A DNA stretch of 64,000 bases, taken from the NCBI GenBank assembly GCA_000004985.1, contig GG738890.1. One strand, written 5' to 3'. A model generated the notes under the pieces. That model saw nothing but the letters and a program-made list of their open reading frames with translations, was not told the origin of the DNA and made no database searches. This stretch comes from Naegleria gruberi (taxonomy: Eukaryota). The position numbers and the translations under genes are program-made. Below, one piece after another: positions 1 through 64,000 of the stretch; positions within the stretch are counted from its first letter, which is position 1; each line of letters starts with the position of its first letter.

Positions 1-2
1 TT

Positions 3-962
3 CGAGAATTCGAATTTCCTGGTTGTTCAAGTGCATGGCAAGTTATTCAAACAATGAGAGAAATCAGTATTCTCTCTTCAATAGGTGAAAAAACCTTCAG
101 AACCTACAACAGGATTTATGGTGGTTTTCTTTGGTTTATCAATGTGTTCGATCTTACCATTGATAATCCTTTAGCTATTGAATATTACATCTCTTACCTT
201 CTGGTTAATGTTCAAGGTTACAAAGCAAATACTGTGCAAGCAGCTATTCAATTCTTTGCTAACCTTGATGGCAGAACAATTAATATTTCTGTCTCTTACC
301 CTAAAGTTAAAAAAGGTGTCCTTAAGCTTTATTCACTTTCGGATAAAGTTTCTCTTCAAAGAGATCCGATAACAATCAAACATTTGACTGATTATTTGAA
401 GTGCAAAGACAAAGTGGATAATTTCACTTTCCGTCTTACTTCTGCTATTCTAGTAATTGGTTTTAGGCTATTTGCAAGACCTGGTGAGGTTGCGCGACTA
501 AAATGGTCATATATCAAGATGCTTAAAAAAGGAAGAATCAAGATTGATCTCAGTGGTCATAAAACTGACTTCTTCCTTATTGAAAAACCAATTACTATCG
601 AAAGGAATACTAAAGATCCTAATCTTTGCCCAATTTCAATACTAAAATCATACATGGATTTGGTTAGGAATTTCAAAGATGCTGAGTCCCCATTATTTTC
701 CTTCGAAAACGACAAATTCTTTGATTCAGATGGTATTTCAAAGATACTAAAGAATGCAGTGGGTATAGTAGATCAAGGCGTAACAGTCTCAGGTCACAGC
801 CTTAGAATAGGTGCTATCACAGAAGGACTCAGAAAGGGTATGTCTACAACTGATCTAATGGTCGGTGCAAGACATAAAAAGGAAAAAAGTTTATTTCCTT
901 ACCTTAGATCTGAAGGCCTAGCTGGCAAGAATTTCACTAACACTCTATTTTCTCTGGACTAA
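3..962 (+). CDS. Tyrosine recombinase (phage-integrase fold), 5'-truncated by the window edge; probable YR of a DIRS-like/Ngaro-PAT-like retroelement
   Basis: Frame is open from nt 3 with no upstream stop. Box I is ARPGEVARLKW (R...E), box II is GHSLRIGAIT (HxxR), followed by GARH and then Y nine residues later (HKKEKSLFPY), matching the R-H-R-H-Y catalytic spacing. No overlapping long ORF, so the YR appears to be the terminal gene. Confidence 0.7.
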   Translation, partial: REFEFPGCSSAWQVIQTMREISILSSIGEKTFRTYNRIYGGFLWFINVFDLTIDNPLAIEYYISYLLVNVQGYKANTVQAAIQFFANLDGRTINISVSYPKVKKGVLKLYSLSDKVSLQRDPITIKHLTDYLKCKDKVDNFTFRLTSAILVIGFRLFARPGEVARLKWSYIKMLKKGRIKIDLSGHKTDFFLIEKPITIERNTKDPNLCPISILKSYMDLVRNFKDAESPLFSFENDKFFDSDGISKILKNAVGIVDQGVTVSGHSLRIGAITEGLRKGMSTTDLMVGARHKKEKSLFPYLRSEGLAGKNFTNTLFSLD

Positions 963-1011
963 CCCATTGGTTTATCAACGAAATTCTTTATTGTTTTATT
1001 TGGAGAAATAT
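963..1011. repeat. 49-bp direct repeat copy 1 (B1-like), starting immediately after the YR stop codon
   Basis: cccattggtttatcaacgaaattctttattgttttatttggagaaatat is identical to 1637..1685. Confidence 0.85.
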
Positions 1012-1636
1012 GGCTAGTTGCGAGGAACGATGCAACGTTAGTATTTCGACAAATTGTAAACAATAAAATTGAGTTGATAAATAATTTTTATGCTCAAAAA
1101 AATTAAGAAACATGGTAAACACACCAAGCAAAATCATTGCTGACCCACCCACCCATTCCCTTAATTTCATCAAGAATTCCTTGAATTCTTTCAAATAGTC
1201 CTTCACTCCTTGAGTGTTTTTTCCTATTTGTCTTTTAGTTTGATCTTGGTAAGTGATCCTTCTAAGGATGCAGGATTAGTATTACCTTGTGATACAATAA
1301 TTTTTATTTCTAACTAACATCATTTGAATAATTCGAAATATGCTCGTAAAGTAAGCCAGATTTATTTTTTCAAAAAATATTTCTGATAGAAATTACCAGG
1401 CATTTTTTTTCAAGCAATTCACTAGTTAAAATAGAGAACTTTAATGGATTGGAGTTTTTACCGATTTTTCCTGCAATGCAGGTTTTTTATAGGGGAGTTG
1501 TTCTACTTCAATCTCGATTTTGTAAACAACTTTATTAACTCGGGACAATGCTGAATAAAGTCAATGACCTAAAAGGCAGCATTTCCGAGCAACATACCTC
1601 ATCCTTTGGATGAAGAATATGTTGAGTGAGCTTCTA

Positions 1637-1685
1637 CCCATTGGTTTATCAACGAAATTCTTTATTGTTTTATTTGGAGAAATAT
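1637..1685. repeat. 49-bp direct repeat copy 2 (B2-like), 674 bp downstream of copy 1
   Basis: Perfect 49/49 identity with 963..1011. It contains the stop codon of the minus-strand T/N-rich gene. Confidence 0.85.
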
Positions 1686-2901
1686 ATTAATAATATTACT
1701 TTCCCTTGTACTTTTTAATAATGATATAATGATCTTATTATTATTCACATCAAAATTTTTAATTAGGTGTTTAGTATGATTATTATTAATTACATTTTTA
1801 ATATTAATTAATAAATTATCATGATTAACTTGTTGAATAATTAATTCTTGAATTATTTTATCTATTTTATCTAGTACTATGTTATTATTTGGAGTAATTG
1901 ATGAAGTAATAATAGTATTTCCAGATTGTTGAATATTGTTGGAAGATTCAATTGTAGAATTATTAATAGTACTGATTGGTATCGTTAAATTAATTGCAGA
2001 TTCTATTGTTGTTGTAGTAGTGTTTGTAGGTTCTATTGTTGTTGTTATTAAATTATTTGATGTTGTATTTGTAGGTTCTATTGTTGTAATTGATGTAATT
2101 ATTGAATCTGTTGTTGTACTTGTTAAATTATTAATATTTATAGTGTTTGTAGGTTCTATTATTGTATTTGTAGATTTAGTAGTTGTTGTTAAATTATTTG
2201 ATGTAGTGTTTGTTATTGGAGTACTTATTAAATTATTTGTAGGTTCTATTGTTGTTGAATTATTTATAGTATTTGTAGATTGTATTGTTGTACTTTTTGT
2301 AGGTTCTATTGGTTTTGAATGTCTTATTATTCTCTAAATTATGTTAATGAAATATAATTAATAAAACAAACCCGTTTTTTTGTTGTTGTTAAATTAGTAT
2401 GTTCTATTGTTGGTGTGGTTGTTATTAAATTATTTGATGTAGTGTTTGTTGGGTCTATTGTTGTTGTTAATTTAATTGTTGAATCTGTTGTTGTTGTTGT
2501 TAAAGTATTTGATGTAGCATTATTCGTAGGTTCTGTTGTTTTTAGTTTTTTGTGTCGCTTTGATGTTGTTAAATTATATTATATTTAAAATTAAAACAAA
2601 CCCGTTTCTTATTATCACTATTATCATCACCATTATTCTTATCATCATCATCATTATTATCATCATCATCTTGTTCAACCTTTCTTTTACCAAACATCTT
2701 CTCCTCTATCGTAGTAGGAGGAAACAAAAAATGTTCACCATAAATAAAATTATCATTTGTTAAATCAATACATTCCATATTAACAAACTCTTTTATATTA
2801 TATGAATGTATAATGTGATCAACATGGATTCTAATAAATTTTGCTCCTTCGTGGATTTTTAGGTTTATGGATTTTGTTATTGGTGGACCTTGTATTCTCA
2901 T
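1662..2901 (-). CDS. Thr/Asn-rich repeat protein, 3 exons (2901..2602, 2557..2372, 2333..1662) with two very short introns (2558..2601 of 44 nt; 2334..2371 of 38 nt)
   Basis: Exon 1 starts at a true ATG in aaaaaaaaATG context. Both putative introns begin GTTTGTTTT right after the identical exon end AAACGG and end in AG. Splicing gives a stop-free frame of about 385 codons encoding TTIEPTNTTSNNL-type repeats. Unspliced, the ORF stops after 110 aa. Confidence 0.4.
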
Positions 2902-2977
2902 TTTTTTTTAAAACATTTAAATCTATTAATAAAACATGCCGGTAGGTTTTATTTTTAGATCATCATATAAAAGTTGA

Positions 2978-3661
2978 TCATAAACGTTCTTTCCAAACTT
3001 TCTTTCCTTTAGCTAACTGTTCATTAACTAATTGCAATTCAAACACAATATAATCAAACTCTATTCTGATCTTGTGAGTTTCTTGCAAATAAACCAATTT
3101 TAAATTCACTACCATTGACCTCCACTTCTTCTTTTTATGTTCCCATTTATACAACCACCAATATCTATTATCCTCAAGAATAGGAAGAAAGGAATTTGGA
3201 GCATCATTAATCCATTCTAAAGTAGTTCTATCAGCTTTTCTGCTACTTCCAGCCTCAAGTCCTCTATCAAAAATCCGATAATTGTCTTTGCTTTTACTTC
3301 CGTGAAATGATAAATCCATTTTCATACATAAAGCTTTCCATTCTATTTCATCACAACTAATTGTATTGTAGGTGTTAACAAATCTAGATATAGAACGTTT
3401 AGCATCTGGCACCATTCTTCTTCTGATAATATCCACAATCTCAGCCTCCATTACCATCACACGCTTCAAATAATAATCAGCATCAAAAATAAAAAAACTT
3501 TTTCGTTTTCCAATTAAATTATCGTCCAATCCTTCATTAAAATCACCAAAGAGATCCAAATAATCATCTAAACTCCCATCATCTGCTTTTTCGACAGTAG
3601 CAGCAAGCTTTTGTTCAACTTCTTCCAACACAGCCCTCTTCGAGACTTTTTTTTTGATCAT
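2978..3661 (-). CDS. Hypothetical acidic/basic protein, 227 aa
   Basis: Clean ATG ORF with A/T-rich codon usage and no recognisable domain. Confidence 0.55.
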   Translation of the reverse strand: MIKKKVSKRAVLEEVEQKLAATVEKADDGSLDDYLDLFGDFNEGLDDNLIGKRKSFFIFDADYYLKRVMVMEAEIVDIIRRRMVPDAKRSISRFVNTYNTISCDEIEWKALCMKMDLSFHGSKSKDNYRIFDRGLEAGSSRKADRTTLEWINDAPNSFLPILEDNRYWWLYKWEHKKKKWRSMVVNLKLVYLQETHKIRIEFDYIVFELQLVNEQLAKGKKVWKERL

Positions 3662-3759
3662 TCCAAAATTTTAATCTCACGCATTGTTGTTGGCATGGTG
3701 TTTTATTTGCTGGTAACTTGCGGCAAAAATAGTAAGCTAGTGATTAAAACAAATAAAAA

Positions 3760-3960
3760 ATGGCTAATGATTTACATCCTTACACCACAAAAGAGGTTGA
3801 CGATAGAAACATAACCAACCAACCAACAACGGATGCAGATGATGAATTAAGTATTTTTGAAAAATTAACAGATGCAGAAATTGCAGCTTTGAAACAATTT
3901 TCTGAACGCACAGGGTGTACAATGGAAACAAGAACACTGGAGGAAATACTCGAGTTATAA
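3760..3960 (+). CDS. Small protein (66 aa) with a C-terminal UBA-like (EF-Ts N-terminus-like) helix motif
   Basis: aaaaaATGgct start. IAALKQFSERTGCTMETRTLEEIL resembles the EF-Ts/NAC UBA-like fold. Confidence 0.4.
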   Translation: MANDLHPYTTKEVDDRNITNQPTTDADDELSIFEKLTDAEIAALKQFSERTGCTMETRTLEEILEL

Positions 3961-4413
3961 TATATTAAGCAGGTATAGGATTCAAACAATTAGAGAAAAA
4001 CAAAAACAATACATATTTTTCTGATATGATTTTTAGTATAATAATAAATTTTGTAATAAAATTGTTGGATATGTTGGAATAAACATATCATTAAAGGGAT
4101 CTATATCATTGGGAAGAATGAAACTTATCGTGGTTCATGGGAAATTACTAACACAACCCTAAAAGAAAAATATTCAAAACAATTAGAGGATAAATTGTTG
4201 GTAAACTATCTAATAAAAAAGTGAGGTCATTAGGTTGAACTTTTACTGGAATTGGAATATATTTAGGTGTGTACTTCCAATTAAATTATTTTCAATTACA
4301 ATATGATAAGTACCTGCTAATAATGGACATAGTTTCTGCTTATTTTTCATACAATTACCAATCATAGATAATAAATTAAACAATTTACAATGTTCAATTA
4401 TTTAATCATTCTA

Positions 4414-4764
4414 AAAATGTATCAGTTTCATATGTAAGAGATAGTTGGTATAAATATTTAAATGGAACATGATTTCCTTACTCGAAAGTGGTTCTTTTTT
4501 GAGTATAATTTCGCTTAGAATTTTTAGGACATCGTCGTGAGTTAATAGAGGTAAGTTTTCTTCAACTATTATAAAATTAGGCTTAATTTTCTTTAATGAA
4601 GGATCTTCATCAACAGAGAGGACTCTATCTTTCCTTTTGTTGGCATGTATTTCATCGTTGGTAGAATAACCAGTATCAGCTACACAATCGTTGGTAAGCT
4701 GAAATATGTGAGAGAGATTCTCAATTTTGCAAATTACTCCTAAAAGAAAATTCTCAAAAATAGT
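4414..4764 (-). other. Stop-free frame of 117 codons without an ATG; possible exon or decayed DDE-transposase-like fragment
   Basis: Translation reads ...LTNDCVADTGYSTNDEIHANKRK...LLTHDDVLKIL.... The xADTGY motif recalls the Harbinger/PIF DDE_Tnp_4 core. Weak. Confidence 0.2.
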
Positions 4765-4991
4765 TTAGATCGAAAATCAACTATAAAAAAATAACAAGAA
4801 TTAAATTTCCCTTCTTGTGCCGTTTATTATTGTTGTGGCTTTGAATAATACATTCATTATTCTACTATTTTTATAAATTAATAATAGTAATAATAATAAT
4901 TTTGTATTCGATCTTATTTTACAATCAATAGCAAAAATTGCTTCCGATCAAGGGCAATAACAAATTATAATTATTTTGATTTTATCGGAAA

Positions 4992-6131
4992 ATGTCGAAA
5001 GAACTTGTGGAAATGATAGATGAGTTGAATTCGTCCCTCAAGTCTATGGATGAGGATTTTAGTGATGATTTTAATAAGAATAATAATAATAACAATAATA
5101 TGGAAATATATGATGATAGTACAACGTCGATACCAATTCATCACAATTCGAGTTTTTATTATGGAGAGGATGAAAAACACCCGAATACACTGTCTTATGA
5201 TTCTCATAAATTTAACAAGATTATATTCGAAGATTCGGAATATTTGTATAGAACAATTACAAGAGATGATTTACCAGCTCTTAAAAAGTTACAACAAGAA
5301 TTATTTCCAGTTCAATATAACAAACCTTTTTATTTGAAATTATTGGATAAAAGCAAGACGTATACATTGCTTTCATTTAGCAAGGAAAATAATGAATTGA
5401 TTGGAGTTTGTTCGACATCAATAACATTGGAGGAAAATACTGATGGTGGATTTTGGCAATTTCTATTTGGATATCCAGACAAGTACAATGTTTGTTATAT
5501 AATGACCTTGGGTGTAAAAAAGAAACACAGAAGAAAAGGTTTAGCCTCAAGAATGTTACAAATTCTGGAAGAAGTTGTGTCGGTTGATCCTTATTATTGT
5601 ACCAAATTAACTCTGCATTGTAAAGTCGATAATCAACATGCTTTATCATTTTACAATCAGAATTCCTTTACAGTAAAGGAAAGGATAGAGGGATATTACG
5701 ACTTTGGATCTCATTTCGAAGCTGCTTTCAAGTTGGATAAGGTTTTGTCAGCAAAGAGAAATGAAAGCTTTTCAGATTCAATCTCCTTCTCTGGATTACT
5801 AACATCTGAGAGTCATACATCACTAGGATCTCAACCAACATCAAACAGACAATCCACTAATGAATCACCCATTCGAAATAACTATAACACCAGTTCACTT
5901 GGCTGCTTGGCAGTGACATTTCAAATTTGTAAATTTTTTATTGAAACCTTTAAAGTGGTAGCAATAGAGTCTTATAATACCATGAATAATATTCTCTCCC
6001 CTTCACCTCCTTTAAATCCAAATTCATCATCTCCACAACTTTCCAATTCCACCTCAACCAATGCTCTTTCACCCATTGCAATTCCAAGACCTAGAATTGT
6101 TTTACAAATTCAAGAGAAGGATTGTGAATAA
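4992..6131 (+). CDS. GNAT-family N-acetyltransferase (NAA50/NAA60-like) with a poly-N tract and a Ser/Pro-rich tail
   Basis: Motif A is YIMTLGVKKKHRRKGLASRML (Q/RxxGxG/A). FPVQYNKPFY resembles N-alpha-acetyltransferases. Confidence 0.7.
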   Translation: MSKELVEMIDELNSSLKSMDEDFSDDFNKNNNNNNNMEIYDDSTTSIPIHHNSSFYYGEDEKHPNTLSYDSHKFNKIIFEDSEYLYRTITRDDLPALKKLQQELFPVQYNKPFYLKLLDKSKTYTLLSFSKENNELIGVCSTSITLEENTDGGFWQFLFGYPDKYNVCYIMTLGVKKKHRRKGLASRMLQILEEVVSVDPYYCTKLTLHCKVDNQHALSFYNQNSFTVKERIEGYYDFGSHFEAAFKLDKVLSAKRNESFSDSISFSGLLTSESHTSLGSQPTSNRQSTNESPIRNNYNTSSLGCLAVTFQICKFFIETFKVVAIESYNTMNNILSPSPPLNPNSSSPQLSNSTSTNALSPIAIPRPRIVLQIQEKDCE

Positions 6132-6146
6132 AAGATATTCTCTCGC

Positions 6147-7010
6147 TTACATGACAAGGCAACCTCCATGTGCTTTGAAATTTTCACTTCTTGGACATGG
6201 AACACTTTTCAAATGTGAAACACTATCAATAGATGGCTCTGTTAATTTAACTCTAATTTCCAATAAGCTATATTGTAAGGCCCCTGTGGTATCTATAAAA
6301 CCAGCAGCCAATTGATTGTAATGTAAAATCCAAAATCTAGCCACAATATTGCCATCCTCATCAAATTTGAAAGTTGGTTCCTCATATTCACTTTTTGATC
6401 CTCTAAAGAAGGTATCCCAAGATCCTGGAATCATACTCTTGGGTTCGTACACAACCAATCCAGCAACTGTGTTTGGATAACTTGGAAATAGAACTCTATA
6501 TGTATAATATTTGAAAAGGATCAAGTTAAATTGGGGAGAAAACATATTCCATCCCATCAATTCCAAACAAGTTTTCATTTGTGAAATTCTGTCTTGACAA
6601 TTACACGTAAATATATTTCCCAAACTAACTCTTGTCAGTATTTTGAAATTATTTGCTGCTTTTCGAACATGAACATTGATGTATTGTTTATCGTTATTGT
6701 CATGATACCCTGGAGGGTATTCACTGCTAATTTCCATCTTTAGTGAGTTGACCAACTGTTTGAGATAATTCAGTAACTGTTCTTTGTATGAATATTCTAA
6801 ATCAACCACATGATGAGTAGCACCTTCATCGGAATCGTGATGATCATCAGAAAGTTTATATTTCAACAGTAAATTCCATAAATTTCCAAACAATACTGTG
6901 TCATATTGTTTAAAAACAATCTGTATTGCCTTTCCACAACTTTCCATCATTAAAATATCATCCAAACACAGAAATGAGAGAATGTTAAACCAACAATCTG
7001 ATGAAATCAT
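6147..7010 (-). CDS. F-box-like domain protein
   Basis: N-terminus has CWFNILSFLCLDDILMMESCGKAIQ. The track start at 7040 is TTG, so I moved the start to the aaaaaaaATG at 7010. Confidence 0.55.
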   Translation of the reverse strand: MISSDCWFNILSFLCLDDILMMESCGKAIQIVFKQYDTVLFGNLWNLLLKYKLSDDHHDSDEGATHHVVDLEYSYKEQLLNYLKQLVNSLKMEISSEYPPGYHDNNDKQYINVHVRKAANNFKILTRVSLGNIFTCNCQDRISQMKTCLELMGWNMFSPQFNLILFKYYTYRVLFPSYPNTVAGLVVYEPKSMIPGSWDTFFRGSKSEYEEPTFKFDEDGNIVARFWILHYNQLAAGFIDTTGALQYSLLEIRVKLTEPSIDSVSHLKSVPCPRSENFKAHGGCLVM

Positions 7011-7178
7011 TTTTTTTGTCGTTTCCACAAACCATTTCAATTTATCCGAACTTTAAAGAACAGATTTCAAAGTGCACCATTACAAAAATATTATTGTAAA
7101 GTTTATTAATTACAACGTGATTGTATTGAAACGTGATGTATGATTACAGTGCATTCCTGATTTTGCAATTAAAAAAAA

Positions 7179-9595
7179 ATGTCATTACACAAAGAGAACA
7201 TTTTCTTAAATTTGAACCAATGTGCCATCAAATATTACAAACTCAAGAAATCAAATGATGAATTGAGAGGTGCCAATGTTGAATTTCCTACCATTGTCAT
7301 GACAACAATTTTCGTAAAGGGCATACAAGAGGAATTAACCATTGATGATTTAAAGAAAATACTATTGGCCGATATGGAATGTAAATGGAGACAAGTACAC
7401 GAAGGAGACTATTGTAAATTATTTATTTGTATTAAAAGTATGGATAATTCACAAATGAAGGATAGTTTTAGAACCGTGACCTGTCAGACATTGGAAAGAA
7501 TTGGAATTAATATTCATGATGATAATATTTATTTTATTGATGATAGAAATAGTTTATATTTGGAGTCGTTGGCTAATTATACATTTAAACGAATGATATC
7601 GAATCATCTTATACAGAATATTCCAACATTTGATATCAAAGTTGGTCAATTTGTAAAGAAGGAATTCCTAATTAAATTGACACTATACAAAGATTAAAGA
7701 AATATGATAATGATAGTAAATGTATATATATTGTGGCTAAAATTGGAGATTTTTATAAGGAATCAATATTTTCATGTAAATATGTTAGTATTAATGATGG
7801 TAATTATGGAATTTATGAAACGAATGAGGATGCTGAGTTGATTATTTGTGGTACAGACATGATACAAAATTTATCTTATCAAAATAGGACAAAAACAAGA
7901 GGTGAATTTACTTGTCTTGAGCAATTCAATAGTTCTGAATTGAAAGAAGCTAAAATTTCATGTTCAATTATACCTAATGAATTGACAATTAAGGGTGCCA
8001 ATATTTATAATACTATTCCTGTTTGTTTACCAGAAGACTATGAGTTCTATGTATATGACAAGAATAGTGAAAAGCCCTCAATTGATTCCTATTATTCATA
8101 TATTAACAGTGAATTAATTGATTCTGACTTTGAAAATAATCTTTTTCGTAATGATAACAGTCAATCCAATGTGACTATCCAGTTAGACGAAAGTATTAAT
8201 TGTAAATTATTGAAAACTAAGCTTTCAGAAAGAAGATTAGACTGTTACAATATTTCTGATAAGATTGCTTCCTTATTCACCAAGAGAGGCCTCGGATTTT
8301 ACTATGCATACGATGATTCAAACAAAATAGCTTTAGAAAATAGATGGTGTCTCGTTACTAACAAGCGATGGATAAAACAAATCAGTGAGAGAATGAAAAA
8401 CCAAACCATTATTGATTTGATCAACTCAGATTTAAGAGATATTATTCTTTCTCGTTCACAAGAATTTAACCCAGACGAATATGCCAAAAATTATATAATA
8501 TCCAGTACTTTTTTACTGTGTTTGCAATTCTTTAATGAGAGGGATATTGAAATTGATGAATTGACTGAGAAAGTTTGGGATTATATTTTGCAAAATAATA
8601 TTCACAATTGTGAATCGTCAATAAGTAGTAGATTCGAAGCTCTTCGCCTCAGAATCCAAACTCAAAAGAGTGTCATTTCAGTGGTGAGTCCTCCTGTAAT
8701 TGGGGCTAGATCAGTTTTCTTCTCCTCCTTCTTGAAAAAGATACCTGAATTTATAATTCACGATAGATTTTATGAATTCGACCTTGATTTCAAATTACGG
8801 CGTTTTCCTAACTATAATAACCTATTTTACCTCACTCAACATTTCCCAATTTTAGAGGAAACAATTTCTGATGGTATTGTTATGGCCATTAATTCTTCAT
8901 CAGTTAGTAATATATCTACAAGATACAAAATATACGAGTCAAATCTGATTTCGTTTTTCAAACAATCACATAATCTCAATAGAGAATCGCAAAGGGATTT
9001 ACCAATCAGAGAGTGTATTCTTGATGAATATCTAATTAGTCAAGCCATCAAAACCCTCCACACTTGCAAAAAACATAACCAATCTGAAAAAGCCGAATAC
9101 ATTACCAAAGCATTGCCTTTTATTCAAGGAGTATCAACTCAAATTGAAAAATTGAAAAAGACTTTACAACATGATTTTTCAAATAGTTGGAAAAAGTTTA
9201 TTGAAATAATGGTCATATCATTGTTCCCAGTAGCCCCAAAACTTTCCATCTATTTGTGGACTGAAGTGTTACAGAAACAAGATGAAATACGAATCAATCC
9301 TAATATGATTCTATATGACGATCTAGAATGTGAAGTTATTTCTACAAAATTTTCATTCCTATCAAGAATATTTAGAGATATTGAAAAAGTACTCAAGACT
9401 AATCGATTACCAAGTGAGGATAAGAGAATTTTAAAAATAATCATAAGCGGAAAATCTAATGATTTCAATGAGGAATTGTTCCTAAATGAACATTTAGATG
9501 TTATTCTACAAAAGTATAGAGAAAAGATAGCAAATGTTGTTGTGGAAATTTCAGAGGAATTATTTGCTAAAACAGCTCGCATAGTTTTGAAATAA
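7179..9595 (+). CDS. Hypothetical protein of about 780 aa, probably two exons with a short intron near 7653..7699
   Basis: Two long ORFs 35 nt apart in different frames. The second begins at GTG, not ATG, but its frame is open from 7676. A GTAAAG donor at 7653 and an AG at 7699 restore the frame. Confidence 0.45.
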
Positions 9596-9665
9596 TATTT
9601 ACTAAAATCTTGTATTTTATGTTTATATATTTCTGATAAAGTGGATATTAAGGAAGAGGATGTAA

Positions 9666-9738
9666 GGGGACTTGGCGCAGTCGGTAGCGCGTAGGTCTCA
9701 TAATCCTAAGGTCGTGAGTTCGATCCTCACAGTCCCCA
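9666..9738 (+). tRNA. tRNA-Met (anticodon CAT), elongator type
   Basis: Cloverleaf: acceptor GGGGACT/AGTCCCC, D-arm GCGC-AGTCGGTA-GCGC, anticodon loop CTCATAA, T-arm GTGAG-TTCGATC-CTCAC, 73 nt. Confidence 0.9.
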
Positions 9739-10267
9739 TCTTTTGCCTTATTCAAGATTGGACATTTAAATCTCCACATATCTGTTGGGAGTGGAAATGT
9801 AATTTCTTGTTTTAGGTCTATATTTTAAACATGATGCATCTGGTACTTCTTCCAACTCCTCTCCTCTGTGTTCCATCATGTAGATGTCAAATGTTTGAGT
9901 CATTGATTGAATAATGGATTCACTCTCTTTTCTTAATCATCTATCTCTCTTTTCGAAAATTGAAATTGTTTTTACCGTACCATCAATTGCATCAAATAAC
10001 AAATAATAAGCATATTTATTTTGATCATTGCAATTTTTTTGTCTGTGGTCTTTAGATTAAGGGTGCATGTTGTACTGTTAATTATTATTTGGCGCAATTT
10101 GATATGATCGAATGCCAATTGCATCTGTTTGTGGCCACTCCTTAATTCTTGAGTACGGTTGGAGCATTACTCAAGGGCTGTTACTCCGCGAATGTTATAT
10201 GAATCAAATCGTTCAAGGTTATTAGAACCATTCAATATCTCCTTTTGTTTCTAGTTTCTGGTATAGA

Positions 10268-12142
10268 CTATCTTTCACAATAATCGGGGTCTATCACTTC
10301 CTCCAGGAGTTGTTGATTTGAATATTTGATATGGTAGAGTCTGCATTGATTATATTCTCGTTGTTGTAGAGCTTTCTTTGAAATGACATAGTTTAGCATG
10401 CTTTTACCATCAAGATGAACCAAGAGTAGAATGTCATTCTCTTTTGAACATCCTTTTTCTAATAGGGGTTTTGTAATTGGGCACCCAATGAAAGCATTAT
10501 CACTACTTATATTGTCAGAAAGAATGGTAAATAGATTTTTCTCATCAGGTAAATATTCAACAATATGGTTGATTCTATTTGGGAAATCAAAAGAAAAACA
10601 ACAAGTTTCAATCATCTTTGGAGTTATTTCAAATTTCGACGTCGGCATTTCTTCATAGTACTCAACCAAACATTCAGTGTAATCATAATTTGAGTAAAAA
10701 GCAATTCCACCTGTTGATGGGAACAAATAGGAGGTCAATAACCCTGAAAGTGTTCTACAGTCAATGAAACATGATAGTGTATAGCCCTCCTTTTCGTCTA
10801 ATTTGAAAATTCTGTGAAAAATTCGGTAGGAAAATGTTGAAAAGGTGTTGTAAATCAAGCAGAAGTGAAAAGTCTCTTTCATGATAGGTTTGGCAAGATC
10901 TGCAACTTCTTTAAACTCAAGCGAGTACGGCTTATTTAGAATAAAATTAGCTATTTTCAAATAGTGATAGAATCTAATCTTGAAAATATCAAACCAATTA
11001 GTTTCCTTTCGAACTATCTTGTGTCCGTATGCAGAGAAGAAATATGAATCGTTAGCTAGAATTTCATTAGCTATCATCGAATATTGATGAAACAGTGGGT
11101 TATTTTTGAGTGTGTAATAAGTCAGATATTTCCAAATTGAAGGATTTTTGACTATCAAGTAGTTCCAATATTTACAAACGAGCCTCATTCTTAGAATTGT
11201 CTCTAAAGTGTCAAAATGCTTCACCAACTCTTCATGAAGTTCAAAAGGAATGCTTCTCATTAAAAACCATTCGGGATCCAATTTTCTTTTCTTTGTACTT
11301 GACTCCAATTGCTCTTCTTCCTGTTGGGATGGTTCATTACTTTCCACAGATTGCAAATTAATTGATGGCATTAAGCCATCAATAGAAAATTCAGACAAAT
11401 CAGATAAATCCAAGCAAAGTGGAGAAAAATAGCCAATGCAGCGAAAGTGAAACGTTCCCACAAGTTCAGGATCGGTATGAATCGCAGCCGTCATACATTC
11501 CAACGTACATATACTATTGTTAACTGCATTCAATGTAAGTTCTATAATTTCAGCATTTAAATATTCAAAAATTCGATAAATATGTCTTGATAAAGTAAGC
11601 ATGTTCATTGAATTGTCGGTAATTTGAAAAAACGTTTCCAAGTAATCATGTAATTTGCCAATTTTCTCACTTAGATATATCCTTTCTCTCAATACTGCAT
11701 TCTTGGCATAAACTGACAACTCTCCTAATAAAAACCTGTCAACAGTCTCAAATAATGCATCCATCAAATTAGAATTCTTAGTTTTCAAATCTCTAGCCAA
11801 TAGTGATTCATTCTCCTTAGCACCTTCCACCATTCTCACATATCTATTCTCCATTTCCATCATTCTCTTTACTCCATAATCATACATTATTTCACCATAT
11901 TTTTCTTCATCCTTCAATACTAGGAATGGTTTTAAATTTAACAAGACAAGTATCATAGCCTGATGAGTATACAATGAAAGACGATCCATTATGATCGGAT
12001 CAAAATACAAAACACCACCACGATTGGACGATACTTGTTCAATGATGGTTTCAATACTTATGAAGGATCGGGTGAGATCGACAGATAGAAATTCACTAGG
12101 GAATGAACTAGTGGGAAGGAGTGATCTTTCTCGTTCTTTCAT
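10268..12142 (-). CDS. Hypothetical protein with an internal F-box-like motif
   Basis: IPFELHEELVKHFDTLETILRMRLVCKYWNYL lies mid-protein. The track start is TTG, so the start was moved to the aaaaaaaaATG at 12142. Confidence 0.5.
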   Translation of the reverse strand: MKERERSLLPTSSFPSEFLSVDLTRSFISIETIIEQVSSNRGGVLYFDPIIMDRLSLYTHQAMILVLLNLKPFLVLKDEEKYGEIMYDYGVKRMMEMENRYVRMVEGAKENESLLARDLKTKNSNLMDALFETVDRFLLGELSVYAKNAVLRERIYLSEKIGKLHDYLETFFQITDNSMNMLTLSRHIYRIFEYLNAEIIELTLNAVNNSICTLECMTAAIHTDPELVGTFHFRCIGYFSPLCLDLSDLSEFSIDGLMPSINLQSVESNEPSQQEEEQLESSTKKRKLDPEWFLMRSIPFELHEELVKHFDTLETILRMRLVCKYWNYLIVKNPSIWKYLTYYTLKNNPLFHQYSMIANEILANDSYFFSAYGHKIVRKETNWFDIFKIRFYHYLKIANFILNKPYSLEFKEVADLAKPIMKETFHFCLIYNTFSTFSYRIFHRIFKLDEKEGYTLSCFIDCRTLSGLLTSYLFPSTGGIAFYSNYDYTECLVEYYEEMPTSKFEITPKMIETCCFSFDFPNRINHIVEYLPDEKNLFTILSDNISSDNAFIGCPITKPLLEKGCSKENDILLLVHLDGKSMLNYVISKKALQQREYNQCRLYHIKYSNQQLLEEVIDPDYCER

Positions 12143-12241
12143 TTTTTTCCTATTTATTGTGTAAATCAATTCCGAAATTATTTAAATATATTAATATTCT
12201 AATATTTATTATTTACAATAAAACAAATTATTCAAAACAAA

Positions 12242-12937
12242 TTATTGTCTGAATATCACAGATTCTTCGGTGAATCTATCAATGACAGCCAAACTTTCCA
12301 ATTTCACACCTTGTTCTCTCAATTTCTTTCCTCCCTCTTGGAAACCCTTCTCAATTGAAATACCAACACCAACAATGGAAGCTCCTGCCTGATGAATGAT
12401 ATCAATTAGTCCTTGTGTGGCCTGTCCACAAGCAAGGAAATCATCAATAATCAAAACCTTATCATTTGATTGTAAATATTTGGCAGAGACACAAACATCG
12501 TATTCAACATTCTTTGTAAAGGAATGCACTTTGGTGGCATAGATTTGTTCTGTGAGGGTTGATGGTTTGACTTTTCTTGCATAAACGAGAGGAACGTTGA
12601 GGTAGAGAGCTGCCATTAATGCAATTGGAATTCCAGAAGTTTCCAATGTCAAAACTTTAGTGACACCATCAAGAATGAAACGAGAGGCAATGTCCATTCC
12701 CATTAATCTTGACAATTCTGGATCAATTTGATGATTGAGGAATGAATCGACCTTCAAAATATTTGTTCCTTTAATTACACGACCATGTTGAAGAATCATT
12801 TGTTTGAGAGTTGATTCACCACATCCTTTTGACTTGATGAGTGAGTCTACTAAATTCATTGAATTATCAGTAGTAGTAGTTGATGCAGTATGGAAGTGAT
12901 TAGCACAATGATTAGTATTAGAGAAGGAGAGCATCAT
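12242..12937 (-). CDS. xpt: Xanthine phosphoribosyltransferase, bacterial Xpt type, with an N-terminal extension of about 27 aa
   Basis: LKVDSFLNHQIDP, VLIIDDFLACGQA and AGASIVGVGI(S)IEK are near-identical to Bacillus-type Xpt over the whole length. Confidence 0.8.
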   Translation of the reverse strand: MMLSFSNTNHCANHFHTASTTTTDNSMNLVDSLIKSKGCGESTLKQMILQHGRVIKGTNILKVDSFLNHQIDPELSRLMGMDIASRFILDGVTKVLTLETSGIPIALMAALYLNVPLVYARKVKPSTLTEQIYATKVHSFTKNVEYDVCVSAKYLQSNDKVLIIDDFLACGQATQGLIDIIHQAGASIVGVGISIEKGFQEGGKKLREQGVKLESLAVIDRFTEESVIFRQ

Positions 12938-13296
12938 TTTGTCAGTTTGTCAAAGCGTAGTTAAGAGAGGAAATTAATAAGTGTGTGTGGTTTTGGTGGG
13001 GAGTTCGTAGTTGGGCTATTTTTTAATGAGCCCCTTTGAAATCATTCTACAACCATGCCTCTATTTATCTTGTTTTCGTTCCTTCAATTTATTGGTGCAC
13101 AACTTCAGGCCAAGTCAAATGATTGGTTGGTACCTCATATTGGTCGCTCGCGTATTTTTGTAAACTTCACAAGAGAGTACCCACCAAGGACCAAGGGATA
13201 ATATCTCTCCTGTCAGATTGGGATTTTTCCATAACAATAAACCAAAGTGAGTAAGCTTCTGTATACAACAAGAATTACAATTTAGTAAAATTACTT

Positions 13297-15998
13297 TTAT
13301 TGCTCTGAAACTGTGGTATTTCTTCGAGATCTTCTTTTCATTTGAATGTATTTCTCAATTTTCATTTGTTTTTGGAAAGCTAATGTTTTCTTGAATCTTC
13401 TGTGTGTATCAACGAGTAGCTCTGCAATTTCTCTTTCAAGTGTATCAAACAAAGTATCTGGTAAAAAGTCAACCTCACCAGTTAAAAATCCATCAACCAT
13501 TTCCTTAATTTCCTGAACATTGGCCTTGTTAGTATTAATAGTATGGTAACCATGCATATCTAAAAATTTTTTGTAAATTTCAAAGGCCTTTTCATATTTT
13601 TTCTGCTCCACAGTGTCAATATCCTTATCACTCAACCATCCAAATTTTTTGAGTACCTTAGCTCCTTGTAAAAATGTACCAGCCTTTTCTGTCACTTGTT
13701 TGAATTGCTTTTGTTTCTTGGATTTTGTAATAGAACTTGTTGTTGTGGAGGCAATACTACTAGAGGCTGATCCTATTTCTAAATCAGCTCCATACATTGC
13801 ATCTTGAGCTTCAATAGCTTTAATACATAAATCCTTATATATGGAAACTTCTTGTAAGAATAAGAAATTTTCCAAAGCCATTTCCTTTTCACAGTGAGCT
13901 CTGAATAAATCTCTCAATCGATCATCTGCCATAGTATCCAATAATACGATAGCATTTGCCTTCTTCCACCTTTTTCTATGGAGAGCATCCTTGTTAAGAG
14001 ACAATGTAAATGAAAGTATTAGGGCTGGAATTACAATTATCAAAGAGAGCACTCCTAATATTAGGTTCATACTCGTTGACACATAACTAATTTTATCATG
14101 TGTTGAAAACAAAGATAGAGAATATTCTCTAAGAATGCTGATAGAATCTGATACGTTTCTACTTCCTCCACAGTCCTCAAAGTCTTGTATTTGGTCAATC
14201 TTTTTAAAATTATTAAATAGTGTTGAGGGAAATAAAAACTTACAGCCGAGTCTGTTTGGTCATAATACATTTTGTTAACAATTTCTGTAAACGTCCACAA
14301 AATCTGTTTTGTAGGTGTTTCTATCAAGGATTTATAATCAGCTAAAGAGTACTGAGTAAACAAGTATGGTTTGTTTTCGTACTCATACTGCAAAGAATCA
14401 GATAAATTCCATAGAAAATTCCACGCCTGAGTCCTTAATGACATGTATGACTGATACCTTTTTGTTGAAAATCCTAAATATACTATTTGATGAGTTAAAA
14501 TATGCATATCACTAAGAACTGCTTTCAAGTCTGATGCTTGAGCATTAAGTCTTGCTTCTGTTTCCGATGTCCTATATATAAAGCTTAAAGTAACACAAAT
14601 TAATAATGAAACGAGAAGAATGATAGTTGCACTCAATCCAATTATGGAAAATAATTTCCAACAAGAGAGCTCAATCGTACCCCAAGGTGTATGTAGCTGT
14701 TTGGGTTTTTTGATATTGGTATCGTTTTCTTTTTCCATATCAAAGAGAATAGACCTGCTCACTGCCTTCAATTTTGATGTGTATTGTGGATTTTGTAGTG
14801 GTTGATTTGGAAAAGGATTTACAGTAAGATAATTGTTTGGTTTCAAGGTTGGAATAGGTTGAGGATTTGTTAAAGAGGAATGATTTGCAATGGTATCCCT
14901 CTCTGCCCTATTCATTTCAACAAAAGTTTCATCAAGATTATTCAGTATTGTTGGAGTAGAGTCGTGTGTCTCTAGTTTGGGTATTTCTCTTGGTGAGCTT
15001 TTAGGTGACTGATTGAGTCTTGAGGGATTAAGATTTGGAAGAGATTTCATCTTTTCAACTCTAGGAGACTCCTTAGGTTTTTTAGAAAGGCTTTGTGTTG
15101 TTACATCAGGTTGTTGTATTGGAATGGCAATGTCTACCGATTGCACAGTATTAGTTACTTGATTGATATTTGATTGGTTATTGTCATTAGAAAGTGAAGA
15201 GAGAGGTAATTGTGGAATTGCAGCATGATTGTTTACAATGGTTGAAGTTTGTTGTTTTGGAGGAATTACAAGTGTTGGCAAATTAATTGACAATTTGAAA
15301 GATGGAATATTACTTGGGGTGTGTTTTTGATGTTGTTGAGAAATTTCCTTAGACCGTTCTGATGTCTCCATTCCTGTTTGTATCAATGTTGTGGATGCTG
15401 ATGGTATTTCAAGTTGTAAATCCTTATTTGTTACAATCTCATTAGTTTCAATTACTTTAACTCTTCCCACATTATTACTTGGAGTTGGATCGAGTTGAAT
15501 GATAATTGGAGTGGCTGGCATCTTTCTTGATGAAAGAGAAGCAATTAAAGACCTAGTTGAAGTAGCAGCTGCCATTACCAATGACCCAATAATTGATGGT
15601 CTTCTGTTCGATGTTTCTGGTTTAATAGTATCTGTTTGATTCGAAGCTGTTGTATCGGTATCAATATTAATTTGAATAAGACTAACATTATCACTTTCTT
15701 TTGGTGCTTCAATGACAATTTCTGGTATTTCAAATTCAATGTTTGTTTTCTTAGTCTTGGCTTTAGGTCCTTCCTTCTTTTTAATAGGAGAAGCAACTCC
15801 CAACAGTAAAGAATTATTAGTAGTAGAAGATATTGCCGAGGGTGATAGTGGTTTTTTGAAACCACTTGTTCTGCTTGTATTCGATGAAGATGAATTCCTT
15901 GGAGAGGAAAATAAGTTACCACTGGGCGAAGCAGGAGGACTTCCCATTGTAGAGGGTTTCCTTTTGCTAGAAGTGTTGATGTTGTTTGGTTCCGGCAT
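13297..15998 (-). CDS. Two-TM RGS-domain protein (S/T/N/Q-rich N-terminus, TM1, ~160-aa ectodomain, TM2, RGS), 2 exons with an intron at roughly 14176..14243
   Basis: ORFs 14067..15998 and 13297..14112 overlap in different frames, and the second begins at TTG. Both frames are open across about 180 nt. A GTAAGT at 14243..14238 paired with an AG at 14176 (68 nt) or 14200 (44 nt) restores the frame. The resulting architecture matches the paralogs at 24163 and 25895. RGS motifs: LRDLFRAHCEKEMALENFLFLQEV...YKKFL. Confidence 0.55.
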
Positions 15999-16562
15999 TG
16001 GAATAATAATATATTCAAGAATAAGAATTAATAAGAATTATTTTCTTGTTATTATTATTATAATTAATAGTATAATTGGTTGATGATGGATGGAAAAAGA
16101 GTCAATAAGAACAATAGACGTTTTTGTTTCTAATATTCATCAAACCGTTATCCTTAAAACCTTCAGTACATTATGACTTCATAGAACATCATTGCTTGTC
16201 AGAGATAAATGGCTTCGGCCTTCAATCATTATGTTTTAGACGGAACCCACTAGAAAAAGTTAATTGATTAGGATGGCATGGTGTAATTAAATTTTTTAAT
16301 ATTAAAAATAAAAATATTATTTTATTTTTGATTTGTTGTGTAACCGTTACATTATTTGGATCAGCCAACAAATTATCTTTAAATTAAGGATGTTAAAATT
16401 CTTGAGATAACCAATAACTTCCCAAAATCAAAAAATAAGTCCTCAACAAAATTTGATTTACCTCAATAACCTTAAAAAATGGCTCGAAAACACAAGAAGA
16501 AACAACAATCCAATAAGAGAAAAAACAACGTAAGCCTCCAAATGAAACTGTTCTGAAAGTAG

Positions 16563-17234
16563 CACCAAGACCCTATCGACACTTTCAACCAAGTAATATT
16601 TCCAATAATTAAAAACAAACCAATTTCATTATTTTCAGATTACTTAGCAGAGAGAAAGGCATCCGAATCCAAAGTGATTGTCATACTGGATCAAACAAAA
16701 TCCGATGTAAGAATACAGAAAATCTTTACACATCTTTCAAGAGAGAAGGTAGCCAATACAAATTACAAACACTTTCTTTTGAATTTACTAATGCAGGATT
16801 CTTATGGTTGGAATATCGAATGGGAACTAGTTCCAAGAGAGTATCTAGCAGACAAATACTTTATCAAAAAGGTTGTTTCGTTTGGTGCATCGAGTATTAA
16901 ACAAATATTCTGCAAAATACTTAACCATATTCCAAGTAAATTTTGGGAAGATCAGAAATTCATCATTCAATTGTTGACAATTAGTGAAGGACATTGCTTT
17001 TGTTACTTTCCAAAACATGTGCAGAATACTCATAAATTTGCTGAAATGGCAATTCGTTTTCGAACAGCAAATATGGAAGAAACACCTTGTAAAAATAATG
17101 AAGAATTTGTTAGAGAGATGGTAAAACAAAATATCAAAACACTCCCTTACATTGGTAAGAAGTTATTGTTTGATCAGCAGTTTATGGTTTCTCTCATGTT
17201 GGAATTGAATATTAAGAATCCAGATTTTTTTTAA
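16563..17234 (+). CDS. Hypothetical protein; 5' end unresolved
   Basis: The frame is open from 16563 and the track start is GTG. A possible upstream exon (ATG 16481, MARKHKKKQQSNKRKNN, followed by GTAAGC) is phase-incompatible with the ttttcag acceptor at 16638. Confidence 0.35.
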   Translation, partial: HQDPIDTFNQVIFPIIKNKPISLFSDYLAERKASESKVIVILDQTKSDVRIQKIFTHLSREKVANTNYKHFLLNLLMQDSYGWNIEWELVPREYLADKYFIKKVVSFGASSIKQIFCKILNHIPSKFWEDQKFIIQLLTISEGHCFCYFPKHVQNTHKFAEMAIRFRTANMEETPCKNNEEFVREMVKQNIKTLPYIGKKLLFDQQFMVSLMLELNIKNPDFF

Positions 17235-17572
17235 TAGGAATTCGTAATGTTCTGAGCTATTAAGTGCACAATCTTAATAAACACTGTGCTTCCACTATGT
17301 GAAACTGTCGTTTGGGTGAAACACTTGACAAGCACAAGTTCACTGACGGCGATTTTTTTGTACCAAATTGTTCTTCTATCATACTTCTATCCAATCTTTA
17401 AATTTTTCTTTATTATAAACTATACGAAACTTTACAACATGAAAAACCACCAACACCAATATTGCAATTAAATTCATGAACCTCACCTATTGTCTCTCTT
17501 CAGCTCAGTTTTTTTCAACACCCATTTTTGTCTCTTCAGCCGTCACTGAATTTTCTCTATCATCAAAAAATG

Positions 17573-20500
17573 TCAACAATCAAACTAAAGGCCAGAAGCT
17601 CTGTCATTAGAGGTGGAGGACGGAAAGCCTCTGTGATTAGTAAGAATGATGATCTCGATCCATCAGAAATTAAATCTACAGCCCTCTCCAAAGCCAATGA
17701 CGATGATGGTTATGATGATGATGGATATGAAGACCAAGCTTCTTCCAATACAACAACGACAACTACAACATCAGCAGCAGTAGTAGAACAGCCTTCATCT
17801 TCTTCATCTACAACAACAACAACAACAGCTGAAGAGTATGGTGATGATGATGGTTATGAAGACCAAGAATCAAAACCAACTTTATCTGAATCAACAACAA
17901 CAACAACAACAAGCTCATCATCATCTATTGGTGCTGCTACTTCTACAACTGAAGAAGGTGGTGCTGAAAAGGAAGGGAAAAAGAAAAAGAAAGACAAAGG
18001 AGAGAAGGAGGAAAGTGGTGTTTCTGGTGGTGACTCTGAAGAGGAAATCAACAAATTGAAGAGACACTACAAAAAGAAGAGGAAAGAATGTGAGGAATTA
18101 AAAGCCAGAGTTGATGAATTAGAAAAGACTATTGAACAATTGAATAGTACACCTTCTTCTTCTGTTGTTGTTGCACAAGAACCAAGTGTTGTGGAGAAGA
18201 TTGTCGAGAAGGAGGTTGAAAAGATTGTTGAGAGGATTGTGGAGGTTGAGAAGATTGTCGAGAAGGAGGTAATTGTTGAAAAGATGGTAGAGAATACTGA
18301 AAAGGTTGATGCATTGACAAAACAAGTTGAAGAGATCAAACAGGCAGAAGAGAAGGAAAAGTTACTGAGAGAGGAAAAGGAACGTTTGTTGAGCGATTTG
18401 AATCAACAACTCGAAACTGCAAAATCAAGTTTATCACAATTAGAAGAACAGATCAAGAGTGTTCAATCTGAAAAATCACAAATCGAACAAGTGAAAGCAG
18501 AAATTGAGAAGAATCTCACTGAGGAGAAGAATAGATTGAGTGAGGAAAAGGACTCACAAGTGAAATCTCTGAACGAGAAATTAGATTCTGCAAAACAAGC
18601 TCTCGAGGAAAAGAATGCAGAATTACAAAAGGAAAAAGAGTCTCAATCACTTCAGGCAGGTGCTTTAGAACAAGGTTTGAGAAGTGAAATTGAAAAACTC
18701 AAATCAGATATCGAAAATTCTAACAAGACTGCTCAAGAAACTGAAACTAAATTGAAAAGTGAGATTGATCAACTCAAGAATCAAGTCGAGACAGAGAGGA
18801 AAAATACATCAGACGTCACTTCAAATAAGGAACAAGCTGAAAGGGATCTGAGTGAAAAGATTAGCCACCTCGAAAAACAATTGAGTAACACAAATGAAAC
18901 TCTTGAAACATCCCTCAAAAAAGAGAGAGAATTCCTGCAAGAAGTTTCAGCAAACTTGGAGAAGGAGAAAGCATCGTCACAATCCAAGATTAAAGAATTG
19001 GAAGAATCTGTCTCCAAGTTGCAATCAACACTCGATGAATCTAACAATACTGTTGTACAAAAGAAATCAGAAATTTTAACACTCGAAAGTGAGAAACAAT
19101 TGGCTGTGCAACAAAACGAAAATCTCAAGAAGCAAATTGAAGAAAAGGAAAGAGAAATTTCCGAAATTATCAATAACAAAACTGGTGAATCTAATGATGA
19201 GCTGAAGAAACAATACGAAAAAATCAATGAACTTCAAAGGAAGGTTCATGATTTGGAAGAGTCATTGATGAAGGTACAAAAGGAAAGAGATCTAGTGAAT
19301 CAACAGAAGAATTCAGTAGAAGAACAATTAACCTCATCCAAGGATGAATTGCAAACTTTGAAGAAACAAATTGCTGAAGAGGGTAAAAATCTAGAACAAG
19401 CAAAATCGCAATCATCTCAACAAGAGGGTAAACTCAAGGAATTAACCAAAAATTTGGAAGAATCTCAATCCGAAATTAAAAAACTCAAGGAAGAAATCAA
19501 AAAACTCGAAGAAAACTCAAAATCTTCCTCACAACAAGGTGAAGGTAAACTCAAAGACCTTTCAAAGAACTTGGATGATGCACAAAAGGAAATTAAGAAA
19601 TTGAAGGACGAACTTACCAAATCCGAAGAAACATCTAAATCCCAACTTCAAAAGGAAGAAACCAAATCCAAAGAACTCAATTCTAACCTTCAAACTGCTC
19701 AAAAGGAAATTGAAACTTTGAAGCAAAATATCAAAAAACTCGAAGAGCAATCTAAATCATCGGGCTCCCAACAAGAATCTAAACTAAAGGATGTTACAAA
19801 ACAACTCGAAGAATCACAAACAGCCATTGAAAAGTTGAAGCAAGACATCAAGAAACTTGAAGAAAATAACAAGTCTGTCAACACATCATCCAGTCAAAAG
19901 GTTACAGATCTCGAAAAGGAAGTATCATCACTGAAGGATGAACGTGACAATCTGAAGAAGAAGGTTTCTGAACTTGAACAAAAGGACAAGGAAATCGCCT
20001 CTTTGAATGAAAAAGTTAAGAGCGTCGAGAAGAAATACAACAATGAAGTTGAACAAAAGAGAAATCTCAATAATCAAATCAAAACTCTCAAGACTGAGAA
20101 TGAAACATCATCTGAGCAAGTTTCCAAACTCAACAGAGAACTCATGGACAAGGATCAAACCATTTCACAACTCCAACAACAAGTTGCCTCTGCAAATTCT
20201 CTCCAAAATGAAATCAAACAACTCAGAGATGAAAAGAAGCAACTCAGATCCGAACTCAAGACCAAAACTGAGGAAGCCAAGAGTTTATCAAAGAGATTAC
20301 ACCAAACAATCACCAATATGCAAAATGGTGGTACTGTTGTTGATATACCAAAGGAACCAAAAGCCAAGACATCTGTCCTGTTAAATTCCAACCTTAACGA
20401 TAAGCAAAGAATGTTCCTCGATCCAATTGGAAGTGTGAAGAGATCAGTATTGGCAATTATTGAATATTTTGATGAAAATGTTGAATCAGTTCAAGGAGAT

Positions 20501-21163
20501 TTGGAGAAGATTGGAGATTCTTCCAATTCAAAGGATCTTAGAAGAATCTTGAATGAAAGATTGTGTGAATCTATCGTTCTAGTCTTCTCACACTCCTTCT
20601 CCCCACCATTTTGGTTCTTCTCTACCCCTACTGTGTGGCATTTTGTTGAGGAAATTAATGAACAACTCTCCAAAACACCTGGACTCTCCACTTCAATCAT
20701 CATGGCTACAAAGCAACTTTCCACCATTGTTGTCAGAGTAAATTCAACAGTGAAAAATCTAATTGATAATGAAGTTAAGGAAAAGGGAGCTCCTCCAAAG
20801 GGCAAACACCATTTTGATCTTCCTTTTGATGAATTTGAATTTAGATTCCGTGCCTTGATTTTAGAATGCCTCAATTCAAAATGTTTAGATGTAATAATAA
20901 GTCTCCTCTTCACTCAGCCAAAGATTCTCGAAAGATACTACAAAGAAGAGGCCTTTATAAGAAAAGCAGATTGTCAACAAAAAATTGTAACATGTATCAA
21001 ATGGCTCAGCAAACTTCCATTCACAATTCCTCTCAACACACCAGCAATTACTGACATTGAGGATGAAGATGATGACGACTTGGATATGCCACTCACTAAT
21101 GGAAATTCTGACCACACCAATTCTGACGAACCAGCAACTGTTTCAAATGTTGAAGAATATTAA
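17573..21163 (+). CDS. Giant coiled-coil protein (~1196 aa) with an acidic, Thr-rich N-terminus and a globular C-terminal domain
   Basis: Heptad-rich E/K/Q/L sequence throughout. About 33-aa tandem repeats (KLKELTKNLEESQSEIKKLKEEIKKLEENSKSS) between 19380 and 19900. The track start is TTG, so the start was moved to aaaaaATG at 17573. Confidence 0.7.
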   Translation, partial: STIKLKARSSVIRGGGRKASVISKNDDLDPSEIKSTALSKANDDDGYDDDGYEDQASSNTTTTTTTSAAVVEQPSSSSSTTTTTTAEEYGDDDGYEDQESKPTLSESTTTTTTSSSSSIGAATSTTEEGGAEKEGKKKKKDKGEKEESGVSGGDSEEEINKLKRHYKKKRKECEELKARVDELEKTIEQLNSTPSSSVVVAQEPSVVEKIVEKEVEKIVERIVEVEKIVEKEVIVEKMVENTEKVDALTKQVEEIKQAEEKEKLLREEKERLLSDLNQQLETAKSSLSQLEEQIKSVQSEKSQIEQVKAEIEKNLTEEKNRLSEEKDSQVKSLNEKLDSAKQALEEKNAELQKEKESQSLQAGALEQGLRSEIEKLKSDIENSNKTAQETETKLKSEIDQLKNQVETERKNTSDVTSNKEQAERDLSEKISHLEKQLSNTNETLETSLKKEREFLQEVSANLEKEKASSQSKIKELEESVSKLQSTLDESNNTVVQKKSEILTLESEKQLAVQQNENLKKQIEEKEREISEIINNKTGESNDELKKQYEKINELQRKVHDLEESLMKVQKERDLVNQQKNSVEEQLTSSKDELQTLKKQIAEEGKNLEQAKSQSSQQEGKLKELTKNLEESQSEIKKLKEEIKKLEENSKSSSQQGEGKLKDLSKNLDDAQKEIKKLKDELTKSEETSKSQLQKEETKSKELNSNLQTAQKEIETLKQNIKKLEEQSKSSGSQQESKLKDVTKQLEESQTAIEKLKQDIKKLEENNKSVNTSSSQKVTDLEKEVSSLKDERDNLKKKVSELEQKDKEIASLNEKVKSVEKKYNNEVEQKRNLNNQIKTLKTENETSSEQVSKLNRELMDKDQTISQLQQQVASANSLQNEIKQLRDEKKQLRSELKTKTEEAKSLSKRLHQTITNMQNGGTVVDIPKEPKAKTSVLLNSNLNDKQRMFLDPIGSVKRSVLAIIEYFDENVESVQGDLEKIGDSSNSKDLRRILNERLCESIVLVFSHSFSPPFWFFSTPTVWHFVEEINEQLSKTPGLSTSIIMATKQLSTIVVRVNSTVKNLIDNEVKEKGAPPKGKHHFDLPFDEFEFRFRALILECLNSKCLDVIISLLFTQPKILERYYKEEAFIRKADCQQKIVTCIKWLSKLPFTIPLNTPAITDIEDEDDDDLDMPLTNGNSDHTNSDEPATVSNVEEY

Positions 21164-21268
21164 ATAATAACAACTAATACAAACTGAAAATAAAATTCGT
21201 ATCTCACTAATTTATTTGTGTACAGGCAATTTGTTAATTGGGCAAAATTGTTGTTCTCTTAAAATCGA

Positions 21269-23095
21269 TTAGAGAACAAAGTTCAAAATTGTAAAGAAAA
21301 CAAAGGCAACCATAGCATAATTGACGGTAGCAATTGAGCCATTATTTGTCTTCTTGGTTGTGGAGGCGACATAGTCGAAAACACGGTAAGTAAGGGATTG
21401 AATACTGTCTTTGACAGCCAAAGCACTTCTGATATTATTTCTACTTGAGTAGGAACTTTCAATAGTGAGGAAACATCTTCTGTCAGTATCATCTCTGATA
21501 GCCAATGGGAATCCAAAGTCGAATCCATAAGTGGTGTTAGCAGAGAAAAGCAAATCAGCATCGACACCTCCAGCTCTAACAGCTTGTCCAGAAACGAAAA
21601 TATTATCAGAGGTAGCATCTGTTCTGGAAGCATTTCTACAATCAGGATTTGATGGAATGGTTGCAAAGTTGGAGTAACAACACAAAATAACATTGTAAGG
21701 AATAATGCTTTGAGTAGCAAGTGAAGGAGCCAATGGAGATTCAACACGAATGTAAATGGTATCAGTTGGACCGAATTGAGTACGAACTTGAGTAAAGGCA
21801 CTATTTGCATAAGATAAGGCACTCGTACTAAATACCAATTCTTCCTCAATTGCAGGATATGGCACCAAATATTGGAGAGTGTAGGCAATACTGTATGTAT
21901 TTCCACCATTTGTTCTAAATGATAGAGAATAGTCGCCACCAAAGTTAGTTTCTGCAGTAATAACATTAGATTGCATGACAATTTGGTAGTACATGAAACC
22001 ACCAGAGAGACCAGTGAAAACAGCATCAGTAACAGTGAAAGCATAAGGTCCAGTAACAAACCAAGAGGTTGCATTTTGAGTGATGGTTGTCCATACTTCC
22101 AATCTAATTTCCAAACGATTCAAATCGTTAACAAAGATTCTCTTTGGTTTGAGGAAGGTATTTGGAGAGGATTGATCAAAGTTAATACGAGTAACTGCAA
22201 GAGTAATAGTCAAAATATAACGTTGTGTGAAAATTGTTTCGTAACAATTCTTTTGACTAGAACCTCCAGAAACAATATTGGTTTGAATCATGTAATCAGC
22301 AAACATAACAGCAACCAAGTCAACCACACCACCATTTGAAACCCATTGTACGTTTGGATTAGAAGTAAATTGATTCAAAGTCAAAACTTGTTGATAGACA
22401 TTGTACCAAGCAGTTGATGTAACGAGTACAAATCCATCTCTAATTAAATCATTGGACAAACAAGTATATTGCTTTGACAAACCAATATTGAAGAATACAC
22501 CTGTGGTTGAGTTATCACTGAATACACCTCCTGTCTTGAACATGGTAATTCTCAAAGTAACATTCAAAGTAGAAGGATTGACAGATGCTTCAAAAACTGG
22601 ACGAGGAGCACCAATGACATTTCTACTAAATGCAGTAAAGGTAATAGTTGCAGTTGATGCAGCACTAGTTACACCAAGAACAGGATCAAAAGCATTGAGA
22701 GTATAAGATGGAACAGCTAAATTACCAGGATGGATAAATCTCACATTACCCAAATTAATTTGATCTTGAGAAAATTGAGTTACTGGAGTGTATTGGTTTG
22801 TTCCAACTCTAACTTGAAATTGGCCGTTAGTAATAGAAAGCACATTGTAAACAATTCTGGCTGGTGAAGGTGATCCATTGAGTGTTGATGCTAATTCATT
22901 GCTTGTAATGGTAACATTATCACCATTGAACAAAGTTAGTCTATTGACAGTGATCACTAAACTTTGAGAGTATGCAAAGGAATGCAAAAGGAGAACTGAT
23001 AGCAATAAAGTCACAAGTGTTATTACTCTTGTTTTCATTCTTGATTTTTTTGATGATTTCGGTTGACTGTTGGTGAAGCAAAGCTTAAATACCAT
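21269..23095 (-). CDS. Secreted glycoprotein with a GPI-anchor-like hydrophobic C-terminus
   Basis: Signal peptide MKTRVITLVTLLLSVLLLHSFAYS, many N-x-S/T sites, C-terminal NGSIATVNYAMVAFVFFTILNFVL. Confidence 0.6.
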   Translation of the reverse strand: MVFKLCFTNSQPKSSKKSRMKTRVITLVTLLLSVLLLHSFAYSQSLVITVNRLTLFNGDNVTITSNELASTLNGSPSPARIVYNVLSITNGQFQVRVGTNQYTPVTQFSQDQINLGNVRFIHPGNLAVPSYTLNAFDPVLGVTSAASTATITFTAFSRNVIGAPRPVFEASVNPSTLNVTLRITMFKTGGVFSDNSTTGVFFNIGLSKQYTCLSNDLIRDGFVLVTSTAWYNVYQQVLTLNQFTSNPNVQWVSNGGVVDLVAVMFADYMIQTNIVSGGSSQKNCYETIFTQRYILTITLAVTRINFDQSSPNTFLKPKRIFVNDLNRLEIRLEVWTTITQNATSWFVTGPYAFTVTDAVFTGLSGGFMYYQIVMQSNVITAETNFGGDYSLSFRTNGGNTYSIAYTLQYLVPYPAIEEELVFSTSALSYANSAFTQVRTQFGPTDTIYIRVESPLAPSLATQSIIPYNVILCCYSNFATIPSNPDCRNASRTDATSDNIFVSGQAVRAGGVDADLLFSANTTYGFDFGFPLAIRDDTDRRCFLTIESSYSSRNNIRSALAVKDSIQSLTYRVFDYVASTTKKTNNGSIATVNYAMVAFVFFTILNFVL

Positions 23096-23776
23096 TTTGC
23101 CTGGAGCATATTACTATTTTCATCAAGGTCAGGTTTGGGAGATCTATATTATGGTGAATTGACCTTGAGAACGATTCTTTCCATTATTGTAAAATGTTAA
23201 TTTTTTGGTAATTTCCAAAAATGTATAAAATAGATATTTAGTTCAACTCTATTGTAATGAGGTAATAATATTCGTTCTAATTTCAATCTGATTGAATTAA
23301 ATGTTTTTGTAATCGATCCGTATGGTTTTCTCCAATACGTCTTAATAGGATTCATAAATTTCACGTATTATTAAATAATAAATAACTTCCTACAACCATC
23401 AATACATACAATCATCTATCGACTTGGATATGAACAATAAATAGCTGGTATCTTCAAAGTATTGTTTTAGGTGAGCGATTATTATTCTATATGTCCAGCT
23501 ATCAAGTACTTGGAAATGGTGATGATATAATTAATTAGTAACTAATAATCATCATCCGAAATACACCATCTCTAATACGGAGAGATTTCAATTCATTTTT
23601 TTTATTTTTTTTAGTTAATGAAAATTATTAATCTTTTTATTGAAGCTCTTTAAACTGGATAAAAAAGGCGGGAAAGTCATATCTTCTCTCCCTTAAAGTA
23701 AATTGACCAAAATAAGAAATATCAAAAGGAGAGAATTAATTTACCATCACTCTAATCCAATAATTTTCCAAAGAAA

Positions 23777-24070
23777 ATGAATCTATCACATTACTTTACC
23801 AACTCAACCAAGGATCGACAAATTCCTTCAGTCAACCCCAAACAAACAAAGAAGAAATCAAAGAAAGCTAAGAAATCTAATGCTGTCCCTGTGAAAGTTG
23901 AACATCAACAAGCACCAGTATTAATTCCACAACCCCATCATATAACTGAGTCAGTGATGATTTCTTCCACTCATCCAATTAATATGACTGGTGGTTATGG
24001 AATTCAAGATGTTATGATTCACAAACATATGAATAATTTGTATACTTATAATAATAATTCTGAGTTTTAA
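23777..24070 (+). CDS. Small basic hypothetical protein, 97 aa
   Basis: aaagaaaATG start with an A/T-rich flank and no recognisable domain. Confidence 0.35.
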   Translation: MNLSHYFTNSTKDRQIPSVNPKQTKKKSKKAKKSNAVPVKVEHQQAPVLIPQPHHITESVMISSTHPINMTGGYGIQDVMIHKHMNNLYTYNNNSEF

Positions 24071-24162
24071 ATTATTTTGTATATTTCAAAATAAAGTATA
24101 AAATTATTTCAGAAGTGTGTAAAGTGCAAAGTTGTAGAGAAAAAAAGTTGTAAAGGTGATGA

Positions 24163-25557
24163 TTATATACTTGTCTGGTTTTGAATATGAACATCTTCCA
24201 GGTCGATCATCTTGCCATTTCCTCTGGATTCTAAATAGTGGATGTGAGTTTCTGCTAATGTTTCGGTTAAATCATTTGCTAATTGTTGGAAAAGAGTTGG
24301 AGGGAGAAGATCAATTTCTTCAAATACATCTTCTCTATTATTGTAATTATCAATGATTCCTGAATCCACACTTGAAATTTCATAAGTATCCATTATTTCA
24401 ATTACAGTTTCGTATTTCAATCTTTCTAAATAACTAATTGCTTTTTCAATTTCATTATATGCTTTGGTAATTGATGTTTCATTTGGTCCAACCTCTTGCT
24501 TATCAAACAATTGATGTGCTATTTCGAATAGTTTCATCTGCATGTTCAAAGATTCATTGGAATAATCCTTGTAAAACTGAATTTTTTCCAAAAGTAGGAA
24601 TTCATTCAATAAATTACTATTTTGACATGAAAATTTGAATTTCATTCTAGAAAAATCATCACTCATAGTGTCCTTCATCAGAGAATTATTGGCATTGTGA
24701 AAATGAATCTTATTTCGTTTCTCATTTCGAATAGCAAAAACAAAGAGCAGAATTATTGTTGGAATTAACACGACAACACTCAAACAAATCAATGAAATGG
24801 ATACAATCAACGAATCCTTTCTCAAATAATCTGCTCTAGTTGAGATTAAACTTGCCGAATCCAAAAAATCAAACAACAACGCTTGAAATTCATTGAAATC
24901 TGTTGCATATCCAGGAGAATACAATTCATCTCTTGCTTCCTGTTGGAGAGTTTCGTTAAGATAAACATAAAGTGTTCCATTCACCGTAATAAATGAACAG
25001 GTTTTTTCAATCATGTGATCCCAATGTTTTTCAAATATTGGAAAGGTTTCTAATTTCCTTTCCAAAAATGGATGAGTGTATCCAACAGGAAACAGTTTGG
25101 CCATTTCAGCTATTGAACTATTCAAATAATTTCTATAGGGCAGATAATAGTAATAACCAGTTTGAATCGAATAGCCACCTCGATTTTCAATAGCCAACCG
25201 AATTAAATCTCTCAACACAACATAAACAGCATACAAATCAGTTCTCTTCCCCATCAAGTCAACCGAAGGAATTTCCTGAGCAAACTGATTAGGAATTGTA
25301 ATTAAACATATAATTGCAATTAAGATTGCAAAACTGAACAAAATAACCAAAATATTGCAAAAAGTAATAAAATTTTGACCTTTCTGTTCTCTGATTCGTT
25401 TCTTCTTCTTGTCGTCGTGAGAATTTGGTGCAGTTTCAATGTGTTTGATTGTGATGGATGGTTTGAAATCATTGTCATCATCATCTGCCTGCGCACTCAA
25501 GATATCATCGAGACCGAAAGTATCAGTGTTGTTGGGAGAGGTCAAGTCACTTTCCAT
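24163..25557 (-). CDS. Two-TM RGS-domain protein (TM1, ectodomain, TM2, RGS), paralog 2
   Basis: TM segments FITFCNILVILFSFAILIAIICLI and LIVSISLICLSVVVLIPTIILLFVFAI. RGS: FSRMKFKFSCQNSNLLNEFLLLEKIQFYKDYS...LFEIAHQLF. Confidence 0.7.
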   Translation of the reverse strand: MESDLTSPNNTDTFGLDDILSAQADDDDNDFKPSITIKHIETAPNSHDDKKKKRIREQKGQNFITFCNILVILFSFAILIAIICLITIPNQFAQEIPSVDLMGKRTDLYAVYVVLRDLIRLAIENRGGYSIQTGYYYYLPYRNYLNSSIAEMAKLFPVGYTHPFLERKLETFPIFEKHWDHMIEKTCSFITVNGTLYVYLNETLQQEARDELYSPGYATDFNEFQALLFDFLDSASLISTRADYLRKDSLIVSISLICLSVVVLIPTIILLFVFAIRNEKRNKIHFHNANNSLMKDTMSDDFSRMKFKFSCQNSNLLNEFLLLEKIQFYKDYSNESLNMQMKLFEIAHQLFDKQEVGPNETSITKAYNEIEKAISYLERLKYETVIEIMDTYEISSVDSGIIDNYNNREDVFEEIDLLPPTLFQQLANDLTETLAETHIHYLESRGNGKMIDLEDVHIQNQTSI

Positions 25558-25894
25558 TTTTTTTCAAAGATTGCGCAGGTCAGAGAGACCGAAACTTGGC
25601 GATTCTCATATCTGTTCAGATTCCAACAATGGAAGGCAATAAATTGAAGAAATTTACAATAGGTTTGTTGACAAGTTTCTGCATCATTGTATCCAGCTAT
25701 TGGAAACCAATTGCCTAAATTCAATAAATCTTCTGTACTAAAGGATCCATCAAATTGTCAATTGACTACAAATTTGGGAGATATCTAAACGAAAGGTATT
25801 TCATAATGCCGAATAAAAAGGGCACAAGATAACAATAACACCTACAAAAAAAATCAAACAAGTTCCTGGTTGACCACTCACTCAAAATCACATC

Positions 25895-27274
25895 ATGGAC
25901 ATTGTCTCGCAATACAAGCAGAAAACTACTGCTTCCATCAAATCGAAAAAGACACAAACATTATCTCAATATTCGAAACGTTCATTTATGCATGTCGAAT
26001 GTTGTGGAAAGATGGTCTTTAATTGTACAAGAATAATGTCTGTTCTTGCACTGATACTATTAATTATTGCATTTATTGTTGTAATTATTTACTCAATTAT
26101 GACGTATGCAGTTGTCAAGTGGCCTTTATCGACGGCTCTTATTGAAATTGGAAATTGTTATCATTATTACAATGAAATGATAATGACAGAGTATATTACA
26201 GTGTTTTCAATGAATGGAACTTATGCGAAAGAATACGAAACTGCAAAGAACTCACTCATTACTTCTCTCAATGTTGTCTTCTCTATTATTTCAAGTGCCA
26301 AGTTGACCAATTTGACCAATGCCAACGATATTCCAATATTCAAATTACAACAAGGTGTAGTCGATGCAATAGTTGCGAAAGATTATACCACTGCCAATGA
26401 ACTATTCAATCAACCAGAACATTTAGAAGGGATGGACACATTCCTGAGCTCATATGTTAATTTTTTGCAAGATATTAAGAATATTAGTGCAAATCAGGAT
26501 CAGACGATTCAAAGTTCAACCTCCACACAGATTATTGTGATTGCTGTTTGTCTTGCATTGACCTTACCGATTGTGTTATTCATTATTATCACATCAATCA
26601 GATCTCAACAGCTGTCCGCAAGAAAACTCAAAAATACTAGATCAATAATGGTGCTCAAAACCATGACAGATCCAGTTTTGAGATCTCTTTTCAATGAATT
26701 CTGCGTTGGTGAGACTGAACATCATTGTTTTGAATTTTTGGAAAGTGTTCAACTATTTAAGGAAAAGAAGGGAACCTATCAATCGACCATTCGTCAAATC
26801 ATGAAACAAGTTAAGGAGGGAAATTTCATAGATGATGATACCAGCTCTTCAGATACCAATACAGCAGTCACCACACGAACAGATTCCACAGAATTTGGTT
26901 CTATAGTTTCACTCAATGATCAGGAGCAAGCACTTCAAATCTATGAGCGATTCTTAGCTCCAAACAGTTCCAAACGAATCCATTTCAAAGGTTATTCGGG
27001 AATTCTATCTGTAATTCAATCAAAAGAATTAGCTGCTGATTTACAACATGTATTTGTGGATGCTCAGAAATTTGCAAGTGAACATCTCATTCCAGCTCAC
27101 AATTCCTTCTTGGGGAGTTTCACCAACATTACCTCTCATAAAATTGAAATGATGAATGAATTTAGAAAGAAATGGTTACATTTCAAATCCACTGAAACTT
27201 CCAAAAAGAGAAAAGATCCAACCAAATTCCAGCAACAATCTTCTGGTCAAACTGATTCAAAATTGATTCAATAA
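25895..27274 (+). CDS. Two-TM RGS-domain protein, paralog 3, head-to-head with 24163..25557
   Basis: TM segments MSVLALILLIIAFIVVIIYSI and IIVIAVCLALTLPIVLFIIITSI. RGS: LRSLFNEFCVGETEHHCFEFLESVQLFKEK...IYERFL. Confidence 0.7.
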   Translation: MDIVSQYKQKTTASIKSKKTQTLSQYSKRSFMHVECCGKMVFNCTRIMSVLALILLIIAFIVVIIYSIMTYAVVKWPLSTALIEIGNCYHYYNEMIMTEYITVFSMNGTYAKEYETAKNSLITSLNVVFSIISSAKLTNLTNANDIPIFKLQQGVVDAIVAKDYTTANELFNQPEHLEGMDTFLSSYVNFLQDIKNISANQDQTIQSSTSTQIIVIAVCLALTLPIVLFIIITSIRSQQLSARKLKNTRSIMVLKTMTDPVLRSLFNEFCVGETEHHCFEFLESVQLFKEKKGTYQSTIRQIMKQVKEGNFIDDDTSSSDTNTAVTTRTDSTEFGSIVSLNDQEQALQIYERFLAPNSSKRIHFKGYSGILSVIQSKELAADLQHVFVDAQKFASEHLIPAHNSFLGSFTNITSHKIEMMNEFRKKWLHFKSTETSKKRKDPTKFQQQSSGQTDSKLIQ

Positions 27275-27405
27275 ATATAAACAGTTTCACCAATAGCATA
27301 GAATTTATCCTCAATAATAAAGTAGATTGAATAAAATTAAATATCACACATTGGAAAGATGAGGGATTAAGGGACCACATTAAGTTAAAGATAAAACACA
27401 AAAAA

Positions 27406-27945
27406 ATGGCTTCAAAGGATATAGTGGTAAATACACCAAACACCTCTCCTTCGAATATGCTATCCTATGCCCGAGACAATATTACTAGCACTAATACAGT
27501 CATAGTTAAGAATCACTTCCAAATGGCAGATGAAAAACAAGAATTTGATACGCTTAGTGAGAATAACATCTTTGCACCACATTCAACTGATGAAAAAACA
27601 CTTTCTGAGCAAAATCCCAAACTTTTTGCCGAGTTTTGCATTGCTGTTCAAAACAAGTCCTATTCGTGTGAACTGAGGTCACTTGCTGTAAAAATATTGC
27701 TAAGGGTAAAGGCCTTTGAATATTTGGTTTCAGTGTACTGTTGGGAGGGAGAGAATCTTTTGGAAATTAGATATTTGAGCCAAGGATCAGATAGTCGAAG
27801 TGGTATTTATGTCCAATTTGAAGCTGATAAATCTAGTAACTCATTCACAGTGTTAGTAAATTTGGCTCATAAATTCCAACAATACAGTTTTAGAGAGGAA
27901 AATCAAGAAGAAATATTTGAATTCTTACAACATGCCCTCATTTAG
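27406..27945 (+). CDS. Hypothetical protein, 179 aa
   Basis: aaaaaaATGgct start and a clean ORF. Confidence 0.5.
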   Translation: MASKDIVVNTPNTSPSNMLSYARDNITSTNTVIVKNHFQMADEKQEFDTLSENNIFAPHSTDEKTLSEQNPKLFAEFCIAVQNKSYSCELRSLAVKILLRVKAFEYLVSVYCWEGENLLEIRYLSQGSDSRSGIYVQFEADKSSNSFTVLVNLAHKFQQYSFREENQEEIFEFLQHALI

Positions 27946-28513
27946 AATACTCTTTTCAGATCATATATCAAAATTGAATAAATAATGAAATTGGCGGGAA
28001 TGATGAACTTTAAAAAACAAAAAAAAAATAAAGGTATTATCTATTGTTTGGAGTGACCAATTAAGGGAGGATACGGTTTCTTTTACAGTATTCCAGAAAG
28101 GATCGTTAAGTTGGTGATTCCATGCTGCTAACGCAATATTGCTTGTGATGGTGGATGTAGAGTTGAACATTCTTAAAGCGGTGCACACTGGTTCAATCGT
28201 GTAGAGATAAGAGGGCATGGTGAGTCCTAATCCACCTTCAGCTTTGGAGCCGTAAATGACTGTTTTAGAGGTCATGTTGTCTAAGCCAACTGAGGTTCTA
28301 AGGTGTGTTCTGCGACTAGGACGTCCAGGTGTTGAAGGTCTTTCAGGTTGGCACCACCAAACAAGAATATTTTGGAAGTGACACTATTTTGGACATTGTG
28401 GTTGTGATAATGGTGTTCAGTTTGAGGTTTTTAGATTTCTTATTCGCCAAGCGTTCTTCAGCTTTAGGAGTTCATCTGATGTCCAGGCCCTTTACGATAA
28501 AAAACAAAAAAAA

Positions 28514-29397
28514 ATGGCAACAAAGGAACAAGTTCATGGGTGCATTATAAAGGGAGATGTTGAAGGTTTACGTAATTTGGGTGATTTATCAGCTGTGATT
28601 AACGAGACCATTCCGACAACATGTCCCGAAGGTGCTTATTCCTTGTTGTTTTCTGCTGCTGGATTTGATAATTTGGAAATTGTCAAAATATTGTTGGATA
28701 CACAAGGTATTGTTGTTGATCAAGGAGTAGGTTTGATTGTTTTTTGTAATTTTTGTGGATTTGAATTTGTTTTTAGCAAGTAAGTTTGATGGAAAATTGA
28801 AATTATTAAAGATCTATTGTAAAGTGGGTATGTTGAGTTGGATTGAAATATTAATGATTTGTGTTATAGTTTGTAAGTTGTTGTTGATTTCTTTGAATTT
28901 TGATTGGAACGTTTCAAGTCTGTAAGTTTTTGGGTTGAAGATTTGTTTCTAATGATTTTAGTTTGTAAGTTTCAGAAATTATGAGATGGTTTATTAATTT
29001 TAATAGGGAAATGTAAGTACTGCTCAATTATTTCATAATTTTAACTAATTTAATTTAGGAAGTAAGTTTAATTTGAAAATAATCGTGAAATAGTTACTTT
29101 GTTTAGGATGTAAGTTGACAAGCTCACTAAATTCTCATTCAGATTTGTTACAAGTTTGTAAGTAATCGCAATGCAATTACCTTCTTAAACTCAAATCAAA
29201 CAGTATGAGGTGAGTATTTATTGAGCATAAATATAGAACATGATAAGTCTCCTCTCTATAATTCATTGAGAAGAAAAAACTTTGCACTTGCTAAACTTTT
29301 ACTTCGTGCTGGAGCTACAATTGATTCCAGTGTCAGATCCTTTATAGATATTGATATTGATAAATTGAATGAGGAAGCTTTGGCAGAATCTAACTAG
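28514..29397 (+). CDS. Small ankyrin-repeat protein, 2 exons (28514..28726 and 29248..29397) separated by a 521-nt intron
   Basis: Exon 1 ends ...GIVVDQG before GTAGGT. Exon 2 begins SPLYNSLRRKNFALAKLLLRAGATID, and the junction restores the ANK consensus (G-SPL...A..LL..GA). Both exons are phase 0. Confidence 0.45.
28780..29247 (+). repeat. Tandem array of about ten ~48-nt units, each beginning GTAAGT (one GTGAGT) and ending AG, inside the ankyrin-gene intron
   Basis: GTAAGT at 28780, 28873, 28922, 28965, 29013, 29062, 29110, 29158 and GTGAGT at 29210. Spacing is 43-53 nt. Each unit ends in tag/cag/aag followed by 3-6 nt before the next GTAAGT. Confidence 0.7.
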
Positions 29398-29451
29398 TTG
29401 TCATTCATTACCTAGTTTGTCTAGATTTGAATAATGCTCAATAAAGTTTAT

Positions 29452-31134
29452 TTAGTTTCTCTTTTCATAATCAAATATGTATGGTTCAAGAACGGTTCTT
29501 GTAACAATGTATGTTTCCTTGATCTTAGCTTGTTGTTCCTTTAAATGTTCTGGAACCTTAATTCTATATTGTTTCAACAAATAGACAAGGATTAATTTGA
29601 TTTCCAATAAAGCCATTCTACGTCCCAAACAATCTCTTGGTCCAATCGAGAATGTGATCAACTCGTCTTTTTGGAAATCCATCGATAAATTACCCATAGT
29701 TCCCTTATCCATCTTATCTTCCTCTGTTTCAATCTTTTCTGGATTGAAGAAACGATCGAATTTGAAATCATCCATAGCATTATTATGAGAAAGCTTATGT
29801 TGTGCATATAATCCCACATTAACAACAGTTCCTTCCTCAAAGAATTGTCCACCAACTGTTTCACCTCCCTTCTTGGTAATGACTCTTGTGGCACCACCAA
29901 CTGGAATCTTGACACGGAATGCTTCCTTCATGAATGAGGTCAAGTATGGAAGCTTTTCAGTGATATCTTCAAATTTAATAGAGTCAAGTGATGGAATATC
30001 TCTATCAATTTCCTCAATTAACTTTTCTTGAATTTCTGGATTTGTGGCCAACAATCTCAACATGAAATTCAAGGATGTTGAACTAGTTTCAAATCCAGCA
30101 AAGAAGATAATGAAAATGGCACTGACTAATTCATCATTGGACAAACGTTCCTCCTCTGACAATTTCAAAGTATTGGCACTCTTCAATAATAAACTCAATA
30201 AATCTTCATCATCTTTAACTTGATGATCGAGTTCAGCTTCCTTAGTCTTTTTGAGAACCATTGTCATGGCAGTATCTCTGAATCTATTTTTGGCATCTTT
30301 AAATCTTTTGAAAATACCAAATGGAACAATTTCGAATAGATATTCAGGGAAGACGAATTTGTACATTAATCCAGTTAGTAAATCAGAAATCCAACCATGG
30401 ACTTCATCTCTGTGTTCTGGAGTCTTGTCAAAAATTTCAATATCATAATCAAAAGCAACTCTGTTAATGACAGTTAAAGTGACTGATTTCAATTCTTGAG
30501 TTGTGTTAACATTTCTAATATTTCCATTCTTGTCTGCATCATAATATTTAGTCCAAAATTGAATCATTTTTGGCAATTCTTCCATTGTAACTCTGAAAAC
30601 ATTTCTCAAATGTGAAACATTACTAAAGATTGGATTAGACAATGTTCTATGCTTTTTCCAAAGTGGATTATTCGAATCTGCAGAGAATACATTAGGTCCA
30701 AACAATCCAACAGGTGCCAAGAATTCACCCTTTCCAACAGTTCTATACTTTCTAATAAGAACTTCCTTGATCATTTCCTTATCCTTTGCAATGGTGAAAT
30801 AAACATCTGGTCCTTGTTGAATTTTAATCATTGCCTCATTTGGATATTTCTGAAATGCCTTCATTCCACACAAATAACCATGAAAGACGAACATTTCTCC
30901 ATCAATGAGTGAATCAATAAACGAAGGAAAGAATGAAACATATCCAGGAATGTGTCGATACTTGAAATAAGTTCTCAAGAATCGGAGAATATAGGTAATC
31001 AAATAAATAATCAATAAACATGACGAGATGGAAATCAATTGCAAAAATCCAAACCCATTTTCATCACCAAACAATGCACGAATTAGAAATGATCCTCCAC
31101 CATCATCAGATGCAACAATATTTGAAGTAGTCAT
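29452..31134 (-). CDS. Cytochrome P450 monooxygenase
   Basis: Heme-binding loop FSIGPRDCLGRRMAL (FxxGxRxCxG), I-helix AGFETSS, EXXR motif, N-terminal membrane anchor. Confidence 0.85.
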   Translation of the reverse strand: MTTSNIVASDDGGGSFLIRALFGDENGFGFLQLISISSCLLIIYLITYILRFLRTYFKYRHIPGYVSFFPSFIDSLIDGEMFVFHGYLCGMKAFQKYPNEAMIKIQQGPDVYFTIAKDKEMIKEVLIRKYRTVGKGEFLAPVGLFGPNVFSADSNNPLWKKHRTLSNPIFSNVSHLRNVFRVTMEELPKMIQFWTKYYDADKNGNIRNVNTTQELKSVTLTVINRVAFDYDIEIFDKTPEHRDEVHGWISDLLTGLMYKFVFPEYLFEIVPFGIFKRFKDAKNRFRDTAMTMVLKKTKEAELDHQVKDDEDLLSLLLKSANTLKLSEEERLSNDELVSAIFIIFFAGFETSSTSLNFMLRLLATNPEIQEKLIEEIDRDIPSLDSIKFEDITEKLPYLTSFMKEAFRVKIPVGGATRVITKKGGETVGGQFFEEGTVVNVGLYAQHKLSHNNAMDDFKFDRFFNPEKIETEEDKMDKGTMGNLSMDFQKDELITFSIGPRDCLGRRMALLEIKLILVYLLKQYRIKVPEHLKEQQAKIKETYIVTRTVLEPYIFDYEKRN

Positions 31135-31310
31135 TTATATATTGGATGGTAAAATTGTTGTCCAATAGTAACGAACGGGATTTTTTTTTCAAATTGGTTT
31201 TGCCACTTGAAGTGGATGGGATTTGTCCAAGTTGAAGAATTGAGTGGCGTAGGACTACTGATGGATTAAGCGCGATAGGATCTCCTCTAAAGAAAAAGCA
31301 AAGAAAAAAT

Positions 31311-31401
31311 TGATGAGTGTGGGATTTGAACCCACGCCCTTGCGGAACACGGTATTAATCATACCTTAACGTGTCGTCTTAGACCACTCGACCAACTCAC
31401 C
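31311..31401 (-). tRNA. tRNA-Leu (anticodon AAG), type II with long variable arm, containing an 11-nt intron 3' of the anticodon
   Basis: Acceptor GGTGAGT/ACTCATC, D-arm GTC-GAGTGGTCTAA-GAC, anticodon stem ACACG/CGTGT, loop TTAAGG[tatgattaata]C, variable arm TCCGCAAGGGC, T-arm GTGGG-TTCAAAT-CCCAC. Confidence 0.8.
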
Positions 31402-31653
31402 GTTACAAATTATAAAAACATACTTTATTATGAGTGAAACGAAAGCAACTGCCCCAACGTGGTTAGAGAAAACTATCGTACATGATATAATTCATCTAAC
31501 ATAACTAGCCATTCATTCTTGATCCTCCATTTCCACATATCAAAATGCTTAGTATTTATTGATTGAAAATTAAAAAAGTTGTATGGATTCTGAAATTCTT
31601 AAAGTCACCTAATATCAAAATAGGTTTATTTCCAAAAGATTACTTAAAAAAAA

Positions 31654-33816
31654 ATGTACCTTTCCGATAATGAATTGTTTCGAATAATACAATATTTCGA
31701 CTTTGATAGGGACATTATCAATATAATGTGCTGCAGCAAGAAATTAAAAACCATGGCGATGGAACATTTATTAAATGGTTATCACAACTCGGAGCAATTT
31801 GTCAAATATTTCATTTCATACAAAACTTTTAATTGCAAAATGACTTGCGAATTATTAAATTTCATCGTGGAAACATTAAAGAATGAAAATGAATTATTGA
31901 ATTTGAATAGAATTAATTTGACAAACTTTGGAGGAAGATTGACCTATGCAATGATTGATAAAATTTGTGGATTAATTGCGAAATTTAATATTAGAGAGGT
32001 TTTATGTTGGAGGATGAGGGAGAGTGTTTATTGGATTGAAGTTATTGTGCCAACTAAATTGAAGATTGTGGAGAGGTTTACAATTTTGGAGAGGGATTTG
32101 AATAGGTTCACTCCTTCTCTAAAGTATTTTACAAAATCTAGTGCATTGCAGAGTTTATCTGAATTGAATGGGTTGACCTTGCAAAAGAAGGAGGATGTTG
32201 AGAAGTTTTGTCAGAATCAATTATTGTGTGAATCTTTGAAAAGACTAACTGTCTATTTGCCTCAATCAATTTCAATATTTGATTTTGCATTCAGAAAAAT
32301 TATCAAGAATTGTAAGAACCTCATAGAGTTGAATGTTTTGATAGCCTATTGTATTGAACCTGTTCATTTGGATTTGAATTTTGATGAAGAATTAATTACC
32401 CTAAGCACAGAATGTAATACTTTGAAAATTTTGAGAATTGACAGCATGTACATGCATCCTCAAAATAGATTTCTAAAAAAATTATCACCCGAGTTGAGAT
32501 TTATCCCAGAAATACCAGAAAAAATCTCAAAGAATTTATTTCCCAATCTAACCGAGCTCTATATCCATACGAGAAATAACAATCAAGATCCATCACTTCA
32601 TGCATACAGTGGGAAACTAGCTCTTCAATGTCTCATTCCCTCACATGAACTCAGTTGCATGGATGTTACTAACGAATTCTTCAATATTACATTTCCAAAG
32701 TGTAATAATATAGCCCTAAGTGGAGATTTTATTGGAATTGCTGACAAGATTCCAAACTATACACATGTCCAAAGTTTGAAATTGAATAATTTATTCGATA
32801 GACCAGATAGATACATTTCGAGATTTCACAGATATTTGAATTTGAAATCGTTATCACTTTTCCGAGTGAACGTCAAACATGGCGAGCATTTAACCATGAG
32901 TAAGATCAAATTTGCAACCTTCATTGAAGAACTGACCGTCAAGAATTCTCTCCTTCATCACAACTTTCTTCAACAATTAGTAGTGAGCACTTCATCTTTG
33001 AAATCGCTAGTGTTGGAACAAATAGATACGTACAAGGATTCTATCAGTATTGAAATAGATACTTCCAACACATCTTTTTCGAGTTTGAATACTGTTCGAG
33101 TGATTGACTGTTGTGGAACCTATGTGGAAATGTTGAAATTTATTCTCAACGATAATCCATCCTCTATCAACTATTTACAATTGAAATCGTGTGACGATTC
33201 TCTAGATTATGAATTTTTGGAAAGTCTCTTTTCCATTGCTTCCAGACCAGAGAATGTGTTTATTGAGGGAATTGAATTTAATGATGCACTGATTGAAAAG
33301 TATTTGAATTGGAGAGTATTTCCATCCACAATAGATTTTTCTTTTCAGGGAAGAAGCATTACAAGCAAATTCTTACTCAATCCAAAGAATTGTGACACAA
33401 TTCACAAAATATCAACTCTTTCGCTCCCATTTTGTCCAATTGAAAATGATGATTTTTGTGAAATTTTGGATTACTTGAATAGAGATCGAGTTGAGAAGAT
33501 TGAAATTAATCTGGGAACATCTGGTCCTACTGTGGAAACTTTTGAAGAATTGTCCAATTTCAAATCACTTCAAATATTGGACATTCGTGGAATGGTAGAA
33601 GATTTAGACTCCAACAGCCAATCTCTCCTCAATGATTCCATTCGAGAATTAATTATTGAAATGCCCAATCTCAGAGAGTGTAATTTGGATTGTTGGAATA
33701 TGACTCCACAAGAAATAGAGGCAGTCAAATTAACAATAAGATCTAAGGGGAGATCAGCACCCAAGTTGAATAATAATATTAACCTACCAAAACCTAATCA
33801 ATGCTTGATTTCCTAA
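31654..33816 (+). CDS. F-box-like / leucine-rich-repeat protein
   Basis: N-terminus LFRIIQYFDFDRDIINIMCCSKKLK, then repeated L-x-x-L-x-L LRR-like units. aaaaaaaaATG start. Confidence 0.6.
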   Translation: MYLSDNELFRIIQYFDFDRDIINIMCCSKKLKTMAMEHLLNGYHNSEQFVKYFISYKTFNCKMTCELLNFIVETLKNENELLNLNRINLTNFGGRLTYAMIDKICGLIAKFNIREVLCWRMRESVYWIEVIVPTKLKIVERFTILERDLNRFTPSLKYFTKSSALQSLSELNGLTLQKKEDVEKFCQNQLLCESLKRLTVYLPQSISIFDFAFRKIIKNCKNLIELNVLIAYCIEPVHLDLNFDEELITLSTECNTLKILRIDSMYMHPQNRFLKKLSPELRFIPEIPEKISKNLFPNLTELYIHTRNNNQDPSLHAYSGKLALQCLIPSHELSCMDVTNEFFNITFPKCNNIALSGDFIGIADKIPNYTHVQSLKLNNLFDRPDRYISRFHRYLNLKSLSLFRVNVKHGEHLTMSKIKFATFIEELTVKNSLLHHNFLQQLVVSTSSLKSLVLEQIDTYKDSISIEIDTSNTSFSSLNTVRVIDCCGTYVEMLKFILNDNPSSINYLQLKSCDDSLDYEFLESLFSIASRPENVFIEGIEFNDALIEKYLNWRVFPSTIDFSFQGRSITSKFLLNPKNCDTIHKISTLSLPFCPIENDDFCEILDYLNRDRVEKIEINLGTSGPTVETFEELSNFKSLQILDIRGMVEDLDSNSQSLLNDSIRELIIEMPNLRECNLDCWNMTPQEIEAVKLTIRSKGRSAPKLNNNINLPKPNQCLIS

Positions 33817-33895
33817 ATAAACAATTCTAATTTGACAAGAAACATTGTAACGCATTCCAGAACTGAACTATTAGTACAAAAGTCAACTCAAAAAA

Positions 33896-34636
33896 ATGTT
33901 AAATCATGACACGCTAGGAATCATTGCAAGGTTTATCTCTCTTGCTGATTTACCAGCATTTTGTCTCGTCAATAGTGAATGGAATTTAACTATTGAACTA
34001 CATGAAGATTATTCAGTTTTCTGGGTGGAAAAACAAATTAATTTTCTTGAATCTAAAATCTCCCTGTACGAAACTTCCATTGAATACAGCAAGGACCAAG
34101 CTCCCACCATTACAAACGAATGTCCAAGCAATGGTTTATTTTTCTTTGGAATTCAAACCTATACGTATAAGTATGGACACACATGGGCACCCCAAGGAAT
34201 GAAACATCCCAAATTCTTTCATCACAGATTGCAAAAGAGAATTCACACACTCGAAAGCAAAATCTATTCCCTGAAGAAATATAAAACCTATGGATATGAA
34301 GGTTTCTCGCGGGAACATTTGATGAATATTGTCTATTATGAATACTATTGGCTTGCTAGTAATTTAAATTCCTATCTGGCCAAATCCACTGCTCTGCCAC
34401 ATTACATTGGTGCATTGTGTGAGGATTTGGAGCGTCTCGAGTTGGAACGATGTCTTCTCAATAATACGGAAGACTCTGTTCAATTGGCACTCGTCTATCT
34501 TATCAAACTTTTTAAAACACCACCACCTCCCATCTATTTCAAGGATGATGTTTATAGGAAATACATTAACACAATTTTAGAAACAAAACCAATAGGAAGA
34601 ATCATTATATCCACTTTCAATGTATTATTATTGTAG
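33896..34636 (+). CDS. F-box-like domain protein
   Basis: DTLGIIARFISLADLPAFCLVNSEWN at the N-terminus. Confidence 0.5.
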   Translation: MLNHDTLGIIARFISLADLPAFCLVNSEWNLTIELHEDYSVFWVEKQINFLESKISLYETSIEYSKDQAPTITNECPSNGLFFFGIQTYTYKYGHTWAPQGMKHPKFFHHRLQKRIHTLESKIYSLKKYKTYGYEGFSREHLMNIVYYEYYWLASNLNSYLAKSTALPHYIGALCEDLERLELERCLLNNTEDSVQLALVYLIKLFKTPPPPIYFKDDVYRKYINTILETKPIGRIIISTFNVLLL

Positions 34637-34727
34637 TGTTATGATTGTCATCCCATAGAATTCTCTCATCAGGACTTCATTAAAATATTTTTTCAATTTA
34701 TTTTTTCCATTTGCAAAATATTAAAAA

Positions 34728-36938
34728 ATGTTTGGAAGTTCTGGTTTTAATGCCGGTGGTGGCAATCCTCAAGGAAATGCTCCTGGAGCCTTTTCATTTG
34801 GTAATAATAACTCTGCTCCAACACAACCAGCTACTGGTGGTGGTGGTGGATTTTCTTTTGGATCATCTACAACTGGAGGTACACAACCATCAACAACTGG
34901 AGGATTCGGACAACCTTCTGCACAACCACCAACTTCTGGAGGATTTGCTTTTGGATCATCTACAACTGGAGGTACACAACCATCTACAACTGGAGGATTT
35001 GGTTTTGGTTCAACACCTTCTACCCAACCAACAACTGGAGGAACAACTGCTGGAGGAACCACAGGTGGATTTGCTTTTGGAAATAAGCCAGCTACCACTG
35101 CAACTACAACACAACCAACCACTGGAGGAATGACTTTCGGTCAACCTTCTACACAACCAACAAGTACTGGAGGAACCACAGGAGGATTTGCTTTTGGTAC
35201 TCAGCCAACAACTGGAACAACTACACAACCAACAACTGGAACCACTGGTGGATTTAACTTTGGCTCTACTACACAACCTTCCACACAACCTACTATCAGC
35301 ACAACAACCACTACACAACCATCTAGTGGAGGATTCAATTTTGGTTCCACAACTACTCAACCAACAACCACACAACCAACTACAGGAACAGCTACTGGGG
35401 GAACTACAGGTGGATTTAACTTTGGAAATACTACAACTGGAACAACTACACAACCTACTACAGGTACAACTACTGGATTCAAAATCGGAACTACTTCAAC
35501 AACTCAACCAACTACTGGAACCACTGGAGGAACCACTGGTGGATTTAACTTTGGAAATACTACAACCCAACCATCAACTGGTACTACAACTACTAGCTCA
35601 ACAACTCAACCAACTACTGGTACCACGGGAGGATCTGGTGGATTTAACTTTGGTTCTACCACAACTACTCCATCAACAGTAGCCCAACCAACTACTACAG
35701 GTACAACTGGAGGAACCACAGGAGGATTTAACTTTGGAAATCAACCAAAACCTGTCACAACACAACCATCAACAACTGGTACTACAACACAACCAACCAC
35801 TACTACTACTGGTACAACAGGAGGAGGTGGAGGATTCAATTTCGGTTCTACTGCTACTACCACTACCCCATCAACCACCAACGCTCCAACTAGTACAGGA
35901 ACAACAGGAGGTGCTGGAGGATTCAACTTTGGAAATAAGCCAACAACAACTCCAACTACTACAACCACTACAGGTACAACAGGAACTACCAATGCAGGCT
36001 TCTCATTTGATAATAAGAGACCATCCGATGAGGGAGGTCCAAATAAGAAGAGATCAGCTGGTTCTGACATTTCCACATCAGGAAATACTACAACTACAGG
36101 CACTACTGGAGGTGGATTCACATTAAACACTGGATCAACAACAACTCCATCCTCTACTCAACCAACAACAGGTACCACAGGAGCTGGAGGTTTCAACTTT
36201 ACAGCTGGATCTGATACAAGCAAAAAGCCAACATTACCATCTTTGGATACAACAAATTCTACTACCACTGCTACTACCGGAGCTACTACAACAGCTCAAC
36301 CAACCACAGCTACCACAACTCAACCAAAACCTATTACTACCACAACTCCTCAAATAGATACATCACAAACTCTTTTAGGAAATAGTACTGTCGAAGAAAT
36401 AATTAACAAATGGAATACAGATCTTTCCACTGATATCAAAGATTTCCACAAAGCAGCTAACCTTGTTTCAAAGTGGGATAAGGATATTATGGAAAATGAA
36501 TCTAAGCTTATTGGACTTAACGATCAAGTTAATAGAATTACAGCAGAACAAAGTGAATTGAAAGGACAATTAGACATGATAGACTCTCAACAAAATAATT
36601 TGGAAAATATCATCAAGGGATTAGAAGATTACATTGAAAAGAATCAATCAATATATGATTCTAGTAAGAGGTCACAATCAGACAGGGAGAGAGAAGAAAC
36701 ATACAAGACTGCCGAATCTATTAATTGCCAACTCGATGCCATGCAACAAACTTTAGATGAAATGGTCATGCAACTTAACAAGACCTTTGAACAATCTGTG
36801 GATCCACATTCTGACTTTACTCGTATTGTGCAAGTAATGAATAATCACTTGGCATGCTTACAATGGATTGAACAACAAGCATCTGGTCTTGACTCTGACA
36901 TTCAAACAAGTTCGAATACTTTGAAACGACTTCAATAA
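34728..36938 (+). CDS. FG-repeat nucleoporin, Nup62/Nsp1 family
   Basis: About 20 GFNFG/GFAFG/FSFG repeats in Thr/Gln/Pro-rich spacers. The C-terminal coiled-coil (IINKWNTDLSTDIKDFHKAANLVSKWDKDIMENESKL...) matches the Nsp1_C domain. Confidence 0.8.
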   Translation: MFGSSGFNAGGGNPQGNAPGAFSFGNNNSAPTQPATGGGGGFSFGSSTTGGTQPSTTGGFGQPSAQPPTSGGFAFGSSTTGGTQPSTTGGFGFGSTPSTQPTTGGTTAGGTTGGFAFGNKPATTATTTQPTTGGMTFGQPSTQPTSTGGTTGGFAFGTQPTTGTTTQPTTGTTGGFNFGSTTQPSTQPTISTTTTTQPSSGGFNFGSTTTQPTTTQPTTGTATGGTTGGFNFGNTTTGTTTQPTTGTTTGFKIGTTSTTQPTTGTTGGTTGGFNFGNTTTQPSTGTTTTSSTTQPTTGTTGGSGGFNFGSTTTTPSTVAQPTTTGTTGGTTGGFNFGNQPKPVTTQPSTTGTTTQPTTTTTGTTGGGGGFNFGSTATTTTPSTTNAPTSTGTTGGAGGFNFGNKPTTTPTTTTTTGTTGTTNAGFSFDNKRPSDEGGPNKKRSAGSDISTSGNTTTTGTTGGGFTLNTGSTTTPSSTQPTTGTTGAGGFNFTAGSDTSKKPTLPSLDTTNSTTTATTGATTTAQPTTATTTQPKPITTTTPQIDTSQTLLGNSTVEEIINKWNTDLSTDIKDFHKAANLVSKWDKDIMENESKLIGLNDQVNRITAEQSELKGQLDMIDSQQNNLENIIKGLEDYIEKNQSIYDSSKRSQSDREREETYKTAESINCQLDAMQQTLDEMVMQLNKTFEQSVDPHSDFTRIVQVMNNHLACLQWIEQQASGLDSDIQTSSNTLKRLQ

Positions 36939-37201
36939 ACATATTATACGACAATATCATAATACTAGCTCAAATTTAAAGTCCACCATTTCTTCAAGTT
37001 CCTCGAATGGATGATTGTCTATCAGGAAATGAGGTCCCTCTTCCAAGGCATGACCTAATTAATCCATAGTAAAATAATTCAAAGATATTGTTGTAAATAA
37101 CAGTTCCGAAGCCACCCACAAAGTACCCACCTCTGCAATTTCCAAAATGCAATTTAAGGAGATGCACACAGAATAGATTCTGATGGGCAAACTAGAAAAA
37201 A

Positions 37202-38878
37202 ATGTCCCAACAACCACAACTCCCATCATCCTACGAGGATAATAACATTGCTACTTCAACTTCTAATGATAAAGTTACGAATTTAGAATTGACTCATGAA
37301 AAGATTATCATTATTGATTTCGGATCACAATATACACAACTCATTGGTCGTAAAGTTCGTGAATTGAATGTTTATTGTGAGATTTATCCATACGATAAAT
37401 TCAATGAAAATACATTGAAGGTGAGTAGTGGTGGTGAGAATGCAGAACAAGATGGATGGTCATTTGTGAGAGGTGTTATTCTATCTGGATCTCATCATTC
37501 AGTTCATGATGAACATTCACCACGTGTCAATGAACAAGTTTGGAATGAAATTCATAAGAGACAAATTCCAATTCTTGGTATTTGTTTTGGTGCTCAAATG
37601 TTAGCTCACTTGTATGGAGAACAAGTTGTTTCAAGTGTTATTAGAGAATATGGACGTGCTCATATTCAATTGACCTCAAATAATGAAGATACAATTCTTA
37701 GTCAATTGAGTGGTGATTCACAAGTTTGGATGTCGCATGGTGATTCAATTCTTATTAAGGAAGAAGGTTCTCAATTGGAAATTATTGCAAAATCTGATAG
37801 TATTCCAGTTGCTGCTTTCAAAGTTAAGGGAAAGAAGATTTTTGGTGTTCAATTCCATCCAGAGGTTCATCACTCACATTGTGGAAAGTTGATTCTCTCC
37901 AATTTCTTGAAACTTGCTGGATGCTCTTGTACTTGGACTCCTTCTCATTTCATTGACGAAACTGTAAAGAATTTGAAACAAACTATTGGAGAAAGTGATC
38001 ACGTTGTTATGGCATTGAGTGGAGGTGTTGACAGTAGTGTTGCTGCCGTTCTCTTACAAAAGGCTATTGGAGACAGATTACATTGTATTTTTGTAGATAA
38101 TGGATTATTGAGATTGAATGAATTTGAACAAGTATTGGAAACTTATAGAGATAGTTTACATTTGAATGTTAAGGGAGTTGAAGTATCTACACTCTTCTAT
38201 GATGCATTGAAGGGAGAATCTGATCCAGAAAAGAAACGTAAAATTATTGGAGCCAAATTTATTGAAGTATTCGAAAAGGAAGCTCAACAAATTTCCAATG
38301 TCAAACACTTGGGTCAAGGAACTATTTATCCAGATGTTGTCGAGTCAATTGGTGGAGCAACTATCAAGAGTCACCACAATGTTGGTGGTCTTCCAGAAAA
38401 GATGCACATGAAAGTGGTTGAGCCATTGAGATTACTTTTCAAGGATGAAGTCAGAAGAGTTGGTAAGGAATTAGGAATTCCAGATAACATCTTACTTCGT
38501 CATCCATTCCCTGGTCCTGGACTTGGTATTAGAATTTTAGGCGATATCACTGCAGAGAAGGTTGAATTATTACAAAAGGTTGATGCCATCTATGTTAATT
38601 CATTGAAGGAAGAAGGATTGTATAATCAAATCTGGCAAGCTGGTGCTATCTTGTTGCCAATTCATTCGGTTGGTGTTCAAGGGGATGGCAGAACTTATGA
38701 GAAGGTTGTTGCTTTGAGAGCTGTTACTTCTGTTGATGGTATGACTGCAGATATTTTCCATTTCCCTTGGGAATTCCTTGGAAAGGTTTCGAATAAGATC
38801 ATTAATCAAGTTAAGGGTGTGAATAGAGTTGTCTATGATATTAGTACTAAACCACCTTCAACTATTGAATGGGAATAA
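37202..38878 (+). CDS. guaA: GMP synthase (glutamine-hydrolysing)
   Basis: GATase motifs [10 protein letters not shown] and [13 protein letters not shown]-PPase P-loop [13 protein letters not shown]-terminal dimerisation domain ending TIEWE. Confidence 0.9.
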
Positions 38879-38937
38879 ATCTATTATCGATTCTAAACTT
38901 TTAAAACAAAGAACTCATTCATTTTGACAAGAAAAGT

Positions 38938-40351
38938 TTATGCCTTAACCTTAAAGTTATAAACGTCACCATCTTGAGTAATATATTCTTTTCCTTCCTG
39001 TCTAATCAGATTCTTTCTCTTGGCCTTGGCATCGTCACAATCGCAATCCAAATAATCCTTCCAATTAATGGTTTCTGCCTTGATGAATCCCTTTTCAAAA
39101 TCACTGTGAATTACACCTGCTGATTCTTGAGCAGTACTTCCTTTAGTAACAGTCCAAGCTCTTGTTTCTTGCACACCAACAGTGTAATAAGTAATGAGAT
39201 CCAACAATTCATAAGATGATGTGATAATTCTCTCGAGACCAGTTTGTTTCAACCCATATTCATTCAAAAGTTCAGCTCTTGATTCTGGTTCACATTGAGC
39301 AACTTCAGATTCCAATTGAGCACAGACAATAACTGGTTCAACAGTATTTCCTCTCTTCTTAATATGTTCTATAAGTGCTTGTGTATGTGTGTTTCCTCCA
39401 TCAATAATTGTCTGTTCATCCACATTACAAATATATAAAATTTTCTTGGTTGTTAAAAAGTTAAATTGTTTCAAAATGGCTATTTCAGCAGCTGTCCATT
39501 TAACTGTATAAAGTGAATTTTCCTCAATCAATGTTTCATGACACTTTTTCAATAAATCCATCTTATCCTTTGATGCTTGAATTTCCTTTCTCTTCATATT
39601 TCTTTCAACAACATCCAAATCACTGAGCATTAATTCTGATTCAATAATTTGAACATCTCTCACTGGATCAACACTATTTTCGACGTGTGTAATATTCACA
39701 TCTTCGAAACATCTCACCATTTGTGCAATACAGTTCACTCCTCTAATGTGACTCAAAAATTTGTTACCCAATCCCTTTCCTTCAGCTGCTCCTTTAATTA
39801 AACCTGCAATATCAATCACTTCAATGTAAGTTGGAACAATTTTCTTGGTTTTTGCCCTTTCAGCAAGTAATTCCAATCTTTCATCTGGAACTGTACAGAC
39901 ACCAACGTTTGGTTCAATAGTACAGAATGGGAAATTGGCTGCTTCTGCCTTTGTTGATTCAGTCAGTGCTGTTATTTAATTCGTATATAAAAAGTTTCAA
40001 ATAAATTTCATCAATTTCAATTATTTCACACAAGAATTTCAACAATTTTTATCATAATTGTTAGAGAAATTCAGAAGATTAAAACAACATACCATTAAAA
40101 AGTGTAGATTTACCAACATTTGGCATTCCGACAATTCCAACACTTCTCTTTGCACTACTTCTAGTCGAATGTGATTGAACGGAAGAATTCAACATGACGA
40201 ATTGTTGATTAAATTTAGAAGCAAATGTTGAATTGGCAAAAATTGATGCCGGTGTTGATGAACATTGTGTATTTCGGGTAATGACGGAATGAACACCCAA
40301 TAAACGTTGTTGGAAAACGTTGGTGGTGGAAAAGCGAGAAAGTTTTTGCAT
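38938..40351 (-). CDS. Obg-like ATPase OLA1/YchF, 2 exons (40351..40093 and 39968..38938; intron 39969..40092 of 124 nt, GTATGT...AACAG), with an N-terminal presequence-like extension
   Basis: Exon 1 carries VGIVGMPNVGKSTLFN (G1). Exon 2 reads ANFPFCTIEPNVGV...VIDIAGLIKGAAEGKGLGNKFLSHI and ends in a TGS domain (EGKEYITQDGDVYNFK). Confidence 0.8.
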
Positions 40352-40530
40352 TTTTTTTTAAATTTTTTGATTGAATTGCAAAATTTGAAAATATTTTGAA
40401 AATTTAATTATTAATATTTAATAATATGCATGTTGGCCATATATCAAATGACAGTGGCAGTTCCAATAAATAAGATACATGGATCTATAATTCAGACGAT
40501 GTCAATAAATTAAATTCAAAACTATTTCAG

Positions 40531-41325
40531 CTATTCTACATGTTGTACAATGTCAATCAAGTGACGTAAATCATGACAAATGAAATCTGGCTCATATTTC
40601 TCAACACATTCAGTATGCTTATCATCCCAATCAGTTTCTTGAGTATAGAGACAACTGAGAGCTCCTGCCTTCTTAGCACAAACAATATCATGAAATGAAT
40701 CACCAATCATTATCATATTCTCAATGGGAACATTCAATTCTTCTGCAATTCGAGTAAGACATTGAGGATTTGGCTTGTAAGGTAAATATTCTCTTCCATG
40801 TAATATTGTGTAAAAATCCGAATAATTACTTCCCAATTTTTCAATAAATAATTGCAAGGTACTTTGTGAATTTCTTGTAACAATTGCAAAATGTTTCAGT
40901 GGTGATTTTTCATCCAATTGTAACTTTTTCAATTCATCCAAAGTTTCAAATAGGTATGGTTGAAATTCCAATTTGTCATTGGCCTCCGATTCTACCCTAT
41001 GAATAATATCAAATAATCTCTTCTTTTCCTCTTCATCATTCAAACTATGAATATGATCCAACACATCGATAGGAGCACTGATACCAGTCAAGAGTCTCAT
41101 CTTGGCAAAATCAATAACAGGTACAGTTAAAGTGCCATCCATATCAAAAGTAGCCACTCGGATCAATGGCTTTTTAATCGATTGTTCATGAACAAAATAG
41201 TAGGGTTTTTCATCTGTTGAGTGAGAGGTTGAATTAACAAAAATCTTCTTGTAGAGTTGATTAAAGTGATTGTGGTGATGTTTTCTGAGAACGGAGAGGT
41301 GGGAAGGACATGTCTTGTGAATCAT
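40531..41325 (-). CDS. HAD-superfamily hydrolase/phosphatase
   Basis: Motif I VATFDMDGTLT, motif IV MIMIGDSFHDIVCAKKAGA. The track start is TTG; the true start is the aaaaaaATG at 41325. Confidence 0.7.
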   Translation of the reverse strand: MIHKTCPSHLSVLRKHHHNHFNQLYKKIFVNSTSHSTDEKPYYFVHEQSIKKPLIRVATFDMDGTLTVPVIDFAKMRLLTGISAPIDVLDHIHSLNDEEEKKRLFDIIHRVESEANDKLEFQPYLFETLDELKKLQLDEKSPLKHFAIVTRNSQSTLQLFIEKLGSNYSDFYTILHGREYLPYKPNPQCLTRIAEELNVPIENMIMIGDSFHDIVCAKKAGALSCLYTQETDWDDKHTECVEKYEPDFICHDLRHLIDIVQHVE

Positions 41326-41461
41326 TTTTTTGATTATTTTCAATCTATTTTCAATGATTCTTTTACACAACCATGTTGAGATGATTGTTAATTGGCACCA
41401 AGTTTACAATAATTGTTTGGCAGGAGAAATAATAAATTTATTGTTGTACAAAATCTAGAGC

Positions 41462-42617
41462 TTAATTTTCATTAGCCATGACATAGGCAATAATGTCTCG
41501 GAGAGAAATAACTTTAACTGGATGGAGTTGCTTGTCACAAACATACATTCTGTGAATTCTGTTGGCAGCCAATCTTCCAATAACAAATCCTAGTTCAGTT
41601 TCTTCAGAGCATGAAATGGCTGGATGACTTTCATTATATGATTGTTCTCGAATATGTTGGACAAAGGTGTGAACTCCTTGATGGAGAGAATGATAAAGAT
41701 TAGATGGATTAATAGCCTTAATGTCTCTTGCTGATAAGTTTCCAATCAAAATTCCTGTAGCATCAACAACAGCCAAACCACTGACCTTCATTTGTTGCAT
41801 CTTTTTGAAACAATCAATAGTTCTATTGTGTTTTTCAAGAGTAATAACTGGAGAGACACCTAAATCAGCAGCACCAACTTTTTGATGAGCAATGTCACCC
41901 ATTTGTTTTTGATGAAGAGCAAGGAAATTGACAATTTGTGCTTGAGTCAAAATACTGACCATCTTTCCGTGGCTATCAATAACTGGACAACGGTGTGACT
42001 TTTCCTTGACCAACAAGGTACAAGCATCATAGAGTGATTTATCATCTCTAATTGGAGTGAATGGATTGTGAGCAAAGTCAGTAATACCTCCTATTTGTTG
42101 ATCTTGGAATTTAGAAGCAGTCTTCAATCTAGAGAAAATGTCATTACCTTGTCTTGTTTCAGCTTCTCCAAAAAGTTCAACCAAATAAGCCAAAATATCG
42201 AGAATATCAACCAAACCGATACATTCCTTTCCCTTCATGACTGGAGCAGAAACAATACCAGAAGACATTAATTTCTAATTTTTCAAAGAGTTTGAATATT
42301 ATCCGTTTTTTTGATATTAATTAAACAAATGATGAAGAGAGTGATAATAGAGCGTTGAAGATGTGCAATATTAATTCGAACAATTGTTGTTGCCAATATT
42401 AACGTTAAGATTAATTATTGTATTGTGTTGTTAATAATAAAAATCAATGTTTTTCCATCATCGTAGAAAATAAAATTCAAGTCATCACGGATCTTCCTAT
42501 AATACCTACCTCCAAAACATCATGTAATTTATCTTCGTATTGGAAAGTAATCAATTCTGTTGGCTTGGCGACTTCCTTGACCAATGTTTTTCTGAGCAAG
42601 CTAAATAATTCCTTCAT
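41462..42617 (-). CDS. CBS-domain protein (4xCBS, AMPK-gamma/SDS23-like), 2 exons (42617..42510 and 42274..41462; intron GTAGGT...TTAG of 235 nt)
   Basis: Upstream exon is MKELFSLLRKTLVKEVAKPTELITFQYEDKLHDVLE|GTAGGT, phase 0. Joined to KLMSSGIVSAPV... it completes the first CBS motif. A second CBS pair follows. Confidence 0.6.
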
Positions 42618-43424
42618 TTTTTTTTAAAATCTTTAAAATATCGGTTAATAGGTAGATGCGACCCTTAAATGGACTATTTAAAAATATAAAAATGATATTA
42701 TTTAAATTCACAACGTTGACTTTTTGAGTTTTGTGTTGAAAGGATGGTGCATGAATATAATATATTCATATTTTTCATTACACAGCCAATCTGATTGTGA
42801 AATACACGAAAGAGTTGTTTCTGTTTTGTGAGTAGACAAGAAACATGTTCCAGTTTTTAAAGATTTGATTCAATAGAAGAAATATCTTTCAGAGAGATCC
42901 TTTGTACAATAGAGACTTTTTTATTGAAAACTACTAAACAATTTCTAATCTGATATTATTATACAATTGTGGTTTTGTGTTCTTGATATTAGGAGTGCTG
43001 TGGATTTACAATTCTGCAAATGCTATAAAGTGAGGGGAATAATTATCAGCCCTCTTGTGACTCTACTATTCTCAATAATAATTGAAATGAAAAAGTGCAA
43101 GAGGGCTCTCTGAGTCTATAATCATAATAGCTGAAGTATTCATTGCAGTAGGTTTCTTTTTTTTAATTGAACAAGAGACAATCATCACATTCAAGCCAGC
43201 TCTCTTTCTATTTATATTTTAGGAAATGCCTCTTTCAAATTTTGAAACAAACTCTTGTCTATTTGTATTTTTGGTAAATGTAACTTTCATATTTTGAAGC
43301 TGCTATCTAAATTTTTAATTTTCATGATCATGAGAGTTATATAATCAATAAATATTTATTGATCTTAATTGATTCGAGGATGAATCTGTACTGTTGCTTT
43401 TTACTGGCCCTAGTTCAGAAATCA

Positions 43425-43475
43425 GATGCAACAAGGGTTGAAGTGATTGATATTTCACAATTTAAGATAGTGAAT
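43425..43475 (+). promoter_or_regulatory. Conserved 5S upstream element, copy 1
   Basis: ttcagaaatcag...gaagtgattgatatttcacaatttaagatagtgaatgg shares about 45 of 52 nt with the flank of the second 5S gene. Confidence 0.35.
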
Positions 43476-43595
43476 GGCTACGGCCATATCACGATGAATG
43501 CACCTCATCCCGTCCGATTTGAGAAGTTAAGCATCGTCGAGCCACATCAGTACTGAGGTTGGAGACAACTTGGGAACCTGTGGTGCTGTAGTCTT
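43476..43595 (+). rRNA. 5S rRNA gene, copy 1
   Basis: GGCTACGGCCATATCAC...CCGTCCGATTTGAGAAGTTAAGCATCG...GTACTGAGGTTGGAGACAACTTGGGAACCTGTGGTGCTGTAGTC followed by TTTTT. Matches eukaryotic 5S helices I-V. 120 nt. Confidence 0.9.
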
Positions 43596-44284
43596 TTTCA
43601 TTTTACCTTATGGATTATTTAATTATTTAGATATTGATCTGTATTAGGTTATAAATTCTACATTTGAAAAAAAGCAACATTCAATCCATGAAATCGTCCT
43701 TATAAACAGCCTTATGAAAGCCTTAGTGACAATTTCACTCTTGAGCTTTCGGTTTGTTTCAAGGTGGTTCTTATGTGAAATAACTTTTTCAAAATCCAAC
43801 ATAATGTTTCTATTATTTAACAGAGCGAGAAATCATACCAGATGAATCCTCACAGGAAAAAATTGAGAAGGAGGGCAACAACCACTTTGATTATTGACCA
43901 AATTCCATTGGCTAATCATCCTCTGAGTGCAAGGAGGAGAGTTTCCAGATTCACATTTCAGTCTGCATGATCTCTGAAATGTCCTTCAAGGTAAGTATGA
44001 AGAAAGCAAAGAGTGTAAATTGGAACAAATCTTTTAAACCTTTCAATATGTTTGGTTTTTGAAAACTGAATTATGGTCGTTGTTTGTTGTTTTATGATTT
44101 GAGTTCTTTGATATTGTTGAACATGAAGCAAACACAGAATTGACATAATTACATTGAAAATTAAGTATGATGAGAATTTAACTAGAAGATAATAAAGAAT
44201 GGGTCAAAAAATTATTGAATATTTACATTTTCAGTTTATTTACAATGATTGCCTAGGTTTACAAAATTTTGAGTTTTATGGAGA

Positions 44285-44500
44285 CTACCACTTTTTGAAT
44301 TGTTTGTTTCTCATTTCTAAGGTGTTATGTGATTGAGATTTGAAAGTTTTGCTTGTTTCACTTCCAATAGAATTCAATGTTTTGTAATCAATTAAATTTC
44401 TTCTTCTTGTTCCACCAACAATATTATCCAGAGAAATTTCGGAATTAAATTGTGAAGTATTATTGGAGGAATTATACATATTTCTTCTTGTTGAGACCAT
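44285..44500 (-). CDS. Small hypothetical protein, 71 aa; paralog of 44728..45027
   Basis: Shares ...DNIVGGTRRRNLIDYKTLNS... with its neighbour's ...SNIISGTRHRNNIDYHHANLNG... Confidence 0.4.
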   Translation of the reverse strand: MVSTRRNMYNSSNNTSQFNSEISLDNIVGGTRRRNLIDYKTLNSIGSETSKTFKSQSHNTLEMRNKQFKKW

Positions 44501-44727
44501 TTTCTAATTGTTATTTTGTTATTTTCTTTTGTTGTTGATTTTCATTAAATTTCCTTTCATCAAAATATTAATAGAAAAATTCAAATTCTTGTGATGAGTG
44601 GAAAATCCACCAAAAATTGGAATCACAAAATTAGTGGAAATCATCATGGAAATAAATAGATAATTGATCGGATGATGAAATTTCCACAACAAAACAAAAT
44701 AACAAAATAACAAAAACTAAGAGCAAA

Positions 44728-45027
44728 ATGCCAGCTAGAAATACCTCATCAAATACTTCTTCATCTTCCGAAGGTAGAATTCCAACAAAAACAGAATGGA
44801 CAAGATCTAAACCAATTGATTTATCTAAAAGATTACCATTATTTGATATTGATACTTCAAATATTATAAGTGGAACAAGACATCGTAATAATATTGATTA
44901 TCATCATGCAAATTTAAATGGTAAACAAATTTCAGTGAAAAGATCTTCGAAAAATTCAATTGAAAAGAGAGCTAAACAACAATCGAACACCACTAATAAG
45001 AAGATTACCAAATCGAAAAAGATGTAA
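44728..45027 (+). CDS. Small basic hypothetical protein, 99 aa; paralog of 44285..44500, divergently transcribed
   Basis: Shared motif I(V/I)(G/S)GTR(R/H)RN.IDY. The two genes flank a 227-bp intergenic region. Confidence 0.4.
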   Translation: MPARNTSSNTSSSSEGRIPTKTEWTRSKPIDLSKRLPLFDIDTSNIISGTRHRNNIDYHHANLNGKQISVKRSSKNSIEKRAKQQSNTTNKKITKSKKM

Positions 45028-45528
45028 ATTACAACTTGTAATAAATTCAGTAAATTGTAAATAAAATGTTTGAAATATAGATGAAGTTTCAATTTAGAAT
45101 TGATCAGAATATGAGAAACCAAAATTTGCATCAAGCAATTTAACATGACAAATGTTCAATAAGTATGAGGTTGATCAACCTTTACACTTTCTCCAACAAA
45201 CCTGAACAAACAAGATTCGTCCAAGAACTCTTGAATTCGCTGTTCATGCAGTCAAAGACTGTAGCGGGATTGTCGCCATATTCCTGGCAGGCTTCCCGTC
45301 CATTGCAACCAATAGAATATCATGTTTTTCCCATCTCTCAATATTTACAAATTCTTCAATGCTTGAACATACTGGACAACTAGAAACCGACCTATTGCCC
45401 ACTCACCCAAGAAAATCGTGATTTGAAAGGTTCCTTCATTTTTATTTAATAAGTGAAATGGCCTAATTGACTAAACTTGAAATTAATCAGAATTTTCTTT
45501 GTGATCATGGTGAACTGAATTGAAACAA

Positions 45529-45910
45529 CTGACTCATCTCTGCATTTCTAATAATAATATTAGCGAAACTGGTGCAAAATATGTTGCTGAATTGAAATAA
45601 GTAATTCATTCTTGTTGAACTGAACAAGTTGACCAATCTCAGTATTTGCAACAATAACATTAGTTCCAAGGGAGGTAAATTTATTAATGAGATGAGTCAA
45701 TTATTTTGATATTAGTAGAAATGGTGTTGAATTTCTCAATTTTAATGAACTAGAACAATTGGAGCACCTTAACATTTCTTGGAATTATATTGGTGATGAA
45801 GGCATTTGCTATAAGCAAAATGAAACATTTACTTTTTCTCGGTGTAAGGGTACCTCTATTCTCTTTCGAATGGAATGTATTATTATAGTAAAATTCCAAA
45901 CAACCTTGAA
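45529..45910 (+). pseudogene. Decayed ribonuclease-inhibitor-type LRR gene fragment
   Basis: Three consecutive LRR units (LTHLCISNNNISETGAKYVAELK; NKLTNLSICNNNISSKGGKFINEMSQLF; LEQLEHLNISWNYIGDEGICY) sit in three different frames, each ended by a stop. Confidence 0.3.
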
Positions 45911-45941
45911 AATCTAGTAAATTTGGTAAATGTAAAATGGA

Positions 45942-46014
45942 TACAGCGAGCGGGGCTTGAACCCGCGACCTTAAGCGTGTTAGGCTTACGATCTAACCAA
46001 CTGATCTATCGCTG
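45942..46014 (-). tRNA. tRNA-Val (anticodon AAC)
   Basis: Acceptor GCAGCGA/TCGCTGT (G1-U72 wobble), D-arm GATC-AGTTGGTTA-GATC, anticodon stem TAAGC/GCTTA, loop CTAACAC, T-arm GCGGG-TTCAAGC-CCCGC. 73 nt. Confidence 0.85.
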
Positions 46015-46193
46015 CTTACACTCAGTACAATAATTACCTTAATGAAATACGAGTTACAAATGTGGCAAGAAACAAGCTTAGTTGTAAATGTTGTTAGTAG
46101 CCTCTCCAGTTTTACAATCAAATACTAAACAGAGGATGATTCAACACGAAAATCTCAAAATATATTTATTAGTACTTGAAGCAAACCGTTTTT

Positions 46194-47465
46194 TTAACAG
46201 ATCAATAAATTAAGCAAGACGAGCAAAGCAAGTAAAGCAACAGAAACTACATATCTATCAGATTCACTTCTTACATTATATGAAGTATCAGTTGCAATAT
46301 CACTATTGTCATATCTCAATATCATTTCATTATATCTTGATTTTCCAAGGTTAAGTTTGAGTGTACATTGAACACTACTTGATCCCAAAGCGAGAATTGG
46401 TTGTTCACACAACACAGTTCCACTACTGCTGTAGAATGACAACTTTTTAATATCAATACCAGGTGTCACTTCATATTGTCCATTGAAAAGTGTGAATGAA
46501 ATCTTGAACGGAGTATTCTCTGAGATATCTTTTTGTACGGTGATAGTGCCTCTCTCAATAGTAAATGTGGAAAGTGAAAAACTTGGGAGTGGAATATTAG
46601 GAACGTCTTGATCAGCACTCGTTAATGCTGAGAATTTAATAGAATATGGTTTACCAGAACTCATTGTTGGAGTGAATTTGAGAATGGTAGATCCTCCAAC
46701 AATATCATGATAAGTTTGGTAATCTCCAAAAGTGCCACCTTCAAAACTGATTTCACCCTTTTGCAAAGTGTCCAATTCGTTGAACTGATCTAACAATCTG
46801 ACTTCAAAACTAATCTCCTGACCATAGAAGAAATATGGTACGTGCTTCATGGCTAGATTAGTTGGAAAGGCACCAATTGCAAATTTGGTAAATTTTGGCC
46901 TCACACAAGACATTTGAATGTTGAATCTCAATGAAGTACTGGCACGTGTTTGAGCAATCAAATATGCCTTGCCTGGAACTTTTGATGGAAATCGAACACC
47001 TTCGGTAGGATTCGATGTACAGGTAAGAAAATTTGAATTGTAGGACTTCAAGCCATTGAAAGAAAATCCTTGGTTGGCCATGGCCTTATTCTTGTTTTCT
47101 TCATCAACGAGATAGTAGACGAATCCAGTTGTTTGTGAGGTGGATTGAATATTGACTAAACTAATGGAAGGTACTTGATTGGAAATGGAGCAACTTTCCA
47201 TTGACGAAAGGACAACCCAACCATCGGCAGCCTTTGGACAAGCTTGTCCATTGCAGCCACAAGCAGGGCATGTACACTGTTGAACATCTCTTTCTTGAGA
47301 AATTGTTGGTGAGAAAAAAGTTTCATTAGAAACCTGATGAAAGGAAGTTTTTTCAAGTAAATTTGTTGGTACTTGGAAGGAAATTTCAAACTCGTTTGCA
47401 GCAATAATTTGTGCAACTAGCAGCAAAAGAAACGCAAATGTCAACAACTTCATTTTTTTTAACAA
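46194..47465 (-). CDS. Secreted Cys-rich type I membrane protein
   Basis: Signal peptide MKLLTFAFLLLLVAQIIAANE, CTCPACGCNGQACPK cluster, C-terminal TM YVVSVALLALLVLLNLLIC. Confidence 0.6.
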   Translation of the reverse strand: MLKKMKLLTFAFLLLLVAQIIAANEFEISFQVPTNLLEKTSFHQVSNETFFSPTISQERDVQQCTCPACGCNGQACPKAADGWVVLSSMESCSISNQVPSISLVNIQSTSQTTGFVYYLVDEENKNKAMANQGFSFNGLKSYNSNFLTCTSNPTEGVRFPSKVPGKAYLIAQTRASTSLRFNIQMSCVRPKFTKFAIGAFPTNLAMKHVPYFFYGQEISFEVRLLDQFNELDTLQKGEISFEGGTFGDYQTYHDIVGGSTILKFTPTMSSGKPYSIKFSALTSADQDVPNIPLPSFSLSTFTIERGTITVQKDISENTPFKISFTLFNGQYEVTPGIDIKKLSFYSSSGTVLCEQPILALGSSSVQCTLKLNLGKSRYNEMILRYDNSDIATDTSYNVRSESDRYVVSVALLALLVLLNLLIC

Positions 47466-48111
47466 GCACCAATCGTCTAGTTTTTACAAAGGGCAATGAA
47501 TCTCATCAATCTGTCAATTGTTAGGAAAGACGTCAATTACTATTACTGGGACAAATAAAGCTTAATAGAAATACCTTACTATTTTTGTTTTTTTGAAAAG
47601 CACCGAACAGGCAAGTACGTGACTGCTTTGATGTAAAAAAACAAATGGCAAGTAAGTTGAATAACAAATTTAGTGCAACTATTTGATGGCCATCAGTTGT
47701 TTAATTGGTGAGCAACTGACAGGTTGAATTGGTCCTCCAAAAAGTCAAATTATCGATGAAATGTGAATCTCATAAGTTGTTAAACAACCAAAAAAAATTA
47801 AACAACTTGCCATAATGTTCTTGCACTAGCTAATAATATACAAGAGAGAGGCAACTCCTTCAACTTTGATGGTAGTTAACGTAATTCGATGATAAACAAT
47901 GCATGTGCTTCTAGAAATATTTAGTCCACATGCTACAATGGTTATTTTGTCATTGAAATTACTTGTATCAGTCTTGAAGTTCAACAGTTCTCCTTATTCC
48001 TTTTTTTTAAATATATTGATATGCAAAGATTTTGGAACTTGGAATTTAAAGTTAACATTTGCACTAATTAAATTAAATTTAACAAAGAAAAAACAAAACT
48101 AAACTTAAACA

Positions 48112-48675
48112 ATGGGAAACACTAATCGTTGGAAAATGGAAGAACCACAGCACCTGGCACCTGTTGTCACAAATGTTCAACGAAAAAGGGAATTAGGTGG
48201 AGTGATCAACTTGTCAGAATTCAAGGAATTGCCAATGGAAATTCAGCTACATACACTTACCTTTCTTCCAATGCAAAGTTTGACTGATTTATTACTGGTA
48301 TCCAAATTTATGAATGAACAATTATTGAAATATGATGAAATTTATCGAGTTTTTTATTCTGATTTCAGAAAACGTGCGGTGCAAGAAAAACTTGATTGGA
48401 ATACAAGGAGTTATTATCCTTTTAATCACAATTACATACATTATTATCCTCCTATTATACCTGTTTCTCTGCCAACAACAATTATACCAACAACTAGTGT
48501 GATTGAAGAACAATTTGACAGAGATCTACCTCTAAAACTGGAAACTCTTGTAGAGAGTCATCTTTTAGAGAGTGCCTATCAACAATTGAGTTATGTTGCC
48601 AACACACATATTCAAAACAGGATGAATCAAAAAGTGATGATAGAAGAAATGAGTAATATGACCCAATCTGCATAA
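48112..48675 (+). CDS. F-box-like protein (N-terminal MGN...)
   Basis: LPMEIQLHTLTFLPMQSLTDLLLVSKFMNEQL. Confidence 0.5.
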   Translation: MGNTNRWKMEEPQHLAPVVTNVQRKRELGGVINLSEFKELPMEIQLHTLTFLPMQSLTDLLLVSKFMNEQLLKYDEIYRVFYSDFRKRAVQEKLDWNTRSYYPFNHNYIHYYPPIIPVSLPTTIIPTTSVIEEQFDRDLPLKLETLVESHLLESAYQQLSYVANTHIQNRMNQKVMIEEMSNMTQSA

Positions 48676-48730
48676 TAAATAGTCATTCTATCTTATTATT
48701 TAAAAATTTAAAAGAACAGAGTAATGAAAA

Positions 48731-49759
48731 TTACCAATATCTACTTCTTGTCTCCTGTGTGGGCAATACCTTCCTCAACACAAATAATGAATATAGGAAA
48801 GGGAATTCCAATTTTTCAATAGAATCAAACTTGCTACTGAGCTCGAAATATTGAACTCTGCAATCAATCAAATCTATTCCTCCGTACAAGTAGAATTCTG
48901 GTATTATTTCTTCCAAATATTGAGTTATCATACTGTTGGTCACCTTTTTTTCCTTGTCACTCTTCATACCTACCAATCCAAGAAATCGATTCTTATCCAA
49001 TAGATATTCGTATAAATTCTTTTCTGCTTTCACCTTTTCAAAATAACTTATCATTTGTTTACAAATGTTAAATGATTCAATTGAGGAAACATCAAAACAA
49101 TAGAACAAAATGTTACACTGTTGCATTTGTCCTACGTTATATGGCACAAATCGATTTATGCCAGGAATCTTAATTAATTCAAGGTTATAATGTTCCGAGT
49201 AATCAAATCTAGTGGTCAGATAGTTAATTTGATTACTGAATCTTTTTATCCAAGTTGACTTTCCACAAGATCCGTATCCAGCAATTCCAATTTTAGGTTG
49301 TTTTTGTTCTCCCACTACCAACTGTCCACTTTTAATGGCTCCTCTGATTCTAGGAACAAGATTGTCATGAAAATGAACTAGGGCACTATGTACATTCAAT
49401 CTCATTGGTTTCAGTAGGCAATTTGGTTGTTTCCCTCTATTTTCTAACTGATCCTTCCACAAGAGTGGTTGAAATATCCAGTATTTAGCAAAATTCTTAC
49501 TCACTCTCATCAATTTGATAATATCTGAATTTGGCAAATATCTCATCACATTAATGACCAATTCATACGGTAGCATTCTCTCCATCAATGATTGATTATT
49601 TTCATTAAATACATTAGGATCATTTCTATCTAAATATTCACTCTCTTGATCCATTAATTCCAACTCTTCATAATCAATTTCGATCGGAATGATCTTCTCC
49701 AAATTTAAATCATCAAGAATGATTCTATTACTGGAAAGAGTTGTGTGTTGTTGACCCAT
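48731..49759 (-). CDS. F-box-like + P-loop small-GTPase-like fusion protein (N-terminal MGQ...)
   Basis: LPYELVINVMRYLPNSDIIKLMRVSKNF (F-box) followed by KIGIAGYGSCGKSTWI (G1 P-loop) and LVGMKSDK (G4-like). Confidence 0.55.
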   Translation of the reverse strand: MGQQHTTLSSNRIILDDLNLEKIIPIEIDYEELELMDQESEYLDRNDPNVFNENNQSLMERMLPYELVINVMRYLPNSDIIKLMRVSKNFAKYWIFQPLLWKDQLENRGKQPNCLLKPMRLNVHSALVHFHDNLVPRIRGAIKSGQLVVGEQKQPKIGIAGYGSCGKSTWIKRFSNQINYLTTRFDYSEHYNLELIKIPGINRFVPYNVGQMQQCNILFYCFDVSSIESFNICKQMISYFEKVKAEKNLYEYLLDKNRFLGLVGMKSDKEKKVTNSMITQYLEEIIPEFYLYGGIDLIDCRVQYFELSSKFDSIEKLEFPFLYSLFVLRKVLPTQETRSRYW

Positions 49760-50034
49760 TTTTTTAGTGTTGGTTGAGAGATTTGTTATTATTAGAAGAA
49801 GAATTTATATTCTTCTGTTGTGTGGATTAAAATGGTGAGAAGGTTAATTTGAGAGATTCTAATCTTGTTCCATTTTTTTTAATATTTAATTTTATTAAAT
49901 ATTATTTATAAGATTAAAAATGGAAGGATAAACCAAAATGTCTTCATAAGTCTCTTAAAAATACAAGATTCAAGAGGTTTTAGTGGGATTAATGTATTTT
50001 ATGAATTTTAAAGTGGAAGATAGATTAATGTGTC

Positions 50035-50160
50035 GGGGTCTTGGCGCAGTCGGTATTATTAATAGATTTTAGGGTAGGTAACGCTCTCAATCTACCTCAA
50101 CGTCGGTAGCGCGTAGGTCTCATAATCCTAAGGTCGTGAGTTCGATCCTCACAGACCCCA
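50035..50160 (+). tRNA. tRNA-Met(CAT) copy interrupted by a 53-nt insertion in the D-loop (50054..50106); probable pseudogene or non-canonical intron
   Basis: Apart from the insertion it is identical in arm structure to the copies at 9666 and 57622, and the acceptor GGGGTCT/AGACCCC equals copy 3. The insert is flanked by a duplicated GTCGG(TA) and contains a 5-6 bp hairpin (GGTAG...CTACC). Confidence 0.6.
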
Positions 50161-50320
50161 ACTTTTGCCCTTTCTTTTGCTTATTTTGCATCCTATCGAA
50201 CGATCATCACCATAGTTTGATCACCAATATCTTTACAAGCAAAGGGAGCAATTTCTAGCTGGTTTGTTTTGCTTGTGGTTAACGTTGATATTACAGTTGA
50301 GTAACAAACATAAAATAAAA

Positions 50321-52378
50321 ATGCTCAACAATGTTCATCATGTCGATCATCAAATATTGAACGAAATGGATGACTACTTTTCAAGAAGGAACAAACTCTT
50401 TGATCAATTCAAAGAAAAACGAAGAAGAGAATTGGGAAATAAAATCGGGAAGGAAATTACCATCACAATAGATAAAGATGTAGTGAAGGGGAAAGCCTTT
50501 GAAACGAGCCCATACAAAATAGCATCCGATCTTTCCAATGATCAATCTATGGATCATCTTATTGCCAAGATTAATGGTAAATTATGGGACATGAATAGAG
50601 AGTTGGAAGGAGATGGTCGATTGGAATTTTGTTCTGATTGGAATGATTTGGAGGTGAGGAGAGTTTTCAAGCGTAGTTCTGCATTTGTGTTGGGAGCAGC
50701 TGTGGAACAAGTATTCAAATGTTTGGTCAGTGGTGGAGCTGTACTTGAGGATGATTATGGCAAGGGAGGTTTCTTTTATGAGAATTTTATGGATGAAGTA
50801 GTTAGAAATAGCTCTATAAATGATCATTCGAAAATCAAGAAAGAAATAGAGAAGATCATTGAAGAAAAACACCCATTCGAAAGATTAATTGTGAGGAAAT
50901 ATGAAGCTCTTGAATTATTTGCAGGAAACAAATTCAAAATTGAGCTCTTGAATGAAAAGTTTAAAGATGACGATTTCCTTTGCGTTTATCGTTGTGGATG
51001 CTTCATAGATACCTCTGTCGGCCCACATTTGTTGCACACTGGACAAATAGCATCTTTTGAAATTATATCAAATACTCGATTTCTATCTGATACAAAGAGG
51101 GAAATTTTACGGTTTTATGGAATTTCGTTTCCAACTGTTCAATTAAAGGAAGAATGGAAAATAATGACCCAAAAACTCAAACTTTGTGACCACAAAAAGG
51201 TTGGAAAGGATCAAGAGCTGTGGTTCTTTCATCCACATGCCCCTGGAATGGTTTCACTCCTTCCTCACGGCAAGAGAATATGCAATTCTGTTCAATCTCA
51301 ATTACGAGAAGCTTATTGGAGGTATGGATTTGCAGAGGTTCAAAGCCCCATTGTTTTGAATAAGGATCTGTGGTATTATCAATCAGGTAGTAGGAATCAG
51401 TGGTGGCAACAATACAATTTCGCTCTGGAAATTGATAAGGAGTACTATATACTCAAACCATACAACAAACCTATTCACTGTATTATGTATCGGAACAAAT
51501 CCAGATCTTATAGAGATCTACCAATTAGATATGTAGAATTTGGCTCAGTATTTCCGGATAACATCAAACCTTTTAGGCTGAATGGCAGGTTGAGAAGTTT
51601 CCAAAAAGATGAGTCAACCATTTTTTGCCAGTCAGACCAAACCAAAAAGGAAGTATTGAATTGTCTTCAAATGATGGGAAGTGTATATAACAAATTTGGA
51701 TTTGAATTCAAGATTGTATTTTCCACAAAACCTGTTAGTTTTTATGGTGACAATCTGGAATGGATCAAGTTGGAAGGTATATTGGAAACTGCCCTAAAAT
51801 CATTGGGTCATGAATGGGAAAGAGACGAAGGAGGGGCTCCTTCTCTCGGTCCAAGAATTGAGTTTTATGTTTCAGATAATTTGAAGAGGTTTATTTACCT
51901 TTGTGGAATAATTCAAATGGACTTAATGACACCACGTTTTTTCAATTTGACTTATACCAGTTCAGACAATTCTGCAGAATCAAAACCCATCTGCATCAGC
52001 AGTACCATCTTGAATAACACTGAAACTTTCATGGCTTTATCTGCTGAACGTTATGGTGGAAAGTGGCCTTTTTGGCTTTCTCCTAGACAAGCTATCATCA
52101 TTCCAATTTGTGAAAAGTGTAGTGAATATGCTAACAATGTTAAAGATAGAATTCATCAGGCTGGATACTATGTGGACGTGGATATGAGCTTTCATACGAT
52201 AGAAAAAAAGATTAGGAATGCTCATTTAGCTCAGTATAATTATATTTTAATAATTGGCGTCAGTGAGATGGAAACTGATTGCGTGAATGTAAGAATAAGA
52301 GATGGCGAACAAGAAGGAGTTAAATCTATTCAAGAATTATTGGAAGAATTCGAAGTTAAAATTAGGGAATTTAAATAA
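50321..52378 (+). CDS. Threonyl-tRNA synthetase (class II), possibly organellar
   Basis: TGS-like N-terminus. HKKVGKDQELWFFHPHAPGMV, FRLNGRLRSFQKDESTIFC and the anticodon-binding domain WPFWLSPRQAIIIPI match ThrRS motifs. The track start is TTG; the true start is the aaaaATG at 50321. Confidence 0.75.
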   Translation: MLNNVHHVDHQILNEMDDYFSRRNKLFDQFKEKRRRELGNKIGKEITITIDKDVVKGKAFETSPYKIASDLSNDQSMDHLIAKINGKLWDMNRELEGDGRLEFCSDWNDLEVRRVFKRSSAFVLGAAVEQVFKCLVSGGAVLEDDYGKGGFFYENFMDEVVRNSSINDHSKIKKEIEKIIEEKHPFERLIVRKYEALELFAGNKFKIELLNEKFKDDDFLCVYRCGCFIDTSVGPHLLHTGQIASFEIISNTRFLSDTKREILRFYGISFPTVQLKEEWKIMTQKLKLCDHKKVGKDQELWFFHPHAPGMVSLLPHGKRICNSVQSQLREAYWRYGFAEVQSPIVLNKDLWYYQSGSRNQWWQQYNFALEIDKEYYILKPYNKPIHCIMYRNKSRSYRDLPIRYVEFGSVFPDNIKPFRLNGRLRSFQKDESTIFCQSDQTKKEVLNCLQMMGSVYNKFGFEFKIVFSTKPVSFYGDNLEWIKLEGILETALKSLGHEWERDEGGAPSLGPRIEFYVSDNLKRFIYLCGIIQMDLMTPRFFNLTYTSSDNSAESKPICISSTILNNTETFMALSAERYGGKWPFWLSPRQAIIIPICEKCSEYANNVKDRIHQAGYYVDVDMSFHTIEKKIRNAHLAQYNYILIIGVSEMETDCVNVRIRDGEQEGVKSIQELLEEFEVKIREFK

Positions 52379-52398
52379 CTCTCACAGAAAGCTATTAC

Positions 52399-53664
52399 TT
52401 ATTGAAAAGAATGAAAATCTTGATAACATGCACTAGATTCAAGAATTTCTACTTGGTTAATCACTTGATCAATTGCTCCCTTGAGTGGTTGTGACTTTTC
52501 CACGAAAAGGGCAAAGTTTTTAACTGACTGATTACTGTCATTCCTATAATATTCAATCCATGCCCTTAATTTACCATTCAAAATTCCCAAATGATCAAAA
52601 GACGTAAATGGTCTTCCCCAGAATTGACAAACAATTTCATCAACGTTGAATGGTATCAAGTACTCTTCTGGAAGTTTCTTTGATTTTCTTAAATACTCAA
52701 CCAAAAAGTCATTCAAAAGTTTGATGATAATTTTGTAACAAGTTGCCATATTACCATCAACAATCTTCCACCAATTTTCTGACTGATCTAATATGGAATC
52801 ACTTGGTCGAATGGCCATTTCCAATGCTTGTTTCAACTCCTTACTCGATTCGAGCTCACTAAAAGCACTTCCAAACCATTTCGAATAAGGATAATATTTT
52901 CTTTCCAATAAGAAACACAAACACATCATTTCCCTAACTATTTTCCCAACCAGAACAAAACATCCAAGTCTATCTCCCACAACTCCACATCTTCCAACAA
53001 ATGGAGCTTCCTGTGAAATTTTGGAAAGTTGTATCATTATTTGATAAATCCAAACAATATCTGGATAGTAATTTCCAATTAACTCTCTAATAGGTTTCAG
53101 AATTCCACAATCATGATAGATTCTTCCAGCTTGTCCAATCGCCAATAATTTTTGCTGAGGAATTGACAACCAATACGTGTAATCCCCATTCAAAATTTCT
53201 ATCAACCATTTCGAATAACTAGTTCCATCATTATTCGTTCGTTTGAGAAGATAATTTGAAAAGTAATCTTCAATAGTTGTAATCTGAATCAGTAAATCTC
53301 CCAAATTATCATCAGATGAAGTTCTTGAATTGGGATCTTCTTGATATCTCATCCGACATGGAATTCCTTCAAAAATTGAAGGAACCTTCTCATCTAATTC
53401 CATCTTGATTTTATCTGAAAATTCTTCATACTCATCGGTAAGGAATAAAATAACTCTCGGAGCAAAATCATGATCTCTGCTCATCTCTGTATCAAATCCC
53501 AACACTTCACTACCATAACCAATTAAGGCAGCTGAATGATTTTCATTGAAATTGCCAAAATCACTCTTGTAGAGAATATTAGTAACGATTTGATGATAAA
53601 ATCTCTCGCATAAATCCAAACCTTTCATGGAGCGAACGTTTTCAGACATTTTTTTAAATTGCAT
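52399..53664 (-). CDS. Nucleotidyltransferase-fold protein (DUF4037-like)
   Basis: IGYGSEVLGFDTEMSRDHDF matches the GS-x(9-13)-DxD polymerase-beta NTase signature, with a helical domain after it. The family is otherwise mainly bacterial. Confidence 0.5.
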   Translation of the reverse strand: MQFKKMSENVRSMKGLDLCERFYHQIVTNILYKSDFGNFNENHSAALIGYGSEVLGFDTEMSRDHDFAPRVILFLTDEYEEFSDKIKMELDEKVPSIFEGIPCRMRYQEDPNSRTSSDDNLGDLLIQITTIEDYFSNYLLKRTNNDGTSYSKWLIEILNGDYTYWLSIPQQKLLAIGQAGRIYHDCGILKPIRELIGNYYPDIVWIYQIMIQLSKISQEAPFVGRCGVVGDRLGCFVLVGKIVREMMCLCFLLERKYYPYSKWFGSAFSELESSKELKQALEMAIRPSDSILDQSENWWKIVDGNMATCYKIIIKLLNDFLVEYLRKSKKLPEEYLIPFNVDEIVCQFWGRPFTSFDHLGILNGKLRAWIEYYRNDSNQSVKNFALFVEKSQPLKGAIDQVINQVEILESSACYQDFHSFQ

Positions 53665-53909
53665 TTTACAATGAAACAGTTTTCAATTCTAGATTTTAAC
53701 TTGATATCACATTGTGATGAGACAAATTTCAAAGATCAAATTCAATATTAAATAACCCATGCATAAGATCGAAACCTGGCTTTGCTAGACATTTTTTTAG
53801 AAATGGTACAAAATGCATGTGTTTATTTCAATTCCAACTTAATGTTGTTAGAATAACTGTTTATGAAGATCGATAGATCTGTCAAATGTTTGGAGTTTTG
53901 AACTGTTCT

Positions 53910-55173
53910 TTAATAAACAGCTTCTCCAGCATAAACTTGATTCTCAATTCCACCCTCTCCTTGAGCAATTTTGAAATATCCAGACATTCCCCAATTTGGA
54001 CCCCATGAATTGGCAGCTAACCAATAATTAGAACCTCCCTCAACTCCAAATCCAATTAAGGCAACAGCATGTCCACCAAGAACTGTGTTTTCAATGTGTT
54101 TATAGACACCAGACTTGTAACTATAGAAAAACAAAATTAGAATATTTGAAAAACTATAATTCAACTCACCCTGTAAGATCCCTGTAGACTGTGAAACCAG
54201 CTTGTACGCTGCCATATGTCATGATTGCAGTCTTGATATTATTGATACCTGAAATATAAACAGTATTTTTGGCCTTATACTTGCTCATGGACATGGAAGC
54301 AATCTTGCATTGAGTTGGACAAGTTCCAGAGGAGAAGGTTCCTCTTCCACTAGCATATGGAATACAACTGTCAAGTGGTGTTCCAGTATTTTCCAAAAAT
54401 GTCCAAGAATATTTCAAATAACCTCCTTGACAGGCCTTATTCATTGTATCGCATTGAACTTGATATTCTGGTGAGAGGACAACATTGGTTTGACCATTGG
54501 TGGCAATGCACAATCTATGAGCCAATACATAATTTGCAGCTATTAGTTTTAAAAATTACCAAAAAGGAAATTTAAAATGTTGAAATTATAAAAAGTAGAG
54601 AAATTAATAAATGAAATTGTAAAACTTAAAAAACTTACAGAAAGCCCAACAAGCACCACATGTTTGTTGATCTCTAATTGCTGGAACGCATCCTTTCCAT
54701 TGAGTTCTTGCATCGAAATTCATTGGAATATCAATTCTTGTTTCAATATTTGCCATTCTTGGAGTGTCTTCATCAGAGCTCATCAATGAAAGACCAAATA
54801 GATTATCTCTAAGTTGTGAAATGGTCATATTATCAAATCTAGAGTATTCAGTTGCCTTCCATCCATGAGTATGATTGGAATTAATTCTATCAATCAAAGA
54901 TTTGTCATTGACAGGAGTGTTGGCATGAGTGTGATTAGCAATTGGATGAGTTGGATGAACAGGATGAGTGCTATTGTGCTTTGGTGGCATTGGTTTCTTA
55001 TTGTTTCCTTTGGAAAGTTCAATTGGAGTGACCATTGTCAACATGAAGGTGAATAATACGAAACAGACAATGCAACTGAGAACAAGGAATGTATTAGAAG
55101 ACTTTCTTCTAGTAGTAGCAAATGATTTGTTTGAATTGTTATTCATTTTGTTTTTTGTTATTGATTCAAACAT
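53910..55173 (-). CDS. Cathepsin B-like cysteine protease with an N-terminal signal-anchor, 3 exons (55173..~54639, 54539..54170, 54120..53910; introns GTAAGT...AATAG of ~99 nt and GTGAGT...CTATAG of 49 nt)
   Basis: [10 protein letters not shown] (catalytic Cys), ...[13 protein letters not shown]...GGY, occluding-loop region, [11 protein letters not shown] (catalytic His), [14 protein letters not shown]. Exon junctions restore CWAF|S|ANYVL and RDLTG|YKSGVY. The printed sequence and ORF track differ by 1 nt near 54600, so junctions are +/-1. Confidence 0.75.
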
Positions 55174-55802
55174 TCACACTTTGCATTCCACTATTTATTC
55201 GAAACCTAAAAGACCGCAAGAGATAATGAAAATAATAATGAAAATACCCCTCATTACCCAAGAGCAGGTATTATTGTTCCTAATGGGAATGGTTTTCTCT
55301 TAAACTTGTTGTTGGAAACTCTTCAAGTTGCGAAGAGATAATGTTTCGTCCCAAATTGTTCATCAGATAACATTCCAATAAAGAAAACCATTTTCCAAAT
55401 GACAAGATTCAGATAACAAATCATTACAAATCAACAATATTCAATATAATGTTGTTAAAAAACAACTTACAATGCATCTGTGTTATCCACATTTTTTGAA
55501 AATGCAAAAAATCGAATACCAAAAAGCTTCATTTCTAGAAGAGGAAAGTGACAAATTTGTATTGTGGATTTGTTGTCCAATAGCATCCAATTTTTTTTTT
55601 ATTAATTGAGAATAGCCGATTGAGTATCTTATCTAATGAAATTGTAAGGGAAAATCAATGAAGGAGAATATGCACCAACTTGATTCAATCTCTTTAATTT
55701 AATCTTGATTTTATCTAAATTGCAAACTCTCAATGATATTTTCAAATTGTTCCAAGGTTCAGTAATTAATATAGGATTTATTAGAATGAATTCCATTACT
55801 AT

Positions 55803-56441
55803 TTATTGTTGTCCTGAAACAGCTTTCCATGCAGGTCTTGTTGAAATCTTTTCCCACCAAGCTTTAACAAGTGGACGATCCAACAATAAATTACCCAATC
55901 CAATAGCGAACAACAAGTTTCCATATGGTAAGTGATACAAATCGGCTAAGGTGAATTGATTTCCACCAATGAATTCTTGTTTAGCCAACACTCTTTCATA
56001 GGCATCCAAATTGAGTGCTAACTTTTCACTCAATTGTTTGACACGAGTTTCATCTGCAGCTCCATATCCCATCATGCCCTTAAATAACTTTTCGAAAACT
56101 AAACCAGAGGCATTTGAATCAAAGTAAGCAGTCTCAATGGAAGCACCTTGTTCGAATAGACCCAAAGCTTTGAGCTCGGTTGGAATGAGTTCAGTTCCTT
56201 GGCTCTTATGTTTGGCTTCCAAGTAACGACAGATGGCACGAGATTCATAGATCAAGAAACCATCATCTTCCAAGACTGGAATGACACCAAATGGATGTTT
56301 TTCCAAGTAGGATGGTGACTTGTGTTCGCCCTTCATTAAATCAACAGGAACAAGCTCATATTCCAAACCTTTCTCCTTAATTGTGGTCAAAACACGTTGA
56401 ACACAAGTAGATTGAGCAGCACCATAAATTTTGTAGACCAT
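55803..56441 (-). CDS. Glutathione S-transferase
   Basis: N-terminal thioredoxin-like domain with ESRAICRYL and a C-terminal helical domain. 212 aa. Confidence 0.85.
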   Translation of the reverse strand: MVYKIYGAAQSTCVQRVLTTIKEKGLEYELVPVDLMKGEHKSPSYLEKHPFGVIPVLEDDGFLIYESRAICRYLEAKHKSQGTELIPTELKALGLFEQGASIETAYFDSNASGLVFEKLFKGMMGYGAADETRVKQLSEKLALNLDAYERVLAKQEFIGGNQFTLADLYHLPYGNLLFAIGLGNLLLDRPLVKAWWEKISTRPAWKAVSGQQ

Positions 56442-56675
56442 TTTGTTATTTGTTAATAGTATATAATACAGTTAAGTTGTTTTTTTGTGATTGAAAATGC
56501 ATAATCGTTAGTGTGCCATTTATGGTGGATTCTGTACCGAAACCAAAGCGCTGCCGTGAGCACTAATTATTGATCTGTGGAATTTGCGCAAGAAATGGTT
56601 GCCATTTCATCCTCTTGGAAACTTCACAATCTGTCATTAAGAGAATGATTTTATGTATTTCAAAGCATTGCAATT

Positions 56676-56726
56676 TCAGAAATTTCAGGTGAAGTGATTA
56701 ATATTTCACAATTTAAGAAAGAGAAT
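56676..56726 (+). promoter_or_regulatory. Conserved 5S upstream element, copy 2
   Basis: ttcagaaatttcaggtgaagtgattaatatttcacaatttaagaaagagaatgg. Confidence 0.35.
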
Positions 56727-56846
56727 GGCTACGGCCATATCACGATGAATGCACCTCATCCCGTCCGATTTGAGAAGTTAAGCATCGTCGAGCCACATCA
56801 GTACTGAGGTTGGAGACAACTTGGGAACCTGTGGTGCTGTAGTCTT
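56727..56846 (+). rRNA. 5S rRNA gene, copy 2
   Basis: Identical to 43476..43595 over 120 nt, followed by TTTT. Confidence 0.9.
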
Positions 56847-57011
56847 TTACTTATCAATATTGCTTATTGGTCAATCGTCCAGTTGCTTCTCTCATTCTTT
56901 CCATTATTCCAAACAAAGTGTTAACCACTGATAAAACTGCTCCATCATCAATAATGATCAATTAAGATTTGCTACATGTTCAAAATAAATGACATTATTA
57001 TTTATTAAAAT

Positions 57012-57019
57012 ACCACAAA
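57012..57019 (+). promoter_or_regulatory. DUSE-like motif about 70 nt upstream of U2
   Basis: TACCACAAA, compared with the dictyostelid upstream sequence element [AT]CCCA[CT]AA, which sits about 60 nt upstream of ncRNA genes. One mismatch. Confidence 0.3.
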
Positions 57020-57087
57020 CATTTTGCCATTCTTCACTCTAGAACAAACAGAATAAAAACAATGTTCCTTATGCAATTCTGAAAACC

Positions 57088-57274
57088 ATCTTTCTCGGCC
57101 AATTGGCTTTGATCGAGTGTAGTATCTGTTCTTTTCAGTTTAATAGCTGAAAGCAGCCCACGGGTTGCATTACTATTAACTCAATTTTTTGTAGGGATCA
57201 GGGTTTGAGCTTGATTGCTCACTTTGATTGGTTTCAATCAGACATTGCACAAACCGTCAGATTAGGAGCCACCC
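57088..57274 (+). ncRNA. U2 spliceosomal snRNA
   Basis: AUCUUUCUCGGCCAAUUGGCUUUGAUCGAGUGUAGUAUCUGUUCUUUUCAGUUUAAUAGCUGA... aligns to metazoan U2 (AUCGCUUCUCGGCCUUUUGGCUAAGAUCAAGUGUAGUAUCUGUUCUUAUCAGUUUAAUAUCUGA), including the branch-point-pairing GUAGUA. Sm site AAUUUUUUGUAGG. 3' end ...GGAGCCACCC. 187 nt. Confidence 0.85.
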
Positions 57275-57621
57275 AACTCTTTTAATTAATTGAAAAATCA
57301 TTGAACAAAGACAATCTCAATCAGAGTAAAATTGAGCTTTTTACAAATTCCGAGCATGTATGATGACGAAGATATAGTAAGCATGCTGAGGGACTCAAAA
57401 CAGTCATTGATTGGTGTTGATATTGAACAATTTCTTGTCGACATTTGAATGCAGTTGGCAAGTGCGAAAAGGAAAATGAGAAGTGGAACGATTTCAAGAA
57501 TGAATTATTTGATTAATTGAAAGTAGAAACAATTAGGAAATTGATGTTGTTTTTTGTTCTCCTTCATAACATAACTATTGGGATTAGCAACACTTAAAAG
57601 CTATTGAGAGGATGCAAAAGT

Positions 57622-57694
57622 TGGGGTCTGTGAGGATCGAACTCACGACCTTAGGATTATGAGACCTACGCGCTACCGACTGCGCCAAGACCCC
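57622..57694 (-). tRNA. tRNA-Met (anticodon CAT), elongator type
   Basis: Reverse complement gives GGGGTCT-TG-GCGC-AGTCGGTA-GCGC-G-TAGGT-CTCATAA-TCCTA-AGGTC-GTGAG-TTCGATC-CTCAC-AGACCCC-A. Confidence 0.9.
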
Positions 57695-57797
57695 GACACA
57701 TTATAAACCTTTTACAGTTTCTTCATTAACCTTAACTGAGTTCCTAGGTTTACCTAATAGGAACAGTTTTCTTTTGTTCATATTCAATTCGAAAAAA

Positions 57798-58943
57798 ATG
57801 TTACAACAAACAGAAGAAACAATTGATGAAAAATTAAGATCAAATACAACAACAAATTGGAAAGACATTCCACTGGAAGTGTGGACTCATCACATTTGGT
57901 CGTTTCTTCACCTTCCAGAACTTTTTTCCATTCGTCTAGTTTCTCACGAATGGAACGATTTTTTATTGCATCACGCAAGAGATTATTTGCTTCACGTTAA
58001 ATTAAATCGGATTCATATGCCTTCTTTTTTAATTTGTTGCAAACATTTGTATTTTAATAATATTGGAAAATTGGATATGAAATTTATAGAGTACGCTCTT
58101 GAGCCGAAACATCAAAAACCACTTGACGAAACTGAAAGAAAGGAAATTGCAGAAAGTTTTAATCCCTTAGAATATTTTCCAAATCTTTCCAGTTTGAAAC
58201 TAACTCTTACTGATGTGAAATCATTGGAAACTGTTTCTCCCCAAATTGCAAATATGAAATATCTCAATGATTTGGATATTAGATCAAATTTAATGACAAA
58301 CAAGTGTTTGAATACAATTCTAACACAACCTGTAACTTTAATGAGTTTAACTAGATTGGATGTTTCTGTGAATGTGTTGGGAACATCTTGTGTCGAATTT
58401 ATCAATTCAAATCCTCATCTCTCCAATCTGAAATATCTTAATATGAGTAATAATCAGTTGCTTTTATTCCATACTAAGGTTGAGAGTGTATTCAAAGACA
58501 CTTTGGAAGAGCTCTATGTCTCTGATTGCTCCCTCAATATAGAATCTATGAAGAATATTTTGGTGAGCTATCCAAAGTTGACTACATTGGATTTTAGTTT
58601 CAACAAGCTTGAAAAAATCAAAAATTTATATCAATCTATTCAATTAGAAAACGATACAGAAAAATACTGCAAACTTATTCGATTAAACATGTCAGGATCC
58701 AAATTAAGAAATGATCAATTGGAATATATTGCCAAGATTCCAATCTTTTCAGAATTGAGAATTCTAGATTTGAGTAGAAACAGAATCAACAAATTAGGAA
58801 CTGAAAAACTAGCTGACGAATCAATTAGTGTCTTGTCCAAAGTTGAATATCTGGATTTGAGTCGTTGTGGAATTGGAAAAGAAGGTGCACAAAATATTCG
58901 ACAAAGTTCAATATTTTCCTCTCTAAAATTATTAATTGAATAA
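57798..58943 (+). CDS. F-box-like / LRR (ribonuclease-inhibitor-type) protein
   Basis: IPLEVWTHHIWSFLHLPELFSIRLVSHEWNDF, then LRRs (LDLSRNRINKLGTEKL...LDLSRCGIGKEGAQNI). The track start is TTG; the true start is the aaaaaaATG at 57798. Confidence 0.6.
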   Translation: MLQQTEETIDEKLRSNTTTNWKDIPLEVWTHHIWSFLHLPELFSIRLVSHEWNDFLLHHARDYLLHVKLNRIHMPSFLICCKHLYFNNIGKLDMKFIEYALEPKHQKPLDETERKEIAESFNPLEYFPNLSSLKLTLTDVKSLETVSPQIANMKYLNDLDIRSNLMTNKCLNTILTQPVTLMSLTRLDVSVNVLGTSCVEFINSNPHLSNLKYLNMSNNQLLLFHTKVESVFKDTLEELYVSDCSLNIESMKNILVSYPKLTTLDFSFNKLEKIKNLYQSIQLENDTEKYCKLIRLNMSGSKLRNDQLEYIAKIPIFSELRILDLSRNRINKLGTEKLADESISVLSKVEYLDLSRCGIGKEGAQNIRQSSIFSSLKLLIE

Positions 58944-59043
58944 ACACTCATTATTCTAATACTTTGAAAAAGATGAATTTGATCAAGTGGGAGTTGTTAA
59001 CTTTTTGTAAACTGTCAATAACAAACAAGCAACGTTTAAAAAA

Positions 59044-60246
59044 ATGCAACAACAAGATGATATGGAACCCTTCGCTTCCGAACGTAAAGAAAAACTCCTC
59101 TCTGAATCACTCTACGATGTCGAACAATGGGCAAATGAATTAATTGATCCGAATACTCAAAAACGATTGACTCCGAGAACTTTCTTCTTGGATCTTTCCA
59201 TAGAGGAAGGTACTGCAATTTATCATACATTTCAGCAGTTTGTTCTTCATCATCGGAATAAATTTACTTCCACTGATGAGAAGGCTATGAAAAATTTGGA
59301 AGGAAGAATTGCTGATTTTCTGAAGGAACATTTTGATGGAAAGAGAGTGTTTTGTAGATTGTCAACGAGAAGTCCGAAAGATGCTAGTTTGTTCGAAGGT
59401 TCTCATTCGTATGAGGTAACTAAGGAAATTATGAGAAAGCAATGGATTAGGAATTTTTATTTGAATAGAAGGAAAACAATGAAAGAGGATCAATCCTTTG
59501 TTTATACGAATGAGGTTGAAGATTTTGAAAATTATGTAAAGAATGAAATGAAATACTATGAGGAGTATTTGATTTTTATGAAAGCATCTCAACAATCTCT
59601 ATCAGTTTCGAATGAAAAGGAAGTTTTGGATGTATTAACTCATTCTGAGAGAGTACTCAGAGATTTGGTGAGAGCATTGGATTTTCCATCAGTGTACAAT
59701 ATGAAGTTAATTTTTAGAGAGTGGTGTCCAGAGCTGTCTTACGAATATGAATTTAGAGGATTTATTCACGATTTTGAATTGATGGGTTTAACACAATACG
59801 ATAATTCATTCAAAATTGATGATTTGATTAATAATAAGGATGAAATTGCTCAATCAATATTGAATTACTACAATACCACTGTTAAGCCATTATTAATATC
59901 CAAATCCAATGACCCCAATTCTGCAATTTCAAAGTGGAATGGAAGAGTGATTATGGATTTTGCCATTCTACAACCAAGTAAGGAAGTTATCATTGTTGAA
60001 TGTAATCCATTCAATGATGGAACAGGCGCATCACTATTCGAGGTTGACAGATCCTTAATTGTTGAAAATTACTCAAAAACTAATCAATTAGATTTTAGAG
60101 TTGTAACAAATGAGTTGTACAATGAAATTCTCTCTCATGGCACTCATGTTTGGGAGAGTATCTTCTCCTCAACAAGAGAGCAAATATTGAAAGAAACCAA
60201 ACAACAAGCTCAACAACCATCCTCCTTCTTATGTAACATTTTATAA
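59044..60246 (+). CDS. cdc123: Cell division cycle protein 123 (D123 family)
   Basis: RLSTRSPKDA (vs KLNWSAPRDA), REWCPELSYEYEFRGFIHDFELMGLTQYD (vs [28 protein letters not shown]), IMDFAILQPSKEVIIVECNPF. Confidence 0.8.
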   Translation: MQQQDDMEPFASERKEKLLSESLYDVEQWANELIDPNTQKRLTPRTFFLDLSIEEGTAIYHTFQQFVLHHRNKFTSTDEKAMKNLEGRIADFLKEHFDGKRVFCRLSTRSPKDASLFEGSHSYEVTKEIMRKQWIRNFYLNRRKTMKEDQSFVYTNEVEDFENYVKNEMKYYEEYLIFMKASQQSLSVSNEKEVLDVLTHSERVLRDLVRALDFPSVYNMKLIFREWCPELSYEYEFRGFIHDFELMGLTQYDNSFKIDDLINNKDEIAQSILNYYNTTVKPLLISKSNDPNSAISKWNGRVIMDFAILQPSKEVIIVECNPFNDGTGASLFEVDRSLIVENYSKTNQLDFRVVTNELYNEILSHGTHVWESIFSSTREQILKETKQQAQQPSSFLCNIL

Positions 60247-60438
60247 ATTAGACTAAACGATTGTTACATTGACAGTTAAATAGTTTATTTTTCATTCTAA
60301 TTGGCTTTATCGAATAATAATTCATTTCTAACTGAATTACAAAACTGTTCAAAACAACCACTCAATCAATAAGTACTATTTTAGATCAATTTCGTTCAAT
60401 TTTAATTGACAGGAGGTTACATCAACTCAACCAAAAAA

Positions 60439-61819
60439 ATGGGTAACCAACAAACAGCACAACTCAAGTCAAGAGCATTGTCTTCCAATAAGATTCTCCT
60501 TGTTGCAAAGGGAATTTATGCGATTGATGTACCAGAAATTACAAACAAGCAAATGTTGCTTGCCTTGAAGGAAGGTGCACCAAAATTAATCAAGTTACAA
60601 ATTCACTTGAGGGATCAAGGTATGTGTTTTTGTTCCCTAAACCTATCTAAATATGTATTTTGATGTTATTATTGTCGTTGTCGTTGTTTATTGGTGTGGT
60701 GTTCAATTGATGAATTAATTATTCTTGTGTTGTGGAAATTTACTGTAAAAAATTGTGATGATGTGATGATGATTTTAATGTGATTATATTGTTGTGTATT
60801 TGTGAATGTTGATGATAATGTTGGTAATTTATGCTTGATGATGATGATACGGAATGTGTTTAATAATATTAATATTTTGTATAAATACATAATAATAATA
60901 ATAATATTTAGATAATGAAATTATTCCTAGCAATCCACCAACAGTTCAACATCCACAATTTACCTTCCCATTGTCTAATGATTTATCATTCTCTTTCAAT
61001 GATTATCACTTATTCTTGCCAAACTTGGAAAATTTGGCTTCATTGAGTATTGTTGCTACTCTCGAAGTTCCTCTCTCACAAGAAGAACAACAATCCTCTC
61101 TCACTAGTGTCTTGAGTATTATTGGAGCTGCATCGGATGTGAATCAAGTTCATTTGGGAGAGTGCATTCTCGATTTGAGAACTATTAGAAAACGTGATGT
61201 TTACAATAGTGTCACACTTTCATTGATTAGAAATAACAAGGTTGCTGGTAAAATTGATGTACAAATTGTTAAACCAGGTTTGAAAATTGATATTTTGGAA
61301 TTACAAAATTCAATTGTTTCCTATGAACACATGAATGGAGTTACAATTAATGAAACTAATTTATTCTTCAAGGCATTTGATAGATTTGTTGAACAAACTT
61401 CAGATGTTCAAGAATGTAGAAAAGCCAAAATGAAAGTTGAATTATCTGCCCAACAATGGATCAATTTTCATAGTGAAGAACGTATCTCAGTTGTTTCTAT
61501 TGACACATGTCACACCAAGAGCAGTTCTGGATATGAAATGTACTCATGCAATGTTTGGTACAAGTACAGATATGAATTCCTTCAAGAAACTCATCAATTA
61601 GAACAAGAAAAGGAAGCAAGACTCTTAAAGGAAGCTGAAGAAGCCAAAAAGAAATTGAAGCCAGAAGAAGTTGAAGATGATTTAACTGATTCAGAGGCAT
61701 CTGTTGATGATTCACCAACCAAGACCACAACTGAGACAACAACAACAACTAATACCACTGAACAAGCTGATACTGCCACAACCAGTACTACAGAAACACA
61801 AGAAGAAAAGAAGGAATAA
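60439..61819 (+). CDS. Hypothetical N-terminal-MG protein, 2 exons (60439..~60620 and ~60945..61819) with a 325-nt repeat-rich intron
   Basis: Exon 1 ends ...HLRDQ(G)|GTATGT. The downstream long ORF starts at TTG, but its frame is open from 60905. Acceptors lie at 60910 (tttag) or 60944 (cag); the latter fits a phase-1 donor. The intron is full of (TGA)n/(GTTGTC)n microsatellite. Confidence 0.45.
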
Positions 61820-62654
61820 AGTATTGATCTTTAAGGTGCAATATTCTCCCTCATATTTGAATCAATTTATTAAGGAAGAGAACTTGTATATCGGACTTTG
61901 AAGCCCTCTCATCTATATCTCCATTACATCTTCTTAGTTACTCGGCTCTTCAATACTAGTCAGCATTCACATCCTCACACAGAGTGTTGCTTTACAAACG
62001 TGTCAGGCTATTGAGAATCCAAATCACTTCTAATTGTTACTCAAAAATGTTTCAAATTGGAACTTACCAAGAAACGAGTGTATGTATTACGGAGCAATCA
62101 CAATTAAAAAACATTGAAAAAATCATCTGTGTAGTCTTCTGTATTATTATCCACCAGACCATCATCAGATAATTATCATCTACGAAAGAAAAAAACGTGA
62201 GGTAGTGGTGAAATATCAAGAGTTTGTTACTAACAATTTTTAGCAAGAACAACAACAACGGAAAGACGTTAGATTGGAATCAGAAGACAAAAATTTAAAA
62301 AAAGATTTTTAAAGTTGTGTTGCTCTCACTCTCCCTAACTCTCTCAAATATTGTTGGTCTGATTATTTTCTGATAACAGCAAGATAATAACAGGCAACAA
62401 AACATCTAACAATATATATTATCTACGTGAGGAATTTTGTGGCTGGATTTATTTTGATGCAAACATATTCTGATCAAATTAGAATACTACAACAATAAGA
62501 GCAATTATTCCCTCTGTCTCTTTGATCATCATTATTATCCAGTGTGATTGATTAATGGATTTTTTAGATTATATAGGCTTTTCAACAAAAGACAATCAAA
62601 TACCGAATGTGTTAGTATCATAATTATTTCAATTATTTTGACCTTTGCAGAGCA

Positions 62655-64000
62655 ATGAAAGGAATAGATTTTTCTGAAACAACAACTCCAGTATGGCTTT
62701 TAGGCTTGGAGTATCAACCTTTTCTTGTTTGCTCTGATGAGCAAAATGGAGCCATGTTACAAAGTAGTTTTATGGCTACAACAACAACAAATTCATCATT
62801 AACATTTTCTACGGACAATCCTAACCCTGTAAATCATCAAGCCTTCTCCTCAAATACATCATCTTCAGCCAATGATGAAAGTTCTCCTAAAACACCCTCC
62901 AAAATCGGATCATTCTTCAAATCAAAGAAATCAAAGAAAAATTACACTGATAGCGAATTGGTGAAAATCTACCAGAACAAGTTGCAATTAGAGAGTTTCA
63001 TGTTAGATTTTGAATCGAGGTTTTGGTTTTCCTACAGAAAGGAATTTGAACCAATTTCTAACAATCCTCTTGTGATTGAGCCATTACCAGGTGGACCTTC
63101 TGATACATTCTCCTACTTGGGAAGTAATAGTAGTAATGGAGGTGGTAATGGTGGACTTTTGAGTAGTCAAGGATCACTTTTGAGTTCTGGAACAAGTAAC
63201 AATGAGGATATTCCTTTTTACAATGGCTCTCCATCACAATACTATAATAATGGTACCAACAGCAACAATAATAGTTTTTCCAAATCGAATTCAGCCTCTT
63301 CCTTGAGTAAGCTGTATAGATATGTAATTAATTATGCTTCTCTGACATCAGATACTGGTTGGGGTTGTATGATGAGATCAGGTCAAATGCTATTGGGTCA
63401 GGCTTTTTTAACACACTATTTAGGGAGAGACTTTAGACTGCCTATCAATGACAAGACAAGAAATATGTATGAAATCATTAGATCATGGTTCTTTGATACA
63501 GAATCTGCCTATTATTCAATTCATAGAATTGCTCGTGCAGGAACATTTTTCGGAAAGAAAGTTGGTGAATGGTTTGGTCCATCCACAATATCATATGTCT
63601 TAAAGTTACTTGTTGAGCAACATTTGAAGGGAGAATTCATTTTGCACGTATCGGAACAAGGAGGAATTTACAAGGATGAAATACTTGCTAAATGTGAATA
63701 TGATTTTGAGGAATTTTCGATAGATGTCAATAATATCCAAAAGGAGAATACTACCTCTTCCTATCCACAAATCGAATGCATTGGACCAAGGATAAAGACA
63801 ACTAAAAAATGGAAACCTCTCATCATGGTCATTCCATTAAGACTCGGACTTGAAACATTTAACACTGATTACATTCCATCCATTCAGAAAGTTTTTGAAA
63901 TGCCACAGACACTCGGTATCATGGGAGGAAAACCAAAGTCTTCCCTCTATTTCATTGGATATCAAGACAATGAGGTTATTTACTTGGATCCACACACGAC
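62655..64000 (+). CDS. atg4: Autophagy cysteine protease ATG4 (peptidase C54), 3'-truncated by the window end
   Basis: ATG at 62655 with the frame open to the last base. WLLGLEY, FESRFWFSYRKEFEPI, catalytic TSDTGWGCMMRSGQMLLGQA, YFIGYQDNEVIYLDPHT. Not in the ORF track because it has no stop. Confidence 0.8.
   Translation, partial: MKGIDFSETTTPVWLLGLEYQPFLVCSDEQNGAMLQSSFMATTTTNSSLTFSTDNPNPVNHQAFSSNTSSSANDESSPKTPSKIGSFFKSKKSKKNYTDSELVKIYQNKLQLESFMLDFESRFWFSYRKEFEPISNNPLVIEPLPGGPSDTFSYLGSNSSNGGGNGGLLSSQGSLLSSGTSNNEDIPFYNGSPSQYYNNGTNSNNNSFSKSNSASSLSKLYRYVINYASLTSDTGWGCMMRSGQMLLGQAFLTHYLGRDFRLPINDKTRNMYEIIRSWFFDTESAYYSIHRIARAGTFFGKKVGEWFGPSTISYVLKLLVEQHLKGEFILHVSEQGGIYKDEILAKCEYDFEEFSIDVNNIQKENTTSSYPQIECIGPRIKTTKKWKPLIMVIPLRLGLETFNTDYIPSIQKVFEMPQTLGIMGGKPKSSLYFIGYQDNEVIYLDPHT

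Follow-up and report, generated by a model that had tools for sequence, protein, structure and literature searches.

The open reading frames at 54-962, 2978-3661 and 4992-6131, among others in the 64,000-nt stretch of DNA analysed here (the window), exactly match proteins of Naegleria gruberi NEG-M from one 350,200-nt scaffold. As the host is Naegleria, Naegleria introns are the right yardstick for this locus, and the dictyostelid yardstick applied in a preliminary description of the sequence had to be abandoned. Between NAEGRDRAFT_71380 (54-962) and NAEGRDRAFT_71381 (2978-3661) no annotated gene is present in the JGI or NCBI annotation, and the records of the two flanking proteins, D2VQX5 (54-962) and D2VQX6 (2978-3661), carry consecutive accessions. 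The interval contains a candidate gene on the minus strand, running from 2901 to 1662 and encoding a Thr/Asn-rich (T/N) product, next to the 3' part of a retrotransposon. The features of the locus are as follows.

1..1144, plus strand: 3' part of a retrotransposon assigned to the DIRS order, comprising the tyrosine-recombinase ORF (to 962), repeat copy B1 and 133 nt resembling the 5' region of the element.

962-1011: B1, the first copy of a 50-nt direct repeat, directly 3' of the tyrosine-recombinase ORF.

1636..1685, plus strand: B2, the second 50-nt copy, 50/50 identical to B1; it gives the T/N ORF its last 8 codons and stop.

1662..2333, minus strand: candidate exon 3, 223 codons plus the stop codon TAA (1664-1662); Met absent.

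2334..2371, minus strand: proposed intron 2, 38 nt, phase 0; full sequence GTTTGTTTTATTAATTATATTTCATTAACATAATTTAG.

2362..2377, minus strand: 16-nt block AAACGG/GTTTGTTTTA (the slash marks the exon-intron boundary) across the donor of intron 2, identical to 2592-2607.

2372..2557, minus strand: candidate exon 2, 186 nt (62 codons), symmetric phase 0-0, ending in ...AAA AAA CGG.

2558..2601, minus strand: proposed intron 1, 44 nt, phase 0; full sequence GTTTGTTTTAATTTTAAATATAATATAATTTAACAACATCAAAG.

2592..2607, minus strand: 16-nt block AAACGG/GTTTGTTTTA across the donor of intron 1.

2602..2901, minus strand: candidate exon 1, 300 nt (100 codons), ending in ...AAG AAA CGG.

The frame opens with an ATG at 2901-2899, which lies in the A-rich context TTTAAAAAAAAATG with an in-frame TAA 9 nt upstream, and closes with the TAA at 1664-1662. 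Without splicing, the frame of exon 1 runs to a TAA at 2571-2569 and corresponds to the listed 110-aa ORF, which agrees with the 110 codons given in the preliminary description. Once 2601-2558 and 2371-2334 are removed, a stop-free frame of 385 codons results; the dependence of the frame on two phase-0 GT...AG segments of 44 and 38 nt, as originally proposed, was thus reproduced in silico. Three long stop-free segments in three different frames are joined exactly by these GT...AG segments. As the 285 codons of exons 2 and 3 include no Met at all, translation is possible only from the ATG of exon 1. The GC content amounts to 0.28, 0.285, and 0.21 in exons 1, 2, and 3, respectively, i.e., the exons are 72-79% AT and not about 85% as previously stated.

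The 385-aa product starts with a non-repetitive part of about 77 residues, followed by an acidic D/N-rich tract, both encoded by exon 1. Exon 2 encodes a T/N-rich segment, and exon 3 contributes degenerate repeats of the form (T)IEPTN(TT)SNNL(I)TTT (approximately 2333-1990) and a non-repetitive, I/N/K-rich tail that is probably helical. The N-terminus (MRIQGPPITKSINLKIHEGAKF) is devoid of a hydrophobic stretch, and none is found elsewhere in the product (by inspection; no dedicated predictor). With neither an N-terminal signal peptide nor a transmembrane segment apparent on inspection, the protein is not evidently secreted, and the earlier characterization of a low-complexity T/N/I/E/P product lacking an N-terminal hydrophobic signal is retained. 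The product resembles the Thr/Ser/Asn-rich (mucin-like) proteins of protists in its degenerate T-rich repeats, many N-x-T/S sequons, and lack of a detectable domain; it differs from them in having, on inspection, no signal peptide or transmembrane segment, and in having no homologues.

Neither the exact 385-aa product nor the 110-aa ORF occurs in the protein collection searched, and three very large collections yielded nothing similar, whether the query was the whole product, exon 1, or the C-terminus. Exon 1 shares no word-based match with protein collections that include assemblies of public sequencing runs. A Pfam search of the product returned no domain, tblastn revealed no paralogue in the window or in the 4107-nt element contig described below (L001), and two metagenome scans with 24-mers of exon 1 and of the upstream 227-aa gene gave no match. 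A borderline HMMER all-against-one match (E = 9.6e-4) was dismissed as spurious, the protein concerned being unrelated and repetitive. As the protein collections contain no homologues, there is no evidence of conservation for the T/N product.

The absence of both an annotated gene and a homologue in the protein collections would also be expected of a non-functional relic or of non-coding low-complexity DNA (a microsatellite-derived tract resembling Thr/Asn codons or a long-dead pseudogene), in which the frame changes would be ordinary indels, the GT...AG termini coincidental, and neither splicing nor translation would take place. This is the strongest competitor of a spliced gene, albeit an unlikely one, and the openness of the frame bears on it directly. 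Stop-free lengths were compared with those in 2000 dinucleotide shuffles, counting the shuffles that reached the observed length. None of them (0/2000) matched the stop-free length of exon 3. The 100 stop-free codons of exon 1 were likewise matched by none (0/2000) and the non-repetitive C-terminal 108 codons by a single one (1/2000), and these last two results argue against a relic. Exon 2 taken singly is at best weakly significant (58/2000 shuffles as long), which favours a relic. Among the tandem repeats of 1990-2540, every one of the larger periods (21, 45, 36, 78, 9, 3) is divisible by 3; this suits a coding sequence, but such an array would also keep a frame open for free and so fits a relic too. 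The adjoining transposon sequence points in the same direction.

The segments themselves were replaced with their own shuffles (3000 each), and any GT-AG excision restoring the ORF was counted. Such an excision was possible in only 48/3000 and 43/3000 of the shuffled inserts (1.4-1.6%), so that random inserts of the same composition are seldom "spliceable", contrary to what coincidental termini would predict. At junction 2 only one GT-AG pair preserves the ORF. Junction 1 offers six, and since five other pairs keep the frame there, intron 1 is less certain than intron 2.

The codon log-odds are positive in frame for all three exons and negative out of frame (exon 1: +0.35 vs -0.47 and -1.64; exon 2: +0.12 vs -0.73 and -0.59). 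An antisense ORF on the plus strand (1936-2337) scores +0.38, as good as the sense frame. The measure is therefore weak in such low-complexity DNA; codon usage was dropped as a strand discriminator, and the equal score of the antisense ORF counts in favour of a relic.

Both segments begin with GT and end with AG, with the layouts GTTTGTTTT...TTAAC...AAAG (intron 1) and GTTTGTTTTA...TTAAC...TTTAG (intron 2). Their T fractions of 0.43 and 0.55, respectively, stand out against 0.16-0.28 in the A-rich exons (0.16 in exon 2) and are like those of the annotated introns in the window (0.43-0.54); of all 30-nt windows across the locus, intron 1 provides one of the three with the most T. The TTAAC motif is located at 2568-2572 in intron 1 and at 2343-2347 in intron 2, so that the potential branch A precedes the 3' end by 11 and 10 nt, respectively. 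This YTRAY-type motif is present in both candidates and is short enough to occur by chance in AT-rich DNA. A U2 snRNA gene in the window (57086-57276) has the canonical GUAGUA branch-recognition box (GUGUAGUAUCUGUU). Sharp T-rich islands with TTAAC at the right distance, and a donor that is the sole strongly conserved block between the two junctions, count against indels in a decayed tract.

Three introns of the window, validated by homology and by exact match to annotated proteins, are 49, 99, and 124 nt long, with the donors GTGAGT, GTAAGT, and GTATGT (GTRNGT). They have a purine at +3, a YAG acceptor and a length of at least 49 nt, whereas T occupies +3 and +4 in the candidates, which are also shorter and one of which has an AAG acceptor. 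The 49-nt intron belongs to the annotated, homology-backed cathepsin B-like gene NAEGRDRAFT_71406 (XP_002673546). This U2-type intron and the candidates have in common the GT...AG ends, a T-/AT-rich interior, a YTRAY-like motif near the 3' end, a switch in composition between exon and intron, and an ORF that is restored by removal. The candidates deviate from Naegleria U2-type introns in their length (38/44 nt vs 49-124 nt locally), the GTTTGT donor, the single AAG acceptor, and the lack of annotation or homology support; the off-consensus donor and the AAG acceptor again speak for a relic. The candidate donor CGG/GTTTGT matches the local introns (n=3) at +1, +2, +5, and +6 as well as at three exonic positions, and not at +3/+4. 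By standard U1 pairing rules, the exonic CGG gives three pairs that could offset the mismatches at +3/+4. CGG is a rare Arg codon (it accounts for 9 of the 409 arginines encoded by 20 long ORFs in the window), and it ends both exon 1 and exon 2. The published mean intron length in N. gruberi is 203 bp, and in modelling N. fowleri genes a minimum of 30 bp was set "based on an assessment of predicted genes" (PMC8296547). A length of 38-44 nt and a GTTTGT donor thus appear atypical, though only modestly; neither seems extraordinary.

The T/N ORF might instead be part of a larger repeated or mobile unit that also includes the upstream 227-aa gene, possibly within one spliced transcript. The 227-aa protein is present in three copies, about 98-99% identical, on three scaffolds; only 77 nt separate the stop of the 227-aa gene from the ATG at 2901, and an in-frame GT-AG pair at 2985-2889 (donor GTTTAT) could fuse both ORFs. 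Nevertheless, the same stop ends all three annotated 227-aa paralogues, and the many frame-compatible GT-AG pairs listed between neighbouring ORFs indicate that such pairs are common by chance. The sequence of exon 1 occurs in no annotated protein, and consequently the other 227-aa copies either lack exon 1 or are equally unannotated in this respect. A composite unit is regarded as improbable, and a separate three-exon gene downstream of the 227-aa gene is preferred.

The two proposed introns share identical AAACGG donors, as was noted from the outset; the identity extends over the 16-nt block (2592-2607 and 2362-2377). The block AAACGGGTTTGTTTT has exactly two occurrences in the 64 kb; allowing up to two mismatches raises the number to three, where 0.33 would be expected. 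The junction regions share no identical run longer than the 16-nt block, and outside it their identity is only about 49%. By chance, an identical run of 17 nt would arise between them with a probability of about 5e-4, and one of 16 nt somewhat more often. Conservation limited to the donor block would be the pattern expected from splice-site selection.

Low identity outside the block (AAACGGGTTTGTTTTA) could also mean that a small element, either an introner-like mini-intron or a different short mobile sequence, gave rise to both segments by inserting two times into an existing ORF. Such insertions would fit with a further, weak copy of the motif at 2925-2943, a short way upstream of the ATG. 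However, the only two exact copies in the 64 kb both lie in the T/N gene, and the third match in the window, at 16612, is not at any ORF junction. On inspection, neither target-site duplications nor terminal inverted repeats flank the segments. Moreover, the two segments are followed by exons with related starts (R-x-K/R-rich...EPT), and exon 2 is symmetric (0-0) and 186 nt long, as a tandem exon duplication predicts. Independent insertion therefore appears very unlikely.

Duplication of an exon together with its intron is preferred for the two segments. As in known tandem exon(+intron) duplications of repeat proteins, a 230-nt unit (186-nt exon and 44-nt intron) is arranged head to tail, with both introns in phase 0, an exon length divisible by 3, and related exon starts; here, however, the copies are near background identity except for the 16-nt donor block. 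The preliminary description had the exon-intron unit duplicated as a whole. The donor block, the K/R-rich...EPT exon starts, and the 0-0 phase support that proposal, whereas the overall similarity (about 49%) does not. Divergence to roughly background identity implies that either the duplication is old or the case for it is weaker than initially assumed. Two introns of common origin also amount to roughly one observation rather than two.

Two programmed -1 (+2) ribosomal frameshifts would explain why both changes of frame have one direction (the segment lengths, 44 and 38 nt, each leave a remainder of 2 on division by 3), but this mechanism is effectively refuted by the frame geometry. At junction 2 the upstream frame has already ended, with the TAA at 2343-2341, before the downstream one becomes open past the TAG at 2336-2334; the frames flanking intron 2 thus do not overlap. 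Around junction 1 the two frames share about two codons, and a slippery heptamer is absent.

The 3' end of the candidate gene lies in a repeat of the flanking retrotransposon. The tyrosine-recombinase ORF of this element, annotated as NAEGRDRAFT_71380 and an exact match to XP_002673457, corresponds at 300/302 residues to that of L001, a circularly assembled contig of 4107 nt to which the element is 99.4-100% identical and whose circle is closed by repeat B. L001 encodes RVT_1 (4.3e-26) and a Dam-like methyltransferase (1.1e-4, below the Pfam cut-off), while the Phage_integrase matches are weak (0.012 and 0.0088). A Crypton-type DNA transposon, first suggested by a called 907-aa ORF without reverse transcriptase, was ruled out by the presence of RVT_1 in an overlapping frame. 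Judged by its coding sequences, the combination of reverse transcriptase, methyltransferase, and tyrosine recombinase (YR) identifies the element as a DIRS-order YR retrotransposon. It shares with PAT-like/DIRS1-like members a gag-like ORF1, the reverse transcriptase with a Dam-like methyltransferase, an overlapping 3' tyrosine-recombinase ORF, and a direct repeat (here of 50 nt) in a unit that assembles as a circle. Piednoel et al. 2011 (PMC3266345) reported DIRS-like sequences in N. gruberi without classifying them.

The 133-nt stretch after B1 matches the 5' region of the element, including the first 11 codons of ORF1. A stretch of 491 nt (1145-1635), absent from the circular L001, separates this A-like segment from B2, making the terminus, judged on the 3' part of the element (its 5' end lies outside the window), unlike a textbook B1-A2-B2 split direct repeat. 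The final 8 codons of the T/N ORF (NIFLQIKQ) and its stop fall within B2, which bears out the previous remark that the ORF ends inside a retroelement repeat. Termination of the ORF within transposon sequence is suggestive of a damaged gene, which was probably 3'-truncated, most likely by insertion of the element.

Taken together, these features are best explained, with a probability of roughly 60%, by an unannotated, lineage-specific three-exon gene of N. gruberi with two short U2-type introns, an origin by duplication, and a 3' truncation by a DIRS element. Counted against this explanation are the missing annotation and homologues, the off-consensus donor, the AAG acceptor, the intron lengths below the local minimum of 49 nt, and the ORF end in transposon sequence. 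The gene would encode a largely disordered Thr/Asn-rich repeat protein of 385 aa with a small unique N-terminal domain. If it is, or once was, expressed, its mRNA would have to lose the 44-nt and 38-nt GT-AG introns through the spliceosome before translation. Both have an off-consensus GTTTGT donor that directly follows a strong exonic CGG, and in both a putative branch site, TTAAC, precedes the acceptor by 10-11 nt. Both introns and the intervening exon presumably derive from tandem duplication of a phase-0/phase-0 exon+intron unit within the repeat region, after which the splice-donor block alone would have stayed identical. With its stop codon supplied by the 50-nt repeat of the neighbouring element, the orphan gene may be dead or no longer functional.

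The locus most likely constitutes an annotation gap rather than new biology, and it leaves what is understood of splicing and of Naegleria unchanged. If the introns are real, one more gene was missed by the 2010 annotation of N. gruberi, and a data point is added at the short, off-consensus end of its intron spectrum, useful in retraining gene finders for Naegleria, including the pathogen N. fowleri. The locus also provides a small example of exon+intron duplication in a repeat protein and of a DIRS-type element providing a stop codon. A bolder extrapolation, at present speculative and rather unlikely, is that N. gruberi has a population of introns shorter than 45 nt with GTTTGT-type donors compensated by strong exonic pairing, and that these are passed over by gene finders whose training covered GTRNGT donors and introns of greater length. 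A set of low-complexity, lineage-specific genes would then be absent from the reference annotation. In a still bolder variant, the conserved 16-nt donor block would mark a propagating mini-intron.

Elsewhere in the window, a de novo survey of introns at ORF junctions was too noisy to yield a donor consensus. Two-exon models at 7179/7733 and for the LRR gene at 57774 were rejected, as they were shown to be separate single-exon genes, and a two-exon model of a 429-aa YchF protein has no matching annotated protein on record. The A-rich ATG context TTTAAAAAAAAATG of the candidate gene is also found at a second ATG of the window, at about 40350.

The candidate Thr/Asn-rich (T/N) gene starts on the minus strand at an ATG (2901-2899) preceded by an in-frame TAA 9 nt upstream; the context of the start codon, TTTAAAAAAAAATG, recurs at a second ATG of the window (~40350). 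Without splicing the ORF stops after 110 codons, while excision of two proposed introns yields an in silico product of 385 aa:

2901-2602, minus strand: exon 1, 100 open codons
2601-2558, minus strand: proposed intron 1, 44 nt; after its excision 62 further codons are open, in a second frame
2371-2334, minus strand: proposed intron 2, 38 nt; after its excision another 223 codons are open, in a third frame, up to the TAA at 1664-1662

Both introns begin with GTTTGTTTT, directly follow AAACGG, end with AG and lie between codons. Re-reading of the minus strand reproduces the coordinates and codon arithmetic of the preliminary description, although its 85% AT is too high (72-79% in the exons). As exons 2 and 3 contain no Met (0/285 codons), they are translatable only if joined to exon 1. 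The larger tandem-repeat periods within the T/N tract are all multiples of three. The locus is probably (about 0.6) an unannotated, lineage-specific three-exon gene, in which an exon+intron duplication would have produced two genuine, very short U2-type introns, and which would now end in transposon sequence and has possibly lost its function. Such a finding is modest and of annotation level.

The main competing explanation, non-coding or long-dead low-complexity DNA with fortuitous GT-AG geometry, is rather improbable. In 2000 dinucleotide-preserving shuffles per segment, the observed stop-free length was never reached for exons 1 and 3 and was reached once for the C-terminal non-repetitive 108 codons; exon 2 by itself is weak (58/2000). 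The proposed pair is the only frame-keeping GT-AG pair at junction 2, and junction 1 has six. When each intron segment was shuffled, a GT-AG excision of ≤150 nt with ≤15 codons lost per side restored the ORF in 48/3000 and 43/3000 trials; since the two segments share an origin, this counts as about one event of p~0.015, not two. A codon log-odds measure trained with 20 long ORFs from the window gives each exon a positive score in its reading frame and negative scores in the other frames. The antisense of the repeat (1936-2337, plus strand) is itself open for 133 codons, with a V/I/F-rich product, and its codon usage scores as high as that of real genes. The codon measure is therefore weak at this locus, a warning against relying on ORF and codon statistics in the low-complexity DNA of the repeat.

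No annotated gene lies between the consecutive flanking records D2VQX5 (54-962) and D2VQX6 (2978-3661), and both the spliced product and the 110-aa ORF are absent from a collection of 15 billion proteins. No relatives turned up when the entire protein, exon 1 or the C-terminus served as query; an HMMER scan through the full set of 1.84 billion representatives returned only one borderline, spurious match; no Pfam domain occurs in the product and no paralogue within the 64-kb window. If a gene, it is an orphan. The upstream neighbor on the minus strand, NAEGRDRAFT_71381 (2978-3661, a 227-aa 'predicted protein' without a Pfam domain), has two more copies, NAEGRDRAFT_54236 and 62142, which are ~98-99% identical and located on two other scaffolds. 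The T/N ORF could belong to a repeated or mobile unit together with this triplicated gene, which is considered unlikely. A GT-AG pair at 2889-2985 (minus strand, 97 nt, donor GTTTAT) would connect exon 1 in frame with the 227-aa ORF, and directly upstream of the T/N ATG the donor-like motif occurs a third time in weak form (ACCGGCATGTTTTATTAAT, 2925-2943); either could be due to chance.

The host is not, as had been supposed, a dictyostelid: ORFs of the window (54-962, 2978-3661, 4992-6131, 7179-7697, 12242-12937, 25895-27274, 37202-38878 and others) match Naegleria gruberi NEG-M proteins exactly, all from one 350,200-nt scaffold. Three introns of the window were validated by homology and by identity of the spliced model to the annotated protein:

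Cathepsin B-like XP_002673546: 99 nt, GTAAGT...TAG
Cathepsin B-like XP_002673546: 49 nt, GTGAGT...TAG
Obg-like ATPase XP_002673540: 124 nt, GTATGT...CAG

The mean intron length in N. gruberi is 203 bp, and for N. fowleri a minimum of 30 bp was set "based on an assessment of predicted genes" (PMC8296547). The proposed introns are shorter than all three validated ones, their GTTTGT donor does not follow the GTRNGT pattern seen locally, and one of them has the acceptor AAG instead of TAG/CAG; no further GTTTGT donor candidates were found in the window. They are unusual but, given that the annotated 49-nt intron sits 50 kb away, not extraordinary.

Both proposed introns are T-rich (T = 0.43 and 0.55; 0.43-0.54 in the validated introns) within A-rich surroundings (0.16/0.28 in exons 2/3), and are among the three 30-nt windows with the highest T content across the locus. 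A TTAAC occurs in both, placing the presumptive branch A 11 or 10 nt before the acceptor. A full-length U2 snRNA gene (57086-57276, plus strand; Rfam RF00004, 120.6 bits) carries the canonical GUAGUA branch-recognition box, so an ordinary YTRAY branch site is expected in N. gruberi. Exons 1 and 2 both end with CGG, a rare Arg codon in the window ORFs (9/409). Under general U1 pairing rules, CGG|GU..GU would form 7/9 pairs; pairing of the exonic CGG could compensate for T at +3/+4 of the donor.

Duplication of the exon+intron unit is supported by an identical 16-nt block at the junctions (AAACGG|GTTTGTTTTA), by related exon starts after the two introns (RHKKLKTTEPT and RIIRHSKPIEPT) and by the 186-nt, phase 0-0 exon 2. 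The suggestion that the unit was duplicated whole holds to this extent, but identity outside the block is ~49%, near background for such composition. The duplication would be old, and persistence of the donor alone is what splice-site constraint would produce. That the segments are instead introner-like insertions is very unlikely. Programmed ribosomal frameshifting is excluded: it cannot replace splicing, because the frame upstream of junction 2 has already terminated where the downstream one opens.

The T/N ORF indeed ends within the retroelement repeat: its final eight codons and stop lie in 1636-1685, which repeats exactly the 50 nt (962-1011) behind the tyrosine-recombinase ORF (54-962, plus strand), annotated merely as 'predicted protein' NAEGRDRAFT_71380. 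As the frame is open right to this repeat and terminates 24 nt into it, the current stop is borrowed from the element, and the gene is most likely 3'-truncated; the element's other flank lies outside the window. The element was traced through a 907-aa cluster-mate of the recombinase ORF to a metagenome contig (L001):

1-1144, plus strand: 3' part of a DIRS-order retrotransposon, considered together with L001 (1-4107)

L001 (4107 nt) has ends overlapping by the assembler's k-mer, giving a circular unit of ~3.98 kb, and is 99-100% identical to 1-1144. It encodes, in this order, a gag-like ORF1, a reverse transcriptase (RVT_1, 4e-26) with a Dam-like methyltransferase, and the recombinase in an overlapping frame; the neighbor of the T/N gene is therefore a genuine DIRS-order retrotransposon. 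DIRS-like sequences were listed in N. gruberi but left unclassified (Piednoel et al. 2011, PMC3266345); this gene set would allow their placement in the PAT/DIRS1-like group. Between the L001-matching part and the second repeat copy, 1145-1635 (491 nt) has no match in L001 or the rest of the window and no long ORF, and does not fit a textbook B1-A2-B2 (split direct-repeat) terminus.

Elsewhere in the window, the Obg-like ATPase (354 aa, 38938-40350, minus strand) has its annotated start, MPNVGK, inside the P-loop motif, and its ORF continues for 75 more upstream codons to an ATG in the same context as the T/N start codon. The annotated model thus seems to lack its N-terminal part, and the additional codons may encode a targeting presequence. 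A long FG/GGFNFG-repeat ORF (34728-36938, plus strand), T/Q/P/G-rich and followed by a coiled-coil tail, looks like an FG-nucleoporin; no entry of the protein collection has its exact 736-aa sequence, so that the annotated model must be a different one. Two tRNA-Met(CAT) genes (9666-9738, plus; 57622-57694, minus) are accompanied by a partial third copy (50102-50169, plus; 97-100% identical) uncalled by ARAGORN and Rfam, and a 91-nt tRNA (31311-31401, minus; anticodon not called) probably contains an intron. Two dispersed 5S rRNA genes (43476-43594 and 56727-56845, both plus, each scoring 105.4 bits) are contained in a direct repeat of 159 nt, 98% identical and 13.25 kb apart; the U2 gene follows the second of them by ~240 nt.

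Follow-up and report, generated by a model that had tools for sequence, protein, structure and literature searches.

Eleven minimal intron-like units arranged head to tail in an ankyrin-repeat gene of Naegleria gruberi

The small three-repeat ankyrin gene NAEGRDRAFT_71393 of Naegleria gruberi consists of two coding exons around a 521-bp array of eleven head-to-tail intron-like units, each of which starts with a splice donor and ends with an AG. Judged from the DNA sequence, it seems to us somewhat more probable than otherwise that this array goes back to an ancient amplification of a module made of one intron and one codon, and that its units are excised singly, so that an ankyrin loop gains as many as 12 residues. 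The gene lies in a 64-kb stretch of genomic DNA, referred to as the window in the following. An earlier reading of this DNA (the original prediction) had assumed a dictyostelid host, but the organism is N. gruberi, a member of the Heterolobosea.

By its match to ANK profile models, the host gene is one for an ankyrin-repeat protein. The Pfam model Ank_3 matches residues 42-66 of exon 1 with 24.7 bits (cutoff 22.3), Ank_2 matches across the exon junction with 24.5 bits (E 4e-5), a score below its cutoff of 27.3, and in exhaustive phmmer searches both exons are matched by generic ANK proteins. Exon 2 contains no Met and has an in-frame TGA upstream, at 29206-29208; hence, its translation requires in-frame splicing to exon 1. 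Together with the Ank_2 match that spans the junction, this bears out the proposal that the array occupies an interval between two ankyrin-coding exons joined in frame. Beyond exon 2, an AATAAA is found at 29440. A word-indexed search and an exhaustive phmmer search returned only generic ankyrin proteins and neither an orthologue nor a paralogue; as far as these searches reach, the gene is lineage-restricted. That the array is known from this one locus counts against the reading just given.

The automated JGI model of the gene contains both long introns (179 and 138 nt) and short ones; if the units are excised singly, this reference model is almost certainly wrong. Reading through from exon 1 into the array yields an 89-aa ORF (28514-28783) that stops at a TAA within unit 2; it is called by metagenome gene finders and is the sole form of the gene present in assemblies. 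Two spliced products can be derived from the sequence. A plain join of the two exons gives 120 aa, with the junction GTTGATCAAGGA/TCTCCTCTCTAT and the diagnostic string GTTGATCAAGGATCTCCTCTCTAT. If all separators between the units are included as micro-exons, the product has 132 aa and carries the 12-residue insert QWFSFGNEDFYE between the second and third ankyrin repeats (diagnostic string GATCAAGGACAATGGTTTTCTTTTGGAAATGAAGATTTTTATGAGTCTCCTCTC), with micro-exons making up 36 of 399 coding nt. Strings such as GGACAATGGTTTTCT and GGAAATGAAGATTTT contain micro-exon codons, and GGAAATGAAGAT exemplifies partial inclusion. A homology search for the spliced products retrieved nothing but the read-through ORF and the JGI model, and neither product was present, by exact look-up, in a collection of 15 billion proteins that includes assemblies of public sequencing runs.

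The array (28727-29247) is laid out in Table 1, where each unit begins with its donor and ends with its last AG. Eight of the eleven donors read GTAAGT, while GTAGGT, GTATGT and GTGAGT occur once each. From donor to donor, the spacing is 53, 48, 45, 49, 43, 48, 49, 48, 48 and 52 nt (median 48), and the units themselves measure 38-50 nt. TAG serves as the acceptor in 6/11, AAG in 4/11 and CAG in 1/11 units. The ten separators have 3 nt in eight cases and 6 nt in two, and all are in phase 0 and free of stops. The original prediction had given the array coordinates and the counts of GTAAGT (eight) and GTGAGT (one) exactly, and its description of ~48-nt units that each resemble a complete mini-intron is borne out, as are the separators of 3-6 nt, each of which has exactly one of these two lengths. 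Its count of 'about ten' units captured a real array but passed over the GTATGT unit, and its statement that all units end in YAG applies to just 7/11.

Table 1. Exons, intron-like units and separators of NAEGRDRAFT_71393 (positions within the window)
Feature	Position	Strand	Remarks
Exon 1	28514..28726	+	ORF and translation; 71 codons, phase 0 at end
Unit 1, GTAGGT...TAG, 50 nt	28727..28776	+	base-for-base equal in second strain
Separator / putative micro-exon 1, CAA (Q)	28777..28779	+	
Unit 2, GTAAGT...AAG, 45 nt	28780..28824	+	equal in second strain, whose contig stops at 28826
Separator / putative micro-exon 2, TGG (W)	28825..28827	+	
Unit 3, GTATGT...TAG, 42 nt	28828..28869	+	
Separator / putative micro-exon 3, TTT (F)	28870..28872	+	
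Unit 4, GTAAGT...AAG, 46 nt	28873..28918	+	
Separator / putative micro-exon 4, TCT (S)	28919..28921	+	
Unit 5, GTAAGT...TAG, 40 nt	28922..28961	+	
Separator / putative micro-exon 5, TTT (F)	28962..28964	+	
Unit 6, GTAAGT...TAG, 42 nt	28965..29006	+	
Separator / putative micro-exon 6, GGAAAT (GN)	29007..29012	+	exon in JGI model too
Unit 7, GTAAGT...TAG, 46 nt	29013..29058	+	intron in JGI model
Separator / putative micro-exon 7, GAA (E)	29059..29061	+	
Unit 8, GTAAGT...TAG, 45 nt	29062..29106	+	
Separator / putative micro-exon 8, GAT (D)	29107..29109	+	
Unit 9, GTAAGT...AAG, 45 nt	29110..29154	+	
Separator / putative micro-exon 9, TTT (F)	29155..29157	+	
Unit 10, GTAAGT...CAG, 46 nt	29158..29203	+	alternative AG to 29209 abuts next donor
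Separator / putative micro-exon 10, TATGAG (YE)	29204..29209	+	zero-length with AG at 29209
Unit 11, GTGAGT...AAG, 38 nt	29210..29247	+	
Exon 2	29248..29397	+	49 codons and TAG; encodes last ANK repeat

GTAAGT occurs 16 times on the + strand of the window, and 8 of these occurrences fall within 380 nt, where local composition predicts 0.35. Outside the array, neither strand of the 64 kb has a run of three or more donor-like hexamers spaced 35-60 nt apart. When the donors are held fixed and the unit interiors are shuffled, the chance that each following donor is preceded by an AG at most 6 nt away, and at a distance divisible by 3, is ~1.5e-9. For all separators to be multiples of 3, shuffling gives P ~1e-5, although, if the duplicated unit already had a 3-nt spacer, ten of ten in-frame separators would largely be inherited, leaving the two 6-nt separators alone to speak independently for frame selection (P roughly 0.1). 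With probabilities of ~1e-9 or lower, we find it hardly credible that the array reflects chance or an assembly or sequencing artefact. Moreover, units 1 and 2 were recovered identical from a second strain, in a metagenome assembly made independently from Illumina data, so that at least this part is no assembly artefact; for these two units, such an origin is effectively refuted.

The regularity of the array does not extend to its sequence. TRF detects no tandem repeat in it (minimum score 30), and pairwise alignment of the unit interiors shows no similarity beyond that of shuffled sequence (z=1.0; a score of 12 for the best pair, where the null maximum averages 11), which contradicts the earlier view of the array as a repeated sequence. 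Information among the units is limited to donor positions +1 to +7 and to the AG 3 nt upstream of the donor, while interiors, polypyrimidine region and micro-exon bases lie at background level. At position +7, 8/11 units have a T, a base also present there in the window's confirmed and candidate introns. Retention of any single unit leads to a stop codon or a frameshift, and all 2^10 patterns of micro-exon inclusion stay in frame and stop-free. That signals, unit size and reading frame were kept while the interiors diverged points to selection on each site. Strings resembling CTAAT, TTAAT or CTAAC can be made out by eye in most units; no column upstream of the AG rises above the AT-rich background, and this lack of a branch-point signal that stands out is a counterpoint to unit-by-unit removal. 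No Rfam family was found in the array. The sole blastn match of the array within the window, at positions 2026-2362 (E 3e-8), was discarded as compositional, its score of 64 comparing with 54.7 +/- 5.1 (maximum 70) for block-shuffled arrays.

By donor, AG and length, each unit can be regarded as a complete, if putative, minimal U2-type GT-AG intron. Two introns of a papain-family gene in the window, one of 49 nt (GTGAGT...TAG) and one of 99 nt, are confirmed by homology: with both removed, the Peptidase_C1 match extends over 1-218 of 220 (E 5e-51). Given the 49-nt intron, the units would be normal short introns for the N. gruberi genome. A candidate 44-nt intron in the window likewise ends in AAG. 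The units of 38 and 40 nt are shorter than any confirmed intron in the window.

Compared with the second strain, exon 1 has a single, synonymous change over its 213 nt and the array is unchanged over its first 100 nt, while 238 nt of intergenic DNA upstream hold 15 events. Measured against this diverged intergenic DNA, exon 1 and the beginning of the array indicate that the gene is under constraint. Degenerate-pattern scans for further strains in JGI metagenomes gave zero matches, and the N. lovaniensis and N. fowleri DNA examined (43 kb) contained no donor runs. Around the neighbouring P450 gene, the loci of these two species are syntenic with each other and not with the N. gruberi locus, and no ANK gene was detected at either of them (tblastn E 3.8).

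These comparisons also bear on the idea that the locus is not spliced at all, but is decaying or non-functional, either because the gene ends at the TAA in unit 2 or because it is a pseudogene with a neutral remnant of an array. We judge this very unlikely. The 89-aa ORF does exist and is the only form seen in assemblies, the gene has no detectable orthologue, and both spliced products are missing from the protein collection, but 11 donors, 11 adjacent AGs and 10 in-frame spacers would not have survived in a neutral remnant whose interiors became randomised. Further arguments against this idea are exon 2, a recognisable in-frame ankyrin repeat without its own start codon, and the conservation of exon 1 relative to the flanking DNA.

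A weightier alternative, albeit one that we still consider rather unlikely, is a composite intron: the 521 nt would be removed whole or in a few long blocks via distant sites, in the extreme case from 28727 to 29247, to give the 120-aa product, and the internal sites would be redundant, alternative, or used in transient intermediates that are re-spliced later. The ankyrin fold provides an argument in its favour and a counterpoint to unit-by-unit removal, since the plain join has the best profile scores. Its Ank_2 match (24.5 bits, compared with 21.5 bits for the micro-exon-containing version) is nearly gapless, with 56 residues on 58 profile positions. The repeat period, canonically 33 residues, is 30 in the plain join and 42 with full inclusion. 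The outermost join thus restores an ANK repeat, as had been predicted, but one that is weakly better rather than 'textbook'. Long-range pairing would also be harmless, because any donor is in frame with any later acceptor; the JGI model itself includes long introns, the genome handles them, with a mean intron length of 203 bp (PMC8296547), and the junction 29209/29210 (GAG/GTGAGT) is a true zero-length, recursive-type site.

However, a composite intron would entail no selection on internal donors, adjacent AGs and 3n spacers, and yet only those are conserved. The internal sites (GTAAGT, ttTAG) also surpass the outermost ones in strength, where a single long intron would lead one to expect the reverse; the weakest sites of all (the first donor GTAGGT and the last acceptor gatAAG) would have to beat ten stronger and nearer partners. 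No RNA structure was found that would bring the ends of the array together (fold z-score +1.0). Finally, a micro-exon that has been ligated is not known to be removed again except with a regenerated 5' splice site of its own, and a 3-nt spacer generates none. Classical recursive splicing, another option of the original prediction, fits poorly: it needs AG and GTAAGT juxtaposed, and such abutment is found at one of the ten junctions (29209/29210).

We therefore return to excision unit by unit, which corresponds to the 'tandem introns with 3-nt micro-exons' of the original prediction, the option favoured by the evidence. The 521 bp would then represent eleven minimal U2-type introns placed head to tail, with ten symmetric phase-0 micro-exons of one or two codons each. 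A ~48-bp unit, comprising a short intron and the adjacent codon, may have been amplified via slippage or unequal crossing-over; the proposed origin by duplication of a 5'SS-containing segment is a matter of parsimony, of which no trace is visible in the sequence. Because each copy would be self-sufficient for excision, an added copy would cost the mRNA one codon, and growth of the array would be almost neutral. Subsequently, the copies would have been randomised except for donor positions +1 to +7, the acceptor AG, the unit length and the 3n spacers. With unit length held above the minimal intron size, the overall pattern would be the footprint of purifying selection per site. There is a published precedent for introns that are created by tandem duplication, subsequently retain their signals and are otherwise free to change (PMC2891723).

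Mechanistically, such an array would probably be processed by intron definition, each donor pairing with the nearest downstream branch point and AG. Excising introns around a 3-nt exon is sterically demanding, and we know of no precedent for ten consecutive exons of 3-6 nt. As two spliceosomes cannot sit 3 nt apart, the units would have to be removed successively, most simply 5' to 3' during transcription. Each splice would add one codon to the growing exon, at whose new end the next donor would then lie. Full inclusion would result in the 132-aa protein, and skipping of any subset would preserve the frame, down to the 120-aa plain join.

We see little likelihood that the array has instead been selected for itself, as a regulatory or diversity cassette that serves combinatorial micro-exon use, by which the ankyrin recognition loop would vary in length and sequence, a delay or quality-control gate on expression made of eleven obligatorily sequential splicing events, or a dense U1 snRNP binding platform. 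Its insert would sit in the loop between repeats, through which ankyrin repeats usually contact their partners. Moreover, every one of the 2^10 patterns is translatable, the two strains do not differ in the first 100 nt of the array, and schistosome micro-exon genes use small symmetrical exons likewise (PMC4350168). The same data, though, fit 'tolerated' as well as 'selected for'. Across units, the micro-exon bases are uninformative and do not look like coding content under selection, the searches gave neither an orthologue nor a paralogue that could show conservation, and the strain comparison spans just 100 nt of the array, which is single in 64 kb and has no counterpart in the N. lovaniensis and N. 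fowleri DNA (43 kb). It is doubtful, in our opinion, that the locus embodies an undescribed gene architecture and intron-gain route in which tandem amplification of a self-sufficient module turned one intron into eleven in an otherwise intron-poor genome, and an obligatory sequential ratchet gives access to up to 1,024 in-frame loop variants. The corollary of these 1,024 variants, that the gene might be a protist counterpart of the schistosome micro-exon genes at the physical limit of exon and intron size, is to be viewed with the same reserve.

The exons of schistosome micro-exon genes (MEGs) are reportedly larger and lie between ordinary, much longer introns. The Naegleria micro-exons, by contrast, have 3-6 nt and lie between minimal introns of 38-50 nt, and their alternative use is hypothetical. 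What the two have in common are runs of very small symmetrical (3n) exons, which in MEGs can be skipped in frame to produce families of near-identical proteins (PMC4350168). Still, the greater part of a MEG's coding region consists of micro-exons, unlike in the Naegleria gene, and MEGs appear to be restricted to platyhelminths (PMC4350168), whereas the host here is a heterolobosean ankyrin protein of intracellular type.

Comparable in origin may be the cases of intron gain by the Rogers model in Drosophila (PMC2891723). There too, local tandem duplication produced a donor-acceptor-bounded segment of the size of the duplication and left the mRNA nearly unchanged; signals are kept while the rest drifts, and the unspliced form has a premature stop (PMC2891723). 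The Drosophila cases differ in that one intron arose from duplicated exon sequence with an AG/GT proto-splice site. In Naegleria, a whole intron plus codon was seemingly amplified about tenfold to give eleven adjacent introns with exons of one to two codons, and there is no residual similarity as proof of duplication.

Recursive splicing proceeds through ratchet points (the zero-length exons of the Drosophila Ubx type and the RS-exons of vertebrates), at which AG/GTAAGT leaves no exon behind. It resembles our preferred reading in its stepwise 5' to 3' removal, with a GTAAGT donor at or near the new exon end in each step, but nine of ten Naegleria junctions would leave 3 or 6 nt in the mRNA, and the segments are minimal instead of tens of kilobases long. 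With intronic minisatellites or VNTRs, the array shares its position between exons, the head-to-tail order and a regular period of 43-53 nt; the units are dissimilar in sequence, however, and it is function-bearing punctuation that repeats. Introners or introner-like elements and stwintrons (PMC4457414, PMC8469720) are further instances of introns that multiply or combine into complex intervening sequences. Whereas introners are dispersed and mutually similar, the Naegleria units are adjacent and dissimilar; and whereas a stwintron contains an intron whose splice signal is interrupted by a second one, all signals are intact here and the units lie side by side. Tandem mini-intron arrays and Naegleria micro-exons are not described in the full-text literature searched, which excludes most subscription journals.

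Should the block be removed as a whole, the finding would shrink to a curiosity, although the conservation of eleven internal splice-site pairs would still call for an explanation. If unit-by-unit removal is true, on the other hand, introns would have multiplied locally in an intron-poor eukaryote at almost no cost to the mRNA, which would provide a concrete, inspectable route of intron gain for a question so far argued mostly on indirect evidence. Ten consecutive exons of 3-6 nt between introns of 38-50 nt would leave the spliceosome no choice but strictly serial work. The locus would thereby test, in nature, how far splicing can be pushed, with a bearing on intron definition, on the minimal size of exons and on the order in which introns are spliced co-transcriptionally. 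As standard aligners and gene finders miss 3-nt exons, more such arrays may hide in the genomes of Naegleria and other protists.

Between its two exons, the ankyrin gene NAEGRDRAFT_71393 carries 11 units of 38–50 nt, each of which ends in AG (six TAG, four AAG and one CAG). Successive donors lie 53, 48, 45, 49, 43, 48, 49, 48, 48 and 52 nt apart, and the separators between one AG and the next donor read, in order, CAA, TGG, TTT, TCT, TTT, GGAAAT, GAA, GAT, TTT and TATGAG. Eight of the ten are 3 nt long and two 6 nt, and all are in phase 0 and free of stop codons. The original prediction of about ten mini-intron-like units thus described the array accurately overall, save for the count; its claim that every unit ends in YAG fails for the four AAG acceptors. 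Nor is the host a dictyostelid: the read-through ORF of exon 1 falls into one cluster with XP_002673463.1 (‘predicted protein [Naegleria gruberi]’), and the GC content of the window (33%) is the same as that published for the N. gruberi genome (PMC8296547).

Coordinates of the ankyrin gene, its array donors and short introns elsewhere in the window
Feature	Position	Strand	Details
Exon 1	ATG 28514 to 28726	+	71 codons, phase 0 at end
Donor GTAGGT	28727	+	
Donors GTAAGT (eight)	28780, 28873, 28922, 28965, 29013, 29062, 29110, 29158	+	
Donor GTATGT	28828	+	
Donor GTGAGT	29210	+	
Exon 2	29248-29397	+	49 codons plus TAG
Reference intron, papain-family cysteine protease gene	54638-54540	-	99 nt, GTAAGT...TAG, donor GTAAGTT
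Reference intron, papain-family cysteine protease gene	54169-54121	-	49 nt, GTGAGT...TAG, donor GTGAGTT
Candidate intron	14243-14200	-	44 nt, ends AAG

As a feature of the DNA, the array is real and its statistics are secure. Half of the 16 plus-strand GTAAGT hexamers in the 64 kb fall within a 380-nt stretch of it, against 0.35 expected there from local composition, and runs of three or more donor-like hexamers spaced 35–60 nt occur nowhere else on either strand of the window. When unit interiors were shuffled with the donors kept in place, the probability that no next donor lay more than 6 nt from an AG was ~8e-6, that of all AG-donor distances being multiples of 3 ~1e-5, and that of both together ~1.5e-9. 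Furthermore, units 1 and 2 reappear without a single difference in another strain, in a metagenome assembled independently, and are therefore not an assembly artefact. With these results, chance or artefact is effectively excluded as the origin of the array.

What repeats in the array is punctuation, not sequence. Among alignment columns, only donor positions +1 to +7 and the AG lying 3 nt before the donor carry information; spacer bases, the stretch upstream of the AG and the unit interiors remain at background level. TRF finds no tandem repeat in the array, and pairwise alignment detects no similarity among unit interiors beyond that of shuffled sequence (z=1.0). The array is C-poor overall (6.7% C), its composition shifts from T/G-rich in units 1–5 to A/C-richer in units 9–10, and it has neither notable RNA structure (fold z=+1.0) nor an Rfam match.

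Each of the two exons contains ankyrin repeats according to Pfam; the Ank_3 score of 24.7 bits exceeds the cutoff, and the Ank_2 alignment crosses the exon junction. In an exhaustive phmmer search, both halves matched generic ankyrin proteins, and no orthologue or paralogue was found in the searched protein collections. Since exon 2 lacks a methionine and a TGA lies upstream in its frame (29206-29208), it can be expressed only via in-frame splicing to exon 1. The gene appears to be under constraint: compared with the second strain, the 213 nt of exon 1 contain a single, synonymous change and the initial 100 nt of the array are identical, as opposed to 15 events in 238 nt of upstream intergenic DNA, a small sample with partly clustered events. 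That the locus is unspliced or a pseudogene is very unlikely, being hard to square with the conserved signals and with an ankyrin exon 2 without start codon. The JGI model (protein P0002, XP_002673463.1; 147 aa) takes unit 1 as coding and threads exons SIVKW, GN, E and D, with a 32-nt intron at 28780-28811. It is almost certainly a mis-annotation produced by the array; it looks like an automated ORF-maximising path and carries no weight as splicing evidence.

Separate excision of each unit is a simple model that fits three independent features: the kept donors, the kept adjacent AGs and spacers in multiples of 3. Retention of any single unit causes a premature stop or a frameshift, a penalty that would explain purifying selection on each splice site, if the gene matters. 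N. gruberi genes have 1.7 exons on average, with a mean intron of 203 bp (PMC8296547). Shorter introns do occur: two in the window are confirmed by their spliced product, which aligns with 218 of the 220 positions of the Peptidase_C1 profile (E 5e-51), and the extended donor GTAAGTT is common to the array and the window's short introns; the units are plausible as introns for this organism. Spliceosome footprints are not expected to let two spliceosomes assemble 3 nt apart, so that removal of the units would have to be serial. Full inclusion of the spacers would place QWFSFGNEDFYE in the loop that connects ankyrin repeats 2 and 3 of a predicted 132-aa protein.

Removal of the whole array by long-range splicing is a less likely, though not negligible, alternative. 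Every long-range donor-acceptor pairing is in frame, and the plain join of exon 1 to exon 2 scores slightly better on the ankyrin profile (Ank_2, 24.5 versus 21.5 bits with full inclusion), with a repeat period of 30 residues as compared to 42 with full inclusion and 33 canonically. Yet it leaves the conservation of the internal sites unexplained, and the outermost pair (GTAGGT donor, gatAAG acceptor) is weaker than these sites, which, if splicing proceeds by intron definition, argues against one long-range splice. A role as a selected diversity or timing cassette is conceivable, unsupported and, in our estimation, improbable.

Given ~0.7 introns per gene, 11 independent insertions into 36 coding nt are not credible. 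Parsimony favours amplification of a ~48-bp ‘intron plus one codon’ unit, which we can only infer because no residual similarity among units survives. A related route is intron gain by tandem duplication, in which signals are later maintained and the remainder is free to change (PMC2891723). If the ancestral spacer was 3 nt, the in-frame state of all ten spacers would be mostly inherited, which weakens the frame argument and leaves the two 6-nt spacers as its only independent evidence.

Several other loci in the window deserve mention. A cytochrome P450 gene (29452-31134, minus strand) lies tail to tail with the ankyrin gene, with stop codons 54 nt apart and an AATAAA at 29440 between them; its 560-aa ORF exceeds the NCBI model (P0003, 480 aa) by 80 residues, and N. 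gruberi has at least three further paralogues (78%, 64% and 52% identity). Via this neighbour, no syntenic locus was found in N. lovaniensis or N. fowleri. Between 27961 and 28513, the second-strain Logan contig (L001, run ERR1078381), which starts with Illumina adapter sequence, differs by indels of 35, 12, 21, 4, 6, 4, 8 and 2 nt; as the 35-nt indel falls within a 104-aa ORF (27961-28275, minus strand), this ORF is probably not a real gene. Three large ORFs, namely the divergent neighbours 24163-25557 (minus) and 25895-27274 (plus) and the gene around 14243 (minus), to which the 44-nt candidate intron belongs, apparently encode membrane proteins. An RGS-like C-terminal region is visible by eye in the last two, in the gene around 14243 by eye alone; Pfam RGS scores 24.7 bits (cutoff 23.9) in 25895-27274 and has no match in 24163-25557. 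A 302-aa ORF (54-962, plus strand; …ARPGEVARLKW…GHSLRIGAITE…) resembles, by eye, a mobile-element tyrosine recombinase, though Pfam returned nothing for it at E<=0.01. Finally, 2000-2560 (plus strand) is a T/G-rich repeat with recurring TTTGTAGGTTCTATTGTTG, TRF periods of 21, 45 and 78 nt, GTAGGT at 2026, 2071, 2149, 2239, 2299 and 2526, and a second-order repeat marked by AAAACAAACCCGTTT at ~2366 and ~2597. Its plus strand also holds a V/I/F-rich ORF of 133 aa, which is probably no gene. Blastn matches this repeat to the array through shared composition alone, and we reject it as a relative.

Pattern scans of metagenomes returned no array-like locus, and a full-text literature search covering few subscription journals found no description of such a tandem architecture. 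The array differs from its closest known counterparts: from minisatellites in that its units lack sequence similarity, from recursive ratchet points in that its spacers are not zero-length, from introners in that its copies are neither alike nor dispersed, and from stwintrons in that its splice signals are uninterrupted. Micro-exon genes appear restricted to platyhelminths (PMC4350168), and unlike those of schistosomes, the ankyrin gene would have just 9% of its CDS in micro-exons. Judging from its sequence, the array would consist of ordinary GT-AG introns and putative micro-exons, arranged in a previously undescribed tandem architecture.

Follow-up and report, generated by a model that had tools for sequence, protein, structure and literature searches.

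Two dispersed 5S rRNA genes of Naegleria gruberi and their shared upstream block, a candidate RNA polymerase III promoter

Introduction

The 5S rRNA genes of Neurospora crassa are reportedly dispersed in the genome. Besides the internal elements, 5S genes in Neurospora and S. pombe require a short and conserved 5′-flanking sequence that includes a TATA element near −30, and in Arabidopsis, as in these two fungi, a TATA-like element is needed upstream, near −25 to −30. Dispersed 5S genes in fungi number 108 copies in Yarrowia lipolytica and about 30 in S. pombe (PMC2566860). For Naegleria gruberi, 279 putative nuclear 5S genes, apart from the rDNA unit, have been reported (PMC3369914, PLoS One 2012;7:e36878). 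The Naegleria genes resemble the dispersed fungal genes (roughly 30–110 copies, compared with 279) in that they are single genes among protein-coding genes and off the rDNA repeat. They differ in that Naegleria belongs to the Discoba lineage, that the sequence of the upstream block described below is unrelated, and that the need for an upstream promoter is putative in Naegleria.

The rDNA palindrome of Dictyostelium, which is extrachromosomal, carries 5S as well as the large rRNA genes. Naegleria is similar in that its large rRNA genes are also extrachromosomal, as the 18S, 5.8S, and 28S genes are on a 14-kb circular element, the CERE plasmid (PMC5805870). Only these three genes are described on the plasmid, and 5S is not, whereas the 5S genes of Naegleria are nuclear and dispersed. 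The same paper states that the nuclear DNA is without rRNA genes (PMC5805870), and this statement fails for 5S.

The published catalogue of N. gruberi 5S genes describes an internal control region and T-run terminators, and reports that TFIIIA was not found by BLAST or PSI-BLAST (PMC3369914). The text of that paper also gives a TATA box upstream of the genes, but it mentions the TATA box only, with no word of a conserved block of 37 bp. In this work, we have analyzed a window of 64,000 nucleotides of N. gruberi DNA (contig GG738890.1 of assembly GCA_000004985.1), in which an earlier note, made from the letters alone, had found two 5S genes with a conserved upstream block. Both are genes of the catalogue, and the catalogue describes them as we do, off the rDNA and with an internal control region, an upstream TATA, and a T-run.

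Results

A search of the window with Rfam RF00001 detected 5S rRNA genes at two places, both of them full-length and on the + strand: copy A at 43476–43594 and copy B at 56727–56845. The score is 105.4 bits for either copy, well over the gathering score of 38, the match spans positions 1–120 of the 120 in the model, and Rfam flagged no non-canonical pairs in the helices. The two genes are identical, with 0 mismatches over 119 nt, and they are 13,251 bp apart among protein-coding genes. These results agree with the earlier note, except that it had given a gene length of 120 nt, while the length by Rfam is 119 nt.

The direct-repeat search showed that the homology extends beyond the genes. The two copies are parts of one 159-nt direct repeat, 43439–43597 and 56690–56848, with 98% identity and a spacing of 13,251 bp. 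This repeat is made up of 37 upstream bases with 3 mismatches, the mismatch-free 119-nt gene, and the T-run. Outside the 159-nt unit, three successive 37-nt windows upstream are only 22–35% identical, which is the random level. Since the flanks are wholly divergent outside the unit, the pair did not arise by a large segmental duplication, and the divergence of the flanks remarked on earlier is borne out. The mismatches are distributed unevenly within the unit, 0 of 119 in the gene compared with 3 of 37 in the block. At the rate of the block, the probability of finding zero in the gene is P ~4e-5, so a very recent duplication alone does not account for copies A and B. The gene is either more constrained, or converted more often, than the block.

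The conserved upstream block, from −37 to −1, is TGAAGTGATTGATATTTCACAATTTAAGATAGTGAAT in copy A (43439–43475, + strand) and, in the alignment with copy A, TGAAGTGATTAATATTTCACAATTTAAGAAAGAGAAT in copy B (56690–56726, + strand). It was previously thought to be about 50 bp long. The block does exist, with 34 of 37 positions identical, but it is 37 bp in length and contiguous with the 5S gene. The probability of 34 of 37 identities by chance in unrelated AT-rich sequence is about 5e-15. The mismatches are at −27 (G/A), −8 (T/A), and −5 (T/A), and they leave an invariant core, ATATTTCACAATTTAAGA, from −26 to −9 in both copies. The element GAAGTGATT(G/A)ATATTTCACAATTTAAGA, which had been quoted as preceding both genes, indeed has exactly two matches in the window, and it was matched in 0 of 100 shuffles. 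Inside the invariant core is a TATA-like ATATTT at −26 to −21 (43450–43455 in copy A, + strand), and the same motif is present in copy B. This motif differs from the canonical TATAAA, which counts against the reading of the block as a promoter. The block was not found upstream of the four tRNA genes of the window or of the U2 gene, nor was it found or enriched elsewhere in the window.

The segment from −13 to −3 was considered as a tRNA-type A box and rejected, as AGTG is not kept in copy B. A 9-mer, TTCAGAAAT, is located further 5′ of both 5S genes, at 43414–43422 and 56675–56683. Its positions relative to the genes are −62 and −52, respectively, an offset of 10 bp. It may be due to chance, for which the probability is roughly a few per cent, or it may be a distal element.

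Within the gene, the box A-like part of the internal control region is at +50 to +64, AGTTAAGCATCGTCG (43525–43539, + strand), and agrees with the box A consensus used in PMC3369914 at 6 of 6 specified positions. The box C-like part is at +80 to +97, GAGGTTGGAGACAACTTG (43555–43572, + strand), and agrees with the box C consensus at 10 of 12 specified positions. The intermediate element, for which +67 to +72 is the approximate expected site, has too degenerate a consensus to be placed, and its best matches are elsewhere in the 5S gene. Both genes are followed by T-runs, as had been observed before, and these have the form of Pol III terminators. The run is T5 in copy A (43594–43598, + strand), where the homology of A and B stops, and T4 in copy B (56845–56848, + strand), at the end of the 159-nt repeat.

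The source of the DNA had been taken to be a dictyostelid. However, the product of the open reading frame at 37202–38878 (+ strand) is 100% identical to the GMP synthase of N. gruberi over 558 aa, and the next matches are those of N. fowleri, 73%, and Willaertia magna, 66%. Naegleria gruberi is a member of Heterolobosea, in the Discoba. Furthermore, the entries 171479 and 184730 on scaffold_46 in Table S1 of PMC3369914 have a spacing of 13,251 bp, which is exactly that of positions 43476 and 56727 in the window. From this match, the window corresponds approximately to scaffold_46:128001–192000, and both 5S genes were already catalogued, copy A as scaffold_46:171479–171595 and copy B as scaffold_46:184730–184846. 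The host is thus N. gruberi, and the comparison with the D. discoideum palindrome, together with the idea of chromosomal master copies, is inapplicable. A full-text literature search for these sequences themselves gave no match.

The window has a GC content of about 33%, and long open reading frames are densely packed in it. Those near copy A encode a CBS-domain protein, a HAD hydrolase, a YchF GTPase, and the GMP synthase, while those near copy B encode a GST, a C1 peptidase, an LRR protein, and D123. All are ordinary nuclear genes.

We re-analyzed the coordinates in Table S1 of PMC3369914 for the arrangement of the whole family. There are 279 entries on 117 scaffolds, with a median gap between neighbours of 34 kb. 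One gap is below 1 kb and 22 are below 3 kb, and no gap size recurs. Table 1 of the same paper scores the N. gruberi 5S genes as 'tandem arrangement: yes'. Since the spacing in Table S1 is irregular, the family is dispersed with loose clusters and not tandem, contrary to Table 1 of PMC3369914. In the window as well, there is no tandem array, head-to-tail with a constant period, as copies A and B have a spacing of 13,251 bp and other genes lie between the two. The two genes are therefore chromosomal and dispersed, as first described. Because nuclear 5S genes off the rDNA were already reported (PMC3369914), this arrangement is expected for the species and is not surprising, and the two loci are ordinary, already published members of the dispersed 5S family of N. 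gruberi.

Several other features of the window were observed. The closest relatives of the GMP synthase outside Heterolobosea are Bacteroidota enzymes, with about 60–62% identity, and the gene could be of old bacterial origin. A U2 snRNA gene (57086–57276, + strand, Rfam 120.6 bits) is located 240 bp 3′ of copy B of the 5S gene, and it is followed after 350 bp by a tRNA-Met gene (57622–57694, − strand). The 5S, U2, and tRNA genes make up a small-RNA cluster, about 1 kb in length, in which genes for Pol III and Pol II occur side by side. Of the two intact tRNA-Met(CAT) genes, that at 9666–9738 (+ strand) differs from that at 57622–57694 (− strand) solely in a compensatory pair of the acceptor stem, A5:T68 in the former and T5:A68 in the latter. 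A third tRNA-Met(CAT) copy, at 50035–50160 (+ strand), was missed by ARAGORN and is under the Rfam threshold. Apart from a 46-nt insert (50056–50101) that splits the D-loop between 7-nt direct duplications, GTCGGTA, this copy does not differ from the one at 57622–57694, and the identity continues for 9 nt on the upstream side and 8 nt on the downstream side. Either the insert came in with a target-site duplication, and the gene is dead, or it is a non-canonical intron; folding of this gene gave no obvious bulge-helix-bulge motif. Finally, a 91-nt tRNA gene at 31311–31401 (− strand, Rfam 47.4 bits), for which ARAGORN gave no anticodon, presumably contains an intron.

Translated reading frames of the 5S gene, used as a protein query, led to three ENA metagenome contigs, L123, L124, and L125. 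The 5S gene of L123 is identical to those of the window and represents a third locus, in a strain with a divergence of about 2.3%; the contig reaches only 2 nt beyond the 5′ end of this gene. In L124, the 5S gene (6297–6411, − strand) is that of a related organism, and the contig breaks off at the gene's 5′ end. In this gene, paired double changes from GCCAC/GTGGT to GCTGC/GCAGT are compensatory and keep the helix pairing. L125 has a variant 5S gene of 121 nt, with a 2-nt insertion in loop C, among tRNA genes. In all three contigs, a T-run (T4–T6) is directly 3′ of the 5S gene. The tRNA gene upstream of the L125 5S gene ends in a T6 terminator of its own, so it is separately terminated, and no tRNA–5S dicistrons were seen in Naegleria, in contrast to the fungi.

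L125 is from an N. gruberi-like strain and is the sole further 5S copy recovered with its upstream region. This region, ...ATTCAGTATTAAGATTTTGATATTATCAAT/GGCTACGG, is without the block; apart from scattered AT-rich motifs, the one match with it is AAT at −3 to −1. The search for further copies proposed in the earlier note thus gave the same 5S gene in L123, but a gene without the block in L125. L125 is a further locus of the N. gruberi complex, and from it we see that the block is not present at all 5S-like copies. The L125 gene is an atypical and possibly inactive variant, so its lack of the block is compatible with a block that is a promoter as well as with one that has no function. With only two block-bearing copies compared, selection is inseparable from shared descent or gene conversion.

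The contigs L123, L125, L126, and L127 are from the metagenome assembly ERZ929261 in ENA (run ERR1078381, PRJEB11402). This assembly contains an N. gruberi-like strain, with GST and CBS proteins identical to those of the window, and the DNA of L126 is 97.7% identical. The GST and CBS contigs of this strain, from exact protein look-ups, end short of the 5S genes. In the GMP synthase loci of Willaertia magna, L001 and L002, there is no 5S gene and no synteny past the GMP synthase gene. A metagenome scan with a degenerate 5S pattern gave, among the matches listed, the 5S genes of other eukaryotes, with a best identity of 80%, and exact 5S patterns had no matches in viral and prokaryote genome collections.

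A 50-nt element, GTCAAAGACTGTAGCGGGA..GTCGCCATATTCCTGGCAGGCTTCCCGTC, is also common to the window (45251–45300, + strand) and L125 (1086–1135), with 96% identity. In the window it is 1.7 kb 3′ of copy A, and L125 is an unlinked contig with 5S and tRNA genes. The element has no Rfam match, its flanks are unrelated, and it is present in a single copy in the window. A small RNA that has escaped annotation and the remnant of a repeat are both conceivable.

Discussion

Both loci are members of the dispersed N. gruberi 5S family, and it seems quite likely to us that each forms, within about 160 bp, a Pol III unit complete in itself. Such a unit would have three parts. The first would be the 37-bp upstream block, with the core ATATTTCACAATTTAAGA and with ATATTT in the TFIIIB/TBP interval; the second, the 119-nt gene with its box A-like (+50) and box C-like (+80) internal elements; and the third, the T4–5 terminator. 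We propose that the homology of copies A and B is confined to −37 through the T-run because only the functional unit is kept alike among the copies. This would occur by purifying selection, probably with gene conversion as well, while the surroundings would be free to change.

What does the upstream block do? In yeast, the segment protected by TFIIIB on Pol III genes runs from roughly −40 to −10. The 37-bp block sits in this interval of TFIIIB/TBP on Pol III genes, and a role as a core promoter is therefore likely. On balance, we think that the block probably acts as the 5S promoter, the putative TFIIIB–TBP site of a Pol III gene. The Pol III upstream promoter element first proposed in the earlier note is a reasonable suggestion.

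The block could also be a functionless passenger, which was duplicated or gene-converted along with the 5S gene, and transcription would then depend on the internal control region alone. The 3 mismatches in 37 positions of the block, compared with none in the gene, indicate that the block is less constrained, as would be the case for a passenger. Variant L125 has another upstream sequence, and the comparison covers two copies only, which also fits. However, a passenger does not agree well with the sharp edge of the homology at −37 and the invariant core from −26 to −9, nor with the location of the block within the usual TFIIIB/TBP interval, and the L125 gene is atypical and possibly inactive. 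Furthermore, PMC3369914 independently notes an upstream TATA box, and finds no TFIIIA. We regard the passenger as a possible but unlikely explanation of the block.

At the other extreme, most of the promoter activity of the 5S genes might reside in the gene-external sequence from −37 to −9, which would be a lineage-specific, TFIIIA-independent, type-3-like promoter. Such a promoter would agree with the reported failure of the search for TFIIIA (PMC3369914). If this were true, each 160-bp unit would be autonomous, and the scatter of the genes to hundreds of sites would be explained. We put this forward as a speculative and rather improbable proposal.

A 5S-derived mobile element, SINE-like or retroposed, with the block transcribed or mobilised as part of the 159-nt unit, would also give a highly dispersed family of short units with uniform extent, as seen here. 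However, target-site duplications and an A-rich 3′ tail are absent at both copies, from comparison of the flanks CAACAAGGGT...TTCATTTTAC of copy A and AAATTTCAGG...ACTTATCAAT of copy B. A Pol III terminator closes the unit, the 5S gene within it is full-length and perfect, and retroposition from the +1 start would leave any upstream sequence behind. A mobile element is thus very unlikely. The suggestion of a dictyostelid with chromosomal 5S 'master copies' beside the rDNA palindrome, which has the AT-richness of the window alone in its favour, has practically no chance of being correct, given the identity of the GMP synthase to that of N. gruberi and its order of next matches in N. fowleri and Willaertia, the fit of the coordinates to N. 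gruberi scaffold_46, and the same genes in the N. gruberi-like strain.

We thus return to the self-contained Pol III unit as the preferred description of the two loci. What is added to the published catalogue (PMC3369914) is modest: the conserved unit is delimited exactly, and two loose statements made in the literature are corrected. The result is a taxonomic correction, together with proof that both genes sit in the published catalogue, and in this respect it matters little. Papers on the Naegleria rDNA element that deny nuclear rRNA genes (e.g. PMC5805870) overlook 5S. The extent of the unit, from −37 to the T-run, provides a concrete candidate for a Pol III promoter, and if it is confirmed, this promoter could help to express small RNAs, such as guide RNAs, in Naegleria.

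What the first reader, a model, noticed from the sequence alone, without database searches (positions are those of the whole stretch)
50035..50160. tRNA-Met gene split by a 53-nt D-loop insertion flanked by a GTCGG(TA) duplication
Three tRNA-Met(CAT) genes are present. Copy 2 is identical to the others except for 53 nt inserted after D-loop position AGTCGG, with the 7-nt GTCGGTA repeated at both junctions and an internal hairpin. This is either a footprint or mini-insertion of a tRNA-targeting element, a slippage duplication, or a non-canonical-position tRNA intron. It lies 160 nt upstream of the ThrRS gene.
Basis: seen in the sequence. Interest (0 to 1): 0.5.

Follow-up and report, generated by a model that had tools for sequence, protein, structure and literature searches.

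The report
Insertion-disrupted tRNA-Met gene copy
One of three methionine tRNA genes in this stretch of Naegleria gruberi DNA has been broken by a 46-base piece of foreign DNA that duplicated 7 bases of the gene on entry; it is most likely a dead spare copy in a genome reported to carry about 900 tRNA genes, not an unusual tRNA intron.

Summary
Window 50035-50160 (+) is an elongator tRNA-Met(CAU) gene identical to the intact copy at 57622-57694 (-), apart from 53 extra bases in the D-loop. These are a 46-nt unique core (50056-50101) plus a second copy of GTCGGTA (tRNA positions 15-21). The window is Naegleria gruberi nuclear DNA.

The core resembles neither the tRNA nor anything else in the 64 kb, so slippage duplication is rejected.

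The intron reading gains no support:
- No bulge-helix-bulge motif forms. The only 4-bp central helix comes from the duplicated 7-mer pairing with itself and appears with every shuffled core.
- The insert carries a TTTT run. TTTT is the first T-run after 5 of the 7 Pol III genes here, and none of the other six has one internally.
- The only spliced tRNA in the window has an ordinary 11-nt intron at 37/38.

An exact 7-bp target-site duplication and a 6-bp inverted repeat exactly 7 nt from each core end (p about 0.007, chosen post hoc) point to a transposition-type insertion. The closest precedent is Dada transposons, but membership is untested. The decisive copy count needs the whole genome, which these tools could not reach.

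Verdict: real feature, probably a disrupted gene copy, low interest.

The parts
50035..50048 (+). tRNA-Met(CAU) positions 1-14: acceptor 5' strand, U8, G9, D-stem 5' strand, A14. The A-box TGGCGCAGTCGG runs on into the next part.
   Evidence: identical to the intact copy at 57622-57694.
50049..50055 (+). First copy of the 7-nt duplication GTCGGTA (tRNA D-loop positions 15-21).
50056..50101 (+). 46-nt unique inserted core, TTATTAATAGATTTTAGGGTAGGTAACGCTCTCAATCTACCTCAAC.
   Evidence: Single copy in the window. No significant similarity to the tRNA. No exact match in metagenome, viral or prokaryote collections. No match in E. coli genomes or plasmids.
50063..50068 (+). Left arm (TAGATT) of the sub-terminal inverted repeat, 7 nt from the left end of the core.
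50089..50094 (+). Right arm (AATCTA) of the sub-terminal inverted repeat, 7 nt from the right end of the core.
   Evidence: A symmetric inverted repeat of 6 nt or more occurs in 0.6-0.7% of shuffled cores or random window 46-mers.
50067..50070 (+). TTTT run inside the insert (gene positions 33-36), a likely premature Pol III termination signal.
   Evidence: TTTT is the first T-run after 5 of the 7 Pol III genes in the window, and none of the other six has an internal T4.
50072..50097 (+). Alternative 8-bp hairpin within the core: GGGTAGGT (50072-50079) pairs with ATCTACCT (50090-50097).
   Evidence: core folded alone, -8.1 kcal/mol.
50102..50108 (+). Second copy of the 7-nt duplication GTCGGTA.
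50109..50160 (+). tRNA-Met positions 22-73: D-stem 3' strand, anticodon arm with CAT, variable loop, T arm with B-box, acceptor 3' strand, discriminator A.
50163..50166 (+). TTTT terminator of the gene. The trailer ACTTTTGC is shared with the 57622 copy.
57622..57694 (-). Intact paralog (the empty site). It is identical over all 73 nt and shares 9 nt of leader and 8 nt of trailer.
9666..9738 (+). Second intact tRNA-Met(CAU) copy, also with an empty site. It differs by a compensatory change at pair 5:69.

Best explanation
This is a copy of the Naegleria gruberi elongator tRNA-Met(CAU) gene that suffered a DNA-level insertion in its D-loop.

Shown:
- 46 bp of unrelated DNA sits between two copies of the 7-bp gene segment GTCGGTA (tRNA positions 15-21).
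- Everything else equals an intact paralog 7.5 kb away.

Inferred mechanism:
- A staggered 7-nt cut was made at the D-loop, a short DNA segment was joined in, and the overhangs were filled in. This is the signature of transposase-, integrase- or target-primed-type integration.
- The inserted segment is most likely the remnant of a small mobile element, either an internally deleted or miniature derivative. It has a 6-bp inverted repeat exactly 7 nt from each end but no terminal inverted repeats.

Inferred consequence:
- The A-box is intact and the B-box lies 53 bp further away, so Pol III can probably still initiate.
- The transcript would meet TTTT at nucleotides 33-36.
- Any read-through transcript has a 61-nt D-loop and no recognisable splice motif.
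- The copy therefore yields little or no functional tRNA.
- The loss is tolerated because identical genes are nearby and the genome is reported to hold about 924 tDNAs.
- Identity of the exons to the paralog suggests the event is recent.
For: - Exact 53-nt insertion and exact 7-nt duplication.
- Both other copies in the window have empty sites.
- The core is unrelated to the tRNA on either strand and to the rest of the window.
- A symmetric sub-terminal inverted repeat TAGATT/AATCTA lies 7 nt from each core end. This is found in only 120 of 20000 shuffled cores and 138 of 20000 random window 46-mers.
- No strict BHB forms in any of the 8 equivalent excision registers.
- The single 4-bp central helix appears with 5000 of 5000 shuffled cores and at 26 of 54 alternative TSD positions. 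The real core does worse than the 22% of shuffles that add a flanking helix.
- The strict BHB geometry costs 6.7 kcal/mol relative to the best cloverleaf-compatible fold.
- The insert has an internal T4, whereas T4 is the first T-run after 5 of the 7 Pol III genes and is absent inside the other six.
- The window's spliced tRNA-Leu(AAG) has a normal 11-nt intron at 37/38.
- ARAGORN and Rfam do not recognise the copy.
- 924 tDNAs are reported for N. gruberi (PMC2888827).
- There is precedent for DNA transposons that insert inside tRNA genes with 6-7 bp TSDs, lack terminal inverted repeats and have sub-terminal inverted repeats, including in a protist (PMC3706591; PMC8869645).
- The core is not E. 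coli or plasmid DNA.
Against: - Only one copy of the core was found, so nothing shows that it is or was mobile.
- Exact-match scans of metagenome, viral and prokaryote collections gave nothing.
- No transposase or reverse transcriptase is encoded among the 32 ORFs scanned against Pfam, which include all ORFs of 200 aa or more apart from one nested inside a longer ORF.
- 46 bp is very short for a non-autonomous element, and it has no terminal inverted repeats.
- The inverted-repeat symmetry was noticed post hoc.
- The exons show no decay (73 of 73 identical to the paralog). That is equally expected for a functional gene.
- That T4 suffices to terminate Naegleria Pol III is inferred from gene trailers and has not been measured.
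Confidence: 0.65

Rival explanations
1. Repair accident rather than a mobile element. A staggered double-strand break in the D-loop region was filled in and sealed with a captured 46-bp piece of unrelated DNA, for example mitochondrial or other genomic filler. The functional consequence is the same: a disrupted gene copy.
For: The core is single-copy everywhere it could be searched. It has no terminal inverted repeats and no coding capacity. No transposase was found in the window.
Against: A clean, exact 7-bp duplication is more typical of enzyme-made staggered cuts by transposases or integrases than of random breaks. The symmetric sub-terminal inverted repeat has a chance of about 0.007. No donor sequence lies within 64 kb.
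Confidence: 0.2
2. A functional tRNA intron at a non-canonical position (21/22), as in Cyanidioschyzon merolae or archaea. The splicing endonuclease would remove it using the UCGG/UCGG helix between the two GUCGGUA copies as the central helix of a relaxed bulge-helix-bulge-like motif.
For: - Excision in any of 8 registers restores a perfect tRNA.
- In register 21/22 a 4-bp helix places both cut sites 2 nt 3' of the helix, with UAU and UAG as potential 3-nt bulges.
- This helix forms spontaneously when the cloverleaf is enforced, at -35.8 against an unconstrained -37.9 kcal/mol.
- The exons are undecayed.
- C. merolae has D-loop introns up to 69 nt with relaxed motifs (PMC3728597).
Against: - The flanking helices are 1 bp each where at least 2 are needed.
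- The lowest-energy form has 2x2 and 9x8 internal loops, not bulges. The strict geometry is 6.7 kcal/mol worse.
- The helix is an automatic by-product of the duplicated 7-mer: it appears in 100% of shuffled cores and at 48% of alternative positions.
- The insert contains an internal TTTT. C. merolae intron-containing genes have no termination signal between their exon segments.
- Neither paralog in the window has the insert.
- The window's spliced tRNA has an ordinary 11-nt intron at 37/38.
- The literature searches found no paper reporting non-canonical tRNA introns in Naegleria.
Confidence: 0.06
3. Replication slippage or tandem duplication of tRNA sequence that later diverged.
For: Direct repeats flank the insert. 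The insert length of 53 equals tRNA positions 15-67.
Against: Global and local alignments of the core to tRNA positions 22-67, to the whole tRNA and to its reverse complement score no better than 14-49% of shuffles (63%). Meanwhile the flanking exons are 100% conserved, which is incompatible with extreme divergence confined to the insert.
Confidence: 0.02
4. Assembly or cloning artefact in the reference genome.
For: Only one assembly could be examined.
Against: The junctions are clean with an exact 7-bp duplication. The insert matches no E. coli genome or plasmid sequence. The composition is Naegleria-like.
Confidence: 0.03

Closest known systems
Dada DNA transposons (Kojima & Jurka 2013, PMC3706591; Kojima 2022, PMC8869645)
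   Same: They insert inside multicopy small-RNA genes, including tRNA genes, and generate 6-7 bp target-site duplications. They lack terminal inverted repeats but carry short sub-terminal inverted repeats. They are found in genomes with very many tRNA genes, including the protist Perkinsus marinus, where the D-arm/A-box region is hit. TGGCGC, present at positions 8-13 of this tRNA, is a known fish Dada target.
   Different: Known tRNA insertion sites are nucleotides 8-13 or the anticodon stem, not 15-21. Complete Dada elements are 4.7-11 kb with a DDE transposase, and the only internally deleted derivative described in the passages read retains about 1.8 kb of terminal sequence; here only 46 bp are present. 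[quoted passage not shown] Dada is not reported from Naegleria (0 mentions).
Ectopic (non-37/38) nuclear tRNA introns of Cyanidioschyzon merolae and non-canonical archaeal tRNA introns
   Same: An intervening sequence in the D-loop of comparable length (C. merolae 11-69 nt). Removing it restores a canonical tRNA.
   Different: Those introns carry hBHBh' or relaxed BHB motifs and no internal terminator. They occur in many genes of the genome, and C. merolae transcription does not depend on A/B-box spacing. Here the BHB is no better than chance, a T4 is present and only one of three paralogs is affected.
Ordinary insertion-disrupted tRNA pseudogenes in tRNA-rich eukaryotic genomes
   Same: One member of a highly redundant gene family is interrupted by a short insertion and is no longer recognised by tRNA finders.
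   Different: The exons are still perfect, so the event is recent or the copy is homogenised by gene conversion.
5'-truncated non-LTR retrotransposon insertions (target-primed reverse transcription)
   Same: They can be very short, are flanked by target-site duplications of variable length, and lack terminal inverted repeats. On the minus strand the insert ends in the A-rich ...AAAATCTATTAATAA.
   Different: There is no poly-A or simple-repeat tail, no known parent element and no other copy. The symmetric inverted repeat is not expected for a LINE 3' end.

Membership tests
BHB-dependent tRNA intron (archaeal or C. merolae type) | Precise removal restores a canonical tRNA. | tested here: met
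   All 8 registers give the 73-nt sequence identical to the 57622 copy. This is true of any insertion with a TSD, so it does not discriminate.
BHB-dependent tRNA intron (archaeal or C. merolae type) | hBHBh' or relaxed hBH/HBh' motif: a 4-bp central helix, 3-nt bulge(s) and flanking helices of at least 2 bp at the exon-intron junctions. | tested here: not met
   Only register 21/22 has the central helix, and its flanking helices are 1 bp each. The helix is produced by the duplicated 7-mer alone, since it appears in 5000 of 5000 shuffled cores. The strict geometry is 6.7 kcal/mol worse.
BHB-dependent tRNA intron (archaeal or C. merolae type) | No Pol III termination signal between the exon segments. 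| tested here: not met
   TTTT lies at 50067-50070. T4 is the first T-run after 5 of the 7 Pol III genes in the window.
BHB-dependent tRNA intron (archaeal or C. merolae type) | A spliced mature tRNA is produced from the locus. | not testable with these tools
   No RNA data are available. The product would also be identical to that of the paralog.
Dada superfamily of DNA transposons | 6-7 bp target-site duplication. | tested here: met
   Exact 7-bp GTCGGTA at both junctions.
Dada superfamily of DNA transposons | Insertion at a family-specific site inside a multicopy small-RNA gene, recurring in several gene copies. | tested here: inconclusive
   The insertion is inside a multicopy tRNA gene, but only 1 of 3 copies in the window is occupied. 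The site, positions 15-21, differs from the known sites at 8-13 or the anticodon stem. The genome-wide count was not possible.
Dada superfamily of DNA transposons | No terminal inverted repeats, but short sub-terminal inverted repeats. | tested here: met
   TAGATT/AATCTA lies 7 nt from each end, with a chance of about 0.007. The termini TTATTAAT and CCTCAAC are not inverted repeats.
Dada superfamily of DNA transposons | [quoted passage not shown] | tested here: not met
   By direct reading, the gene has GGGTCT or GGTCTC at the corresponding distances, which does not match AATCTA or TAGATT.
Dada superfamily of DNA transposons | Dada-type DDE transposase (autonomous copy) in the genome. | not tested
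   No transposase domain was found in the 32 ORFs scanned, which cover all of 200 aa or more except one nested ORF. A database search with a Perkinsus Dada transposase was considered and not run, because it was unlikely to be informative.
MITE (miniature inverted-repeat transposable element) | Terminal inverted repeats. | tested here: not met
   The core ends TTATTAATAG... and ...CTACCTCAAC are not complementary.
MITE (miniature inverted-repeat transposable element) | Many dispersed copies in the genome. | tested here: inconclusive
   One copy in 64 kb, allowing up to 3 mismatches and by blastn-short. The whole genome was not available.
Tandem or slippage duplication | The inserted sequence is a copy of adjacent sequence. 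| tested here: not met
   Alignment scores to the tRNA are no better than shuffles. There is no match nearby.

The most novel reading that the evidence does not exclude
The 46-bp core is the stub of an undescribed mobile element that targets the D-loop (positions 15-21) of tRNA genes in Heterolobosea. It could be a Dada-like lineage or a new one, and other N. gruberi tDNAs would carry full or miniature copies at the same site. Less likely, it is the first intron at a non-canonical position in a discoban nuclear tRNA gene, removed by a mechanism that does not need a proper bulge-helix-bulge.
Probability: 0.1. Interest if true: 0.55.

Novelty: new member of a known kind. Interest (0 to 1): 0.2.

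Why it matters
As it stands this matters little. It is one defective copy of a highly redundant gene, and it shows that tRNA finders will silently drop such copies.

It would matter more if the same core, or other inserts with 7-bp duplications at D-loop positions 15-21, recurred in the N. gruberi tDNAs (924 reported). That would reveal a tRNA-gene-specific mobile element in a lineage where the literature searches here found none reported, with a new target site. Target-specific transposons are of interest for safe-harbour gene delivery.

If the insert were spliced, it would extend ectopic tRNA introns beyond red algae and nucleomorphs.

Tried and rejected
- **Slippage duplication.** Rejected by alignment against shuffles.
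- **BHB intron.** I enumerated all 8 excision registers with strict and relaxed geometry, ran constrained folds and ran two null controls. Nothing was better than chance.
- **Insert pairing with the exons.** The MFE fold shows an 11-bp helix between the insert and the 3' strand of the anticodon stem plus the variable loop. The best core-tRNA duplex is not unusual: 113 of 1000 shuffles do as well.
- **Embedded small RNA.** A permissive Rfam scan of 49900-50300 found nothing beyond the partial tRNA and a noise hit. By eye, the core contains no C/D box motifs.
- **Other copies of the core.** None in the window at up to 3 mismatches or by blastn-short. Exact-match scans of metagenome contigs (core, and an interrupted-tRNA pattern), viral contigs and prokaryote genomes were all empty. 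These scans say little, because Naegleria is barely represented in those collections.
- **Cloning contamination.** No E. coli or plasmid match.
- **Fetching more N. gruberi DNA or other assemblies.** Three proteins of the window are not in the contig index.
- **Orthologous locus.** The nearest ThrRS relative, from Willaertia magna at 46% identity, sits in a non-syntenic locus without any tRNA gene.
- **Transposase in the window.** None among the 32 ORFs scanned, which cover all of 200 aa or more except one nested ORF.
- **Literature.** No paper on interrupted tRNA genes, non-canonical tRNA introns or Dada elements in Naegleria.
- **Dada transposase search.** I retrieved Dada transposase sequences from the paper's supplement but did not spend a whole-database protein search on them. 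A positive result was unlikely and a negative one uninformative.

Full report
**Source of the window**

The window has 29-41% G+C. It carries a U2 snRNA, two 5S rRNA genes and eukaryote-type tRNA genes. The 685-aa reading frame at 50321-52378 is 100% identical to the NCBI 'predicted protein [Naegleria gruberi]' threonine-tRNA ligase P0001. The window is therefore N. gruberi nuclear DNA. The other large ORFs encode ordinary cellular proteins such as P450, GMP synthase, GST and Nsp1-like nucleoporin. No transposase or reverse transcriptase appears among the 32 ORFs scanned against Pfam, which include all ORFs of 200 aa or more apart from one nested inside a longer ORF.

**The observation**

ARAGORN and Rfam call tRNA-Met(CAT) at 9666-9738 (+) and 57622-57694 (-). 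Neither calls anything at 50035-50160. Alignment shows that 50035-50160 equals the 57622 copy over all 73 nt apart from one block of 53 extra bases.

GTCGGTA (tRNA positions 15-21) is present at 50049-50055 and at 50102-50108, so the insertion point is ambiguous over 8 registers. The non-redundant inserted DNA is the 46-nt core at 50056-50101. The bases just outside the two 7-mers differ, so the duplication is exactly 7 nt. The 9666 copy differs by a compensatory A-T/T-A swap at pair 5:69.

The copies at 50035 and 57622 also share 9 nt of leader (TAATGTGTC) and 8 nt of trailer (ACTTTTGC), but nothing beyond. The tRNA has the U31-U39 mismatch and the CUCAUAA loop, which I recognise from my own knowledge as features of eukaryotic elongator tRNA-Met.

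**Is the insert a duplicate of local sequence?**

No. Local and global alignments of the core to the tRNA, to tRNA positions 22-67 and to the reverse complement score no better than 14-63% of shuffled cores. Within 64 kb the core has no second copy at up to 3 mismatches. blastn-short finds only AT-rich 10-14-mers. Slippage or tandem duplication is rejected.

**Is it an intron?**

For each of the 8 equivalent registers I tested the bulge-helix-bulge geometry: the 4 nt upstream of each 3-nt bulge pair with each other, and the cuts fall after the second bulge base.

- Only register 21/22 gives a 4-bp central helix: UCGG/UCGG, two G-C and two G-U pairs, with potential bulges UAU and UAG. Both flanking helices are 1 bp long.
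- When the cloverleaf is enforced, this helix does form (-35.8 kcal/mol against -37.9 unconstrained). It is then bounded by a 2x2 and a 9x8 internal loop, not by bulges.
- Forcing the strict geometry shifts the D-stem and costs 6.7 kcal/mol.
- Controls show that the helix carries no information. It is made entirely by the duplicated 7-mer, so it appears with 5000 of 5000 shuffled cores. A 7-nt duplication placed at other positions of this tRNA gives such a helix in 26 of 54 cases. The real core does worse than the 22% of shuffled cores that add a flanking helix of at least 2 bp.
- The insert contains TTTT at 50067-50070. TTTT is the first T-run after 5 of the 7 Pol III genes in the window. One 5S gene has a T5 run counting the last base of the gene, the Leu gene has T6, and none of the other six Pol III genes has an internal T4.
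- In Cyanidioschyzon merolae, the eukaryote with proven D-loop tRNA introns (11-69 nt), the junctions form BHB-type motifs and no termination signal lies between the exon segments (PMC3728597).
- The only intron-containing tRNA in this window, tRNA-Leu(AAG) at 31311-31401, has an ordinary 11-nt intron at 37/38.
- The literature searches found no paper on non-canonical tRNA introns in Naegleria.

The intron reading thus has no positive support beyond the trivial fact that excision restores the tRNA. I keep it at about 6%.

**What the anatomy suggests instead**

A foreign segment flanked by an exact 7-bp duplication of the target is the signature of integration at a staggered cut. The core has no terminal inverted repeats. 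It does have a 6-bp inverted repeat, TAGATT (50063-50068) and AATCTA (50089-50094), placed exactly 7 nt from each end. That symmetry is found in 0.6% of shuffled cores and 0.7% of random window 46-mers. The feature was noticed after the fact, so the p-value should be read leniently.

The closest described system is the Dada superfamily. These are DDE transposons that insert at fixed sites inside U6, U1, 5S and tRNA genes and make 6-7 bp duplications. They lack terminal inverted repeats but carry sub-terminal ones. They thrive in genomes with very many small-RNA genes, including the protist Perkinsus marinus (PMC3706591; PMC8869645). N. gruberi is reported to have 924 tDNAs (PMC2888827).

The differences from Dada are real:
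- Known Dada tRNA sites are nucleotides 8-13 or the anticodon stem, not 15-21.
- The extra copy of a sub-terminal repeat in the target gene, described for Dada-U6 and Dada-U1, is not present here.
- Only 46 bp are present here, against complete elements of 4.7-11 kb.
- Dada has not been reported from Naegleria.

I therefore use Dada as the nearest analogue for how the insertion arose, not as a family assignment. A heavily 5'-truncated retroelement, or filler DNA captured at a staggered break, would leave the same picture.

**Consequence for the gene (inferred)**

The A-box TGGCGCAGTCGG is intact, and the B-box is intact but 53 bp further away. Initiation is therefore plausible. Transcripts would meet the internal T4 after about 36 nt. 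Any read-through RNA would have a 61-nt D-loop. The unconstrained fold pairs the insert with the anticodon-stem and variable-loop region rather than forming a cloverleaf, although that pairing is not statistically unusual. The copy is most likely non-functional. The exons are still perfect, which points to a recent event or to homogenisation by gene conversion.

**What could not be done**

The decisive test is the genome-wide copy number of the core and a survey of all tDNAs for inserts at positions 15-21. It needs the N. gruberi assembly, which the contig index does not hold.

- Exact-match scans of metagenome, viral and prokaryote collections were empty but have little power here.
- The nearest ThrRS locus, in Willaertia magna, is not syntenic and has no tRNA gene.
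- A cloning artefact is unlikely: the core matches no E. coli genome or plasmid sequence.

**Verdict**

The feature is real and was correctly described. It is best explained as a recently insertion-disrupted tRNA-Met gene copy carrying a transposition-type 7-bp target duplication. It is probably a small mobile-element remnant, and very probably not an intron. Interest is low unless the genome-wide search shows the insert to be part of a family that targets tRNA genes.

Noticed in passing
window 56727-57694: Three different small-RNA genes lie within 1 kb: 5S rRNA (56727-56845 +), U2 snRNA (57086-57276 +) and tRNA-Met (57622-57694 -).
   Followed up: no
window 43436-43594 and 56687-56845: The two dispersed 5S rRNA genes are identical. 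They share about 38 nt of conserved sequence directly upstream (GTGAAGTGATTRATATTTCACAATTTAAGAWAGWGAAT), but their downstream flanks diverge right after the T-run. This suggests an upstream promoter element or a short duplicated unit.
   Followed up: partly
window 31311-31401 (-): ARAGORN's 'tRNA-???' with a 2-base anticodon is a tRNA-Leu(AAG) with an ordinary 11-nt intron (UAUGAUUAAUA) at position 37/38.
   Followed up: partly
window 50321-52378 (+): The threonyl-tRNA synthetase next to the tRNA gene is a divergent copy. Its TGS and tRNA_SAD (editing-associated) domains score below Pfam cut-offs (20.0 and 20.4 bits). Its closest non-self relative is only 46% identical (Willaertia magna). It may be a paralog with a degenerate N-terminal region.
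   Followed up: no
window 9666-9738 vs 57622-57694: The two intact tRNA-Met copies differ only by a compensatory exchange at acceptor-stem pair 5:69 (A-T versus T-A).
   Followed up: no
window: leaders of the tRNA genes at 9666, 31401, 46015, 50035 and 57694: All five tRNA genes have a TGT(A/G)(A/T)-like motif in the last 5-9 nt before position 1 (gatgtaa, tttgtaac, gagtgtaa, taatgtgtc twice). It may mark the Pol III start region.
   Followed up: no
window 53910-55173 (-): A papain-family cysteine protease (Peptidase_C1 with propeptide) is split over separate ORFs (53910-54215, 54604-55173). This implies spliceosomal introns in that gene.
   Followed up: no
window 48731-49759 (-) and 10268-12169 (-): Two F-box proteins are present. 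The one immediately upstream of the disrupted tRNA gene combines an F-box with a Ras-family GTPase-like domain.
   Followed up: no

Follow-up and report, generated by a model that had tools for sequence, protein, structure and literature searches.

Linkage of 5S rRNA, tRNA and snRNA genes has been documented in several Discoba. In Leishmania, tRNA genes form clusters with 5S and U1 or U3 genes (PMC2695483). The mixed clusters of Leishmania major, in which U5 is found as well, contain dispersed 5S genes closely associated with tRNA and snRNA genes. These genes are located on either strand, the clusters are situated between protein-coding units, and the spacers have a mean length of 202 bp (PMC2695483). 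In Diplonema papillatum, 5S and U2 are direct neighbours within an SL RNA-5S-U2 unit, which comprises the spliced-leader RNA gene and is arrayed in tandem with up to 27 repeats (PMC10161547). In Euglena, U3-tRNA and U3-U5 linkages are known (PMC2784804). [quoted passage not shown] For Naegleria, a literature search yielded no description of a 5S or snRNA gene linkage.

Here, a 64-kb stretch of DNA (the window) was analysed. Very probably, the region between positions 56727 and 57694 contains three housekeeping RNA genes of the Naegleria gruberi nuclear genome, which form a small cluster and are transcribed independently (Table 1). The sequences of the neighbouring ThrRS, GST and D123 proteins agree with those of N. 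gruberi at 100% of positions, and about 33% of the DNA is GC. As the genome has been public since 2010, annotating conserved RNA genes such as these is routine. The cluster belongs to the kind of fluid 5S/tRNA/snRNA linkage already documented in other Discoba and adds a heterolobosean example to it: In Discoba, 5S, tRNA and snRNA genes tend to travel together and to mark synteny breakpoints. As in L. major, dispersed 5S genes are found in tight clusters with tRNA or snRNA genes, both strands are used, and the clusters lie between protein-coding units. With two to three genes, the Naegleria clusters are smaller than those of Leishmania, and their spacers are longer (242-346 bp). As in Diplonema, 5S and U2 are directly adjacent. 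In contrast to Diplonema, the Naegleria unit is single, has unique flanks, lacks an SL RNA gene and includes tRNA-Met as third member. That snRNA genes are tightly linked to Pol III genes is also reminiscent of a related lineage, namely the tRNA-dependent snRNA and U3 promoters of trypanosomatids (PMC2784804).

Table 1. Small-RNA genes, associated sequence elements and spacers in the window
Feature	Position	Strand	Basis
5S rRNA gene, second copy, identical to the copy at 56727-56845	43476-43594	+	Rfam, 105.4 bits
U1 3' box CTCTGTTAAATAATAGAAACATTAT	43801-43825	-	In-register match to U2 flank
U1 snRNA gene	43826-43998	-	Rfam RF00003 below threshold, U1 hallmarks
TGATTAATA box, -32 to -24 of 5S gene	56695-56703	+	Comparison of both copies and N. 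fowleri
5S rRNA gene	56727-56845	+	Rfam RF00001
T4 run, presumed Pol III terminator of 5S gene	56845-56848	+	Read from sequence
5S-U2 spacer, unique sequence	56849-57087	+	No repeat, transposable-element or protein signal
ACCACAA (-76)	57012-57018	+	Upstream of U2
TAAAA (-34)	57054-57058	+	Upstream of U2
TGTTCC (-25)	57063-57068	+	Upstream of U2
U2 spliceosomal snRNA gene	about 57088-57276 (Rfam span 57086-57276)	+	Rfam RF00004
U2 3' flanking box CTCTTTTAATTAATTGAAAAATCAT	57277-57301	+	In-register match to U1 flank
U2 to tRNA-Met spacer, no recognisable feature	57302-57615		blastn, tblastn and Pfam negative
T4 run, presumed Pol III terminator of tRNA-Met	57616-57619	-	Read from sequence
Elongator tRNA-Met(CAU) gene	57622-57694	-	Rfam, 69.2 bits; ARAGORN

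The initial annotation had placed a 5S, a U2 and a tRNA-Met gene within less than 1 kb, and all three identities were confirmed by Rfam and ARAGORN. Using Rfam cmscan with gathering thresholds (GA), 105.4 bits were obtained for 5S (GA 38, E = 4e-22, model positions 1-120 of 120) and 120.6 bits for U2 (GA 46, E = 7e-24, model positions 1-192 of 192). Both genes are thus full length and score above their thresholds, and 5S is followed by a T run, its presumed terminator. The coordinates proposed for 5S and tRNA-Met proved to be exact, and the proposed U2 span (57088-57274) deviates by at most 2 nt from the Rfam span at either end. U2 carries the branch-point recognition sequence GUAGUA (57119-57124). 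The Sm site AAUUUUUUG (57183-57191) and the 3' GGAGCCACCC, both of which had been pointed out before, are present. Stem-loops I, IIa, IIb, III and IV are found in the Rfam alignment as well as in the minimum-energy fold, which has a z-score of -3.7. The third gene was identified by ARAGORN as tRNA-Met with the anticodon CAT. It was inspected for the initiator signatures A1:U72, A54/A60 and three G:C pairs in the anticodon stem. Read from the sequence, it has G1:C72, a T-loop with T54-T55-C56 and the anticodon stem UAGGU/UCCUA. Since it combines G1:C72 and T54 with the lack of a G29-31:C39-41 stack, it is not an initiator tRNA. The gene is located on the minus strand, convergent with U2; its strand had not been mentioned before. 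Other tRNA-Met copies have the trailer ACTTTTGC / TCTTTTGC as found at the copy in the cluster.

Each of these gene calls is far beyond chance. The grouping of three small-RNA genes within 0.9 kb is in itself unremarkable in this gene-dense genome: In simulations, p amounts to 0.04 with unrestricted gene placement and to 0.43 when only intergenic space, assumed to total 16 kb, is allowed. All intact Pol III genes in the window (two 5S, two tRNA-Met and one tRNA-Val gene) have a T4-T5 run within 5 nt (5/5). In addition, the window holds an interrupted tRNA-Met (50035-50161) with an insert of 46 nt. The 5S gene would represent a Pol III unit composed of an internal control region, the conserved upstream TGATTAATA box and a T4 terminator. 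Likewise, the tRNA-Met(CAU) gene on the opposite strand would be a Pol III unit with its own T4 terminator.

The two N. gruberi 5S copies are located 13.25 kb apart. They are 98% identical over a 159-nt unit that extends from -37 to +122, and outside this unit their flanks are unrelated. The TGATTAATA box falls within the 37-nt upstream stretch (56690-56726) common to both copies. The N. fowleri 5S gene (L010, 11724-11842), which is 96% identical to the N. gruberi gene, is preceded by the identical 9-mer at the identical offset. In addition, the N. fowleri gene has a TTTAAG about 13 nt upstream. The TGATTAATA box is therewith a candidate for an upstream (TATA-like) promoter element and represents an upstream sequence conserved among 5S genes of Naegleria.

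Both 5S genes in the window are paired with a spliceosomal snRNA gene, one with U2 at a distance of 242 nt and the other with U1 at a distance of 231 nt. Within the one 64-kb window, such pairing is not expected by chance (p of about 3e-4 to 5e-3 in simulations). U2 is arranged in tandem with its 5S gene. U1 and its 5S gene are convergent, so that the 231 nt separate their 3' ends. Because the 5S copies share only the segment from -37 to +122 and the orientations of the pairs differ, the two pairs did not originate as duplicates of a single unit. A tandem 5S-snRNA repeat unit of the Diplonema or metazoan type was not detected; only the 159-nt 5S unit is repeated. U1 scored 45.5 bits in Rfam, below its GA of 69.5 (E = 3e-8, model positions 1-166 of 166). 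Nevertheless, it is a credible U1 snRNA of N. gruberi with all hallmarks: The 5' AUACUUACCU is present, stem-loop 1 comprises 9 bp and the U1-70K-type loop GAUCAUGCAG, the loop of stem-loop 2 contains UUGCAC, and both an Sm site (AAUUUUUU) and a stem-loop 4 are found. Folded into the canonical four helices, the RNA has -40.7 kcal/mol compared to -43.7 kcal/mol for the minimum-energy fold. Upstream of U1, 286 nt of unique spacer are found. The N. gruberi U1 supplied here was apparently not recovered by a 2008 survey.

The sequences that immediately follow the 3' ends of U1 and U2 contain a common box, with 20 of 25 positions identical in register. None of 200,000 random sequence pairs matched as well. 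The core CTCT[GT]TTAA[AT]TAAT occurs in 128 kb only at the U1 and U2 sites. A looser search revealed two further sites with 3 mismatches, both of which were treated as chance occurrences: 16631-16652 has no obvious adjoining ncRNA, and 49719-49740 is located inside an ORF. On the basis of two genes in one genome, the 25-nt box is a candidate snRNA 3'-end formation signal, the first one for heterolobosean snRNA genes. The U2 3' end would then be specified by an element of about 25 nt right after the coding region that is common to U1. Similar to the 3' boxes of Pol II-transcribed snRNA genes in animals and plants, it is a short element immediately downstream and shared by non-homologous snRNAs. 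The vertebrate 3' box has the consensus GTTTN0-3AAARNNAGA and the plant box CAN4-9AGTNNAA, and they are located 9-19 nt downstream. CTCTKTTAAWTAATWGAAAMAT matches neither consensus, and the Naegleria candidate box starts already 0-1 nt past the predicted 3' end. That Naegleria 5S genes are systematically paired with Pol II snRNA genes sharing a lineage-specific 3' box (CTCTKTTAAWTAATWGAAAMAT) appears unlikely. If true, the coupling between snRNA and Pol III genes known from Euglenozoa would be older than the change of kinetoplastid snRNAs to Pol III and represent an ancestral trait of Discoba. Furthermore, the 3' box could then help to find the remaining snRNA genes of Naegleria with poor Rfam scores.

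The surroundings of the two pairs were compared with those in related genomes. CBS and D123 are direct neighbours in an environmental Naegleria-like contig as well as in N. fowleri and N. lovaniensis; here, they are 16.8 kb apart, and both 5S-snRNA clusters are located just inside the edges of this 16.8-kb block. Small-RNA genes are absent from the corresponding D123 loci, both in N. fowleri and N. lovaniensis and in two environmental contigs and Willaertia magna. The 16.8-kb block would be lineage-specific, either by insertion here or by loss elsewhere; in Willaertia, the neighbours differ. The 5S-snRNA pairs may have arisen by dispersal or rearrangement of short small-RNA units and would be situated at the edges of this block. 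The N. fowleri locus encoding the best GST homologue harbours a 5S next to a tRNA-Ser gene, without an snRNA gene, and the cathepsin encoded there is not an orthologue of the cathepsin in the window. The N. lovaniensis GST locus yielded no small-RNA gene.

Which polymerase transcribes U1 and U2 was deduced from T-runs. U2 contains an internal T4 and an internal T6 run, and U1 an internal T6 run. If T4 suffices for termination as in the neighbouring genes, these runs would terminate Pol III, so that both genes, U2 of the cluster included, are most likely transcribed by RNA polymerase II. The internal T6 runs distinguish U1 and U2 from the snRNA genes of trypanosomatids. A trypanosomatid-type reading, in which U1 and U2 are Pol III genes and for this reason linked with 5S, could invoke that Naegleria belongs to the Discoba as a sister to Euglenozoa, that both snRNA genes are less than 250 nt away from a 5S gene and that a T4 run follows U2. 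However, T4 ends every local Pol III gene, whereas U1 and U2 have T6 in their interior, and the 3' box of U1 displays a G in place of a T-run. Furthermore, the defining trypanosomatid features, a divergent tRNA gene 93-105 bp upstream with A and B boxes, were looked for at both genes: A search for B boxes with up to 2 mismatches in the 250 nt upstream of U1 and U2 was negative, and no tRNA gene is present in this interval. Instead, U2 has a tandem 5S gene at -242 and U1 a unique spacer. A common geometry is missing, too, as the 5S gene precedes U2 in tandem, but follows U1 in convergent orientation. Pol III transcription of the two snRNA genes is therefore considered very improbable. Functional coupling between 5S and snRNA genes, be it in a shared nuclear body or with 5S acting as chromatin boundary or enhancer, would agree with two independent pairings of similar spacing and low simulated p in a single window as well as with the 5S-U2 linkage in Diplonema. 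By contrast, the U1 and U2 pairs are oriented differently, and 5S of N. fowleri is located next to tRNA-Ser without an snRNA gene. In a review by Drouin and Tsang from 2012, protist 5S linkages have reportedly been found to be gained and lost repeatedly and have been judged non-adaptive. In summary of these points, coupling is improbable as the cause of the adjacency.

The 5S-U2 spacer must hold the U2 promoter, which would be located somewhere in these 242 nt downstream of the 5S gene. TACCACAAA occurs once on this strand (57011-57019), i.e. at -77 to -69 from A57088. Upstream of U1, the words ACCAYAA, TAAAA and TGTTCC are found in the same order as at U2, at -79, -38 and -29. ACCAYAA (-76 to -79) together with the TAAAA/TGTTCC block (-34 to -25 at U2) could be a genuine Naegleria snRNA promoter with a USE/PSE-plus-TATA architecture, analogous to the plant USE, the Dictyostelium DUSE and the SNAPc-bound metazoan PSE. 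Such a promoter would be compatible with a cluster of three independent genes and would merely specify the function of the spacer. ACCAYAA is rare (26 occurrences in 128 kb), yet it is found within 3 nt of one position at both genes (-76 at U2, -79 at U1); the three words are collinear, and the gap between ACCAYAA and TAAAA amounts to 41-42 nt in both cases. On the other hand, the motif was defined after inspection of both upstream sequences, and an unbiased comparison of the upstream regions of these two genes revealed similarity at chance level by three statistics: 94-99% of random sequence pairs share equally similar windows, the global identity has a p of about 0.41, and the collinear-word statistic a p of about 0.17. 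A promoter composed of these words is possible, but we lean against it, and a promoter role for TACCACAAA is unproven.

The initial annotation had considered TACCACAAA a DUSE-like element and the whole region a dictyostelid cluster with a DUSE-driven U2 gene and a landing zone for TRE or DGLT-A retrotransposons, remnants of which were suspected in the spacers. The motif itself is present, but its identity as DUSE could not be maintained. DUSE is defined for Dictyostelia, where it is located about 60 nt upstream of the start, and conservation outside this group was not expected by the authors (PMC7919456). As DUSE, the Naegleria word is short and C/A-rich (ACCACAA compared to the CC(C)A core), is located tens of nt upstream of an snRNA gene and has a similar counterpart upstream of a second one, U1. 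In addition, TACCACAAA resembles the two-C form of DUSE in some dictyostelid groups (PMC7919456), and the window is AT-rich. However, N. gruberi (Heterolobosea, Discoba) belongs to another eukaryotic supergroup, the distance of -76 to -79 differs from about -60, and none of the four occurrences of the classical consensus [AT]CCCA[CT]AA in the window is close to U1 or U2. DUSE is defined by recurrence at a fixed distance upstream of many ncRNA genes; for the Naegleria word, recurrence at two genes is not above chance. No traces of retrotransposons were detected either. For the spacers 56846-57087 and 57277-57621, searches of the rest of the window and of 11 related loci revealed no significant match. 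A protein-fragment, pseudogene or repeat signal is absent from both, and their ORFs lack Pfam hits at E<=1. Among 35 scanned window ORFs of at least 150 aa, none (0/35) encodes a reverse-transcriptase, integrase or transposase domain. The search for transposable elements was hence negative by repeats, blastn, tblastn and Pfam, the latter applied to the spacer ORFs and the 35 window ORFs. The spacers are plain unique DNA and not debris of mobile elements. Taxonomic assignment and negative transposable-element searches refute the dictyostelid model, which retains practically no credibility. A wrong guess at the organism had thus led to the proposal of mechanisms specific to dictyostelids. For the spacer between U2 and tRNA-Met, no Rfam match was obtained at E<=1. 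A snoRNA candidate at 57350-57395, a hairpin resembling UGAUGA/CUGA, was rejected as too short and without Rfam support.

Finally, large sequence collections were scanned with words from these genes. GTDB genomes and IMG/VR yielded no match to the 5S and U2 words. In JGI metagenomes, exact matches to the Naegleria-type U2 word were found in three contigs, none of which is Naegleria-like (0/3). One of them is plant-like and carries the USE GTCCCACATCG.

The 5S rRNA, U2 snRNA and tRNA-Met genes are located where the initial annotation had placed them, as found with Rfam at gathering thresholds and ARAGORN (see table). U2 carries the GUAGUA branch-point recognition sequence, the Sm site AAUUUUUUG and the 3' GGAGCCACCC, and in its minimum-energy fold (z-score -3.7) stem-loops I, IIa, IIb, III and IV all form. 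The tRNA-Met has a G1:C72 pair, a T54 T-loop and an anticodon stem without G:C stack and is, therefore, an elongator and not an initiator. Simulations for three genes within 0.9 kb yielded p values between 0.04 and 0.43, and the grouping taken alone is unremarkable. It is an ordinary N. gruberi small-RNA gene cluster. The dictyostelid setting assumed for it had to be abandoned: The host is a heterolobosean of Discoba. The ThrRS ORF (50264-52378) is 100% identical to an N. gruberi protein (next best match Willaertia magna, 46%), and the same identity was found for D123 (59044-60246) and GST (55803-56441, - strand). In addition, the window has an average G+C content of roughly one-third and densely packed, long, mostly unbroken eukaryotic ORFs. 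Since the host is not a dictyostelid, two of the three interpretive claims of the initial annotation lose their basis.

Small-RNA genes and associated sequence boxes (L010, N. fowleri locus with the GST homologue; all other positions refer to the window)
Feature	Position	Strand	Remarks
5S rRNA	56727-56845	+	Rfam 105.4 bits, full model
U2 snRNA	57086-57276	+	Rfam 120.6 bits (threshold 46), full model 1-192
tRNA-Met(CAT)	57622-57694	-	Rfam 69.2 bits; Met by ARAGORN
Second 5S rRNA	43476-43594	+	
U1 snRNA	43826-43998	-	Permissive Rfam scan, full-length; 45.5 bits, below threshold of 69.5; E 3e-8
U2 3' box CTCTTTTAATTAATTGAAAAATCAT	57277-57301	+	First 25 nt after Rfam 3' end
U1 3' box CTCTGTTAAATAATAGAAACATTAT	43825-43801	-	First 25 nt after Rfam 3' end
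5S box TGATTAATA (TGATTGATA in one copy)	56695-56703, 43444-43452; L010 11692-11700		-32 to -24 of 5S
N. fowleri 5S rRNA	L010 11724-11842		100.6 bits; beside GST homologue

The sub-threshold U1 gene displays all U1 hallmarks. It has the 5' sequence AUACUUACCU and the Sm site AAUUUUUU; stem-loop 1 consists of a perfect 9-bp stem and the loop GAUCAUGCAG, stem-loop 2 has UUGCAC in its loop, stem-loop 3 measures 9 bp, and stem-loop 4 is also present. Its canonical four-helix fold lies at most 3 kcal/mol from the MFE. N. gruberi encodes U1-70K (PMC8211703). According to a 2008 snRNA survey, U1 in N. gruberi needed unfiltered Infernal; as this survey names only two other species as rescued in this way (PMC2396436), it may have overlooked the gene. 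U1 is convergent with the second 5S gene, from whose 3' end it is separated by 231 nt. This means, a spliceosomal snRNA gene is found beside each of the window's 5S genes (2/2). In simulations, such a double pairing had a p value of 3e-4 when the genes were placed anywhere and of 5e-3 when they were limited to intergenic sequence, assumed to total 16 kb. 5S-U1 and 5S-U2 are not duplicates of one unit, because the two 5S copies share only 159 nt (-37 to +122, 98% identity) and U1 and U2 are oriented differently with respect to the adjacent 5S genes.

Aligned in register, the U1 and U2 3' boxes agree at 20 of 25 positions, and none of 200,000 random window pairs matched as well. Beyond these two sites, the core CTCT[GT]TTAA[AT]TAAT is absent from both strands of the window. 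Since U1 and U2 are not homologous to each other, the 25-nt box is best read as a candidate common signal for snRNA 3'-end formation. A weak match with three mismatches at 16631-16652 (- strand) is intergenic, with no recognisable ncRNA upstream. All five intact Pol III genes of the window (two 5S, two tRNA-Met, tRNA-Val) end with T4-T5 within 5 nt. As internal T-runs are present in both U2 (T4 and T6) and U1 (T6) and the U1 3' box is not a T-run, the sequence favours transcription of both snRNA genes by Pol II. In trypanosomatids, Pol III transcription of snRNA genes depends on the A/B boxes in a tRNA gene that is divergent and located 93-105 bp upstream (PMC2784804). A promoter of this type was rejected: Within 250 nt upstream of U1 or U2 no tRNA or B-box-like site was detected, and the two 5S-snRNA pairs have no common geometry.

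A DUSE-like motif had been proposed upstream of U2. The motif TACCACAAA is indeed present at 57011-57019 (-77 to -69 from A57088, the U2 start used here), but it is not DUSE. In dictyostelids, DUSE precedes ncRNA genes by ~60 nt and is built around a CC or CCC core; its authors did not anticipate it outside Dictyostelia (PMC7919456), and the four classical consensus sites [AT]CCCA[CT]AA in the window are not near any snRNA gene. U1, the second snRNA gene of the window, makes recurrence testable (n=2 genes). ACCAYAA is located at -76 of U2 and -79 of U1, followed in collinear order by TAAAA and TGTTCC at -34 and -25 (U2) and at -38 and -29 (U1); these words were chosen after inspecting both upstream sequences. 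Unbiased statistics for the two upstream regions are at chance: Equal similarity occurred in 94-99% of 120-nt pairs drawn at random from the window, and p was ~0.41 for best-offset global identity and ~0.17 for collinear shared words. A USE-plus-TATA promoter of Naegleria snRNA genes, distinct from DUSE, is a reasonable candidate, which we regard as somewhat less likely than not. The 5S copies of N. gruberi have 37 conserved upstream nt, beyond which identity ends abruptly. In N. fowleri, 5S is preceded by the identical TGATTAATA at the same distance and by TTTAAG near -13, within a flank that cannot otherwise be aligned. This supports a candidate TATA-like upstream promoter element in Naegleria 5S genes.

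The retrotransposon remnants suspected in the spacers 56846-57087 and 57277-57621 did not materialize. Neither spacer has significant similarity to the rest of the window or to 11 related loci, fragments of window proteins were not found in them, and their longest ORFs yielded no Pfam match even at E<=1. The repeat finder returned only 5S copies, tRNA-Met copies and coding repeats, and reverse-transcriptase, integrase or transposase domains were absent from the 35 scanned window ORFs of >=150 aa. In Naegleria, a comparison with TRE or DGLT-A consensus sequences is moot. Most direct-repeat families of the window originate from an Nsp1-like FG-nucleoporin gene (34728-36938, + strand) with many GGFNFG units.

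In three loci (L002, L003, L009; N. fowleri, N. lovaniensis and a Naegleria-like environmental contig), D123 has a CBS gene as its immediate, divergent upstream neighbour, and the CBS-domain gene at 41465-42274 (- strand) shows 88% identity to it. In the window, CBS and D123 are 16.8 kb apart (block 42275-59043). Just inside the two ends of this block lie the 5S copies, both in the same orientation, 13.25 kb apart. The left part comprises 5S-U1-tRNA-Val ~1.2 kb inside the edge, the right end, in order, GST, 5S, U2, tRNA-Met and an F-box/LRR gene abutting D123. As the corresponding loci of the other species compared contain no small-RNA genes, both clusters are lineage-specific in position, close to a synteny break. 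Willaertia, in which D123 has different neighbours, does not polarise the CBS-D123 change.

Among known systems, Leishmania major with its mixed tRNA/5S/snRNA clusters (PMC2695483) comes closest, followed by the tandem SL-5S-U2 unit of Diplonema (PMC10161547) and then by Euglena with its U3-tRNA and U3-U5 linkages (PMC2784804). Naegleria shares with these Discoba a linkage of small-RNA genes that is tight and fluid. In contrast to them, its clusters are non-tandem, lack the trypanosomatid tRNA-promoter geometry and probably combine Pol II with Pol III units. Worth a look across the whole genome are the U1 gene below threshold, the double pairing of 5S with snRNA genes, the snRNA 3' box, the 5S box and the location of the clusters at a synteny break.

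Several further observations concern the block and its surroundings. The distance between D123 and an acetyltransferase gene (4992-6131) is 53 kb in the window, compared with 3 kb in the other species. Inside the block, an interrupted third tRNA-Met (50035-50161, + strand) equals the gene at 57622-57694, and the identity extends 10 nt upstream and 8 nt downstream. Its D-loop is broken by a unique hairpin-forming 46-nt insert flanked by the 7-nt direct repeat GTCGGTA, and no second copy of the insert is present in the window. Two readings fit this copy: a disrupted pseudogene with a target-site-like duplication, or a gene with an unusual D-loop intron. ThrRS is followed by a DUF4037 protein (50264-53664 together), and the top ThrRS matches included no close homologue from N. 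fowleri or N. lovaniensis; both genes may be lineage-specific content of an inserted block. GST has three more N. gruberi paralogues (95-98% identity) on other scaffolds. Its best N. fowleri homologue (74%, L010 10001-13765) has tRNA-Ser(AGA) and 5S within 1.1 kb as well, and a DDE_Tnp_4 (Harbinger-type) transposase gene comes next. A metagenome contig (L001, ENA ERZ929261) encodes an identical GST protein with a 94% identical GST-5S spacer (window 55573-56662), which indicates a close N. gruberi relative in that metagenome; the contig stops ~60 nt short of the 5S gene. Between U1 and tRNA-Val, two small divergent genes are located, of which 44728-45027 (+ strand) has a histone-chaperone CHZ domain (Pfam) and 44285-44500 (- strand), without Pfam match, a similar GTRRRN-IDY motif by tblastn. 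Finally, 31311-31401 (- strand) is a 91-nt tRNA gene (Rfam 47.4 bits) that received no anticodon from ARAGORN and probably bears an intron.
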